NCBI GenBank assembly: GCA_002269645.1 | Contig: NIVC01003259.1 | Coordinates: 44,950-108,949, forward strand | Reading direction: 5' to 3' | Length of the DNA: 64,000 bases | Origin: Macrostomum lignano | Taxonomy: Eukaryota | In this document: in pieces, positions 1 to 64,000 of the stretch | Numbering within the stretch: the first letter of the stretch is position 1 | Layout of the letters: each line of letters opens with the position of its first letter | Program-made: the position numbers and the translations under genes | Notes under the pieces: model-generated | Told to the model about the DNA's origin: nothing | What the model saw: only the letters and a program-made list of their open reading frames with translations | The model's database searches: none

Positions 1-129
1 TGTGGGCGCAGCGCGCGTGGGGGAGAGAGATTTTCACATTAACTGAGCCCAGCCGAGGAAGAATTCCGTCTCAAGGGAAGGCCAGAATGCAAACGATTTC
101 GGCCTCGCGCAAGGCCAAAATGAAAAGGG

Positions 130-236
130 TTTTGGCCTTTTGGCCTTTTGGCCTTTTGGCCTTTTGGCCTTTTGGCCTTTTGGCCTTTTGGCCTTTTGGC
201 CTTTTGGCCTTTTGGCCTTTTGGCCTTTTGGCCTTT
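130..236. repeat. (TTTTGGCC)n 8-bp microsatellite
   Basis: About 13 perfect tandem copies of ttttggcc. Confidence 0.95.
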
Positions 237-663
237 CGGTTTTTTAACGCAATTGCTTTATGATTTCTGCAAAGTTATAGTAGCTGTCGTAATCTTTTAC
301 GTAGGTTACTCCATACTTATGAAACCAGTGTCTTTGGAGAGCTAGATTAATATTAGGGACATTGATATCAACGTCGGGCCAATATTTTCTCATGTACTCG
401 CTGCATTCAAGTTTGCATCGGTACTTACTCTTGTAATTAGGCTCGTGCGCTTTGTAATAAGAACCTGGAGAGACAACTAGAAACATTTTTTATTGAGAAT
501 TTAATTCTTTTTTAAAAGGGTAAGGACCCTGGGTTAGGGGATTTAATGTTTTTGGGATCTGGTAGCACGTTGCGGATTGAATGTGGGGAGAAGAATGCAG
601 ATTGTTTTCTGATTGTTTCGAAGATGCTATGGGTGGATGTCAGTGGATGATGTAGGACACTTG

Positions 664-955
664 TTATGCTCTGATTCTGTCAGGGAGGAAGGAGGATAGG
701 TTAGGAGGATTATGGATGACGTTTTCGGAGCAAGTTTTTCTGATTCTGTCAGGGATAATATGGATGGATTTAGGAGGATTATGTTCGAAGTTTTCGGAGC
801 AAGTAGGACACCTGTTATGCTCTGATTCTGTCGGGGATAATATGGATGGACTTAATGGGATTATGGAGGACGTTTTGTGAGCGAGTGCGACCCCCCTTTT
901 TTCTGATTCTGTCGGGGATAATATGGATGGATTTAATGGGATTATGGAGGATGTG
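664..955. repeat. Degenerate ~70-80 bp tandem repeat
   Basis: The core ctgattctgtc(a/g)ggga...atggatgga recurs four times (near 671, 741, 821, 904). Confidence 0.7.
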
Positions 956-2549
956 AAAAATTTTGTCCCAAAAGCCCCCTCATGCCTTCTACTACCATGA
1001 CACTTTACCGCCATTCTGACACTTTACCGCCTATGAACAACAACGAGCACAAAATCGCACTAACGGCAGAAAGCTTGAACAGCATGACAACCATCCGACC
1101 TCGCCAAAATTATATGGGAATGGCCTATACCTTACAATCGACAGCCACAGCTGACCTCCTTGTTCGAACGGGCCCGACACGACGCCATGATGACAACTGC
1201 CATACCCCCAGAGGAGATCTATCTAAATCTACTCCACGAAACAACGCCGGGGAGTACACCACAGTTCAACATATCATCTGGCCCATCGCACTATTAACGG
1301 CGAGCATCAACAAATACTTTATTACGACGTTAATTGATCCTTTTGCTTCCTGTTACTAACCATTTAACACTTAACATTGCTTAATTGACCGAATTTACGC
1401 AATGATAGATACTAAACTGCACTCTCAACCAATTATGGCCACACAGAGCAAACCCTTGTTCCCCCACACCTATCACAAACATAACCCCGCTGTAAATTCG
1501 GGACGAATTTCTCGTAACCAAGGGAGATATTGTAGAGATCTCCAAATACGGTACAAAGTAAACTACTATAAGTAGTAACGTAAAAACGTGAAAACTCAAA
1601 AGCTAAAAACTGCAAATTGTCACACTTTATTTTTAAGACCACGAAAGCAACAAATGACCATCTTTTGCAACATTTAAATTTAGAACTCCGAATATGGTAT
1701 TCAAGTTCAAACCTAATGTATTCTATAGGGGTCAAATTTTCAAAACGCTAAACTGTCACCTACTAAAAATAATCTGTTTTCAAGAAGTTTCCCTATAAAT
1801 TCAAGCCAAAATCCGAGCTAAAAATCTCAGACTCGGAGCAGCCTCAAAACATCTTGGGCTTACTGCAGAAGCTACTCGAGGCTACATCTCTGAGTAAGAA
1901 GTAAACCAATTGGTGAGCTCTTGTTCGAGCCTTTGTTATTGAATTGATTTGAGAGCGATTTTACTGCCGGCCGTTATTTATCAGTTGATTTAACTGAGTT
2001 CATTGAATTTGAGGCCTCCCATTTTCCTAAGGGATTGGATAGGATCTGCGGACCGATTCCGATACCCTTAGAGGATTATCGAGTTGATTAATTTTGGTTA
2101 TCCTAGATTAACCGATAGGAGCACACGAATCCGATTCCGTTATTGCTAGAAGAAGACGCCCTTCTTGGAGGACCTCGTGATTATTACAGAAAGTTTATTT
2201 GTTATAAGGGCGCATCGTTGATATTGATTACTGAGCTTAAGGCCTAAATTGATTTTGCATTCGAGAAATACTGCGACGTCGCCTGATCTGATTGTCACGC
2301 TCTCATTCGGCCGATTCTAGACTTCAAGAAGATTCCTCCGGAGAAGAAGATTTGAAGAAGCGAATTAACAAACGTGCACAACAAAGAAGATACAAGGAAC
2401 AAGATCGGAGAACCTGCCCGACAAAGAAGAGGAGCCCGCCACAGTAAGTGATCACTTGATTTTGTTCCCAGGCTTAAGTGTCTGGAAGTGGGAGTTTTCG
2501 GGTGACTGATCACCTCCCGAATCAGCTCCTCACTTAAGCTACTCACTAA

Positions 2550-5500
2550 ATTCCAAACATTGGTTGCTCCCAAACATTGGTTGATCCCCAACATTGTTGA
2601 ATCCCAAACATTGGTGGATCCCGAGAATTCTTGAATCGAAAATATCCTTCATCCCAAAAATTGGTTGATCAAAGACGTTGGTGGATTCTAAACATTGGTA
2701 AATCCGTAACATTGTTAAAACCGAAACAGTGGTTGCTCCTAAATATTGGTGAATCCCAAACATTGTTGGAACCCAAACATTGGTGAATCCCAAACATTGT
2801 TGGAACCCAAACATTGGTGAATCCCAAACATTGTTGGAACCCAAACATTGGTGAATCCCAAACATTGTTGGAACCCAAACATTGGTGAATTCCAAACATT
2901 GGTGAATCCTAAACATTGGTGGATCCCAAACATCGGTGGATTTTAATTATTGGTAAACCAAACATTGGTAAATCTCAAACATTGGTGGAACCTAAACATT
3001 GGTGAAACCAAAACATTATTGGATGCTAAACACTGGTTGATCCATTATACTTGTGGATCATAAAACATTGGTTTTCCCAACATTAGGTTATCCAAAACAT
3101 TGGTGGATCCCATAATTGGTGAATCCCAAACATTGGTGGATCCTAAACATTGGTTGACCCCAAACATTGGAAAATGCCAAACATCGGTATATCCAAAACA
3201 TTGATTGATCCCTAACATTGTTGAATCCCAAACATTGGTGGATTCCAAACATTGGTGAATCCCAAACATTGGTGAATCCCAAACGTTGGTGCAACCCAAA
3301 CATTACTGGATCCTAAACGTAGGAAAGTCCAAAACATCGGTATATCCAAAATATTGGTTGATCCCCAACATTGTTGAATCCCAAACATTGGTAAATCCCA
3401 AACATTGGTTGATCCCCAACATTGTTGAATCCCAAACATTGGTGGATCCAAAAAAATAGTTGATCTTAAACGTTGGTTGAACCAAAACATTGGTGGATCC
3501 TAAACATTGGTGGAACCCAAACATTGCTGAATATTAAACATTGGTTGAACCCAAAGATTGGTAAATCCCAAACATTGGTGAATCCCAAACATTGGTGAAT
3601 AACAAACATTGGTGGATCCCATACATTGGTGGATCCCAAACATTGGTGAATCCTAAAAATTGGTGGATCCCAAACATTGGTGAATCCCAAACATTGGTGG
3701 AACCCAAACATTGGTGAAACCAAAACATTAGTGAAACCAAAACATTGGTGAATCCCAAACATTGCTGGAACCCAAACATTGGTGGAACCCAAACATAGGT
3801 GAATCCCAAACATTGGTGGATCCTAAACATTGGTGGAACCCAAACATCCGTGGATCCCAAACATTGGTTAATCCTAAACATTGGTGCAACCCAAACATTA
3901 CTGGATCCCAAACATTGGTGAATCCCAAACATTGGTTAATCCCAAACATTGGTGGAACCCAAACATTGCTGGATCGCAAACATTGGTGAATCCCAAACAT
4001 TGCTGGATCCTAAACATTGGTGGAACCCAAACATTGGTGGATACCAAACATTGGGGCATCCTAAACATTGGTGGATCCCAAACATTGGTGGATCCCAAAC
4101 ATTGGTGAATCCCAAACATTGGTGGAACCCAAACATTGGTGAAACCAAAACATTAGTGAAACCAAAACATTGGTGAATGCCAAACACTGGTTGATCCTAA
4201 TTATTAATCGATCATAAACATTGGTTTCCACAAAATTAGGTTATCAAAAACATTAGTTAATCCTAAACATTGGTAAATCTCCAACATTGGTGGAACCCAA
4301 ACATTGGAAAATCCCAAACATTGGTAGATCCAAAACATTGGTGAATCCCAAACATTGGTGAATCCAAAAAATTGGTGGAACCCAAACATTGCTGGATCGC
4401 AAACATTGGTGAATCCCTAACATTGGTGGATCCTAAACATTGCTGGATCCTAAACATTGGTGGAACCCAAACATTGCTGGATCGCAAACATTGGTGAATC
4501 CCAAACATTGGTGGATCCTAAACATAGGTGGAACCAAAACATCCGTGGATCCCAAACATTGGTTAATCCTAAACATTGGTGCAACCCAAACATTACTGGA
4601 TCCCAAACATTGGTGAATCCCAAACATTGGTGGATCCTAAACATAGGTGGAACCCAAACATTGGTGAATCCCTAACATTGGTGGATCCTAAACATTGGTG
4701 GAACCCAAACATCCGTGGATCCCAAACATTGGTTAATTCCAAACATTGGTGAATCCAAAAAATTGGTGAATCCTAAACATTGGTGCAACCCAAACATTAC
4801 TGGATCCCAAACATTGGTGAATCCCAAACATTGGTGGATCCTAAACATTGGTGGAACCCAAACATTGGTGAATCCCTAACATTGGTGGATCCTAAACATT
4901 GGTGGAACCCAAACATCCGTGGATCCCAAACATTGGTTAATTCCAAACATTGGTGCAACCCAAACATTACTTGATACCAAACATTGGTGAATCCAAAAAA
5001 TTGGTGAATCCCAAACATTACTGGATACCAAACATTGGGGGATCCTAAACATTGGTGGATCCTAAAAATTGGTGGATCCCAAACATTGGTGAATCCCAAA
5101 CATTGGTGGAACCCAAACATTGGTGAAACCAAAACATTAGTGAAACCCAAACATTGGTGAATCCCTAACATTGGTGGATCCTAAACATTGGTGGAACCCA
5201 AACATCCGTGGATCCCAAACATTGGTTAATTCCAAACATTGGTGAATCCCAAACATTGGTTAATCCTAAACATTGGTGCAACCCAAACATTACTGGATCC
5301 CAAACATTGGTGAATCCCAAACATTGGTGGATCCTAAACATTGGTGGAACCCAAACATTGGTGAATCCCTAACATTGGTGGATCCTAAACATTGGTGGAA
5401 CCCAAACATCCGTGGATCCCAAACATTGGTTAATTCCAAACATTGGTGAATCCCAAACATTGGTTAATCCTAAACATTGGTGCAACCCAAACATTACTGG

Positions 5501-8500
5501 ATCCCATACATTGGTGGATCCCAAACATTGGTGAATCCTAAAAATTGGTGGATCCCAAACATTGGTGAATCCCAAACATTGGTGGAACCCAAACATTGGT
5601 GAAACCAAAACATTAGTGAAACCAAAACATTGGTGAATCCCAAACATTGCTGGAACCCAAACATTGGTGGAACCCAAACATAGGTGAATCCCAAACATTG
5701 GTGGATCCTAAACATTGGTGGAACCCAAACATCCGTGGATCCCAAACATTGGTTAATCCTAAACATTGGTGCAACCCAAACATTACTGGATCCCAAACAT
5801 TGGTGAATCCCAAACATTGGTTAATCCCAAACATTGGTGGAACCCAAACATTGCTGGATCGCAAACATTGGTGAATCCCAAACATTGCTGGATCCTAAAC
5901 ATTGGTGGAACCCAAACATTGGTGGATACCAAACATTGGGGCATCCTAAACATTGGTGGATCCCAAACATTGGTGGATCCCAAACATTGGTGAATCCCAA
6001 ACATTGGTGGAACCCAAACATTGGTGAAACCAAAACATTAGTGAAACCAAAACATTGGTGAATGCCAAACACTGGTTGATCCTAATTATTAATCGATCAT
6101 AAACATTGGTTTCCACAAAATTAGGTTATCAAAAACATTAGTTAATCCTAAACATTGGTAAATCTCCAACATTGGTGGAACCCAAACATTGGAAAATCCC
6201 AAACATTGGTAGATCCAAAACATTGGTGAATCCCAAACATTGGTGAATCCAAAAAATTGGTGGAACCCAAACATTGCTGGATCGCAAACATTGGTGAATC
6301 CCTAACATTGGTGGATCCTAAACATTGCTGGATCCTAAACATTGGTGGAACCCAAACATTGCTGGATCGCAAACATTGGTGAATCCCAAACATTGGTGGA
6401 TCCTAAACATAGGTGGAACCAAAACATCCGTGGATCCCAAACATTGGTTAATCCTAAACATTGGTGCAACCCAAACATTACTGGATCCCAAACATTGGTG
6501 AATCCCAAACATTGGTGGATCCTAAACATTGGTGGAACCCAAACATTGGTGAATCCCTAACATTGGTGGATCCTAAACATTGGTGGAACCCAAACATCCG
6601 TGGATCCCAAACATTGGTTAATTCCAAACATTGGTGAATCCCAAACATTGGTTAATCCTAAACATTGGTGCAACCCAAACATTACTGGATCCCAAACATT
6701 GGTGAATCCCAAACATTGGTGGATCCTAAACATTGGTGGAACCCAAACATTGGTGAATCCCTAACATTGGTGGATCCTAAACATTGGTGGAACCCAAACA
6801 TCCGTGGATCCCAAACATTGGTTAATTCCAAACATTGGTGCAACCCAAACATTACTTGATACCAAACATTGGTGAATCCAAAAAATTGGTGAATCCCAAA
6901 CATTACTGGATACCAAACATTGGGGGATCCTAAACATTGGTGGATCCTAAAAATTGGTGGATCCCAAACATTGGTGAATCCCAAACATTGGTGGAACCCA
7001 AACATTGGTGAAACCAAAACATTAGTGAAACCAAAACATTAGTGAATGCCAAACACTGGTTGATCCTAATTATTAATCGATCATAAACATTGGTGGAACC
7101 CAAACATTGCTGGATCGCAAACATTGGTGAATCCCAAACATTAGTGGATCCTAAACATTGGTGGAACCCAAACATCCGTGGATCCCAAACATTGGTTAAT
7201 CCTAAACATTGGTGCAACCCAAACATTGCTGGATCCCAAACATTGGTGGAACCCAAACATTGGTGAAACCAAAACATTAGTGAAACCAAAACATTGGTGA
7301 ATGCCAAACACTGGTTGATCCTAATTATTAATCGATCATAAACATTGGTTTCCACAAAATTAGGTTATCAAAAACATTAGTTAATCCTAAACATTGGTAA
7401 ATCTCCAACATTGGTGGAACCCAAACATTGGTGGATCCAAAAAATTAGTTGATCTTAAACGTTGGTTGAACCAAAACATTGGTGGATCCTAAACATTGGT
7501 GGAACCCAAACATTGCTGGATCCCAAACATTGGTGGAACCCAAACATTGGTGAAACCAAAACATTAGTGAAACCAAAACATTGGTGAATGCCAAACACTG
7601 GTTGATCCTAATTATTAATCGATCATAAACATTGGTTTCCACAAAATTAGGTTATCAAAAACATTAGTTAATCCTAAACATTGGTAAATCTCCAACATTG
7701 GTGGAACCCAAACATTGGAAAATCCCAAACATTGGTAGATCCAAAACATTGGTGAATCCCAAACATTGGTGAATCCAAAAAATTGGTGGAACCAAAACAT
7801 TGCTGGATCGCAAACATTGGTGAATCCCAAACATTGGTGAATCCCAAACATTGGTAAATTCAAAAAATTGGTGAATCCCAAACATTGGTGGATCTCAAAC
7901 ATTGGGGGATCCTAAACATTGGTGGATCCTAAACATTGGTGAATCCCAAACATTGGTGGATCCTAAACATTGGTGGAACCCAAACATTGGTGAATCCCTA
8001 ACATTGGTGGATCCTAAACATTGGTGGAACCCAAACATTGGTGAAACCAAAACATTAGTGAAACCAAAACATTGGTGAATCCCAAACATTGCTGGATCCT
8101 AAACATTGGTGGAACCCAAACATTGCTGGATCGCAAACATTGGTGAATCCCAAACATTGGTGGATCCTAAACATTGGTGGAACCCAAACATTACTGGATC
8201 CCAAACATTGATGAATCCCAAACATTGGTGGAACCCAAACATTGCTGGATCGCAAACATTGGTGAATTCCAAACATTGCTGTATCCTAAACATTGGTGGA
8301 ACCCAAACATTGCTGGATCGCAAACATTGGTGAATCCCAAACATTGGTGGATCCTAAACATTGGTGGAACCCAAACATCCGTGGTTCCCAAACATTGGTT
8401 AATCCTAAACATTGGTGCAACCCAAACATTACTGGATCCCAAACATTGGTGAATCCCAAACATTGGTGGAACCCAAACATTGCTGGATCGCAAACATTGG

Positions 8501-9458
8501 TGAATCCCAAACATTGGTGGATCCTAAACATTGGTGGAACCCAAACATTACTGGATCCCAAACATTGGTGAATCCCAAACATTGGTGAATCTAAAAAATT
8601 GGTGAATCCCAAACATTGGTGGATCCCAAACATTGGTGAATCCCAAACAATGGTAAATCCAAAAAATTGGTGAATCCCAAACATTGGTGAATCTCAAAAA
8701 TTGGTGAATCCCAAACATTGGTGAATCCAAAAATTGGTGAATCCCAAACATTGGTGGATCTCAAACATTGGGGGATCCTAAACATTGGTGGATCATAAAC
8801 ATTGGTGGATCCCAAACGTTGGTGAATCCCAAACATTGGTGGATCCCAAACATTGGTGGATCCTAAACATTGGTGGATCCCAAACATTGGTGAATCCCAA
8901 ACATTGGTGGATCCTAAACATTGGTGGAACCCAAACATTGGTGGATCCCAAACATTGGTTAATTCCAAACATTGGTGCAACCCAAACATTGGTGAATCCC
9001 AAACATTGGTGAATCCCAAACATTGGTGAATCCCAAACATTGGTGAATCCAAAAAATTGGTGAATCCCAAACATTAGTGAATCCCAAACATTGGTGAATC
9101 CAAAAAATTGGTGAATCCCAAACATTGGTGGATCCCAAACATTGGTGGATCCTAAACATTGGTGGATCCCAAACATTGGTGAATCCCAAACATTGGTGGA
9201 TCCTAAACATTGGTGAATCCCAAACATTGGTGGATCCCAAACATTGGTTAATTCTAAACATTGGTGCAACCCAAACATTACTGGATCCCAAACATTGGTG
9301 AATCCCAAACATTGGTGAATCCAAAAAATTGGTGAATCCCAAACATTGGTGAAACCAAAACATTAGTAAAACCAAAACATTGGTGAATGCCAAACACTGG
9401 TTGATCCTAATTATTGGTCGATCATAAACATTGGTTTCCTCAACATTAGGTTATCAAA
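2550..9458. repeat. 17-bp satellite array (consensus ~CCAAACATTGGTG(A/G)ATC), ~400 units, with higher-order duplications
   Basis: Continuous tandem units. Identical translated ORFs recur at a 1885-bp offset (3728/5613, 4263/6148, 4780/6665). A landmark variant (aaacactggttgatcctaatta...tcataaacattgg) recurs near 4180, 6065, 7050, 7305, 7595 and 9390. Confidence 0.95.
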
Positions 9459-9658
9459 TGTAATATTTTATTCCTTGCCTTAGAGGCAGTCTGAACTGTT
9501 AGCAATCGTGACAAATAATTAGCTGAATCATCGTATTGATTTAATGTACGTTCGCTCTCTATGTACATCGCAGGCTTAACTTCAAATTGCATAAATAAAG
9601 CGATCACGTCTTCACGGGGCTTTCGTGTTTTTGGTGCTGCCAAATACCGCGTGTTACA
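9459..9658 (+). mobile_element. 5' LTR (200 bp) of a Gypsy/Ty3-type retrotransposon
   Basis: Begins TGTAA and ends TTACA, contains AATAAA (9594-9599), and is followed 2 nt later by a PBS and then gag. No second copy in the window. Confidence 0.8.
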
Positions 9659-9660
9659 AG

Positions 9661-9671
9661 TGGTAGCAGAG
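9661..9671 (+). promoter_or_regulatory. Primer-binding site complementary to the 3' end of initiator tRNA-Met
   Basis: TGGTAGCAGAG matches the reverse complement of the eukaryotic tRNA-iMet 3' end (TGGTAGCAGAGGATGG, recalled) over 11 nt. Confidence 0.8.
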
Positions 9672-9677
9672 CGTACT

Positions 9678-10469
9678 ATGGCAGAGGGCGGCAGTCACCG
9701 TGCGATTCCTAGGGCGTTCAGCTCAGGCAACTTTAAGGAGTGGCTCCAGCGGTTTGAGTTGTGCGCGGCAGCCAACAAGTGGGTAAATGACAAGCATGTG
9801 CACCTGCCAACGTTTTTGGATGGTGAGGCTCTGGCTGTTTTTCTTGAGCTCGACGAGAATAGCAAGAGCGACTACAGCAAAGTGACCAAAGCTCTGAGCC
9901 AGGCATTTCACCCGGACAGCCAGCAATTCTCAGCGCTGGATGCATTCGAGAGCCGGAAGCTGCTGCCGGGCGAATCTCCTCGGCTCTTTCTCTATCACCT
10001 GAAGCAGCTGCTAAAGGACGCGGGCATCAGCGAGGCAGGCGCAACGGCCACCATGCTGACTCACCAGTTCATCCGCGGACTGCCGGTGGACATCAGCAAG
10101 CAGATCAGAGCGGACGCGTCAGCCAAGACCGTGAGTGACGCTCTCGCACGGGCACAACTGCTACTGGAGCTGCCTTCTGCCACCACGGACGGATTCAAGC
10201 AGCCTCTTGCAGCGGCAGCCGGAGCTGCAGGCAGCGCGGAGACGGCAGAACTGAGGGCTGCGGTCAGCTCGCTGCAGGCGACGGTCCAAGACCTGGCGTC
10301 GAAGCTGGGCTCAGAGGTTTCGGACTCCTGCGCGATTCGCGGTGCGTGGAGACAGCGCGAGGTGACCTGCTGGAACTGCCACCGCCGCGGCCACATCGCC
10401 AGGAACTGTAATCAGCCGTCGGGAAACGGCACAGGCCGGGGCAGAGCCCGCACCCCTGGCCAGTTCTGA
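9678..10469 (+). CDS. gag: Retrotransposon Gag with CCHC zinc knuckle
   Basis: ATG just after the PBS. Gag-like 'FKEWLQRFELCAAANKW' and zinc knuckle 'CWNCHRRGHIARNC'. Confidence 0.9.
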   Translation: MAEGGSHRAIPRAFSSGNFKEWLQRFELCAAANKWVNDKHVHLPTFLDGEALAVFLELDENSKSDYSKVTKALSQAFHPDSQQFSALDAFESRKLLPGESPRLFLYHLKQLLKDAGISEAGATATMLTHQFIRGLPVDISKQIRADASAKTVSDALARAQLLLELPSATTDGFKQPLAAAAGAAGSAETAELRAAVSSLQATVQDLASKLGSEVSDSCAIRGAWRQREVTCWNCHRRGHIARNCNQPSGNGTGRGRARTPGQF

Positions 10470-10477
10470 GCGCGGGC
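10421..10477 (+). promoter_or_regulatory. -1 programmed ribosomal frameshift signal (G GGA AAC plus H-type pseudoknot)
   Basis: The slippery heptamer at 10421-10427 is in the gag frame, followed by a 6-nt spacer. Stem 1 is 10434-10441/10454-10461 (8 bp, one G-U). Stem 2 is 10446-10451/10472-10477. The -1 frame is open into pol. Confidence 0.85.
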
Positions 10478-11598
10478 CCCAGCGTGAGTGGGTTGTTCCT
10501 GGGCGCAGAGGGGAGCGGTGCAGCCAGCAGCAGCGCAGCGGCAGTCGTCATCAGGCCGAACTCGGCGACATCCAAGCTGCAGTGCAGGATCGGAGGCGCG
10601 GACGTCACGGCGCTTATCGACTCAGGCAGCCAGGTGTCAATCGTGGACAAGCGGGTCCTGCAGAGCATGCGGCCAGCTCAGCTGGAGAGCGTGCACCTGG
10701 AGCTGCGGGCAGTCAACCAGCAAGCGGTGCCGGTGCGGCAGGTGGCCAGCCTGGCAGTGTCGCTCGGCGGCATCGAGCGGCGGCACCCGTTTTACGTGTC
10801 TGAAGGTCTGGTTGCTGCCGTCATCATCGGGCTGGACTTCATCAAGGCCTGCAACATGTGCCTGGACTTCAGCGACAGTGCAGCAGAGACCCCATCAAAG
10901 GACTCTTGTGTGATCAACGGCGTGAGTCACCTCGATGCTGACAGTCAGCTCGAGGAAATTGAAGAGAAGCTGGTGCCGGATTTCACCAAGGAGGAGATCG
11001 ACCTGCCAGTCGCGGAGGACCCGGACATCCGAGCTTTGGTGCGCGAGTTCAGCGACATTTTCACCAGGCGGCCAGGGCTGACGGATCGACACGAGCACAG
11101 CATCCCGCTGACTGACGATGTTCCGGTGCGGATCCCGCCGAGGAAGCTGCCGGTGCACTGGGAGCCCGAGGTGAGGAAGCTGATTCAGGAGCTGCTGGAC
11201 AATGACGTCATCGAGGAGTCGGACAGCCCGTACGTGGCGACCCCAGTGTACGTGCGGAAGAAGAACGGTGACCTGCGGTTGACGATCGATTACCGCGAGC
11301 TGAACAAGAAGACGGTGCGGTCAGCGCAGGGGATTCCGCAGATGGACTTCGTCAAGGACAAGTTGGCTGGCAACGAGATTTTCTCGGTGATCGACCTGAA
11401 CGGCGGCTACTTCCAAATTCCGATGAAGCCGGAAGACAAGCAGAAGACGGCCTTCAGCCCAGGGCCCGGAATGCCGCTGTACCAGTTCAAGCGGATGCCG
11501 CAGGGCGTCTGTGGCGGCCCGAGCTCGTTCACCATCCTAATGAACCGCGTGTTCAAAGGCGCCGCGCAGACCTTCACCTACATGGACGACACGCTGTG
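10421..11598 (+). pseudogene. pol: Gypsy Pol (aspartic protease + N-terminal RT), truncated right after YMDD; RNase H, integrase and 3' LTR absent
   Basis: Protease motif 'ALIDSGSQVS'. RT motifs 'SPYVATPVYVRKKNGDLRLTIDYRELN', 'YQFKRMPQG' and 'TYMDD', then an abrupt switch to the CAG-rich array. Confidence 0.9.
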
Positions 11599-12680
11599 TC
11601 AGCGAGCGGCAGCAGCAGCAGCCTCCTAGCATCAGCGAGCAGCAGCAGCAGCCTCCAGGCATCGGCGAGCAGCAACAGCAGCCTCTTAGCATCAGCGAGC
11701 AGCAGCAGCAGCCTCCTAGCATCAGCGAGCAGCAGCAGCAGCCTCCAGGCATCGGCGAGCAGCAACAGCAGCCTCTTAGCATCAGCGAGCAGCAGCAGCA
11801 GCCTCTTAGCATCAGCGAGCAGCAACAGCAGCCTCTTAGCATCAGCGAGCAGCAACAGCAGCCTCTTAGCATCAGCGAGCAGCAGCAGCAGCCTCTTAGC
11901 ATCAGCGAGCAGCAGCAGCAGCCTCCAGGCATCGGCGAGCAGCAGCAGCAGCCTCCCAGCATCAGCAAGCAGCAACAGCAGCCTCTTAGCATCAGCGAGC
12001 AGCAGCAGCAGCCTCCAGGCATCGGCGAGCAGCCTCCTAGCATCAGCGAGCAGCAACAGCAGCCTCTTAGCATCAGCGAGCAGCAGCAGCAGCCTCCAGG
12101 CATCGGCGAGCAGCCTCCTAGCATCAGCGAGCAGCAGCAGCAGCCTCCAGGCATCGGCGAGCAGCCTCCTAGCATCAGCGAGCAGCAGCAGCAGCCTCCA
12201 GGCATCGGCGAGCAGCAACAGCAGCCTCCCAGCATCAGCAAGCAGCAACAGCAGCCTCTTAGCATCTGCGAGCAGCAGCAGCAGCCTCCAGGCATCGGCG
12301 AGCAGCTTTCAAGCATCAACAACATTGGTGAACAGATTGCTCAGCCAAACATTATTGAAGAACCGGCTGGATTGGATTCCCTGATGGAGGTATTGGGAGA
12401 CGGGGAATTTGAGGCTGCTAATAATGTCGTACCTGGATACCAACTGCAACTGGTGCTGCCACCAGTAATTGGAGCAGGATATATTATAAAAATTGAAAAT
12501 GACAGCATTATTTTTGTGTCTCGTTGAGCAAGCGAATTCTTGGTCACTTGGTCATTCTTGGCTATTGTGTATCTTAAAAATTCAATTTAACTTACATTTT
12601 TTACTTTAATTTGTACTTTAGCTTTTTTTATTTACAATAAGCCAAGAAGTGTTTTTTGTTTAAATCAATAGCGATTAGCA
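11599..12680 (+). repeat. Left inverted arm: 30/21-bp CAG-rich minisatellite plus ~370 bp unique sequence
   Basis: The reverse complement of 22629-23392, differing in array length and by a few SNPs. The inner boundary is ...gcgattagca in both copies. Confidence 0.95.
11601..12527 (+). pseudogene. 5'-truncated copy of a Gln/Pro-rich repeat ORF (EQQQQPPSIS)n with a unique C-terminus (…LDSLMEVLGDGEFEAANNVVPGYQLQLVLPPVIGAGYIIKIENDSIIFVSR*)
   Basis: Stop-free frame of 309 codons; all repeat units are multiples of 3. There is no start codon at its 5' end, so the ORF track does not show it. Confidence 0.5.
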
Positions 12681-13151
12681 AAGCTAGATAGAATATTTCG
12701 AGCATCATAGCTTTCAGTAGTATCAATCTACAATTAAATAAGCCAATCATGTAATTGTTGACTCAAATATGAATACAAGTTTTTGAAAATCTAGAACTGC
12801 CTCAAGCAGCACCGGTCGTAGCCCCAGTTTTCAACCTTTTTTTGCCTGCGGTAACTGGCAGGGGCTATGAAATTCATTTTGACAATCAAAAGTTTACCCT
12901 GATAGCATTGTAATTGTAAGTCTAAATACTTTGATGCAGAAAAATTGAAGTAAAAATATACTGCTAGCATTCGATTTTTTACTTCATTATGACTGGATAA
13001 GTTGGAATTTCGTTTCTATTTAATCAATTTCAATATTAGTTTTTCACTTAAATATAATAGTTTGAAAGTTTAATTTGTATCCATACTTTGTATTAGAGAT
13101 GTATTTGACCACTCAACTAATTGCAGCTAATGGAATCAAATAACAGGCAAA

Positions 13152-13470
13152 GTGGCAGAGCAGGACTCAAGCGAGTTTTCAGAGTCCGATTGTGACTGCT
13201 GGTCAGAATCAGAGAGAGAAGATAATTGGTCTGAATCAAGTTCCGGGGCAGACTACTCGGAGAGTGATTTCGATGGGCTCTCTGAAACCGACACCAACAA
13301 CACTAAGCAAGATTGTGCTAGTAGCGGTTCCAGTCTGATCGACACCGGCGGTGGTAGTGCAGGAAGCGACACCGGCGGCGGCAGTGCAGGAAGCGACACC
13401 GGCGGCGGCAGTGCAGGAAGGGAACTCAGCTTGATCGAAAACAACGGTGCCAGCAATATTCATCCTTATC
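13152..13470 (+). CDS. Acidic/Ser-rich ORF segment, candidate first exon of the PolB gene
   Basis: Ends at a GTGAGT donor (13471) whose phase matches the ttttcattttAG acceptor at 13653. The start codon is uncertain. Confidence 0.35.
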
Positions 13471-14815
13471 GTGAGTCAACAACATTTTTAATTTCAGCCT
13501 TAAGTTATTTAATTCCTGGGTGCATTCGAAGTTTTGTATTTAAAAATCGAGAAATTCGATTTAAGTGTGCTTATTGAGTCTAAATTTCATTACCATGGAA
13601 TACCATCCTTTGAGTAACAGAAAATAAGCAAAGCTGTTAATTTTTCATTTTAGACATTCAGCAAGTAGCAAGTGCGCACAACGAAACCCTGGTGGTGTAT
13701 CGAATTTCCGTGCCAAGCGATGCACCATGTGACCCATTTGAACTCGCCCGACGGAGCAGGGAAGCAATACAGCGAATTTTATTCGAGAAGATGGTGAATC
13801 CAAATCTTTTAGTTAGAGCGCAGCTAAAAATGAGCATCCGAATGAACAGAATCCAAGCTGGTGAAGTGGTGAACCAGGAAGAAAGATGGGTAAGCACTCG
13901 TTTGCAACCTGTCAATGACGCCGCTTGCTTTGATGATTGGTGGAAACAGCAGATTGATGGTTGCGAAGGCATCATTGAGAAGATGAACACAAATGGCAGT
14001 GGTTGGGTGATTGTGCGCGTCAACTGCATCGACTTGAACATTGCGGTTGGTCAAAGACTGCGCTTCTACTCTGGTCACGCAAGCAATTTTGAATTACCTC
14101 CTCTGCTGAAAGCAAAAAAAGCCGTCATCAATCCTCCTAGTACTGGCTCTGATTGTTTTTTGTATGCCTGCCTTGCAGTGCTGCATCACGGTGATGAGAA
14201 TTTGAGGAAAAACCCTCAAAGGCTTTCTACTTACAAGGACTGGTTGAACGATATCAATCTTTCAGGAATTTCCTTACCCGTTGGACTTAACCAGCTAAAT
14301 CGAATCGAATTACTGAACCCAAGGTTATGTTTTGTAGTTTTTTTCTTGGTCAAGCAGTAACGGTGTCAGTGTGCTGAGGCAGCCACGAGTTGAAGTCGCA
14401 TGCAGTCGCAAAGTAGTTCTTCTCCTACTATTGAACAAATCAGCTAACAAGGATGAAGAGGATAAACACTGGTGCGGAATTGCGAGCCTTGATAGGCTAC
14501 TAAACAGTAAAAGCGGTCTTTACCACAGAAAATGGTGTGAACGCTGCTTGAGCTCTTTCGTAACTGATCAGAAGCTAAGTGAGCACAGAGAGCAGTGCTA
14601 TCGCTTTAATGAGTTTGCTGTCAGGGAACGAGTTCCTACTGAGAAGCGCAGCGTGCTGTCTTTTCAAAACTACTTCAAAACTATTGAAGCACCGTTCGCT
14701 ATCTATGCTGATATTGAAGCATTTAATTCTCCGCTAGGCCCCCACACTCGAGAGGTCATGCATCAGAAGGTTAAGGAAATGGAGGTCAGCGACAATGAGC
14801 AAGTCTGCAGCACAC

Positions 14816-14817
<2 letters not shown>

Positions 14818-14898
<81 letters not shown>
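14818..14898. repeat. (AGC)27 microsatellite at the LINE 5' junction
   Basis: Pure trinucleotide run, in frame with polB (poly-Ser). Confidence 0.95.
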
Positions 14899-14901
<3 letters not shown>

Positions 14902-14904
14902 CAT

Positions 14905-17900
14905 ACCGCCAGTCAGCGCCCAAAGACCTGCCGGCGAAATCACCGAAAACAACCCACTGGAGCGCATCCCGACCACTAATCGCACTATTATCGGAGGCGA
15001 CTTCAACGCCCACGGCGCTTGGGATAACCACATGGAGGAGGACGAGCGAGGACAGCGCGTCGAGGAATGGGCAACCAGAAATGGGCTGGCTATCTGCAAC
15101 AGCAATGCTCATACCAGGACTAGCCCCGCCACCGGCAAACGGTCAACCCCGGACATTACCTGCGTTTCCGGCTCCTTGGCCGAAACGGTCACACGCAGCT
15201 GGAGGACTGGACCAGACTGCGGTAGCGATCACCTCCCGATCCTGTTCAACGCCGCGGCGCCCCGCCCTGCGCACAAACCAGGCCCCCCCCGCTGGAACTT
15301 TCGCAAAGCGAACTGGACAACCTACAAGTCGGAACTCCAGGCCAACCATTGCGCCCAACAGCCCAACCCTATTGGATCAGTGGCGAACGCCATGACCATT
15401 GACCAGGAAGCCGAAGCGCTCAGCAGCATGATCCTGAAGGCAGCACATAAGAGCATCCCGAGAGGCAGCACGGCGGGACGTCGGGCCCCATTCTGGTCCG
15501 AAGCCTGCTCAAATGCTTGCGCGGAAATCCAAGCTGCCCGGTCCCAAGCTGAGGAACTACAGACCCAAGAGGCCATTACAGCCTTCAACAGAGCCCGTCA
15601 CCAAGCCGCCAAGGTCATCAGGAAAGAGCGCCGCGATCACCTCGAACAACGCGCGGAAGCGCTCGATGCCAACTCTGACCTTTTTAAGCTGCTCAGATCT
15701 ATGCGCGGCGAAGCGCCCACGGGACGCGACCCTGCGGCAGTTAGCAGCCAGGCCTCCGGCAATCGCCCGGCGCGCACCTGCAACTCCGATAAAGAAAAGG
15801 CAAATCTCTTCTGCCAGCTTTATGCCGAGGTTAGCAGGGTTGAACGACGGGCGAGTGACGCAGCCATCCGCTACGAAGCCAACAGCGGCCTCCGGCAGTC
15901 CGAAGAGGAGGCCCAAGACCCGACCGCGGCCGACTTCACGCTGGGCGAACTCCGCACCGCGCTCCGTAAATTGAAGTCCGGTAAGGCGGCCGGCCCGGAT
16001 GGCGTCAGCAACGAAATGCTTAAGCACCTACCAGCGGAGATCGACGAACGCCTGCTGCACCTCATCAACCGCAGCTGGAAAGACGGCTCCACGCCGAACA
16101 GCTGGCGCCGAGCGTTCATCATCCCAGTGCCAAAAAAGGGGAAGGACCCAAAACTCCCGAGCAGCTATCGACCGGTCGCGCTTACGAGCTGCATCGCCAA
16201 GTGCGCCGAACGTATGGTGCTAGCCAGACTCAACTGGACGCTAAAAACCAAGAACCTCCTGACGCCCTGCCAGGCTGGCTTCCGCCGACACCGCGGCTGC
16301 GACGAGCAGATAGCCAGGATATGTCAGGATATTTTCGACGGCCTCGAATCGCAGCCTCCCATCCGCAGCATTCTTGCCCTGTTAGACTTCTGTCGCGCCT
16401 ACGACATGGTTTGGAGAGCAGCGCTTTATGCCAAGATGCTCCGCATGGGGATCAACCGCCGCATCATCAGATGGGTCCGCGGTTTCCTCTGCCAACGCAG
16501 GGCAGCGGTGAAGTGGAACGCTGCCACCAGCCGCGAGCGCTGCTTCAGGGAAGGACTGCCACAGGGCAGCGTCCTCGCACCTACGCTCTGGAACTGCTAC
16601 ATTAACGACCTACCGAAAGCCATCTCGCGGGCAGCCCCTCAATCAGCAGTCAGCCTTTACGCAGATGACTCGGCCATCCTCTGCTCAGCCACTACTCTTC
16701 AGCGCTGCGCAATCAATCTTCAACCGGCCCTTGACGCAGCCGCAGAATGGTGCCGCCGGTGGAAGGTCGAACTTAGCCCCAACAAGTGCTGTTTCACGAC
16801 CTTTTCGCTGGCACCCAACGAGACCAATGGGAAAGTTCGCCCGCACCTCAGCATCTGCGGCGAGCCTCTGCAGTTTGAGCTACACCCGACTTTCCTCGGC
16901 GTCAAACTTGATGGCCAGCTAACGTTCCAACACCATGCGGCGGATATCCGCCGCCGCATGGCAGTCCGCCGACGGCCCCTCGCCGCCCTGGCGACTCGTA
17001 GCGGCGGCGCCTCCTTCCACGTCCTCCGCACTGCCTACGTCGCCACCGTGCGTGCTATTGCCGACTACGCCTGCGGAATCTGGGGTGCCTTTGCGGCGCC
17101 GAGCAGCAGGCTTCTCATCGAACGGCAACAGTTTTGCTGCGCCAGGATCATCTCGGGGTGCATTAAGCCCACGAACGTCAGGGCGCTCCTCGCGGCCGTA
17201 GACCTGCCGCCCATCGGACACCTGATCCTGGAGAGAGCGGCGACCTTGCGGGAACGGGCTCTGAGGCTGCCCGGGGAGGTCCCGGTGCACCAGACTGCCG
17301 CTAGATCCTGCCCGCCCCGCCTGAAAACCCGTGCTCACGAGGCGTGGCTACGGGAGCAACACCCGGTGGATGACCGGGTCCTGCTGGAGAGCGACTACCG
17401 CAGGCCTTTCCGTGGTTGCTGGAGGCGCGCCGCACTGGAGCTCGGCATCAACGCCCTCGAGCCTGCGGGGAAGCGCGCCCCCTTCCCGATGCCCGAGCCG
17501 CCATGGCAGTCACCCAGCGAAGTCAGCTTCGACACCAGCCTGCAGGTCACCTGCGGCCGCAAAGTGCCGGACAGCATCAGACGGGAGAGAGCCATCAACG
17601 CCCTGGAATCCAGACCTCAACACGATATCGTCATCTGGACTGACGGCAGCGCAACGGATGGCTGCCGGGACGGCCGTGGCGCGGCCGTCCTGCACACCCT
17701 CCTGTGGGGCGAAGTTCACACGACAGCCGCTGGCTCCATCTGCAGCAGCACGACGGCGGAGCTAGCGGCTATAGCTCTAGGCATCCGCCGCTGCCTACAG
17801 CTTCAGAAACCACACGGGGGCAGCATCGACATTCTCACGGACAGCATGGCGGGCATCCTCACCCTGCAGCGCGGGCCAGCTGACCAACGCGAGCCCATGG

Positions 17901-18466
17901 GACAGCTGGTGTGGAGCCTGCTCAGTCAAGAAGCTCGCCCGGTCCGCTTTACCTGGGTGCCGGCCCTCGTCGGCGTCGATGGCAACGAAAGAGCCGACAA
18001 GGCGGCGAACCGGGCTTCGGACCTGACGCAGGACCAGCCCATCGCCTTCGAAGCCGCCAGGGCTGCCATCAAACGAGCCAGGCGACACCTCGATCTTAAA
18101 CTCTTGAATCGTAGCTCGCCCTGGAAGCGCTACGGCGGCCTGACTCGTGGCGAGACGGTGGCGGTTTGCCAATTGAGGGCCGGCTGCAGCACAGCCTGCG
18201 CGGCCACCCGCTACCGTATCGGCCTTACCGAGACTCCGCTCTGTCCGGACTGCGGAGACGAAGACACAGAAGAGCACCTCCTGCAGCAGTGTCCACGCGG
18301 AGACTCCGCCCGCCTTGCTCACCCTCTCGACCTCAACGACGCGGGCGGAATCTGCCGGTATCTGAGGATGATGGGGCGGCCTGCAGGTCGCCCTCCCCCC
18401 CAGCCGCCGGACAGCGGCGATGCGGGGGCTGCGTAGAAGAAGAAGAAGAAGAAGAAGAAGAAGAAG
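14905..18466 (+). mobile_element. 5'-truncated non-LTR retrotransposon (APE C-terminal part, RT, RNase H, CCHC; I/Ingi-like group) with (AAG)10 tail
   Basis: Open frame of ~1177 codons with 'GDFNAH', 'GSDHLPI', RT 'GLPQGSVLAP...YADD', RNase H 'WTDGS' and 'CPDC...HLLQQC'. The TAG stop runs directly into (AAG)n. TSD cagcagtcat at 14895-14904 and 18467-18476. Confidence 0.93.
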
Positions 18467-20123
18467 CAGCAGTCATGTACAAGCAAGACCAGATGAGGGC
18501 ATGGTAACTGGCAAAACCGTCTTTATTAGCGAGCATCTGCCTGCAGCGGGTGGATTTCTACTCGTTGCTCGTGAAGGCATGAAGGGACCACCACTCAAGG
18601 ATCAAGGTAAGGTGAAGTTGGTTTCCAGTTCGAATCCATTGGAGTGTATGGAAACGTTTCTTCATGAGCTGGAACGCGTAGCTCGAGAAGTCTATGAATG
18701 GAACAGAAGGCACAGCTACCAAACGGCTGAAGCAGACACTATTGCTAGTCATATCTTCAGTGAATCCTCCAACTGTCATTACTGTGATCGACAGTTTACT
18801 GACACTAATGACAAGCACTATGACCATGATCATCTGACTGGAAAATTCAAAGGCTCTGCATGTTCACGGTGTAACAAATTAGCGCAACTTCGCCGAAGAT
18901 TTCTGCCGATTTTCTTCCATAATCTCCGAAATTATGACATGCACCACCTGTTTTCAACAGCGTTAGGAAATATGAAAAACTGGAAGCTGAGTGTCATTCC
19001 TCAGACTTCTGAACGCTATATGTCTCTTCGAATAGATTTCCCAATCGCCGAAATCACTCTGCCGAAAGGCAAAAAGAAAACAATTTTCTTCACTCTGCAG
19101 TTCCTCGATTCATTCCAGTTTTTAAACGCGGGTCTAGACAAACTGATTCGCAACTTACCTCTCCAGGACAGAAAATTCACTCAGCAAATGAAAAGCTGCT
19201 TTCCAAAGTTAACTAATGAAACTTTGTCTATCAAGGGAGTCTTTCCCTATGATTTCGTCAAATCCCCCGCGAATTTGGCAGTGACCGAACTTCTGAGCAG
19301 AGAAGATTTTTTCAACTCTCTGACAAAGACAGCTTGCAGTGAGGAGAGCTATGGTCATGCGCGCAAAGCCTGGGAACAGATCGAAGCAAAAAATTTGCAC
19401 GACTACATGCTTGCCTACCTGCAGCTTGACATCCGTCAACTTGCCGATGTTTTTCAGAACTTTCGCCGTTTGAGTCTCCATGATGACGGTCTTGACCCAG
19501 CCCACTACTTTACTACACCAGGTCTATCATTTGATTCCGCGCTGAAATCCGCGCCAACACCGCTCCAGTTGCTCGACGATGCTGAGAAGTACAGACTCTT
19601 TGAGCTTGGCATTCGTGGAGGAATGACCTTCACGAACGTTCATCATGTTACTGCCGGACCAGTCACCAGTCACCAGTCGTCAGATGGTGCAGATTCATCA
19701 AGCGCAGCTTCTAATGCCGAGACAAATTCTTTGCTCCCCGTAGACATGAATAATCTCTACGGGCAAGCGCTGTCCGAAAAACTACCCGTCAGTGACTTTG
19801 AGTGGCTTAGTGAAGAAGAACTGTGTGAATGGACAGAAGAGAAGCTACTTAAATTGGATGACGATGGTCCAGTTGGCTACCTATTTGAGGTTGATTTGGA
19901 ATATCCAGATGTAATCCGCACGCAGACACAAGATTTGCCATTTGCCCCCGAGAAGGCCGCGCCTAAGCTCGAAGAGTTTCCGCCATTTATGAAACGTCTT
20001 TGGGGCGAATTGAACACTCGCAACGAGCCATACAAAGGCTGTGTGAAACTTTTACTCACATGTCATGACAAGGAATCCTACGTCGTACATTTCCGAATTT
20101 TGAAGTTCTACTTGCGTCACGGT

Positions 20124-20302
20124 CAGGGACTACTCAAACACCGGGACGGGAAACTAAGAATTTTTTACGAGGCTGGTCTTTTATCAGCAGTAGAAAATAA
20201 CCATAGACAACAAAGTAACACAGCATCTCTCTAATGAAAATAATTGCCAGCCAGCCTCGTAAAAAAATTTAGTTTCCCGTCCCGGTGTTTGAGTAGTCCC
20301 TG
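20124..20302. mobile_element. 179-bp MITE, hAT-like (TIR starts CAGGG, 8-bp TSD)
   Basis: ~53-bp near-perfect TIRs cagggactactcaaacaccgggacgggaaact... TSD gtcacggt at 20116-20123 and 20303-20310. Excision restores polB 'YLRHG|MRLKK'. Confidence 0.93.
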
Positions 20303-21657
20303 GTCACGGTATGCGACTAAAAAAGGTCCGAAGAGCTATTCGATTTTGTCAAGCTGCAATTTTCCAAGCCTACATTGACAGAAACAGCAAAAAGCGCTCA
20401 GCGGCTACAACGGAATTCGAAAAAGACTATTACAAACTGAAGAATAACTCCCTGTTCGGCAAAACGATGGAAAACGTACGGAAGAGGCTCAGTGTTCGAA
20501 TTTCTAACAATGAGGAGCAGTTCAAAATCTATTCATCGCGTCCGAATCTTAAGGACTTTACGATTGTGACTCAAGACTTTGTAGTTTTTCAATTTTTCAA
20601 GACTTCAGTCACTCTTGACCGCCCAATCTACGTTGGTCAATGTGTTTTAGATGACTCTAAGCTGGCGATGTACCGATTGTACTATGAAAAGCTGAAGCCA
20701 ACATTTGAGAATCCTGCTCTCCAACAAGGAGTTTCCCTATGCGGTGGGGACACCGATTCCTTCTTTCTGTGCTTTAAAAACATCGATGTTCAGAGTGCTG
20801 TTCTACCAGAACTCATTCGCCAGCGATTGCTAGATACCTCAAACTTCCCGGCCGACCATCAATTCCGATCCGATGATCTAAAAGCCAAGTTAGGCTGCAT
20901 AAAGGACGAATCTGCAGGCAATCCCCATCGTGAATGGATCCTTTTGAGACCAAAACTATACTCGATGAAGGCCGAGTCTGGAGGGAAGAAGGCAGCCAAA
21001 GGTGTTCAGAAGAGTGTGCTGCGGGCAGAAATCACACACGATGACTACATGCAGGCGTTTGCCAGTTTGAAGGAGCTTCGCGTCTTGACACGCAGAATCG
21101 CTAGCCGACGACACAGAGTAGTCACTTTAGAGCAACAGAAGCGTGCCCTGACTGTATGGGAGGACAAGCGTGCGTGGACTTCCCCAAACCAAAGTCTTCC
21201 GTATGGGCACTTTGCTCTAAGAGACCCCTGCCGCCACAGCTGCCGCCGTTACAATCGAGAAGCACCTCAACTAGCTGCTGATCAGGCACCCAAGCAAATG
21301 AGGATGCAATAACATACATTTGACTAGTGCGTACTTTTGAATTGAGCATTTGCTCAGCTTTGCATTTTGGCTTTTGGAACGCAATGTACATGTTGTCCGC
21401 ATAAATGCTATAGTACTTTTCTTTAACGTGCAATTGCTTTTTCAAAACTTGCTTAACTTTTATGAGTGTTAGCATTTTCATTTTCTTTCTTTTCCTATGT
21501 TATTTTAATATTAGTATCAATTTTCGCTGTGTTGCAGTTTGCTGACAATTTTTTAGCATCTTTTCTAACCAAAAAATAAAACTAGTAAACAAGGCATATT
21601 AAAGTTTTTTTTCTGCTAGTTCTTGTCGGAAGATTAAAGACGGATTATTATTGTGCT

Positions 21658-22242
21658 TTATTTTAGTTGCATAAGTGTGTTAACACAGCGAAACAGGGAA
21701 GAACGGTCGGATTTTAGCATACGCAGAGATTTCGCCCCACTTAGAATATAAGAAGCATTATGGAAAAGCAAGCATTTACAATACTTAAGTTGACAAACTA
21801 AAGCTGAAAATGTTTCTGGTTCATACTGGGCTTTGGGCAAAACTTTAACAAGTTCAGTAAGCGGTAGCGCATTTTGCAGCTTAAAACGTCCATGAGCAGT
21901 AATAGTTTTAATTGGAACACAAATTGTTTGATGAGGCAGCAGTTGATCCGGCACTCTCCGATGCAGCATAGCCACGAAGCGACGGGCAGCCCTTTTGGCG
22001 TCTGCGTGGGTCTTGGCGCCACAGATGCTCAGTTGCCCAGTAGGGTAGAGTAGCAGAGTCACTCTGGGACTCCGCATCCGCTTGATGAGCACCCGGGGCC
22101 AGACGGGCCGGTAGATCACATGAGCCATGCTGAGAGCCAGTTCCCATAGAGGCAGCTGGGCGCCCCTGCCACCATCCAGTCTCAGATCCACTCCGCCAAC
22201 CAGATTGGTCACTCTTAGGGCTGTAGCTGCAGGTGGACTCAT
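21658..22242 (-). CDS. Divergent intronless TATA-binding-protein-like protein
   Basis: Two TBP repeats: 'LRVTNLVGGVDL...YRPVWPRVLIKRMRSPRVTLLLYPTGQLSICGAK' and 'YEPETFSALV...LLFHNASYILSGAK'. Likely ATG at 22242 (ORF track start 22284 is GTG). Confidence 0.85.
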   Translation of the reverse strand: MSPPAATALRVTNLVGGVDLRLDGGRGAQLPLWELALSMAHVIYRPVWPRVLIKRMRSPRVTLLLYPTGQLSICGAKTHADAKRAARRFVAMLHRRVPDQLLPHQTICVPIKTITAHGRFKLQNALPLTELVKVLPKAQYEPETFSALVCQLKYCKCLLFHNASYILSGAKSLRMLKSDRSSLFRCVNTLMQLK

Positions 22243-22628
22243 TTCGATCCTTGACTTCTTCACCAAATCTTCTGCCAACTTCACTGCCCCTGTGCCACGG
22301 ACACTGCTCGCTTCTTAAGTTGATGCAGAACTTTGGCTTAAGCCAACTGTAGTGCAGCAACGAATTTCTCACTGCACAGCCAGTATCTGAATCTTCAATC
22401 GATGGTGCTCCCAAATCTTCTAGGTTATAAACCTGTCTACCAAGCAGCTCAGTCAGGAAAATAGACTTCCTTTCCCCATTTGTCCAGATCGGACCACTGG
22501 CAATCCCCAGAATGTCTTCCGCCAGTTCCATGTACGGACGGGTTCCATCGTTCCACTTAAACTGGTGCACACTCTTTGATAGCTGTCTGTAGCAAACTCG
22601 AATGTCAGGGGAGACCCTCTCCCATGGA
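21908..22628 (-). pseudogene. 5'-truncated Polinton-associated exonuclease-like (DEDD/RNase H-fold-like) ORF
   Basis: The frame reads PWERV...HQFKWNDGTRPY...TNGERKSIFL...YNLEDLGAP...CAVRN. This resembles a family I recall from Maverick-like elements (PW...HGL.W..G..PY...KG.EK...NLEDLGCP...CA..N). The N-terminus is cut by the right arm, and the 3' part overlaps the TBP-like ORF. Confidence 0.55.
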
Positions 22629-23392
22629 TGCTAATCGCTATTGATTTAAACAAAAAACACTTCTTGGCTTATTGTAAATAAAAAAAGCTAAAGTACAAAT
22701 TAAAGTAAAAAATGTAAGTTAAACTGAATTTTTAAGATACACAATAGCCAAGAATGACCAAGTGACCAAGAATTCGCTTGCTCAACGAGACACAAAAATA
22801 ATGCTGTCATTTTCAATTTTTACAATATATCCTGCTCCAATTACTGGTGGCAGCACCAGTTGCAGTTGGCATCGAGGTACGACATTATTAGCAGCCTCAA
22901 ATTCCCCGTCTCCCAATACCTCCATCAGGGAATCCAATCCAGCCGGTTCTTCAATAATGTTTGGCTGAGCAATCTGTTCACCAATGTTGTTGATGCTTGA
23001 AAGCTGCTCGCCGATGCCTGGAGGCTGCTGCTGCTGCTCGCTGATGCTAGGAGGCTGCTCGCCGATGCCTGGAGGCTGCTGTTGCTGCTCGCCGATGCCT
23101 GGAGGCTGCTGCTGCTGCTCGCTGATGCTAGGAGGCTGCTCGCCGATGCCTGGAGGCTGTTGCTGCTGCTCGCTGATGCTAAGAGGCTGCTCGCCGATGC
23201 CTGGAGGCTGCTGTTGCTGCTCGCCGATGCCTGGAGGCTGCTGCTGCTGCTCGCTGATGCTAGGAGGCTGCTCGCCGATGCCTGGAGGCTGCTGCTGCTG
23301 CTCGCTGATGCTAAGAGGCTGCTGTTGCTGCTCGCTGATGCTAGGAGGCTGCTCGCCGATGCCTGGAGGCTGCTGCTGCTGCCGCTCGCTGA
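22629..23392 (-). repeat. Right inverted arm (mirror of 11599-12680)
   Basis: Reverse-complement match including the rare gagcggcag unit that marks the start of the left arm. The array is shorter than on the left. Confidence 0.95.
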
Positions 23393-23480
23393 TGCTAAGA
23401 GGCTGCTCGCCGATGCATGGAGGCTGCTGCTGCTGTTGTTGTTGTTGTTGTTAGTTGGCCCAAACGCGCCCAGGATCCAT
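22782..23480 (-). pseudogene. Full-length copy of the Gln-rich ORF (MDPGRVWAN*QQQQ...FVSR) with a nonsense codon at position 10
   Basis: ATG at 23480 to TGA at 22782 is 233 codons in frame. The only stop is a TAA directly ahead of a CAA run, a plausible CAA>TAA change. Confidence 0.5.
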
Positions 23481-23715
23481 GCAGAACCTGGCCAGCGCGA
23501 CCAAACCATCAGGGTAATCGGACAAGTTCCGCCGTAGTCAAGCCGGTTATGCAATTGTCCGGGAATTGAGACAGATGAATCATGTTTTCAAATGAACGCA
23601 CACTGAGACGAACAAATATCGCGCTGTAGTGGAGATATTCCTTGCCTCCCTCAACCCTATTCATTTGCAAAATGAATAGCCACTGTTGGCTAGTCTATAT
23701 GATAATATGATAGAA

Positions 23716-23805
23716 GCACGGCTTGCGCGTGCAACAACGCCATAGACACTCGTGCGCTACGCTACGCTACGCAACGCTACGCGTTGTTGCACTTGCAAGC
23801 CGTGC
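23716..23805. other. 25-bp inverted repeat (23/25 Watson-Crick pairs) around a 40-nt loop containing (CTACG)n
   Basis: gcacggcttgcgcgtgcaacaacgc ... gcgttgttgcacttgcaagccgtgc. Confidence 0.85.
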
Positions 23806-24655
23806 ACTATCTTTCCATTGTTGCGGCGGAAGTGAGAATTCGGAAGACTGCAGTTATTTTTCACTTCATTTATATATATACAATTTGCGGAACACTGACC
23901 ACTGAATACAGTACCCTCAAATCCCCATTAAATGTACATCATTATTTGTTCCCCACCAACCCCAATCCAGTTCTTCCTCAAACCGACCAATCCTCTCCAA
24001 TCAGCATAAAATGTACATCATTATTTGTTCCCCACCAACCCCAATCCAGTTGTTCCTCAAACCGACCAATCGAACCCCCCTCCCTAATTTTCTTTCCAAG
24101 AACGGTGTACACAGCGCAGTTGTTGTGGTAGACTAGAAAAAGAATAATAATTACTCGTACACGCCGATATTATTCTGGCGCAATAACAAACTTTGTGCTT
24201 AGTAGACCCCAGACCTTTATCTAATAAAATTTCCCACAATATTTACTTTATATTCATTGGGCTTCGTTCTGTACCATAAACCGCCTATACAGTTGTAAAA
24301 CTGAGATCAACGGAAGAGCCTAGCAGTGAGAGCGTCGTGAGCCCCAACTAGCTTTTATGATCCGAACACTGTATCATCCAGCCCTTCCGATTTTCATACC
24401 TATATTTTTCCCTTTACACCGGCGGCAAGACTTGAACTAACCACAGCTCTGCCCAGCCCCTTATATCTCTCAGTGTACAATGGGGAGGGGGGGGACATAG
24501 GTGCGTAGGCCTGCGCCATTGCTTAACCAACCTCAGACCCATACAACGCCTAACCCCCTCCTCTCGGATTTCCCCCATCCCACTTTCAAACCCAATGCAA
24601 TAGGGCTCTATACTACCATGGCCCTCCTATCTCCGCAGTGCAAGTGCGGCAGAGT

Positions 24656-24926
24656 CTGGGTTTTTTGTGCGAATGGGTGCGAATAGCATCCTGGTCTTAA
24701 AAATCGCACCCTGAAATTTGACTCAGGGTGTGAAAAGCGCACCAGAATTTTTTGCAAGGATGTGATGCGGATTTAACAATTTAGTTTTATGGACGTCTTT
24801 AGTGTTATTAGTGTTAGACCAGTTTTTGTCTGCAGCAGTGCAGCGCATCCTGGTCTTGAAAATCGCACCCTGAAATCTAGCACAGGGTGCGAAATCGCAC
24901 CCAAGTTATGGACGAAAAAAACCCAG
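24656..24926. mobile_element. 271-bp MITE with 11-bp TIR and 8-bp TSD
   Basis: TIR ctgggtttttt / aaaaaacccag. TSD ggcagagt at 24648-24655 and 24927-24934. Internal direct repeat gcatcctggtctt(a/g)aaaatcgcaccctgaaa. Confidence 0.8.
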
Positions 24927-24954
24927 GGCAGAGTTGCATATGCGTTTCACCACT

Positions 24955-27697
24955 AGAGTTGAACAACTGTTTTAGAGCTCACCTCTCTGTCCCTGCACAG
25001 TGAAAGTGCGGCAGAGTTGAACAACTGTTTTAGAGCTCACCTCTCTGTCCCTGCACAGTGAAAGTGCGGCAGAGTTGAACAACTGTTTTTTAGAGCTCAC
25101 CTCTCTGTCCCTGCACATTAAAGTGCGGCAGAGTTGAACAACTGTTTTAGAGCTCACCTCTCTGTCCCTGCACAGTGAAAGTGCGGCAGAGTTGAACAAC
25201 TGTTTTAGAGCTCACCTCTCTGTCCCTGCACAGTGAAAATGCGGCAGAGTTGAACAACTGTTTTAGAGCTCACCTCTCTGTCCCTGCACAGTGAAAATGC
25301 GGCAGAGTTGAACAACTGTTTTAGAGCTCACCTCTCTGTCCCTGCACATTAAAGTGCGGCAGAGTTGAACAACTGTTTCAGAGCTTACCTCTCTGTCCCT
25401 GCACATTAAAGTGCGGCAGAGTTGAACAACTGTTTTAGAGCTCACCTCTCTGTCCCTGCACAGTGAAAGTGCGGCAGAGTTGAACAACTGTTTTAGAGCT
25501 CACCTCTCTGTCCCTGCACAGTGAAAGTGCGGCAGAGTTGAACAACTGTTTTAGAGCTCACCTCTCTGTCCCTGCACAGTGAAAGTGCGGCAGAGTTGAA
25601 CAACTGTTTTAGAGCTCACCTCTCTGTCCCTGCACATTAAATTGCGGCAGAGTTGAACAACTGTTTTAGAGCTCACCTCTCTGTCCCTGCACAGTGAAAG
25701 TGCGGCAGAGTTGAACAACTGTTTTAGAGCTCACCTCTCTGTCCCTGCACAGTGAAAGTGCGGCAGAGTTGAACAACTGTTTTAGAGCTCACCTCTCTGT
25801 CCCTGCACAGTGAAAGTGCGGCAGAGTTGAACAACTGTTTTTTAGAGCTCACCTCTCTGTCCCTGCACATTAAAGTGCGGCAGAGTTGAACAACTGTTTT
25901 AGAGCTCACCTCTCTGTCCCTGCACAGTGAAAGTGCGGCAGAGTTGAACAACTGTTTTAGAGCTCACCTCTCTGTCCCTGCACAGTGAAAATGCGGCAGA
26001 GTTGAACAACTGTTTTAGAGCTCACCTCTCTGTCCCTGCACAGTGAAAATGCGGCAGAGTTGAACAACTGTTTTAGAGCTCACCTCTCTGTCCCTGCACA
26101 TTAAAGTGCGGCAGAGTTGAACAACTGTTTTAGAGCTCACCTCTCTGTCCCTGCACATTAAAGTGCGGCAGAGTTGAACAACTGTTTTAGAGCTCACCTC
26201 TCTGTCCCTGCACATTAAAGTGCGGCAGAGTTGAACAACTGTTTTAGAGCTCACCTCTCTGTCCCTGCACAGTGAAAGTGCGGCAGAGTTGAACAACTGT
26301 TTCAGAGCTCACCTCTCTGTCCCTGCACAGTGAAAGTGCGGCAGAGTTGAACAACTGTTTTAGAGCTCACCTCTCTGTCCCTGCACATTAAAGTGCGGCA
26401 GAGTTGAACAACTGTTTCAGAGCTCACCTCTCTGTCCCTGCACAGTGAAAGTGCGGCAGAGTTGAACAACTGTTTTAGAGCTCACCTCTCTGTCCCTGCA
26501 CAGTGAAAATGCGGCAGAGTTGAATAACTGTTTCAGAGCTTACCTCTCTGTCCCTGCACAATAAAGTGCGGCAGAGTTGAACAACTGTTTTAGAGCTCAC
26601 CTCTCTGTCCCTGCACAGTGAAAATGCGGCAGAGTTGAACAACTGTTTTAGAGCTCACCTCTCTGTCCCTGCACAGTGAAAGTGCGGCAGAGTTGAACAA
26701 CTGTTTTAGAGCTCACCTCTCTGTCCCTGCACATTAAATTGCGGCAGAGTTGAACAACTGTTTTAGAGCTCACCTCTCTGTCCCTGCACAGTGAAAGTGC
26801 GGCAGAGTTGAACAACTGTTTTAGAGCTCACCTCTCTGTCCCTGCACAGTGAAAGTGCGGCAGAGTTGAACAACTGTTTTAGAGCTCACCTCTCTGTCCC
26901 TGCACAGTGAAAGTGCGGCAGAGTTGAACAACTGTTTTTTAGAGCTCACCTCTCTGTCCCTGCACATTAAAGTGCGGCAGAGTTGAACAACTGTTTTAGA
27001 GCTCACCTCTCTGTCCCTGCACAGTGAAAGTGCGGCAGAGTTGAACAACTGTTTTAGAGCTCACCTCTCTGTCCCTGCACAGTGAAAATGCGGCAGAGTT
27101 GAACAACTGTTTTAGAGCTCACCTCTCTGTCCCTGCACAGTGAAAATGCGGCAGAGTTGAACAACTGTTTTAGAGCTCACCTCTCTGTCCCTGCACATTA
27201 AAGTGCGGCAGAGTTGAACAACTGTTTTAGAGCTCACCTCTCTGTCCCTGCACATTAAAGTGCGGCAGAGTTGAACAACTGTTTTAGAGCTCACCTCTCT
27301 GTCCCTGCACATTAAAGTGCGGCAGAGTTGAACAACTGTTTTAGAGCTCACCTCTCTGTCCCTGCACAGTGAAAGTGCGGCAGAGTTGAACAACTGTTTC
27401 AGAGCTCACCTCTCTGTCCCTGCACAGTGAAAGTGCGGCAGAGTTGAACAACTGTTTTAGAGCTCACCTCTCTGTCCCTGCACATTAAAGTGCGGCAGAG
27501 TTGAACAACTGTTTCAGAGCTCACCTCTCTGTCCCTGCACAGTGAAAGTGCGGCAGAGTTGAACAACTGTTTTAGAGCTCACCTCTCTGTCCCTGCACAT
27601 TAAAGTGCGGCAGAGTTGAATAACTGTTTTAGAGCTCACCTCTCTGTCCCTGCACAGTGAAAGTGCGGCAGAGTTGAATAACTGTTTTAGAGCTCAC
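24955..27697. repeat. 58-bp tandem satellite, ~47 units
   Basis: Unit agagttgaacaactgttttagagctcacctctctgtccctgcacagtgaaagtgcggc. Variant patterns repeat at 752-bp and 1097-bp offsets. Confidence 0.95.
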
Positions 27698-27947
27698 CAA
27701 CCTCACCTCCATTTCAAAACCCCAACCTTTCCACTCAAGCCCCGCACCCGGTACAAAGTTTATTGCCCATTTATTAGAATCGCCAGAGCCAGACACTCAA
27801 GAAGACCAGAGCCTCTCTCTTATCTATTTCACTCCGCACTGACAAATAGTGCGGCAGAGTTGCATAGGCATGCTATAGGATAAACACAGTGGGGACGCCG
27901 AGGAGTTGCAATGGCCAGGCACAAATTGAGGTGGACGTTTCCACGCT

Positions 27948-28434
27948 ATGCCTACCTTGTTTTTAATTTGTTTACTCTGCTATTCCAAAACCTTCCGATT
28001 CTTTGCTTTGCTGCCTGCCTCCCCCAGTGCGGCAGAGTTGCATAAGCGTTTCACCACCCAGCCAATCACACCCACCCCACGCCCTTATTTCCATTGGCTA
28101 TCTCAGCTGGCTCTTTTACGCCCTCCTATCATTTTACATTACCGCCTATCTCCGCAGTGCAAGTGCGGCAGAGTTGCATAAACTCATACTACTTCCAAGG
28201 AACTACATCGCCATCACGGCACCCACATCCTACACCGACCCGCTATACTGGACTGACCACGTGATGAGCAGCCTGGATTGCACGACCAGGTGCAAAGCTG
28301 GTCAGTGCGAGGCTGTGCTGTTTGATAAGCGTCGACGCGCCTGCCACCCGTTGAGGTATCCACTGATACCTTATCCGGATCTGTACAACACGACCGGAGA
28401 GTTGTTCGAGTGTGAAGAAACAAACATACGATAA
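27948..28434 (+). CDS. Putative small secreted Cys-rich (PAN/apple-like) protein, split between two frames
   Basis: Hydrophobic N-terminus MPTLFLICLLCYS and Cys pattern 'DCTTRCKAGQCEAVLFD...C'. The two parts join in frame if one copy of a 20-bp direct repeat and the ~115 bp between the copies are removed. Confidence 0.4.
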
Positions 28435-28482
28435 TTACGACGTAATATTATTATTCGATCTTTTTGATAAAAAAATAGGGGG

Positions 28483-29472
28483 GTTTCACAAACTCGAAAT
28501 TTCACAACGTCGAAAGCACCCTCTTTCATAAGGTCGAAATTTCACAAGGTCGAAATTTCACAACATCGAAAACTTTTAGCAAGAGACTTCATAAGGTCGA
28601 AATTTCACAAGGTCGAAAACTCAAATAGCAGCCACTTTCATAAGATCGAAATTTTACAATGTAAAAACTGAGAATTTAGCAGCTTCAATTATGAAAAGAT
28701 CAAAATTTTACAATGTAGAAAACTAATGTATTTATTGTGTCAATGTTTATATATAATTATTTTTTGTTTTAATAGCTTTGGTTCAGAGAAGTTTTTAATC
28801 ACCTCTTCTTTAAGTAGTTCAACGTCAAGGAGTGCTGAGTGCTCTGCTAAGTGTCTTATGACTACTGGGACGATGGGTTAGTTTACATAAGCTGTAAGTT
28901 TAGCTATATAGTTGGGAAGCATTTTGGAATTAGAGCAGTAAAAAGCACCTAAAATTTGGTATCAGAAGTAGGATAAATTTAGGGGAAAAGAGAAAAACTT
29001 TGAAAAGAGAAAAAAGCCCTATAACTTTGGCAATGACTGGTTAGGATAAATTAGACTAAGTGACAAACAGAAAAACACCTACAACATATATAGGCCTACT
29101 AAACAACAATAGAATATAGAAAAGCCTCGAAGGCTTACAATTATTAAGTCTTCTGCTAGAGTTTTCGATGTTGTGAAATTTCGACCTTGTGAAAGTGGCT
29201 GCTATTTGAGTTCCGATGTTATGAAATTTCGACCTTATGAAAGTGGCTGCTTTTCGAGTTTTCGATGTTGTGAAATTTCGACCTTATGAAGTCTCTTGCT
29301 AAAGTTTTCGATGTTGTGAAATTTCGACCTTGTGAAATTTCGACCTTATGAAGTCTCTTGCTAAAGTTTTCGATGTTGTGAAATTTCGACCTTGTGAAAT
29401 TTCGACCTTATGAAGTCTTCTGCTAGAGTTTTCGATGTTGTGAAATTTCGACCTTGTGAAATTTCGACCTTG
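28483..29472. mobile_element. Foldback-like structure: inverted blocks of ~16-bp tandem subrepeats around an AT-rich core
   Basis: aaggtcgaaatttcac repeats at ~28490-28720 and their reverse complement at ~29160-29472. No TSD was identified. Confidence 0.6.
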
Positions 29473-30516
29473 TTTAGCCCTCTACCACAGGCGTATGTGA
29501 CGCATGCATTTTTGTGCTGAATATTCATCTGGTTTTCTGAGCCAATACGTTCTCAGCCCACATTTAACCTGGAAAGTAATGAAAGATTGAGAAAATTTAA
29601 TTAAATATTGTGAAGGGCTTAGCTCTGTATTCGTTACAGGAAGGTGAAAATGTTTTTAACTTACCCGCAATGACGTGCATACGATACCAAACTAAACGTT
29701 GATTAAGATTGCTGAAACAAAAGCTGTTTTAAACTTTGTAACTTTGCAGCTTGCCTGTGTATACAAGCAGCGCTTCAGCAGGAAGTGTAAAGTCATGGAC
29801 TTTTATAACGGTTAGTAACTGGATTAGAACCCCAACGAAGACAAAAAAATCTCCCTAAGAAAATGCCAATCAAATTTCTTCTTGATGCAAACGTCAAGTT
29901 AAAACAAAAAAGCTTTGAATGCCTTTTATTTAGGACGCATTTAGGAATCGATGAGGCATGATTCAGCATATCGTGACAATGCCCTGTTAAGGGCAATTTT
30001 GCTTGTGTATCTTTCTCTGCGCGTGCACGATTTGGAAAATTTGAATTTGGCTCTCTCTCTCCGCGTTATTTGCATATGCATGCATAGAACTTCTAGTCCA
30101 TACACGCTTTATCATTAGTAGTCCATGAATGAAACCATTCTGCAAGGCCTGCTCGCCAACCGAGAGGAGAACACTGGAGAAGGAAATTAAAGAAATCAGC
30201 TGTGCGCTCGCGTGCCGAGAGAAACACTGACTGGCTCTGGTCGCTGCATGGCTAAAACGCTGGGTCAATAGAATTGGCTGGCTATGGGGGTGTTTTCAGT
30301 CTAGCCTGTAGAGAATACTACGCTGCTTTCAACTCAACTTATATATTAAAATCCACTTGAGAAGTGGCGCATATCACTGAGTCACGCCCAAAGGGTAAGA
30401 GTAAGGTAAAAAACAATAGGAATCGCTTTCATTAGCAAAAGCAGCCGTTGCTTAAAAGCCATTTTGCATCCATTTCTATTTTGCTCTAACCGACTCTAAC
30501 TGGCCCTAACTGCTAG

Positions 30517-31680
30517 ATGGGCAAGAATCGTCTATGCTTAAAGATCCTGGCATCGGGAGCAGTTGTCAGTCTCATTGTGCTCCTGACCAGAGAGCTATTA
30601 GTCACCACTGCCAGCCGGCCGTCCGTGTATCCGCGCCTGTTGGTGAGCTACCTGAATGAGCACATGACGTTCCATCGCTCAAATTCTACAGTAAGAACGA
30701 GAAATAAGTCACGAACAGTTGCCCTGAAATCGGTGGTCTCAACGCGGTGGAACAGAAGTGCCCACAATATCACTTATCCAATGTTGTACGACGCGCTCAA
30801 ACCAGTCTCTGGCCCGGTCAACTTCTCGGCTGCAGTTGCGGCATCGGCGGCCGCGGCTGCAAGCGCCGGTGCCTGTCAGCGGCCGAAGTCGGAGAGCATG
30901 GTGCACTGCCTTCAAGCCAATGCGACACCGGAGATGCAGCTGCAGGAGCCGAAGAACTCAGGGATAGTTGACGGCGGCTTCTGGGCTCCGCGGAGCTGCT
31001 GGCCGCCGCTGTCGCGAACCGCAGTGCTCGTGCCTTACCGGAACCGCAGCAAAAATCTGGACACATTTGTGCCCTACATGCACAGACTGCTGCGCAAGCA
31101 GAACATCCTGTTCGGACTGTTCGTGGTGGAACAGGCGGACTGGCGACTGTTCAATCGAGCCAAGCTGCTCAACATTGGCTTTCTACTGTCGCAGAGATTC
31201 TACCAGTTCGACTGCTTTGTCTTCCACGATTCCGACAAGGTGCCTGAGAATGTTGCCAACGTCTACGACTGCAAGAACGCTCCGAAGCTGCTCATCTCCG
31301 AGATGCGATCGCAGGCCAGTAGCAAGTATTCGAAAGGCAAATTGTATCACAATTTTTTCGGCGGAGTCTCAGCCGTCACTAAAGACGCTTTCGTCAAGAT
31401 CAACGGCAATTCGAATCGGTACTACGGCTGGGGCCGAGAGGATGACGAGCTGGCGGCCAGGCTGTCCATATCCGGGTTCAGCATCCGGTACAGCGGCGGC
31501 GCGGAGGCCCGCTACATCAACCTCCGACACAGTGAAGACGTCATTGTCAACAAAATGCCCTGGCCCTACGCGCACAAAGTCCGACAAACAATGGCCACCG
31601 ATGGACTCAACAGCGTCAACTATACGGGGTTGAGTATTCACCTGCACCCATTGTTTGTACTGATTAGGGCTGAGGTGTGA
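30517..31680 (+). CDS. Beta-1,4-galactosyl/GalNAc-transferase (GT7 family), intronless type II membrane protein
   Basis: N-terminal TM segment; motifs 'VLVPYRNR', 'VVEQ', 'FNRAKLLNIGF', 'FHDSD' (DxD), 'FGGVSA', 'INGNSNRYYGWGREDDE'. Confidence 0.92.
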   Translation: MGKNRLCLKILASGAVVSLIVLLTRELLVTTASRPSVYPRLLVSYLNEHMTFHRSNSTVRTRNKSRTVALKSVVSTRWNRSAHNITYPMLYDALKPVSGPVNFSAAVAASAAAAASAGACQRPKSESMVHCLQANATPEMQLQEPKNSGIVDGGFWAPRSCWPPLSRTAVLVPYRNRSKNLDTFVPYMHRLLRKQNILFGLFVVEQADWRLFNRAKLLNIGFLLSQRFYQFDCFVFHDSDKVPENVANVYDCKNAPKLLISEMRSQASSKYSKGKLYHNFFGGVSAVTKDAFVKINGNSNRYYGWGREDDELAARLSISGFSIRYSGGAEARYINLRHSEDVIVNKMPWPYAHKVRQTMATDGLNSVNYTGLSIHLHPLFVLIRAEV

Positions 31681-32944
31681 CTGAGGTGGCTCGTTGCAAT
31701 CGCATTTCAGCTGTCTTGATGCACTCGACAATCACAATCAGACCACAATATCGGACGTATAATTGCTTTATTTGGAATTAAAACGCTTTCTAAACGACAA
31801 CAACATTCTATCGAGTGCTAACTCTGAACAATACCTTTTTTATAACCCGTTTTGAAAAATATCATTGTAGAAAGCTTCAACTGTCACGTTAAGCTACACC
31901 TAGAGTTTGCATTAGCAATCAGCTCTACAGTGTATCTTTAGAGCGATATGGCAGCAAACTCACCGTTTAGAATATTCCAGGGAAGCCACTCAACTTGAGT
32001 GACATGCGGGAATATTGAAAATGCGTGTAGCTATCCCTGAGGAAGCCAGGAGTAAATCGCAAACGCGAGGGGCGAAGCAAAGTACAGTTAGCTGGGTACG
32101 GCATAGTGAAATTCTCTCCCTACAAAGGGCGACGATCGATAAAACCTCCAGAGCTTATAAGAATGGAGACACAACCTGTGGACACAAGCTGCACTGTGTG
32201 CACACAATTCTTTCTCAGCAGAGAGAAAACTCGCATGCTGAGCGTGAAATTGAGTCAATAAAGGCTAGGTTTGCTTTTACCTGGGCTGAACCTGAAGTTT
32301 AATTTCGATGCATAAAAATGGAAGAATCTCCTGTCACAGTTTCAGGTTTGACTGTACACATGGAAAATGAGACATCCAATAAGTAAAATTGATGTTCAAA
32401 TATTAGTTTGCATTTTTATTATAATTCTAAAACGCGGTGATATGAATTGTCTTTGAATTAATTGTTTCCAAGGAATCTTTAACTTTTGCTTTTAAAGTTG
32501 TTCGTTTCTTGCTATATTTTCGCAATTTACTGCATCCAAAAGACGTAATTCTCACACATATTAATTCCTTAATTAAAAATCAATTGCGGTATGAAATGCG
32601 TGCACTTATAAAGTTTAGTCCTTAAAGAGTTCATTATTTTCTTATTATAAATTGCCAGTGCTGCTAGCACAATCGTTGAATCAAGGATATCAAAATTGCA
32701 CATTGAAACTATGAGATATTTAAGATCAGAGAATGGATCTGAAGACTTGAATTCAACAGTAAATCAAGACCGCTCACTAGCATGTAGCATGTACTCGTAG
32801 TAACGCATGTAGCGTTAGGCGCTCAAATGAGCAACCCGAAACACATCAAAATAGGCGCCTCCGCAATTACCAATATTAGCCTCTCCGAATTCTAAAATTG
32901 TTGGTGCCATTAATAACTCTCAATAGGCACCCTTATGATACGCA

Positions 32945-33260
32945 AATCGGCGCTCTCATAACACCTCAATCGTGCCCTCATAACGCTTCAATCGGCGCTC
33001 TCATAACACTTCATTGGCGTCCTCATAACACCTCAATCGGCGCTCTCATAACACCTCAATCGGCGCTTTTATAACACCCCAATCGGCGTCCCCAAAGTAC
33101 CACGATCGGCGCACACTTATAAATCCAATCTAGCGCCCTCAAAACACTCGAATCGGCGCCCTCACAATACCCCGATCGGCGCCCTCATAACACCCCAATC
33201 GGCGAATCATAAACACACAGATTAGCGCCTAAAACACTCGAATCGGCGCCTCACAAAACA
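32945..33260. repeat. ~23-bp degenerate minisatellite (aatcggcgctctcataacacctc)
   Basis: About 12 imperfect tandem copies. Confidence 0.85.
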
Positions 33261-34049
33261 AGTATAAAAAAAACAAAAATGAAGGCCGTTTAGAAAGCAT
33301 TTAAACTGATAATACCAAACACCACAAACAGTGGATACTATTGTACAATATTTATTAGTAGTATTAATATCAGAAATTAAATAATTCACAACATAGAGAC
33401 AACTAGGGTAAACTTGCACAGAATACACGTCAATAAAAGTTTGATTAATAAAACAACTTGTGAAATTGATAAATAGCCAATAAAAGATGACTTACGCGGG
33501 AAAATTTGTTCCGAAATTCAAAACATTGCGAGGTATAAAAAGTTGAACAGATCCAATGAGAAAGTGACAAAAATTGTGATTGCTTACTGCAAATCAATTA
33601 ATTAAATAAGGAGCAGATAAATATAATTATGATTAAAGACGCAAAGATGATCAATAAAGATTGAAATTATTAAAATCGTATTGCAAGATTTGTGGAGAAA
33701 ACTGACTGAATGAACAAAGAAATCAATAAAAGACTTGCATTGAAATTTTTTCAATGATTGAACAGATTAACAAAAATGAAAATTAAATAATCAAGTGAAA
33801 AAAATTGAAGTACGCAATTAACAATAAAATTGATTAAAACAATTTTAAACTAAAGCTAAAATTTAAATATTTCCAACGCATTTAAACAAAACTTATTTTA
33901 CTACAAATTTTGTAACTAATAAAACGCCGACTAACATGACTGCAGATTATGATTGAACTGACATTAAGAGGTGTTTAAAGAAAAGTTACAAAATGGGACA
34001 CCAAAACGAGACTTGAGAACTAAAAAATGTTTATTCGGTTAATTTTTAT

Positions 34050-37000
34050 TCACTCCAGTTTCACCGCGCAAGCCAGCACTGACTGCGGCGGGCAGTTGGA
34101 TGATTCAGGCTGATCTTCGCCTGCAATTTCGATGGTCAGAATGAGTCATAGAGCTGGTGGGTCATATCCTATTGGGGACTAAAATGAGTCATAGAGCTGG
34201 TAGGTCATGTCTTATTGGGGACTAAAATGAGTCATAGAGCTCTATGGGTCACATCTTATTGGGGACTAAAATGAGTCATAGAGCTGGTAGGTCTTGTCTT
34301 ATTGGGGACAAAAATGAGTCATAGAGCTGGTGGGTCATATCTTATTGGGGACTAAAATGAGTCATAAAGCTCTATGGGTCACATCTTATTGGGGACTAAA
34401 ATGAGTCATAGAGCTGGTGGGTCATATCCTATTGGGGACTAAAATGAGTCATAGAGCTGGTAGGTCATGTCTTATTGGGGACTAAAATGAGTCATAGAGC
34501 TGGTGGGTCATATCTTATTGGGGACTAAAACGAGCCATAGAGCTCTATGGGTCACATCTTATTGGGGACTAAAATGAGTCATAGAGCTGGTGGGGTTATA
34601 TCTAACGTGTTTAGATGAGTCATAGAGCTAGTGAGTCATATCCAACGGGATGAGATGAGTCATAGAGCTAGTGGGTCATATCCAACGGGATGAGATGAGT
34701 CATAGAGCTAGTGAGTCATATCCAACGGGATGAGATGAGTCATAGAGCTAGTGGGTCATATCCAAAGGGATGAGATGAGTCATAGAGCTAGTAAGTCATA
34801 TCCAACGGGATGAGATGAGTCATAGAGCTAGTGGGTCATATCCAACGGGATGAGATGAGTCATAGAGCTAGTGGGTCATATCTGTCGAGGACTAAAATGA
34901 GTCATACAGCTGGTGGGGCATATCTAAGTAGGACTAAAATGAGTCATTATTCGCAAGGTCGCTCACATTCCCAGCCAAGCCGCTGAGCACCCATGTAATT
35001 AGCTGGTCCGGGTGAAGCGCAAGGTGACTGCGATGAATCCGAGGCCGATTGAGGCGACCCAGTTTCGTATTGGTCCGGCTGGACAATGCGCTGTAAAAAT
35101 GAATAGCAAGATACGGCATTCTGTTATTGAATATGTCTGAATGAGAAATCCAAATCCTAGACATTTTTAATCCTTAGATAATGTTATAAAAGAGAAACAG
35201 TTAATTGGATTAAAAATGCTTCTGATGTCTTCTAATACTATAAGTAGGCAGTTCTGGGTTTTTTAATTGTTAAGCTTAAAATCAAACTAATTGCCACAGA
35301 AATCCCAAGAATCCTATTATTAAGTTTATGAAGCACCCGAAGTATTATTTATATAATCTAACCGTAGGACATATTATTAACATTTTTTCACGGCAAAGCA
35401 TACTCAAAATCAGTATTGGCCATAGACTATCGCTGCCATTTCAACACATGTACATCACACTGTACATCGCATAGAAGCTGGCTTAACTAGTTAGCGAGGC
35501 AAAAAGCAACCAGCGAGAGGCATTGCTACCCATTCCACCCCTGAGCAGGCACATACTCACACAGGAGTGTACCTTAGGCATGTACACTTCACTGTGCCTT
35601 GGGGGTTGGCCCTCAAGGCCGTAAATTATTGTGACTGCATGCACTTGGAATCGAGCCTGGGCTGCTGGCACATCCGAGCACCGCGCTGGACCAGTGAACT
35701 ACGTCCCCCCGCCTGCAGTCAGCACACCATAAATCTATGAATTCATAAACACAAACTGCAAACCAACCTGATCGTCTCTGTCGAAGCAAAGCCAGCCAGA
35801 ATTGGCCCAGGCCATCTCCAGCAGTTCGGCCCTGTCTGAGTCATCGTTATTATTATTATTACTATGGCAACCGCCGCCTCCGTTGCCGCTCCGCCGAACG
35901 ATGGGCAGCAGTCGCAGAGCCGATGGCGGGCCGTCTTCGAAGTCGCCATCATTGTCATCCTCCTCATCGAAGGCGTCCTCAGCGCCGCTGCCATCGTTAT
36001 TCCCGTTGCTATGGTTATTGTTGTTGTTGCCAGGGTCCGGCTGGTCCTCATCGGACTCAGCTTCATCGTCATTGTCTGAGAACTGCTGTTCAGCTTCCAG
36101 AATGGGCAGCAGGCTGGTGCAGGGAGGCGGAGGCGGCAGACCTCGGCGCTGCTGCTGCTGCTGATGACGCAGGGCGGCCTCCGAAACTGCGGCGGCTGCG
36201 GCAGCCAGAAATCCCGGATGAGGAAATCCGTGCTGATGAGGCTGGCCGGGATACTGATGAGGCAAATGAGGCGGCGGCGGAGGCAGCAGGCCTGGTGGGA
36301 AGCCCGGATGAGGCGGCGGCGGATGCTGGGCGGATGAAGAGTGGCCCGTGGCGGCTCCGCGCTGGTGCTGATGCGGGTGGTGATGAGGGTGCAGGTGCGG
36401 GTGGTGGAACCACGGCTCTAGCGGGCGTTGGTACCTGCGAGTTGCATAAGGTTGTGGTGGGAGCGGTGAGTAATTGTCATGTCTAGTAAAAACTGATGTC
36501 TCAGGGCAATGTCAACTAAGAGACATCCCACATGATGTCTCTCCAACATGTTTTCAAGACATGTTATCATGTCTATTGATGTCGATTAAGGGTTTTGCAA
36601 TGTGTCCGAGACATTTTTCATCTTTACCTGGGTAATATAAACAATTATGCTATATGTTGACCCTGCGACAATTAACCCTCTTGACTTAGCATAGAGTCGT
36701 CTTTTTCTCCATCAGTGGTCTGCACTGCGACACAATAAAACTGCAACTGCTGTTCATCGCTCAAGATCGACAGCTGATCATCGCCGACATGTGCCAAGTC
36801 GACGAATCGCATGCTGTTCGTTGATGACGCTAAGAAGCTGCACACTGTGTGCTCCATCACTGGGATGCAGCTGGCCTCGAACAGACGTGTGCAGGACAAA
36901 GGAAAGTTCGACCAGAATGCTGAACTGCCGCGAGGCAACCAAAACATGGCCTCTTTGTCCAGCAGGTCAGCAGCGCCTTTGGAACGCCTTACTTCGGTGC

Positions 37001-40000
37001 TGCACCTAATACACCCCTGTGCGCCAAGCAGCACTGCGCCTTGCCAAGCCTCAAAATTTCAACAGCACGTCGACCGTACGTGTGTGAATCGGATCTGACT
37101 TAGTTTGTCATGGACCTTCTATCAGTTTGGCTGATCAAGCGGCAAACCTTAACTACTCAGCCTCGATGCCTTTCATAGTCTGGCAGGCTGAAAATGGCTT
37201 TGTATTCCTACTGTTAAGCGATCTATTGTCTGGACCGTGTAACGTGCAGTAGCGACTTCGGCTTTTGATTAAAATTCTGCAAAATACAAAAATCAATTTT
37301 TTTATTGAAAACTATCTACAACCTGGCTGTTTGCTGTGAGGGCATTTAGTTGGCTCTTATCAGCCCAAGTACAATGTACATTCTTGTCAAGATTTTTACA
37401 GTTTCAAATCTTGCATCCGCTCCGAAAAAGCTAGCGCTTTGGCTTTAATGAAGTATTTCTTCCATGAGATAAGACAAGCAACTCATTTCAGTCGTGGCTG
37501 AAACAAACTGTATATATTTGCGTTGCCTAATAGACGAAAAAATATTTTTATGCTTTGACTTTGGACAGAACATCAAGAGATATGGCGTCTGCTTCAGCCA
37601 TCTGCTCTGTGAAATTCTGCCGAAACCAAGCCGAAGGCCCGTCCCCCATCACGGATCAGCCCTACTGCTCTCAGCATCTGCAGGCCGACCTGAGCAGGTG
37701 CGACAAGTCCGAAGCCAGAGTCTTGGACAAAATCGCGCACTTCAAGAAGTACCAAGCGCCTATGAGACTGATGCAGCAGAGGCTGGCCTCCGACCTGCAG
37801 CTCATTGATGACGAGTTCGCCAACCTGAGAGACACACTGGACAGATGTCAAGCTGAGCTCACCACAGCCGTCACCAAGCATCATGACAAAATCATGGAGT
37901 CGTTGGGGATTCTTGCTGAGCTGGATGACTCTGAGTCCGAACTCAAGGCGGCCAAGAAAGAGAAGGACGCTAAGAAGGCCTTTCTCATCGCTGAGAACTT
38001 GGAGAAGTCACTGGAGACTCTGCATCTCGACTCGGAGCTGGTGTGCATGGATGAGGAGACGAACGAGGTGAAGTTGGCTGCGTTTCCAGACGTGAGTTCT
38101 TCAGTTCTGGATCTGTGTGAGTGTACTCAAGTTCAGCTAGAAGTGGCACGTCAGCTTGTTGATGGATTGGATATCAGAAACGATGAAGAGTCCGAAATAT
38201 TTAAATCTGAGGAAAAGACAATCGAGCTGGATGGCTGCCCAGTGAGCATGGCTTTGTGCGAGAACACCAGCGGCTTTTGTCTTGACGAGTCTGGAAGCGT
38301 CGTCAGGGCGCAGGAGGCTGGCAATGGTCGCGAACTAACTCAGAGGGTTGCCTTTGTGGCTGTAAATCCTTCAAGTTCAGAGAGAGACTCTGAAGGACGG
38401 GGCAATGAAGCGTCTCGCATTTTGATAGTGTCCGCAGACGGAGAAGTGGCAGGCCGCATCAACGGCAGCTGGGATCAGCCCATCAGAGATCTGCACTGCG
38501 ACACAAAACTGCAACTGCTGTTCATCGTCCAAGATCGACAGCTGATCATCGACGACATGTGCGGAGTGGAGCAGTCTCGAGTCGGCGTCTCCGACCTGCA
38601 AGATGACGTGCAGAAGCTGTGCTGCATCGCCGGTGACTCCGACAAGCTGTTCATCCTCGCCGAGCGAGCTGACGGCAAGCCGGTGATTTTCGGACTGTCC
38701 AAGAAGTCGAACGAAGTCCAGCTGAAGCTCGCGGTGACCGGCATCGACAAGATGGGCACCAGGCCTCGGATTTCGGTGAGGAACCGCATACTGTTCGTTG
38801 ATGACGGTGAGAAGCTGCACACGGTGTGCTCCATCACTGGGATGCTGCTATCGGCGGATTCTCATAAGGAAGCAAGAATTTCTTGTTTAGATTCGCGCTC
38901 TAAAGTTCACGATCGGCTAAATCCTTCATATTTTTCCTGCATAATGGACTTGAATGTAGTGTGGGTAAACTGTGTAGTAAGTGTTCCTTTTCAATTTGAC
39001 TCTGCCATTCAAATTGAGCAGTCAAAAGGGCTTGTTTTGAATAAAGGAGAACTCAACTATATCCACACGTAGACTTGTAAGCAGCTAATTAACGAACTTT
39101 TCAAAACTTTTCGTGTTAGTCTTTGACTCCCTCTCGAATATTGGCGCTCAAGTCTGTGTGGAAGTAGCTCGTACAGTAAATACACATGTAAAGTTTGTAA
39201 CTCATTCACTAATTCCAGATATGAATTTTTCGTTTTTGATTGTTTGGATTATAATTTTTCTGTCATTTTTTCTGATAATATTTTAATGCCACATATCATC
39301 TTGACACTTTATTTTATTGTCTATTTTTCAGCCAATCCTTAATCTCCAATAACCCAAGTTTGCCGTATATTGTAAATCGAATGATTGACGTATTGAATAA
39401 AATGAAAAATGCTATTGTATATGCTATATTATCATATTCAGGGCACGTCACAAATCATCGCAACAAGCCTTATCTTTTGGTATGAAGATTCGAATGATTT
39501 TTAGTTTGAATTCATATTTGCAACCATCTAACACTTAAAACAGCTGCATCGGATCGTGTGTCACCACCTAACAAGTGATCTAGATTTTTTGTGTTCTCCT
39601 GCTCTTGTGTGCAGGTGTCGTTTAGTTTTCCCTACGATGTAGGAAACACTGTGATCAACATAATTGATAGACAACACCTGCCTTGAGACAGAAGAGACAG
39701 AACTTGAAGTCAGTTATATTTAGTTATATAAATATATGTTTTCCTATTCGTATTTATTATCCGACTTGAGATCTGACTAGAAAAATGTTAAAAACAACTC
39801 ACTTGCTAGCCTTGCCCTTCTGGCTGAGATGTCGTGAGCAATAACCTCGCCGTTGCGACTCTTTATTACAGCCATCTGCGCTGCACAGCCTGCGCCACTG
39901 CTTGCCGTTGAACTTCTTGCGAACGCCACTCGGCGTGCGGACAATGTCGCCTTTCTTGTACTTGTTCTGCAGGGCGGCCGCCGCTGCCGCTGCAGCAGCC

Positions 40001-42211
40001 GATGCTGAGCTGCCGCTGGCAACCGCGCTGGGGTCTGAGTCTGACGGACGGGAGAGGCGGGTGGCAGCTGCTTTTGGCTGATGGTTTGGGAATTGCTATG
40101 GCAGAGTTGCAGTTGGCCTGAGATGGTGTTAAAGAATCTAGGAGGGTGATATTAATAATAATATTAATAATAATTGATTACACCTGCCCTAATGGGCAGA
40201 TGTGCAACCGACAGCTCAGCCGCAGCTATTGCGTGGCGCATCTGAAGGTTGCGTGCGGCTGTTCAGTCCAAGGATAGAGGGGGGGGGGGGGTCGCCACAC
40301 ACCCTCAATCACCCCAGCTAATGCTGGCACTCATTTTACAGCTGAACTGAAGCAATGCAGAGTTAAGTGTCTTGCCCAATGACACCAATTGTTTCGGTGG
40401 AGTCGGGAATCAAACCTCTGACCTTCAATTTGTGAGTCTGACGCTCTAAACACTAAGCTACGAGCTAAAACCACTAGCATAGTGTGGTAGAGGATCTGGG
40501 AGGGTGGCAGAGGATCTGGGAGGGTGGTAGAGGATCTGGGAGGGTGGCAGAGGATCTGGGAGGGTGGTAGAGGATCTGGGAGGGTGGCAGAGGATCTGGG
40601 AGGGTGGTAGAGGATCTGGGAGGATTGTAAGGATCTGGGAGGGTGGCAGAGGATCTGGAAGGGTGGTAGAGGATCTGAGTGGGTGGTAGAGGATCTGGGA
40701 GGGTGGTAGAGGATCTGGGAGGGTGGTAGAGGATCTGGGAGGGTGGTAGAGGATCTGGGAGGATTGCAGAGGATCTGGGAGGGTGGTAGAGGATCTGGGA
40801 GGATTGTAAGGATCTGGGAGGGTGGCAGAGGATCTGGGAGGGTGGTAGAGGATCTGGGAGGGTGGTAGAGGATCTGGGAGGGTGGCAGAGGATCTAGGAG
40901 GGTGGCAGAGGATCTGGGAGGGTGGTAGAGGATCTCAGTGGGTTGCAGAGGATCTGGGAGGGTGGTAGAGGATCTCAGTGGGTTGCAGAGGATCTGGGAG
41001 GGTGGTAGAGGATCTGGGATGGTAAAGGATCTCTGAGTGGGTGGTAGAGGATCTGGGAGGATTGTGAGGATCTGGGAGGGTGGTAGAGGAACTAGGAGGG
41101 TGGTAGAGGATCTGGGAGGGTGGCAGAGGATCTGGAAGGGTGGTAGAGGATCTGGAAGGATTGTAAGGATCTGGGAGGGTGGCAGAGGATCTGGGAGGGT
41201 GGTAGAGGATCTGAGTGGGTGGTAGAGGATCTGGAGGGTGGTAGAGGATCTGGGATAGTAGAGGATCTCTGAGTGGGTGGTAGAGGATCTGGGATGGTAA
41301 AGGATCTGGGATGGTAGAGGATCTGGGATGGTAGAGGATCTGGGAGGGTTGTAGAGGATCTGGGATGGTAGAGGATCTGATGGGATCTGTGAGGGTGTTA
41401 GCGGATCTAGGATTGTAGAGCATCTGTGAGGGTAGCGGATGGCCCAGACTGAACATGCAACACTGGCGCCCAAGAATCAGGCAAGCAATAAATCACCTGA
41501 AACCGCATGATGGTGCTGGTGCAGCGGATAGGGCAGCGGCTGGTGCTGCTGAATCGACTTGGACATGTGCGGCGGCGGCGGCAGCGGCAGGGGCAACGGC
41601 AGAGGCATCGATGGCAGGGGACCGTGGTCCAGCAGCCTGGCAGCTGCCTGCCGCTGAGTACTGCAACCAGGAGCGGAGGCTGCAGAAGCCGATGAGGCGG
41701 CCTCCTCCAAGCACGGCATCGACTTGTCGTCGGCTTCTTCTTCTTCGAGTTCTTCTTCATCGACTGGATCATCGTGTCCAGCAGCCTCAGTCTGAGCCTC
41801 ATCGACTATAATATTGTCCGAGTCGTCAGGCGCGGTAGTCACGTGATCAGATTGAGCATCATCGAACTCTTCAACTTCAACGTCTGGCTCTTGACTGTCG
41901 CTACCGCGCTCCTCGTCTTCGGCTGCGTTGTTTTCACTGTTGAAGTCTTCTTCTAGAAGATTGGCGCTGGGCTCCGGGTCCTCTGCAGCTGCCGCGGCGG
42001 CTGCGTTCAAGACGGCTTGCTGCATCTGGAAAATTGGGATTTTTTAAGTTGCTTAGTGTTTAAACATGACAGATACAATATTCGCATAGATAGTTCTGGA
42101 GCAAAAAGCTACCAGACTAACTAACTAACTGACTAACTAACTTACTAACTAACTGACTAACTGAGTAACTAACTGACTAGTTAACTATCTGACTAACTAA
42201 CTAACTATCTG

Positions 42212-42258
<47 letters not shown>

Positions 42259-42303
42259 GACTGACTAACCAACTGACTAACTAACTAACTAGCTAACTAA
42301 CTG

Positions 42304-42342
<39 letters not shown>

Positions 42343-43024
42343 GACTAACCAACTAACTAACTAACTAACTGAGTAACTAACTGACTAACCAACTAACTAA
42401 CTGACTCACTAACTACCTAACTAACTGACTAACCAACATATCAATTAACACATTAATCAAATCACAAAGCCAACAGCCAGCACGCACCTCCAGCTGCATT
42501 TCCAGTCCCCAGGCCAGCAACTCCTCTTGCCAGGGCGGCTGCAGCAGCCGCAGCTGGGACCGGTGCACGGACACAATTAGTTCTTCTGCATCGCCGGCTT
42601 GTTGAGGGCAATCCAGACGGACGCTCACCCGGCCGGATCCACCGGCTCCCTGCTGGTGACGCACCCGGCCAGGCAGGTAGACACCGCGATTATCATCGGT
42701 TGACTTTGCAGACGAAGAAGAAGCTATCGAAGCCGCTGTGGAAACTGCGGAAGCTGTCACGCAGACTGGGGTGCCAGATTCGGCTAGCTGAGCAGAATGA
42801 GGAACCGCATCAGCAATGATGGAGCTGATGGGGATGTTCAGAAGGCAGCTGGCAGGCTGTCCATCATCTGGCTCAATTACAGCATGATCAGCTGAGAAGT
42901 CCCTGATAATGCCAGGCAGATAGGCCCGCCTGCTAGGCTGGTAAAACAGAATCCTGGCACCGCGCCAAGCTAACAAATCTGGTAGCTGGGTCTGGCGAGT
43001 TTGGAATGATGATGACTTCTGCAT
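34050..43024 (-). CDS. cic: Capicua-L N-terminal-module gene; exons 43024-42488, 42025-41497, 40040-39803, 36434-35768, 35698-35561, 35090-34967, 34120-34050; 5' exon(s) not found
   Basis: Tudor-like '[10 protein letters not shown]...YLPGII...[13 protein letters not shown]' and the CIC-L motif '[47 protein letters not shown]'. All introns are GT-AG with matching phases (0,1,2,0,0,1). The stop overlaps AATAAA. The 35699 acceptor has a weak pyrimidine tract. Confidence 0.75.
34140..34945. repeat. Intronic 43-45-bp and 40-bp minisatellites, each unit containing ATGAGTCAT
   Basis: About 19 units of atgagtcatagagct(g/a)gtgggtcatat... Confidence 0.9.
36715..37098 (+). pseudogene. Internally deleted 3' fragment paralogous to the 37582-39072 gene
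   Basis: Matches 38490-38560 (ctgcactgcgacaca...aaactgcaactgctgttcatcg) joined to 38785-38845 (ctgttcgttgatgacg...tgctccatcactgggatgc). Confidence 0.75.
37582..39072 (+). CDS. Uncharacterised ~496-aa intronless protein with N-terminal C-x4-C...C-x2-H, coiled coil and beta-rich C-terminus (TRIM-like architecture), nested in a cic intron
   Basis: Long GC-rich ORF from the ATG at 37582; domain calls are made by eye only. Confidence 0.7.
   Translation: MASASAICSVKFCRNQAEGPSPITDQPYCSQHLQADLSRCDKSEARVLDKIAHFKKYQAPMRLMQQRLASDLQLIDDEFANLRDTLDRCQAELTTAVTKHHDKIMESLGILAELDDSESELKAAKKEKDAKKAFLIAENLEKSLETLHLDSELVCMDEETNEVKLAAFPDVSSSVLDLCECTQVQLEVARQLVDGLDIRNDEESEIFKSEEKTIELDGCPVSMALCENTSGFCLDESGSVVRAQEAGNGRELTQRVAFVAVNPSSSERDSEGRGNEASRILIVSADGEVAGRINGSWDQPIRDLHCDTKLQLLFIVQDRQLIIDDMCGVEQSRVGVSDLQDDVQKLCCIAGDSDKLFILAERADGKPVIFGLSKKSNEVQLKLAVTGIDKMGTRPRISVRNRILFVDDGEKLHTVCSITGMLLSADSHKEARISCLDSRSKVHDRLNPSYFSCIMDLNVVWVNCVVSVPFQFDSAIQIEQSKGLVLNKGELNYIHT
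40280..40468 (-). mobile_element. tRNA-derived SINE
   Basis: On the minus strand, A-box-like tagcttagtgt and B-box-like ggtttgattcc, followed by a metazoan SINE core-like tgggcaagacacttaac...cagctgtaaaatg. Confidence 0.6.
40489..41400. repeat. 20-bp G-rich intronic minisatellite (gggagggtggtagaggatct)
   Basis: About 45 tandem copies. Confidence 0.95.
42113..42435. repeat. (CTAA)n-type intronic microsatellite
   Basis: Imperfect ctaa/ctga run. Confidence 0.9.
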
Positions 43025-45779
43025 CTGAAGTGGATAGTATTAACATTTGTGCAATGTGCAAATAATTGTCTTAAATTTAATAGTAATAAGAATCTAACAA
43101 TAATCATTTTATTATTTATAAACATTTTTATAGAAATTTTACAAGACTTTTGGGGGGGGTATTTATAATTTTAAATGCAAGAAGAATCTAGACCAACTTG
43201 CATGGAAGACCTAAATATTTTAGTAAGTGGTTGGAGCTATAGACATTTTTGAAATATCAAAATTTAAGAGTTTTATATCTATGACAAAATCTAAGATTCA
43301 ATTTGTCTAATGTATAGAATGACAATTTAGACATTGTTAACAACCTGATAATGATTAATTAATCATGTAATTGTTTTACATAGAATTCATACAACAATGG
43401 AACCATTGTACCATGCAATTTACCCCTCTAACCAAAAGTGATTAAGATTATTTAACCCTTTAGACTTCTTTGAAGATATGTTTTAAAATTAGTGATCATA
43501 TGTTGATAAACTACCTAGAATTCGCTATAGGCTAGAATTAATTCAGTCTATGGCAATTAAATGCACATGATATACATGCAAATTATTGAAATACCAGGCA
43601 AAAACTATGGTTATATTATGCTTATACATTGTAGGTTTTAGCACCTACTATCTAGCAGCACATTCTAAACTATAATATAAAAAGGTGCTTAGAAAAAGAA
43701 ACTTTGATATTCCCTTATCAAAGAAGTGCATTCTTTCTTTAATTTAATTATCAGCCATTACATGCCCTATTTTGATGCTCTCAATGGAGAATTTGTTAAG
43801 AATGCATTGTACAAAATGAAATTAATAAGTAAGTGGAAAATAAAAAAAGAAATAAAAGACCCTGAAAATTGCCAGAAAAAATTGCATTTTGCTACCATGG
43901 CTGAAAAGAAATGGGTGTGATGGTATTAATAAATTGACTCTCATTTTCATTTCTACCCCCTCACTTTTGTTTTTACAATGCATTATTAACAAATTCTTGA
44001 TTAAAAGCATTTTATAAACATGGCTATATCTATTTCAATTCTCACTATTTTCTATTGGATATTGTATAACAAAACTGATGCAAAATATAGATACTGTAAA
44101 ACAAAAGAATGCCTAAGTAGTATCTTTGTTTTTTTATATAGAAATTAATTGTAATAGGACTAAACAATTTATTTAGTTGCAAATGCATGTCAAATAGCTA
44201 ATGCATTCCCATGTTTTATATTTTTGGACTTAAAAGGTAGAAAGCAATCAAATTTTAGTAAAAAAAAATAATTTAACAAACAATTCTATATGATAGCCAT
44301 AATTGTGCATTGATTTTTAATTTTTACCTCAATGTTGTTAATTGAACTTGAAGATAATATCTATCTAAACATTCTATAACCAATTAGAAATAACCTATCT
44401 ACAAAAACATTATTTTATATCAATTAGCTAAAAATATTTTCAAAGTATTTAACACTAAGCATAAAGCCTAAGTGATAAGCATAAATAGAGCTTTGTTTGA
44501 TAGATGGGTTTGATAGGCATATGGTATCCAAAGGCAAAAACAAAGTCAATCAAGCAATCTTTTAGTTTCCCACTTTAACTTTTTTAACCTTCTTTTTGAA
44601 CAACTTAGCTGCTACTGAGTCTTAAGTATGGCTGGCCAACTTTGAGCGCTGCAATTTGTTCTTAGAATTGAAGTAATTAACAATATTATACTATGCAACC
44701 TTAATATAAACTATCAAAGATTGGTTGCCCTAATGCCCCCTATTGGAATAAGTTTTCAGACACTGTGGACAGTGCATCTAGTGCGCCATGGCAATCATAA
44801 AGTGGCCTGGACGGTGCGTCATGACAATCTTCAAATCCTAAGGTGGTATGGACGATGTGTCATTCAAATCTTCAAATCCTAGGGTGCCATAGCACTCTAG
44901 GTTTAGGTGATATTGTGCATGACTCCAGTCTCTATCATGTTCATTCTGATGATGCATCACTCGTTTTTGAGAGATTTAAAGAGATTGAGAGAAAGTTGTG
45001 TGTTTTACCGCACTTGTGTTTTACTGCACTCTGTTCTGTACTGTACTTCTGCCCCCTTCTGTTGTAGTTGTATCTATTTCTTAATTCTTAGTCTACTCGT
45101 CTTTTGACTTACAAAGTTACATTGTTGGTCTATTCAAAGAAAAATAAATAATGTAAATAGTGTGGCAATTGCATCAGTGAGTACTTAAAATAATTACGAA
45201 CACTGAAACCCTTTACTTCAATTTGGCTAATTGGTTAATACAAAATGAAGAAACTCCGTGATGAACAACACAGAGTTCACGAACAAACAAAATTGTCTTT
45301 GCCTTATCCACACACTTTTTCAGCAGTAGTTGTAGCACTTTGGCTCGGGTCGGGTTATCAAATCTGATAACTATTTAGCATGGTGTTTCGAAGAATATTT
45401 TCACATTTAAATGTCAGCATAAATAAATGTACGCGCAACCAATCAAAAAGATAATTAAACAAAGCAGAAAATTTGTTGAGACTTTTAATAGAATTTAGTT
45501 TACTTTTTTATTTCTTGCAACTGCGTTATAAGAGAACATTAAGAGCAATTAGCATTTGGCACTATGTTATAATGTTTATGAGGCAATAAAGAACATTTCT
45601 GCTGCGATCTTTCAACTACAATTTCCAATTTTACGATTAACTTGCATGCATATTCTAGATGACACAGCAATCAATACATATGATCATACATGCGCAACTT
45701 CTGAAATTACGCTGGCCGTGCGACTTAGTTTTCGATAAAAAATGCGACTTACCTATGAAAGAGCCAAGCAAAAACTTTA

Positions 45780-45848
45780 GGTAAACGGCAGGAGTAACTA
45801 TGACCATATTTTTAAAGCTAAATGCCTCGCCAGCTAATTAGTGCTGCG
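45780..45848 (+). other. Degenerate 28S rRNA-like fragment spanning the conserved R2 target region
   Basis: ggtaaacggcaggagtaactatgac ... agctaaatgcctcgccagctaattagtg compared with recalled 28S GGTAAACGGCGGGAGTAACTATGAC-TCTCTTAAGGT-AGCCAAATGCCTCGTCATCTAATTAGTG. Confidence 0.7.
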
Positions 45849-46259
45849 TGCAGATTCCGCGTTTTTATAATAGCTAATCAGTATGTCATCTAGTGGCGGC
45901 ATGAAGCAATTAGTAAATTGTCAGTACAGTACAGAGTCATGATTCATGAATGTCCAGAAGTAAGTGAAGTGAATACAGTGTGACCTATAGCTCAAGAACG
46001 ATTTGCTAGACGATTTGGCATGGAAGATGAGAGCCCTGATTCAGATGGCTCATCAGATGCAGAATACGAATCCAGTAGAGATACAAGCTGTGAAAACCCA
46101 CAGATTTTTAAACCACTGGATTCTAATTCCCGGAACTATTTTTGCATAGATTCTAAATTTGAAGTCATGCTCAAACAAAAACTTGTTAACAGTTAGGAAA
46201 AAGGCAAAGATGGGAGTAATGCATGTTAAACTAAGATTTGAGGCCTTTGCAAATTCTCT

Positions 46260-46930
46260 CCATTCCTCAATCTTCTCATCCTCTTTTTCTTTTCTCTCTC
46301 ATCCCTTTTCCCTTCTCTCTTTCCTCTCCTCTCTCCTCTCTTTCCTCTCCTCTCCTATCTCTTTTGTCTCCTCTCTACATTCTTATCTCTCCTCTCGTCT
46401 CTCTCCATTCCACTCTACTCTCTCATCTTATCTTCCCTCTCGTCTCTCTCCACTCTACTCTCTCATCTTATCTCTCCTCTCTTTTCTACTCTCTCATCTC
46501 TCCTCTCTTCACTCTCCTCTCATCTCCTCTTTATCCTCTCTTCTCTCATCTACTCTCTCCTCTTTCCTCTTTCCTCTCTTCTGATCTCATCCATCATCTT
46601 TTCTTTCCTCTTTCCTCTAATCTCCTCTTCTCTCTCATCTCTTTTTCCTCCCTCAGCTTTTCTCTCCTCTTCTATCTTTTCTTCCATCGCATCGCTCGCC
46701 TCTCCTCTGTTTGCTTATCTCTAATCTTCTATTCCCTCTACTTTGAAGTAAGAAAATATGCACATATTTTTGCTGAAGATAAGAGGAGAGAAGAGGGCAT
46801 TGAGGAGAAAGGGTAGAGAAAGGGGGAGAAGAGAGGAGACTAAAAATGAGAGGAGAGAGAAGAGGGAAAAGGGGGGGGGGAGAGAAGAGGGGAGGCAAGG
46901 TAGAGAAGAAGAGAGAGATGAGAGTTAAAG
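46260..46930. repeat. CT-rich low-complexity tract followed by a GA-rich tract
   Basis: Polypyrimidine to ~46720, polypurine from ~46780. Confidence 0.85.
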
Positions 46931-47169
46931 AGACACCAACCTTGCTAGTTAGGAAGTTTCAAAGAACCCGAGGGGCGAGGGCCAGATAGAGGGGCTTCGC
47001 GAGCTGGAGTTTGCCAACCCCTGCTCCAGAGTTTAAGAAATCAATGGGAAACTGTTGACGCGGGCTTCTGATTTCAAAGATCTTGTCTGTGGTTGAAGGC
47101 TTCTATTCTGTTTTTGCTCTCCTGCCACACTTGCACCTACTACCCCCTGATTGCCTCTGATTGTGACTT

Positions 47170-47890
47170 ACTTCCCTCTTATTGCGACTTAGTTGCTTCT
47201 TTTTGCGACTTACCTAATCCTTTTTGCGACTTACTTAATCCTTTTTGCGACTTACTTAATCCTTTTGCAACTTAATCCTTTTTGCAACTTACCTAATCCT
47301 TTTTGCGACTTACATAATCCTTTTTGCGACTTACCTAATCCTTTTTGCGACTTACTTAATCCTTTTTGCAACTTACCTAATCCTTTTCCGACTTACCTAA
47401 CCCTTTTGCGACTTACCTAATCCTTTTTGCGACTTACTTAATCCTTTTTGCGACTTACCTAATCCTTTTTGCGACTTACCTAATCCTTTTGCAACTTACC
47501 AAACCCTTTTGCGACTTAGCTGATCCTTTTTGCGACTTACCTAATCCTTTTTGCGACTTACCTAATCCTTTTTGCGACTTACCTAATCCTTTTGCGACTT
47601 AGCTGATCCTTTTGCGACTTAGCTGATCCTTTTGTGACTTACCTGATTCTTTTTGCGACTTACCTGATCCTTTTTGCGACTTACCTGATCCTTTTTGCGA
47701 CTTACCTGATCCTTTTTGCGACTTACCTGATCCTTTTTGCGACTTAGTTTGCTTCTTTTGCGACTTACCTGATTCCTGTTGCAACTTACCTGATCCCTTT
47801 TGCGACTTAGTTTGCTTCTTTTGCGACTTACCTGATCCTTTTTGCGACTTACCTGATTATTTTTACAACTTAGTCTGCTTCTTTTGCGAA
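47170..47890. repeat. ~21-bp minisatellite (ttttgcgacttacctaatcct)
   Basis: About 33 copies. Confidence 0.9.
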
Positions 47891-48270
47891 TTGTTTTTCT
47901 TTTGCTTCACCATTTTCCCTGAACTGCTCTTTCTTTCGCTTTCCTCTTGCCTTTCTTGGTTCTTGTGTTTTTCTGTTTTTGGTTGACTCAATTTTGCGAC
48001 TTACCCCTGGTCAGCCACGATTTACGGTGGCCGGATCGGCCAGGTCGGCCAGCAGTTGCGCATGTATGCATATGATAGGAGATATGCTATACTATAGCCC
48101 ATAGCAATATTATCAAAGTTATAGAAATTAGAAAAACAAGTTTTACTTACAGTTTGCTGAATTTCCACCGTGCTGCTGACTTTCTCCTGTGCATGCTTCT
48201 CATCCTTGTTCAGCAGCGCTGTATGTAGCGCGTGATGTCCTCCTTGCATCTTACCTGTGAGCTGCTGTGC

Positions 48271-48311
48271 GTCATGGCGCATGGCGCGCGTAGCGCGCCA
48301 TGCGCCATGAC
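48271..48311. other. Perfect 19-bp GC-rich inverted repeat with GTA triloop
   Basis: gtcatggcgcatggcgcgc-gta-gcgcgccatgcgccatgac. Confidence 0.95.
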
Positions 48312-50704
48312 TATGAGGAAAAAGAAAAAGTGCGCCGGACGCTGTCCGCGAAAATACCACTTATTCCAATAGGGCTAATGCCCAATGTCAATGAAGCAAT
48401 AATGCCAATATGATGGATAGATGGATTTAGCAACAATTTGTTCAAAATGTACCTATAGGAATTAATGTGGCATTAAGCTTTCCTCAAATGGTACTTGAGG
48501 AACAGCAATATCCTTAACTGGATAATGCGCTACAAAAACAGGATAGTTTAGGCCTAATAACAGACAATTTGGTAATAGAAAAGGTTTAATAATATGGTAT
48601 GACCTATTTAGTAACAAGTTAAAAATGTTACTTTGTAATGGGTCCCTGACTCCCTAGACATTTTAGTGAAATGATGTTCCAATGATACTATAGCCTTTTT
48701 AGTGAAAACTTATGTTATGATGTTTTGGTGATAAATTTAAACAATTCAGTGACACATTTTAAAATAAGAAAGTTTATTTTGTCTATAAGAAGAAGAGTTA
48801 TTATTCAAAACTTTTCATATTTTATTGTTTTTGCATTGATTTTGTCATTGACTTTGTTGTTATATTTATACATTTAAAAAAGGGTCATTTGTAGTTCTTT
48901 TTAGATTAAGGTCAATAGGCTGAAATGATATGTCAAGTTTGAAGTTGCTTATTTTAGGCCTTATATACAAGCTGTTGAAGCTGCATCATTTTGGGACCCA
49001 ATCTAGCATACTTATATTCAGGGCAACATACTATAAAATGTTGTATATTTGCATGTGTCACCTAATCAATCTACTGTATTGATGCAAACAAAAGCTGTAG
49101 TAGGCCTAGTAGTTTGTTATTCTACTATTAGGAGTATTGCCAGCAGGGGGACAGAGGGGGGACATGTTCCCAAGCCAATAAAAGCTATAAGGGAAAGGGA
49201 CTTATACTTTTTATTGGCTATAAGTCTACTTATAGCTAATAAAAGCTACCACCAAAATAACCACCAAGTGGTTATCGCTTGCCTCTTATTTAGGGCCATC
49301 TAATTCGGTTACCCATTTTTACAATCTTTTTGGCCTACTAGACTTTGAATAATTTACCATCTCTCTGAAAATATATTATTGCCTTGCCTGAAGATGCCGA
49401 GTGTGCGGCGAACATGTCGCGCGTAAATTGACTAATAAATAATAATTTCGTAATTTCGTATTATCAAAGATTTATTTTCCTGACTTTCCTCAAACGGTGT
49501 ACCTTACCTGGACTCTAGGGCTAAGCAACGCTGCAACAGATAAGTTATAGGCCTAGTCATAGAGGCTCTTCATATTGCTTGTTCTGGTTCTAGAACCAAA
49601 ACCAATTTGTAAAGTATAACTTTTTGTCTCCTAAACTAGAAGGATATTAAAATTGTAATTAATGAATTGTAATTATTGAATGGCAATAGCCAAGAAGAAA
49701 GTGAAAATTTGTGCAAAGTGAGGCTGTTAAAGCAGTCAAACATTCAACAAAGTTAAATAGTTATACTGCTTTTTTTCTTGGAAATCCGAACCGATTATGG
49801 TTCTGGAATATCGATTACCGTGTAACCCTTAAATTTACCCTTAGATAAACCCTTAGATTTACCCTTAAAAAGACTTTATTTTAATTCAAATATTTTAAAA
49901 AGTTAAAACTTTTCGAAGTATTATATAGATATAACAAAGTATCTAATTAGAACCCTTTTTAATTTTTTTATAAAATATATTTCATTTTTCAAAATTATAC
50001 AGTTTTATTTTAACCGATAGATAGGGCTAACAAGAATTGTTTACTGTAAAAAAGCTGCACTACGCCACTATAGCCGCCGCCGCGCAGCTACACATAAGTA
50101 TACTTAGGCCTTAGGGCTTAACCGCTTAAGCCTACTAGGTTTTGGCTTTAAAAAATGGTCAATAGGCTATACTAGGGCCTATTGTATTGCAGCTATTGAC
50201 AATTTTCATTTGCCAACTAGACTGCACATAGTATTGTTAGATTTCAATGTATGTATGTAGCAATATTGTATTGCCAATGGTAGCACTAGCCCCCCCCCCC
50301 CCTAGTGCTAGTATTTATTTGTTAGAGCTCCCTCGGGGCTCGCGGCTTTGCCTTTAGTATTGTGCAATATTATTAGGCCTATATTTTTAAATTAATGAAA
50401 TTTTATGTAGGGCCTATCCTTGTGTTTAATTTCTTTAGTTTTTACAAAACACTATTTTTTGGGAAGAATTCTACCTTAGTATAGAAATTCTAGGCATTTT
50501 GGCAACAGTTAATTTCAGCAACATGGAAAATGGTGACTTCGGCAACAAGGAGTGTTAAATTCAGCAAAAAGTTTCTCTTTCACTTTCACAAATCACTTTC
50601 TATGGCTATAGGCTATTTACTTAGTCTTTTTATTATATTCTTATTAACATAACCAATGTGTCTATATCCTACCGTAACTGCCTACACTACAGCCTATCCC
50701 ACGT

Positions 50705-51040
50705 CTACATGCACATTTGCACATACCTTGCAAGTGGAACAAGTTCCTTGACAATGTTGAATATAGCTGCATAGTCACTTTGCCGCTTTCTAATCATTAG
50801 TGTGAAGAACACTGGCACCTGCTTTAACATGTTGTCTAGTCCAATAATGAATACATGAATTGAGAAGAGCTGAATAAACATGTGATGCACCACCTTGAAA
50901 GTGCTGTCTATGTACTAGGTAGTTGCGGGCCGGGCAGACAGAAGGTCCAGCTGGCTGTCCAGTGCAAACAAAATAATGTGGTTCTCCTTAGAACGAATGT
51001 CTGCTTTTAGGAATCCTGGTACAATAAAGTGTCACACAAC
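50705..51040 (-). pseudogene. Mutator-like (MULE) transposase remnant
   Basis: The frame reads 'PGFLKADI...HIILFA...QLDLL...*YIDSTFKVV..MFIQLFSIH...KQVPVFFTLMIRKRQSDYAAIF', matching the MULE 'WYxDGTFK...QLxxIH...P...Y' pattern, with an in-frame stop. Confidence 0.7.
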
Positions 51041-51499
51041 TCAAAATCTGTACTCTGTAGTTTAGGTGGCCTATTGTGGCGTCGGTTGCAATTTGCACTT
51101 TGGGCCAACTTCTGGGGAACCGGAATTGATGGCGCGCTCTGTAGACAATGCAATTGATGGCAATAAGCCTAAATTAGACTCTCTCTGTACTGTTCTGTAC
51201 TGTCTGTACTATAGCCTGTTGTCAAGACTATTACATCGCGGGTAGTACTATACATTATAGCCCATTGCCGATGTAACAAATTGCACATTCTTCTCACCTT
51301 GAATAATGACTTGGACACCAGGCACTCATCTCAAGCAATTTGAGCAGCTGTGTGGGCTCTGTGGAGTACACGCTGCTATAGAGGTGCATGGGCCGACTCC
51401 ATGGAGTATTAAAAATACTAATAACTTATGTTTTCTGAAACTATGTATATCTTTTGAACCTTTAAGTTCAAATAGATACCAGAAAAAATGTCTAAAAGC

Positions 51500-51661
51500 C
51501 AGGGCCATAGGGAGGGGGGATAGGGGGGATGTATCCCCCCAAAGAGCCTGACCAAAACTTTTTTGTTGCCCTTTGTTGCTATACATGCTACCACGTGACT
51601 CTGTCATAGCACTTTTACCTTGGTGTATCCCTCCTGTAGGAAATTCCTGGCTACGCCCCTG
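51500..51661. mobile_element. 162-bp hAT-like MITE
   Basis: Imperfect TIR cagggccatag / ctacgcccctg; TSD ctaaaagc at 51492-51499 and 51662-51669. Confidence 0.8.
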
Positions 51662-52820
51662 CTAAAAGCCATGTATAATGATATACCTTTTCTTAAAATA
51701 TCTTATTGATCAAGTTAAGTTGGTTAAGTTATTTTAAGAAGTATTTCAAGTCTGTTTGCAGTATATAGTTTAATAGTGATGTTTAAATGGCTTTTCTACA
51801 TTAGTAGACATATGTAATCTAGGAAAGAAACTGCACATTCCCAGGGACTTGAGATTAAAATTAAATGTAACCACAGGTTATTTAAACAGGCACATTGTTG
51901 TGTAAAATAGAGTTTAGGAATAACTCAAAAGTATCCTGCTTTTACTCAGTTTAAGTTATAATAGAAAAAAATATATATATAACTGCTTGACTCAATAGAC
52001 TGACATGGTTCTCAACAACTTTGGTTATTGAATATGAAATGTTATCAGGAAAATAGAAATACAGAATATTTCAATATTTTATTTTAGATTTTAGTGATAG
52101 TTTGTTTAAAATGGCACTTGTTTCATTACCATATTGGTATGGGCATCAGGGCATGTAACCGCAGTTTGGGCTATTGGTTTCTGTGGTAAGGATTTTCTAG
52201 TGGATTAACTGGTTTGAGCTTTGGTACATTCGCTGCCACCATGTTCCTGCTTTCCCTAATTCTAGCACTTGGATTTAAAGAAGTGAGTCAGGACACCAAT
52301 GAAGTTTTTAGTTAACACAAGTTACTAGAAAATAAAAGAAATTGTTACTTGTACAAAAGTTGATCTTATATTAGTTCCTTATTTACCTTACATGCTGTGG
52401 GCAAGACTCCCAATAGTGGTTTTCAAGGCAAGACTCCTCTGTGCATTCTGATTCTATTCCTTTTTTCCTATTTCCCATCTTACCAAATTCTTAGAATTGT
52501 TCCAAGTTAGAAATGTCCCAGATGCTTTCCCAAGAGCCCAACTGCTCTTTACTTCTAAAGAAACCCCCAAATTAGCAATTTACCCTGCCCAAATTACTTC
52601 CCCGGGTTAAAACTACTGATAGTAGGGTAAAAGAGTATTTGTCCCGTGACTAATTCCTGTTCCTAAAATAAATCCCTATTACAATATCAAGTTATCATTA
52701 TTGTCTGAACTTAATTTATTCCATTTTAAAAGTTTGTTTCTTTCACTTCATGACTGTCAAAATGGTCTACATTCTGTAATAAATATATTGAACTATTCCT
52801 AAAGCAACAAAAAGCAGAAC

Positions 52821-55800
52821 ATGGATAGACAGAACCAACAACAACAACAGCAGCAATTATCTCTGCCAGGTCTCACAATTCAAAAAGCCGACCCCCTCTC
52901 TGTATTTGAAATTGCCGAATACATTGGCCGTGGCACCTATGGCGTTGTCAGACGGGCCAGAATGAAAACCAGCGGTCGCATCTGCGCCGTGAAAATCATG
53001 AACGACGGTCAGGATATTGTAGAAGAACTGCGGGCCGAAGTTCGAGTCCTTACTCAGTTTGTTGATCATCCAAATCTGCCAAGATTCTATGGTTTGTACC
53101 TTGATCGAAGCAGCGCTCATCAGACTATTTGGCTGGCTATGGAGCTGTGTGAGGGCGGCAGTGTTGCCTCGCTTAGCAAGTATCATTCGGCAAACTCACT
53201 TGCAGTACCCGAGCCTGTAGTTGCCCACATTGCCGGCAGTGCACTCTCTGGCTTGGCTTTCCTTCACTCCAATCGCATCATTCATCGCGACGTGAAATGT
53301 GCCAATGTGTTGCTAACTAAAGATGGCCGGGTACTGCTTAGCGACTTCGGGGTTAGCGCTCATCTGAAGGAGGTCGGGGAGAAACGGAACACAGCGATTG
53401 GCAGTCCGTTCTGGATGTCGCCGGAGGTCATTGCGTGCGAGAATCAGCCGGATTATCGGTGCGTTTTGAAGGCTGCTTTGTATTGTTTTTGTTTTAGTTG
53501 CGAGGCTTTTTTATTAAGTTTGACCCAAGGTCAATAATACAAAACAGCCACAATAAGAGATTTTAGCGTCACAAGGGAGATTTTAGCGCCACAAGGGAGA
53601 TTTTAGCGTCACGATGGAGATTTTAGCTCCTTAATAGAGATTTTAGCGCCACGAGGGAGATTTTAGCGCCACAAAAAAATTTTTGCGCCACGAGGGAGAT
53701 TTTAGCTTTACAAAGGAGATTTTAGCGCCACGAGGGAGATTTTAGCGCCACGAGGGAGATTTTAGCGTCACGATGGAGATTTTAGCGTCACAAGGAAGAG
53801 TTTAGCGTCACGATGGAGATTTTAGCGTCACGATGAAGATTTTAGCGCCACGAGGGAGATTTTTGCGCCACGAGGGAGATTTTAGCTTTACAAAGGAGAT
53901 TTTAGCGCCACGAGGGAGATTTTAGCGCCACGAGGGAGATTTTTGCGCCACGAGGGAGATTTTAGCGTCACAAAGGAGATTTTAGCGTCACAATGGAGAT
54001 TTTAGCGTTACAAAGGAGATTTTAGCGTTACAAAGGAGATTTTAGCGTTACAAAGGAGATTTTAGCGTTACAAAGGAGATTTTAGCGTTACAAAGGAGAT
54101 TTTAGCGTTACAAAGGAGATTTTAGCGACACAAGGAAGATTTTAGCGCCACAATGAAGATTTTAGCGCCACAAAGAAGATTCTAGCGCGACAATCAAAGG
54201 AGATTTTAGCGCTACAATCAAAGGAGATTTTAGCGCCACAATGAAGATTTTAGCGCTACAATCAAAGGAGATTTCGATAAGCGCTACAAGGGAGGATTCA
54301 AAATATTCCTTAGTTCCCAAATTGTAACTATAGCTAACCGGAACTTATTTAATTATTACTCAACAATCTATTATATTTATAAAGAATCAGAAATCCAAAA
54401 ATAAAAATTCCCCCAATACCAGCTACGACAATCGCTGCGACGTGTGGAGTCTGGGCATCTCTGTGATCGAACTCTGCGAGGGCCAGCCTCCATTAGCCGA
54501 ACTGCCGCCTATCAAGGCCCTGTTTCGAATCCCAAGTGACCCGCCACCGACATTGCGTCGTCCAGAACGATACACGGCACTGCTGCGCGATTTTATCGCC
54601 AAATGCCTGGTGAAAGACTACGAGATCAGGCCAGCTGCTTCTGAGCTCCGGTCTCACCTGTTCCTGGCTAGCCAAGGTGGCGCGTCCACCACCGGCCAGG
54701 ACCCTGTGGCGATGATTCGCAAACTGATTGCCGATAAGACAGCCTGGGAGGCTGGCGGCAGCGGCCAGTCCCCGGCTGGAGTTGTGGCGGCGTCGGCTGC
54801 GGCTGGGCCTGTGGGCGCCGGCAAAGGTTAGTGGTGTAGTGTACGAGTATTGCGCCTGGGTAAACGGCGGGAGTAGCTATGTATTTAGCGACATATATAA
54901 ATAGGTCGTCATCTTTTAAGACATCATTTATATCTTATCTAAGCGACCCTGCAACCTACTACCTTCTACCCGTGTGTCTAAATAGCTAAATCTAGCTCGT
55001 ATAAGTAATAACCTAGCTAATCACTCACAACTCACCTACCTACAGTGCATGCCTAACTACCCACATTCCCACCTACTCATCTACCTACCCACCTACCCAT
55101 CTACCTACCCACCTACCCATCTACCTACCCACCTACCCATTTACCTACCCACCTACCCATCTACCTACCCACCTACCCATCTACCTACTCATCTACATAA
55201 CCACCTACCCATCTACCTACCCACCTACCCATCTACCTACCCACCTACCCATTTACCTACCCGCCTACCTATCTATCTACCCGCCTACCCGCTCTAGGCG
55301 CAGGTGGCGGAGGCCGCAAGAGTCGCCGCCTGCTGGCGCAGACCCGCTGGGACGACCTGGCCCAACTGTCGCACCTGACAGAGGACGGCATCCTGCAGCA
55401 GTTGTCCGAGCGCTACTCATCCGACATGGTGTACACCTACTTGGGCGACATTCTGCTAGCCATCAATCCGTTCAAGCAGCTGCCAATCTACTCCGACGCG
55501 GTTGCCGAGCGCTATCGCGACGCTGCCAAGGCAGACAATCCGCCGCACGTGTTCGCCGTAGCTGACGAATGCCTTCAACGGCTGCGACAGTGCGCTGGAG
55601 CTCGCGGCCAATGCGTGGTGATCTCGGGCGAGTCTGGCGCGGGGAAGACCTGTACAGCTGATCTGCTGCTCAGGCAGGTGGTCAGATTGAGCAGCACAGA
55701 GCAGCCGGCTCTGATGGAGCGGCTGTTGCAGGTGAGGGGGTCTGGCTTTATTATCGATTTTTTGCCGAATAAATACCTACTTATTGCGTACATATTGCCT

Positions 55801-56872
55801 TTCTGCCTGTCTTACCAATCCCGCAGATAGATTGGCAGATATAGGGTAGAATAGCCATAGACATCTGTGCCTGCCTAGTGCCTCCTCCGTCCCTCCCTAC
55901 CTGCCTAACTACCTTTCCACCTACCTACCTACCTAACTACCTGCCTACCTGCCTACCTACCTACCAGTCTATCTACCTACCTACATAACTACTAGTCTAC
56001 CTACCTACCTACTATAGCTACCTATCAACCTATCTACCTAGCTACCTGCCTACCTAAAAGTCTACCTACCTACATATCTACTTACCTGCCTACCTAAAAG
56101 TCTACCTACCTACATATCTACCTACCTGCCTACCTAAAAGTCTACCTACCTACTTATCTACCTTCCTACCAGTCTACCTACCTACATATCTACCTACCTG
56201 CCTACCTAAAAGTCTACCTACCTACATATCTACCTACCTGCCTACCTAAAAGTCTACCTACCTACCTACTTTTTGACCTTCCTACCTACCTAGGTAGGAA
56301 GTCTACCTACCTACCCACCAATACAACCTATCCTATGGCAGCTATAAAAATCGTCCACTTCATGCATCACGCTACTGGTATAAGTAGAGTAATTTGCGCA
56401 TCCACAGCGTTCTACATTTGAAAAAATACAAACAACTCGCAGGTAAACCCACTATTAGAAGCGTTCGGCAACGCTTCCACTGTGCTAAATGAGAACAGCA
56501 GTCGATTCGGAAAATATCTGGAGCTGCTTGTCTCGCCTACCGGATGCATTCGTGGCGCCAGGCTGGCCCATTTCCTGCTGGAGAAGGCCCGGGTGGTCTA
56601 TCAGAGCAAGGGGGAGAGGAATTTCCACATTTTCTATCACTTGGCTCACGGCGACTCGCACGAGCACGCAACCCTGCTGGCCAGGCAGACCGATTTCAGG
56701 TATCTGCACGCCACCTTTGCTCCGGACTCAGGCAGGGCTGCCGTGCACAGGTGAGCTGGGGTGTGCGCTGGTCTGTGTGACTGACAATCAGACACTGAGG
56801 CAGGCAGATGGACAGATAGACAGAAAGACACTAAGACAGACTAAGAGACAGACAAAACAGACAGACAGACTA

Positions 56873-56955
<83 letters not shown>

Positions 56956-59900
56956 GCTACAGTCAACTCCACTGAAAACCCATCTCCCCACTGCAGAGCT
57001 CACCTCTCAGCCGTGCGTCGCGGCTTCCTAGACCTGGGCTTCGCCGAAACCGAAGTGTCCTCCGTGTTCCGCCTTCTGTCCGGCATTCTGTTTCTAGGAA
57101 ATCTCCGCTTCAACGATCACGTCCAGCGCTCCAACGCCGACATCGCCACGGACTCGTCCAAAGTGGCCAACCCGGAGGCGGCCAGCGCGGCAGCGGATCT
57201 CCTTGGCGTGTCCTCAGCTGACCTCGCCGACGCCCTCACGAAGACGTCGCTGGTGGCCAGAGGCGAGTCGATTCAAAAGTTCCACAGCCCGGCAGATGCG
57301 AGGGCCAGCAGGGATGCCATGGCTAAGGCTGTTTATGACAAGCTATTCTCCTGGATTGTACAGCGAACCAACGACTTGCTGGCTCCCGCTGCTTCAGCGT
57401 CTGGCTCGACAGCCTCCGCCGTGTCCTCCATCGGCATCCTGGACATATTCGGCTTCGAGAATTTGAGTTTCAACAGTTTTGAACAGCTGTGCATTAATAC
57501 CGCTAATGAGCAGTTGCATTATTTTTTTATACAACACGTGTTTAACTGGGAACGGCATGAACTGGAGCAGGAGGGGATCAATGTTAATGTACAGGTGAGC
57601 GAGTCCATGCTTTGATGATGTACTTGTAATGTGAAACTTTATGAGAAACTTTATTGATATGTAACCTCAGCCTAGATCTCTCATTGCAACCTAGATCTCT
57701 ATTCTCACCCTAGATCCCCAATCTCACCCTAAATCTCTAATCTCACCCTAGATCCCCAATCTCACCCTAAATCTCTAATCTCACCCTAGATCCCCACTCT
57801 CACCATAGATCTCTAATCTCACCCTAGATCCCCACTCTTACCTTAGATCTCTTATCTTACCATATAGATCTCTAACCTCACCCTGATCCTCAATCTCACC
57901 ATAGATCTTTCATCTCACCCTAGATCTCTGATCTTACCCTAGATGTCTAATCTCACCTTAAATGTGAATTTCTACTCTCTCTAGAATCTAATCTTTTACT
58001 AGATTACAAGATCTCATCCCTACACGCAGCACTTTTAGAGACAGATCTCTCACCCTATCAATAAAAAACCCATCTGACCCACAATTCGCAGGTGTACGAC
58101 AACAAGCCAGTCCTGGACCTGCTGCTTGGCCGGCCCTACGGCCTACTGGCTCTGCTAGATGAAGAATGCAGCTTCCCAAAGGCTTCGGACCTCAGCCTGA
58201 CAGAGAAACTGCACAAGCATGCGGCCGAGAAATACCCCAGGCTGTATCAGCAGCCTAAGAGCGCTACAGACTTGGCCTTCACCGTGCGCCACTATGCCGG
58301 TCACGTGACCTATTCTACTCAAAGCTTCCTAAGCAAGAACAAAGACCGATTGCCAGTTGAAATTGCCGCCCTATTGCGCGGCTCCAATCTGGCTTTGTTG
58401 AGGTCTTTGTTTGCTCAAAATGTCGGACCTGGCGGCGTCAGCGGTGGCGGCAACTCATCGGCTGCGGTGTCCCTGGGAAGACCAGGCAGCTCAGGCTCGA
58501 CTCTGGTGACTCCGTTGAGCAGTGCCGGGCTGCACAAACTGAGCAGCGGCGGCAGCAGTGTTGCCGGGTCGCGAATCACCGGCCAAACTCTGGCCGCTTA
58601 TTTTCGAGCTTCGCTGCACGACTTGTTGAATCGGCTGCTGTCTGCGGAGCCCCACTTCGTGCGTTGCCTCAGGCCGAATCGGGAAGGTCGGCCGGATCGC
58701 ATCGAGCCTGATAAGGTCTGGATTGGCTGCTCTTCTACGGCTCTTTGAGTAGATTGTATAAAGGAATAAATTCCTCCTGCTACCGCCCTTAGGCACACCT
58801 AAGAATCGCTTTAAACCTCCACTAAGAATTGCTCTAAACCTACCCTCAGAATCCCACTAAGCCTCCTAACAGTCGCCAAAAACTCTTCTAAGAATCGCCC
58901 TAAACCTCCCCTAAGAATCGCTCTAAACCTCCCCTAAGAATCGCTCTTAACCTCCCATAAGAATCGCTCTAAACCTCCCTAAGAATCGCTCTAAACCTTC
59001 CCTAAGAATCGCTCTAAACCTCCCTAAGAATCGCTCTAAACCTCCCCTAAGAATCGCTCTAAACCTTCCCTAAGAATCGCTCTAAACCTCCCCTAAGAAG
59101 CGCTCTTAACCTTCCCTAAGACTCGCTCTTAACCTCCCCTAATAATCGCTCTAAACCTTCCCTAAGAATCGCTCTAAACCTCCCCTAAGAATCGCTCTAA
59201 ACCTCCCTAAGAATCGCTCTAAACCTCCCTAAGAATCGCTCTAACCTTCCCTAAGAATCGCTCTAAACCTCCGCTAAGAAGCGCTCTTAACCTTCCCTAA
59301 GAATCGCTCTAAACTTCCCCTAAGAATCGCTCTAAACCTTCCCTAAGAATCGCTCTAAACCTTCCCTAAGAATCGCTCTAAACCTCCCCTAAGAATCGCT
59401 CTAAACCTCCCCTAAGAATCGCTCTAAACCTCCCCTAAGAATCGCTCTAAACCTCCCCTAAGAATCGCTCTAAACCTTCCCTAAGAATCGCTCTAAACCT
59501 CCCCTAAGAATCGCTCTAAACCTTCCCTAAGAATCGCTCTAAACCTCCCCTAAGAAGCGCTCTAAACCTCCCCTAAGAATCGCTCTAAACCTTCCCTAAG
59601 AATCGCTCTAAACCTTCCCTAAGAATCGCTCTAAACCTCCCTAAGAATCGCTCTAAACCTTCCCTAAGAACGCTCTAAACCTCCCCTAAGAATCGCTCTA
59701 AACCTCCCCTAAGAATCGCTCTAAACCTCCCCTAAGAATCGCTCTAAACCTCCCCTAAGAATCGCTCTAAACCTTCCCTAAGAATCGCTCTAAAGCACAC
59801 CTAAGAATCGCCCTAAACCTACCTCTGAGAATCGCCCTAAACCTACCCTAAGAATCGCTCTAAACCTCCCTCGCCCAGGTTCTGGAGCAGCTCCGCTACA

Positions 59901-62735
59901 CGGGCGTACTCGAAACCGTTGAGATCCGTCGCCAAGGCTACTCGCATCGGCTGAGCTTCCGCGAATTCCTAGCCGAATACGGGCCTCTGGTGCTGGGTTT
60001 CTCCCCAGTGAGTCGGGGCGCCTCCGCCGGCCAAGCGGCTATGGACCTGTGCCGAACTGTGCTCAAGAAGCTCGGTCTCACCGGCTGGCTAGTTGGTCGG
60101 CACAAGGTGTTCCTCAAATATTATCATGTTGAGCTGTTAATTCGGCGGAGGGCGCATCTGCTGGCTGCTGTGACCCGCTGTCAGGCTGCCGCGCGCAGGT
60201 GGCTGGCAATGCGACGCCTGAGACAAATGCGCTGGTCTCTGATGGCTGCTAGGCGGGTGGTTAAGGTGAGATGTGCCTCCTTGTTGATGCTTTGAGTCAG
60301 TCCTAATGGGTCAGGTGGGTCCAGTTCTAATGGGTCATGGTGGGTCCAGTTTCAATGGATCAGGGTGGGTCAAGTTCTAATGGGTCAGGGTGGGTCCAGT
60401 TTTGATGGGTCAGTAGATTTCATCACGGTCTGTGAAGTTTAAGTAATCTGCCACGGTTAGTTTAGCTGTATTTAATAATTTGAGTCATTTGCTTTGTCAA
60501 ATTATCGCCCTTAGTGTAGGCGGAGTGCAGAGCTCAAAGAATATCTGGCTATATTTTAAAAAGCCTCTAAAAATGTCTCCAAAATGAATAGCCTATGAAA
60601 AAGCGGCAAGTGTACGCAGCATTTTGCTTCTAAAAGCTGAATTTGCTCTTCTCTTCTCTTAGATAGGTGTGTTTTTCTGTCTATTCAAAAGCCTTGAGAG
60701 CAGGCGTGGATAGGGCAACTTCTCCGCAGCCCTAGTCTGCCTGTCTGCAATGCAGCTTCTCTTTTTGCTCTTTAGAGTAAAAAATACACATTCTCAGGCT
60801 CTATTGTGTGCACTCATACACCAAACTTAACTAGCCTATAAAAGTCTTGAGCTGCTATTTCAGTCTCCGTGGTTTAGTTATAGATTTAGGTTCAACGCCC
60901 AGCTAAGAACTAGGCTCGACTTGTTGTTTTTTTGCGAGAAAGTTTTTTTTCTTGATTTCTCTTTCATTTAAAATTTACCTTAAAATATCAAATAACGTTG
61001 TGTATTTTTAAAACTAATTATTGAACTTCACTCGATAGCAGCTGTGTAAGTTTTGGTTTTTATAATGTTCATTTTGTTTTAGTTTCAGTTTTTTAGTTTC
61101 TACATCTAATAGATTCCCCGTCTGATTTTCGGTTCCTACGGGTGAGATTCTCAGTCTGATTTTGGGTTTCTAAGGGTGAGATTCTCAGTCTGATTTTGGT
61201 TTTCTAGGGTGAGATTCTCAGTCTGATTTTGGTTTTCTAAGGTGAGATTCTCGTCTAGTTTTGAATCTCTAAGGGTGAGATTCTCAGTCTGATTTTGGTT
61301 CTCAAGGGTAAGATTCTCAGTCTGATTTTGAATTCTAAGGGTAAGATTCTCAGTCAGATTTGGGTTTCTAGAGGTAAGATTCTCGTCTAATTTTGGGGTT
61401 TCTAGAGGTAAGATTCTCGTCTGATTTTGGTTTCTAGAGGTAGATTCTCAGTCTGATTTTGGGTTTCTAGAGGTAAGATTCTCAGTCTGATTTTGGGTTT
61501 CTAGAGGTAAGATTCTCGTCTGATTTTGATTTTCTAAGGGTGAGATTCTCAGTCTGATTTTGGTTCTAGAGGTAGATTCTCAGTCTGATTTTGGGTTTCT
61601 AGAGGTAAGATTCTCAGTCTGATTTTGGGGTTTCTAGAGGTAAGATTCTCAGTCTGATTTTGGGGTTTCTAGAGGTAAGATTCTCAGTCTGATTTTGATT
61701 TTCTAAGGGTGAGATTCTCAGTCTGATTTTGGGGTTTCTAGAGGTAAGATTCTCAGTCTGATTTTGATTTCTAAGGGTAGATTCTCAGTCTGATTTTGTT
61801 TCTAGAGGTAAGATTCTCAGTCTGATTTTGGGTTTCTAGAGGTAGATTCTCAGTCTGATTTTGATTTTCTAAGGGTGAGATTCTCAGTCTGATTTTGGTT
61901 TTCTAAGGGTGAGATTCTCATTCTCAGTCTAATTTTAATTTTTTGAAGAATGAGATTCTCAGTTTGACTTTAGGTTTCTAAGGGTGAGATTCCTGATCTG
62001 ATTTCCCTGACTTTTTTGTTTATGGATACGAGTATTGATTTCATAATGAGTTTCCAAATCTAAACTACATTCCATGTGTAAGATTCCAGATGTGGGATAA
62101 ACTAACTCCCGCTTTACCCTCCTCTACACCCTCCCCCGCAGGTGTGGCGCGCCAAGGTAGAACTGCGCAGACGTCGCCGACTTGTGATTGGCTTGCAGAG
62201 CCTGGCCAGAGGGCACCTGGCACGTCAGCGGTACAGGAAGATAAAACGCGACCGGCTGTTTCGCCAACAGCAACAACAACAGCAGCCTCAGCCTCAACAG
62301 TCGATGATGATGAAGCATCATCAGAATCAGCCATATTCCCAACAGCCACAGACTCATCATCAGTCGCCTCGATATCCTCACAGCGGCGGCGTGGCTAGCA
62401 ACGGAGTTGGCGTGCCTAGCAACAGCCTGCTAACAGGTCCATTGCGTCTGATCTCGCCCGAATTCAGCCTACTATGCTCAGATTGGGGCGCATCAGTTTG
62501 AGACTGGCCCGCCACCTTCGAGCATGGTTGAACGGGCTCAGGCTATGGCCGCGGCGTCTGTAACTGCTCCTCCGGTTGTTAGTAGCAACAGACAGCCTCC
62601 TGTTCAGCAGCAGCATCAGCGGCAGCCTTCGGGCAGAACAACGGCAGTCGGAGCTCCATCTAGCTGCGTTGTTCCGGTGAACAACCCGCAACATCTGGCC
62701 TATTACGATAGAGTCTCGGAGCAGGCTAAACAGAA
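52821..62735 (+). CDS. myo3: Class III myosin (STE20-type kinase + motor + IQ); exons 52821-53458, 54423-54826, 55304-55731, 56443-56750, 56997-57594, 58092-58715, 59879-60265, 62142-~62735; 3' end not determined
   Basis: Kinase motifs 'IGRGTYG', 'HRDVK', 'DFG' and '[14 protein letters not shown]'. Motor motifs 'GESGAGKT', 'NENSSRFGK', 'LDIFGFE', 'FVRCLRPN' and 'QLRYTGVLE'. IQ-like motifs follow. GT-AG introns are phase-consistent up to the last exon, which has an unresolved frame change near 62450-62500. Confidence 0.93.
53558..54290. repeat. 21-bp minisatellite in myo3 intron 1 (gagattttagcgccacaaggg)
   Basis: About 33 copies. Confidence 0.9.
54858..54914 (+). other. Second 28S rRNA-like fragment (same region)
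   Basis: gggtaaacggcgggagtagctatg matches recalled 28S at 23/24. After the same 17-nt spacing comes aaat...tcgtcatct. Confidence 0.6.
55060..56960. repeat. (CTAC/CCAC)n tracts in myo3 introns 2 and 3 and (CAGA)n in intron 4
   Basis: Simple repeats at ~55060-55290, ~55890-56320 and ~56810-56955. Confidence 0.85.
57680..57960. repeat. ~20-bp degenerate repeat in myo3 intron 5 (tctcaccctagatctctaa)
   Basis: Tandem imperfect copies. Confidence 0.8.
58790..59870. repeat. ~24-bp minisatellite in myo3 intron 6 (ctaagaatcgctctaaacctcccc)
   Basis: About 45 copies. Confidence 0.9.
61120..61990. repeat. ~33-bp minisatellite in myo3 intron 7 (gattctcagtctgattttgggtttctagaggtaa)
   Basis: About 25 copies. 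Confidence 0.9.
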
Positions 62736-62889
62736 GTGAGTGCTTTGGTTGTGTTAACAGATTTTTTTGTAGAAAGAATTAACGATCCGCCTTTGAGTTG
62801 CTAGACTAATGTATTGCCCTATAGCCAGCTAACAAGCCTAAGATATCAGCAACCACATTTGGGAGCCTTGGTATCTCATGGCATCTCAG

Positions 62890-63230
62890 CAATTCCCCCT
62901 GTGAGCCTTGGCATCACAGCGATTCCCCCTGTGAGTCTTGGCATCCCAGCGATTCCCCCTGTGAGTCTTGGCATCCCAGCGATTCCCCCTGTGAGTCTTG
63001 GCATCCCAGCGAATTCCCCCTGTGAGTCTTGGCATCCCAGCGATTCCCCCTGTGAGTCTTGGCATCCAGCGATTCCCCTGTGAGTCTTGGCATCCCAGCG
63101 ATTCCCCCTGTGAGTCTTGGCATCCCAGCGATTCCCCTGTGAGTCTTGGCATCCCAGATTCCCCCTGTGAGTCTTGGCATCCCAGAATTCCCCATGTGAG
63201 TCTTGGCATCCCAGCAATTCCCCCTGTGTG
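62890..63230. repeat. ~30-bp minisatellite (ccccctgtgagtcttggcatcccagcgatt)
   Basis: About 11 copies. Confidence 0.9.
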
Positions 63231-63747
63231 TCTTAGCGTCTTAGCAATTCCATATTTTCAGTGAATCTTGATAAAATATTTCCTTTACATAGACCTAAAC
63301 TTTCATTTTTATTACCTAACTGATCACGTTTTCTTAAAAATAGTGTGTGAACGTTTACAATGATAATTATTATCACTCACTATGCTCACCTAATTTATTC
63401 ACTATTGCTGTGAATACTTATCAATTATAATATTTGAATTCAAGCGAGATCAGGGCGGAAATCAACGAATTCTGCTGGCCTCCGAGGCTGGACGAATCAT
63501 TTACGATAAGTCAGTGCCTGCCGCTTGCTACTGTCTGTCAGTAGCTGTGCACGCTTGTATTGTATGTTGTAAATCTTCAATTAACCAAACACCCTGTTGT
63601 ATTGTCGAAAATGGATAATTCACGACTAACATTGTATTAAAATCAATCATTCATTTTGTTGAGCGCTTTTGCAATAAAATTCACAAAACGTATTGGCCGA
63701 TTCCTGAGGACAGAGTGTGTACTTACATACAGTCCAGAGATACATGG

Positions 63748-63769
63748 ACAGACAGACAGACAGACACTA

Positions 63770-63800
<31 letters not shown>

Positions 63801-63844
63801 GAGATAGACAGACAGATAGATAGATAGATGGATAGATAGATAGG

Positions 63845-63878
<34 letters not shown>

Positions 63879-63879
63879 C

Positions 63880-63969
<90 letters not shown>

Positions 63970-64000
63970 TAGATAGATGATAGATAGATAGATAGATACA
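63748..64000. repeat. (CAGA)n/(GATA)n microsatellite
   Basis: Simple repeat to the window end. Confidence 0.95.

Follow-up and report, generated by a model that had tools for sequence, protein, structure and literature searches.

A Maverick/Polinton lineage in Macrostomum lignano stably carries a gene for a TATA-binding protein (TBP)-like protein. The protein is probably a private promoter factor of these elements, predicted to bind a TAAGAA box and there to bring in TFIIB and RNA polymerase II of the host. Since the elements have both an altered TBP and this non-standard TATA-like box before their integrase, packaging and presumed capsid genes, an element likely activates those genes itself with the host transcription machinery. 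One copy lies in a 64,000-nt stretch of M. lignano DNA, here called the window (GCA_002269645.1, contig NIVC01003259.1, 44,950 to 108,949, forward strand); coordinates are positions within this window.

A TBP-like gene in a Maverick/Polinton lineage

The TBP-like ORF had 152 matches across the genome, and among the 108 matches of at least 159 aa the C-terminus of polB lay within 15 kb in 96, on the opposite strand in 95. The gene is thus neither single-copy nor unlinked to polB, and the linkage that the original prediction expected in other copies was found. Six copies of 15.9-17.2 kb are enclosed by inverted repeats of 160-706 bp, all beginning with AGTAGT, in keeping with the 13-25 kb and 100-1500 bp of Mavericks/Polintons. 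Their target duplications, for which 5-8 bp is typical, are exact 6-bp repeats in four copies and 5/6 in another; in the remaining copy the repeat is exact and one end has an additional ACT. Whole elements encode an rve integrase (2.7e-16, with a chromodomain, in copy C84; also in sister copies C96 and C986), a Peptidase_C5 protease (22 bits against a cut-off of 21.3), PC4 and TBP, and the protein-primed family B polymerase matched PF03175 in copy C100 (1.8e-12) as well as in the window pieces. Whole copies likewise showed the expected linkage to an integrase, a protease and a putative P-loop ATPase; the candidate for an A32-type packaging ATPase is a conserved Walker-A ORF with sub-threshold P-loop matches only and no Pox_A32 match. 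Conserved ORFs of 427 and 269 aa stand where genes for a double jelly-roll major and a single jelly-roll minor capsid protein are expected and are presumed capsids by size and position only; they gave no match in Pfam, PHROG or PDB, a single-sequence fold model reached a pLDDT of 31, and profile comparison with the DJR protein of another family gave no match. A search for TFIIB gave no match on the elements.

A second family (family B) retains the EXO-TBP synteny and PC4, with a TBP identity of 33-39%, and a TBP-like ORF that has diverged further still lies on a third element (E 1.8e-4 among 2,109 frames). Three capsid-less derivatives, namely the window copy, C254 and C1157, retain TBP.

In the available text of published descriptions (10.1101/2023.08.22.554363; PMC8502044; PMC11161782), Mavericks/Polintons (adintoviruses) share with these elements a pPolB with an HNH-type insert, an rve integrase, an adenovirus-like protease, a P-loop ATPase (putative in the present elements), terminal inverted repeats, a 6-bp target duplication and a length of 16-17 kb. 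The present elements differ from other Mavericks/Polintons in adding TBP, PC4 and two promoter classes, and in having capsids too divergent for a library match. The original prediction did not count TBP among known Polinton cargo. This needs qualifying, because the abbreviation TBP stands in the Fig. 5 legend of Starrett et al. (2021), in a section on non-animal datasets, and points, as here, to a PolB element of intermediate size with a gene resembling TBP, which may or may not be related. The accessible part of that paper's text contains no TBP analysis, flatworm or promoter, and one of its supplements gave no match for TBP. The term has 0 occurrences in the available text of two pPolB papers, and searches of the openly readable literature showed no paper analysing a Maverick TBP or its box, although such an annotation may exist behind paywalls, in Repbase notes, in figures or in the supplements of bioRxiv papers.

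Organization of the window copy

The window copy is a non-autonomous, decayed Maverick derivative, in which TBP and its box are kept and the virion module is gone (Table 1). Its polB, originally described as a reconstructable gene of about 1,300 codons convergent with the TBP ORF, indeed lies in that orientation and is broken into four pieces (13641-14360, 14338-14800, 18467-20132 and 20303-21312) that sum to ~1,278 codons and match DNA_pol_B_2 and Endonuclease_7. The larger insertion in polB is foreign to the Maverick; its junctions are defined and the site is empty in copies C96, C986 and C1547. The outer left end of the element is missing, as are the integrase and the virion module, and the flanking Ty3/gypsy fragment also adjoins a second copy of the window locus.

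Table 1. Features of the window copy and its surroundings
Feature	Position	Strand	Remarks
Ty3/gypsy gag-protease-RT fragment, flanking	9540..11598	+	Pfam; ends inside RT; outside the Maverick
Inner remainder of element left end	11600..12680	+	3' part of repeat-rich left-end ORF and spacer
AT-rich spacer with a short acidic ORF at 13131-13577	12681..13640	+	5' of polB; kept in sister copies
polB N-terminal pieces	13641..14800	+	Frame break near 14338-14360
CAG run and non-LTR retrotransposon inserted in polB	14801..18466	+	Pfam: endonuclease, RT, RNase H; AAG tail
polB middle piece	18467..20132	+	Endonuclease VII (HNH-type) insert, PF02945 7e-8; exonuclease and polymerase motifs, PF03175 2.6e-9
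MITE-like insertion within polB, 170 bp	20133..20302		Inverted ends
polB C-terminal piece	20303..21312	+	KNNSLFGKT and DTDS motifs
TBP-like gene, 194 aa	21658..22242	-	Open frame; Pfam TBP, model, Foldseek, alignments
EXO gene remnant, 5'-truncated	22243..22628	-	Frame continues across TBP codons 1-112 to 21908
TAAGAA box, candidate promoter	22312..22317	-	Context ACTTAAGAAG; 75 nt 5' of TBP start codon
Inverted copy of element left end	22629..28193	-	Stands in for virion/integrase half
58-bp array	24955-27698		Within inverted left-end copy
Element terminus	28171-28193		AGTAGTATGAG; true end 28193

The long inverted arms noted originally do exist: 12250-12680 and 22629-23059 are 99% identical, and a CAG-rich array accompanies them. 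We rejected their reading as terminal repeats, as the segment 22629-28193 repeats the left end in inverted orientation and the real terminus lies at 28193. The inversion junction at 22628/22629 occurs twice in the genome, both times at the window locus.

This junction also cuts the 5' end of the ORF that had been called exonuclease-like (EXO), which in the window begins at about residue 50 of 156. Pfam, PHROG and PDB gave it no family support. Of the signs of a DEDD exonuclease, namely three acidic motifs and an RNase H-like fold, only an acidic, DxE/DxQ-like motif of the whole copies, which reads DFEG for family B and DFQG for family A, suggests a nuclease. The overlap between EXO and TBP was considered as dual coding and rejected, since dN/dS in the EXO frame exceeded 1 in 26 of 27 measurable pairs; the EXO-frame tail over TBP codons 1-112 is not under selection.

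Fold and residues of the element TBP

The description of an intronless ORF with a two-repeat TBP fold was borne out, with a Pfam TBP match of E 1e-19 in two stretches and a model from element sequences alone (pLDDT 89.9) that forms a two-lobed saddle. Foldseek aligned this model with solved TBPs at TM 0.76-0.83, and all 44 PDB matches at E<=0.001 among the matches listed were TBP chains or TBP fusions. With cellular TBP and TRF2 (PF00352) the protein shares the saddle, the first Asn, the second-lobe Phe pair and the YEPE stirrup; it differs from cellular TBP in lacking the N-terminal tail, being a bare core of 187-199 aa.

At the four intercalating Phe positions the 17 element proteins read P/Y/F/F (P in 16, Y, F and F in all 17), so of the W/Y/F/F originally proposed the last three letters hold and the first is Pro. 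Alignment with host TBP places P49 at this position and W48 one residue earlier, a register with which archaeal alignments agree; W48 could replace the first Phe only via a local alignment shift. An earlier idea of a "swapped proline", in which the first-lobe Pro mirrors the second-lobe Pro, was dropped because the Pro occupies a Phe position. The first base-reading Asn (N13) is retained and the second, correctly predicted to be lost, is Thr in 17/17, while the Pro following the third Phe is replaced by Ser/Asn. The DNA-face changes R50, Y66, P67, K112, T113 and H161 are present in 17/17 proteins and constant over three sub-lineages; they are fixed rather than decayed. With one Phe replaced by Pro, another by Tyr and one of two Asn lost, stable DNA bending is not assured.

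E141 and E143 of the YEPE stirrup in the second lobe, mapped by alignment to host TBP, are present in 17/17 proteins, and the available text of one study assigns TFIIB contacts to these positions (PMC7221094). The first-lobe basic patch is partly retained in family A and acidic in family B. The window TBP carries two private changes relative to sister copies, W34 and P110. The TBP-like gene is under purifying selection, as anticipated: dN/dS was 0.09-0.44 for the N-half in 28/28 pairs and 0.08-0.31 for the C-half in the 21 of 28 pairs that were measurable.

The TAAGAA box

TAAGAA stands upstream of the genes for the integrase, the presumed capsids, the putative ATPase and TBP. In copy C84, seven of the ten mapped starts have it in the preceding 150 nt, six of them at 39-102 nt, and it is the top upstream hexamer; 5 of 1,000 shuffles matched its count with any hexamer, and the same was seen in C878. 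Enrichment was weak in C529 (50/1,000 shuffles) and C114 (68/1,000). On the module strand, 7 of 9 sites fall in windows that make up 15% of the span, and the other strand has 1. Leu-Arg pairs are encoded TTA-AGA in 4 of 21 cases against ~0.4 expected, and all four lie in the last 14 codons preceding a downstream gene. In family A the box stands at least 39 nt from well-mapped starts, values of 10 nt reflecting an alternative upstream ATG. Wherever the starts of the protease and PZ genes were mapped in this family, neither gene has the box upstream. In family B, TAAGAA precedes 3 of 7 genes and is not the top hexamer, and the box of the TBP gene is absent in 2 of 3 copies. Families A and B have a near-identical box, yet the identity of their TBPs is only ~35% and their first lobes differ.

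Most box instances include (A/T)TAAG; TAAG alone is neither depleted nor strand-biased. Some instances, such as TATAAGAA before EXO, resemble a usable TATA box. Canonical TATA-like boxes, judged by eye, lie upstream of PC4 (6/6 listed) and of the left ORF (3/3). As a control, two Maverick families without a TBP match were examined, and the box stood upstream of 0/8 genes in one and 1/6 in the other; this control comprises two lineages only, and TBP absence was called by an HMM whose first pass overlooked the divergent TBP of C2285. Contigs assembled from runs of presumed RNA origin span TBP and the module genes but also terminal non-coding parts, and so speak neither for nor against expression.

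Proposed mechanism

In the proposed order of events, host TBP would transcribe the terminal genes (left-end ORF and PC4) via canonical TATA boxes, and the element TBP would next activate the virion and integration module through the TAAGAA box, at which it would recruit host TFIIB and Pol II. In family A, where its own gene stands behind the box, it would also feed back on itself. Promoter redirection, one of the two functions originally proposed, gains support from a box that appears to match the protein; sequestration of TFIIB/TFIIA, the other, may still contribute.

More tentatively, and somewhat short of probable, a broad animal Maverick lineage may use such a one-protein early/late cascade, built from a bare TBP core with a rewired DNA face, a G-containing private box and host TFIIB, in which it would differ from the TBPs of herpesviruses and giant viruses alike. 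The short TBPs on unannotated 5-26 kb contigs, which group beside the element TBP, would belong to the same radiation, and module swaps with their break between the two TBP lobes would leave the half that reads the box linked to the genes that carry it.

Origin of the element TBP

The element TBPs form the expected long-branched clade (SH-aLRT 98 in one tree, 100/99 in another), which the best trees keep separate from both host TBP and TRF2. The AU test rejected union with host TBP (p 0.0025) and did not reject union with host TRF2 (p 0.12), so that grouping with a TRF paralogue is disfavoured by the best trees and tolerated by the test. Identity is 26% to host TBP and 24% to TRF2. The intronless state is uninformative on origin because the TBP cores of the host TBP and TRF2 genes are also intronless. 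Viral-contig scans gave no element-type TBP or capsid outside the M. lignano genome, the sole locus (L110) being a giant-virus contig. A metagenome scan gave 33 TBP loci, of which the 17 inspected encode archaeal, eukaryotic or giant-virus-like TBPs, and 0/33 had Maverick markers; a protein atlas query with TBP gave generic TBP clusters only.

Alternative explanations

TAAG is the core of the baculovirus late promoter. Host TBP/TFIID, or a helper-virus RNA polymerase using baculovirus-type TAAG late promoters, might read the box while the element TBP works elsewhere. The frequent (A/T)TAAG, the near-TATA instances such as that before EXO, and the sharing of one box by families with very different TBPs are all compatible with this, yet two families of this genome that have no TBP match lack the box, its distance from well-mapped family-A starts fits a -30 element, and TAAG alone lacks depletion or strand bias; we consider another reader unlikely. 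Nor do we favour a decoy or competitor that keeps the stirrup, binds DNA poorly and titrates host TFIIB or related factors, or that binds element DNA for replication or packaging, an explanation to which we give a minor share of credence. An invariant glutamate pair beside two altered Phe and one altered Asn, a first-lobe patch that is partly basic or acidic depending on the family, and the persistence of TBP in capsid-less derivatives would suit it; however, the altered DNA-face residues do not vary freely but are invariant over three sub-lineages, deletion derivatives can keep the gene passively, and the box and its co-occurrence with TBP are left unexplained.

It is very improbable that the ORF is a captured host TBP or TRF2 copy drifting as a passenger. 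The intronless host cores and the surviving TRF2 grouping leave room for such a capture, but host TBP grouping is rejected, the best trees and the low identities set the clade apart from both proteins, dN/dS is far under 1, and the gene position is conserved in two families. An assembly artefact is scarcely credible as the source of the window arrangement: repeats abound in the region and the two contigs with this locus disagree at the left end, yet contig C1547 repeats the junction and flanks with different nested insertions, and polB-TBP linkage recurs at 96 places. A private promoter factor thus remains our preferred reading.

Comparison with viral TBPs and significance

In the available text on KSHV ORF24, a beta/gamma-herpesvirus viral TBP pairs with a TATTWAA late box (PMC12529657), which makes it a working precedent. 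The two systems share a virus-encoded TBP fold, a polar-shifted DNA face and a TATA-like box of non-standard sequence ahead of structural genes, presumed ones in the Mavericks. According to the same text, ORF24 alone has four Phe, no TFIIB glutamates, an extra Pol II-binding domain and five viral partners, whereas the Maverick TBP is a bare core that keeps the glutamates. No herpesvirus-type partners were recognised among the ORFs scanned on the elements, and the herpesvirus-type box arrangement is weaker in family B. Large nucleocytoplasmic DNA viruses also share a viral TBP fold; in their TBPs the residues at the TFIIB contacts have diverged, and many of these viruses have a TFIIB gene themselves, as far as the accessible text describes (PMC7221094). 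Their TBPs in BFVD matched the element TBP model at TM <=0.75, more weakly than cellular TBPs did.

The timing and activation of Maverick/Polinton particle genes are little known, and the viral behaviour of animal copies is an open question. An element TBP with a matching box offers a direct handle: a small protein and a short motif in a laboratory animal with routine knock-down and start-site mapping. If the proposed mechanism is true, the herpesvirus "late TBP" strategy would have arisen independently in a much smaller genome, and the element TBP would be a naturally occurring TBP of altered specificity that nevertheless relies on host TFIIB.

The TBP-bearing Maverick family

The element TBP has 152 genome matches (150 candidates were scored, fragments counted in), and these counts may overstate loci because host TBP and TRF2 are each present three times in the assembly. 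As predicted, the linkage to polB is multi-copy: a polB C-terminus lies within 15 kb of at least 96 of the 108 listed TBP matches of 159 aa or more, and among the matches listed it is on the strand opposite TBP in 95 of the 96 linked cases. In whole copies, the pair is linked with integrase, protease, and a Walker A ATPase ORF. The order is left ORF and polB, followed in the opposite direction by PC4, integrase, presumed minor capsid, small ORF, presumed major capsid, protease, ATPase, PZ, EXO, and TBP; capsid and A32 assignments are based on size, position, and Walker A motif only. Six copies examined were 15.9-17.2 kb with AGTAGT at the start, and their 6-bp target duplications were exact in four, exact with an extra ACT in one, and 5/6 in one. 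Size, ends, and duplications match the Maverick/Polinton definition in bioRxiv 10.1101/2023.08.22.554363.

A second family (family B; 27 matches that are at least 140 aa long and reach 83% or better) carries a TBP 33-39% identical to that of the window copy's family (family A), still behind EXO and with PC4 beyond it. The PC4-domain protein of both families might act as a co-activator or bind single-stranded DNA in replication. Family-B copies on two contigs (L111-L114; C254 and C1157) gave no capsid or protease matches and retain polB, partial integrase, ATPase, EXO, TBP, PC4, and 1-kb terminal repeats. A third element, on contig C2285, has a weaker and very divergent TBP-like ORF; the element also holds ATPase and capsid-like pieces and a start that we take to be dUTPase-like. 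When the window TBP was compared with L040, L044, L065, and L067, and L032 with L040, L044, L062, and L068, family-A subfamilies were 90-100% identical in the virion half and about the first 60% of TBP, but differed over the remainder of TBP (39-78%) and across the polB half (70% or less). The breakpoints of module swaps fall within TBP, close to the lobe boundary.

Structure of the window copy

The window copy is a decayed example of its family. The predicted PolB of about 1,300 codons, convergent with TBP, was confirmed as a B-family polymerase in four pieces (sum about 1,278 codons), broken by a frame break and two insertions. A piece related to the smaller insertion occurs at another locus, L037. 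As for the long inverted arms, an inverted repeat is present, but its reading as terminal repeats was rejected: the stretch at 22629-28193 repeats the left end of the element in inverted orientation and closes in the window's only terminus. The junction with this inverted copy was found twice in the genome. The second occurrence, on contig C1547, shares the flanks of the first, carries different nested insertions, and retains a larger part of the left end. The shared flanks indicate the same locus, so the window copy is one rearranged, non-autonomous derivative. Its EXO lacks the 5' end, and the libraries searched lent no support to the "exonuclease-like" call.

Coordinates of features in the window and at other loci read
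Feature	Position	Strand	Remarks
17-bp satellite	2553-9435		about 405 copies
polB frame break	near 14340-14360
Non-LTR retrotransposon, 3.6 kb	14801-18466		endonuclease, RT, RNase H; inserted in CAG microsatellite inside polB; ends in AAG run
MITE-like insert, 170 bp	20133-20302		inside polB; ~50-bp inverted ends
TBP-like gene	21658-22242	-	194 residues; Pfam TBP 1e-19, two stretches
TAAGAA box	22312-22317		retained in window copy
Inverted left-end copy	22629-28193
58-bp array	24955-27698		part of element's end; far longer than in copy C96
PC4-domain genes	L050:8158-8922; L054:295-933	-; -
Third-element TBP-like ORF	L116:6243-6857	+	contig C2285
Host TBP	L051:3713-4369	-	one open frame, core intronless
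Host TRF2	L052:3845-5035	-	one open frame, core intronless

Fold, selection, and origin of the element TBP

The two-repeat TBP fold foreseen for the ORF was borne out by Pfam, and a model predicted from 17 element-type sequences alone (pLDDT 89.9) matched solved TBPs at TM 0.76-0.83. The four Phe positions, originally read as W/Y/F/F, are P/Y/F/F in alignment to the host's own TBP, the Trp lying one residue ahead of the first position; by both Phe and Asn residues, the protein falls outside canonical TBPs. N13, R50, Y66, P67, K112, T113, E141, P142, E143, F145, F160, and H161 are invariant in 17/17 element TBPs. The second lobe thus keeps both its Phe pair and its glutamate pair, while the rewiring of the first lobe and the centre is itself fixed. 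PMC7221094 identifies two second-lobe glutamates as the TFIIB contacts and describes them as diverged in TBPs of viruses. The Pro that follows the third Phe, to which PMC12529657 ties the preference for T at the first box position, is replaced by Ser or Asn, which would fit a box whose first position is unconstrained.

Purifying selection was upheld among eight subfamily copies, whose pairs are not independent: dN/dS was 0.09-0.44 for the TBP N-half (28/28 pairs) and 0.08-0.31 for the C-half in 21 of 28 pairs, the remainder being saturated. The 17 proteins grouped together in a 159-row tree (SH-aLRT 98; 3/143 database rows with short alignments left out) and in a 40-row subset (100/99). Grouping with host TBP was rejected (p-AU 0.0025); grouping with host TRF2 was not (p-AU 0.12). 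In the best subset tree, the clade stands beside short 170-200-aa TBPs (83/86), whose contigs carry no annotation and are up to 26 kb long. A wide set of TBPs of 165-200 aa without the tail, also from unannotated contigs (P0050, P0052, P0058, P0068, P0070, P0073-P0075, P0088, P0097, P0172-P0189), share a second-lobe two-residue deletion with element TBPs and may be cargo of other Mavericks. Element-type relatives also occur in other sequence sets (P0003-P0005, P0010, P0011, P0159-P0168).

A TAAGAA box upstream of element genes

Seven of the ten starts mapped in copy C84 have TAAGAA upstream, at 39 (integrase), 44 (minor capsid), 56 (ATPase and EXO), 72 (TBP), 102 (major capsid), and 147 nt (small ORF); PC4, protease, and PZ have none. 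Among hexamers, TAAGAA ranks first in C84 and joint first in copy C878 (5 of 1,000 shuffles each), is less enriched in copies C529 (50 of 1,000) and C114 (68 of 1,000), and is not the top hexamer in family B. Upstream windows, 12-15% of the span, hold 7/9, 7/10, 6/12, 7/8, and 3/6 of the module-strand occurrences. TTA-AGA codes 4 of 21 Leu-Arg pairs versus about 0.4 expected, all four at gene ends. Read by eye, canonical TATA-like boxes precede PC4 and the left ORF instead. Two other Maverick families of this genome, with Pfam DJR matches and no TBP match, have the box before 0/8 and 1/6 genes, and AAAATG is seen at their gene starts. In alpha-type Mavericks (L118, L119, L124, L126, and L127; PLA2 and DJR matches), most genes begin AAAATG after an AT-rich run, a start signal different from that of the TBP-bearing families.

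Proposed mechanism

Gene, fold, linkage, selection, box, and glutamates are observed; binding, starts, and expression are predicted. From these sequence features, we consider it probable, with moderate confidence, that host TBP reads the terminal genes, whereas element TBP would bind the G-containing box and recruit host TFIIB and Pol II to integration and virion genes. The original suggestion was that a private TBP may redirect host Pol II/III initiation to element promoters or sequester TFIIB/TFIIA. That element TBP is instead a decoy or has another DNA role is unlikely. TAAG is a baculovirus motif, and the box might be read by host TBP or by a helper virus with TAAG promoters, which we regard as quite unlikely too. 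A captured passenger is very improbable for a TBP under purifying selection, and an artefactual arrangement, given the recurrent linkage, is scarcely credible.

A TBP label for a virus that may be related is already in print (Starrett et al., 2021), and the literature searched contained no published analysis of a Maverick TBP or its box. The Maverick TBP with its box is proposed to work like the herpesvirus late TBP system (PMC12529657); however, having no extra domain and keeping the glutamates, it is not a member of that system.
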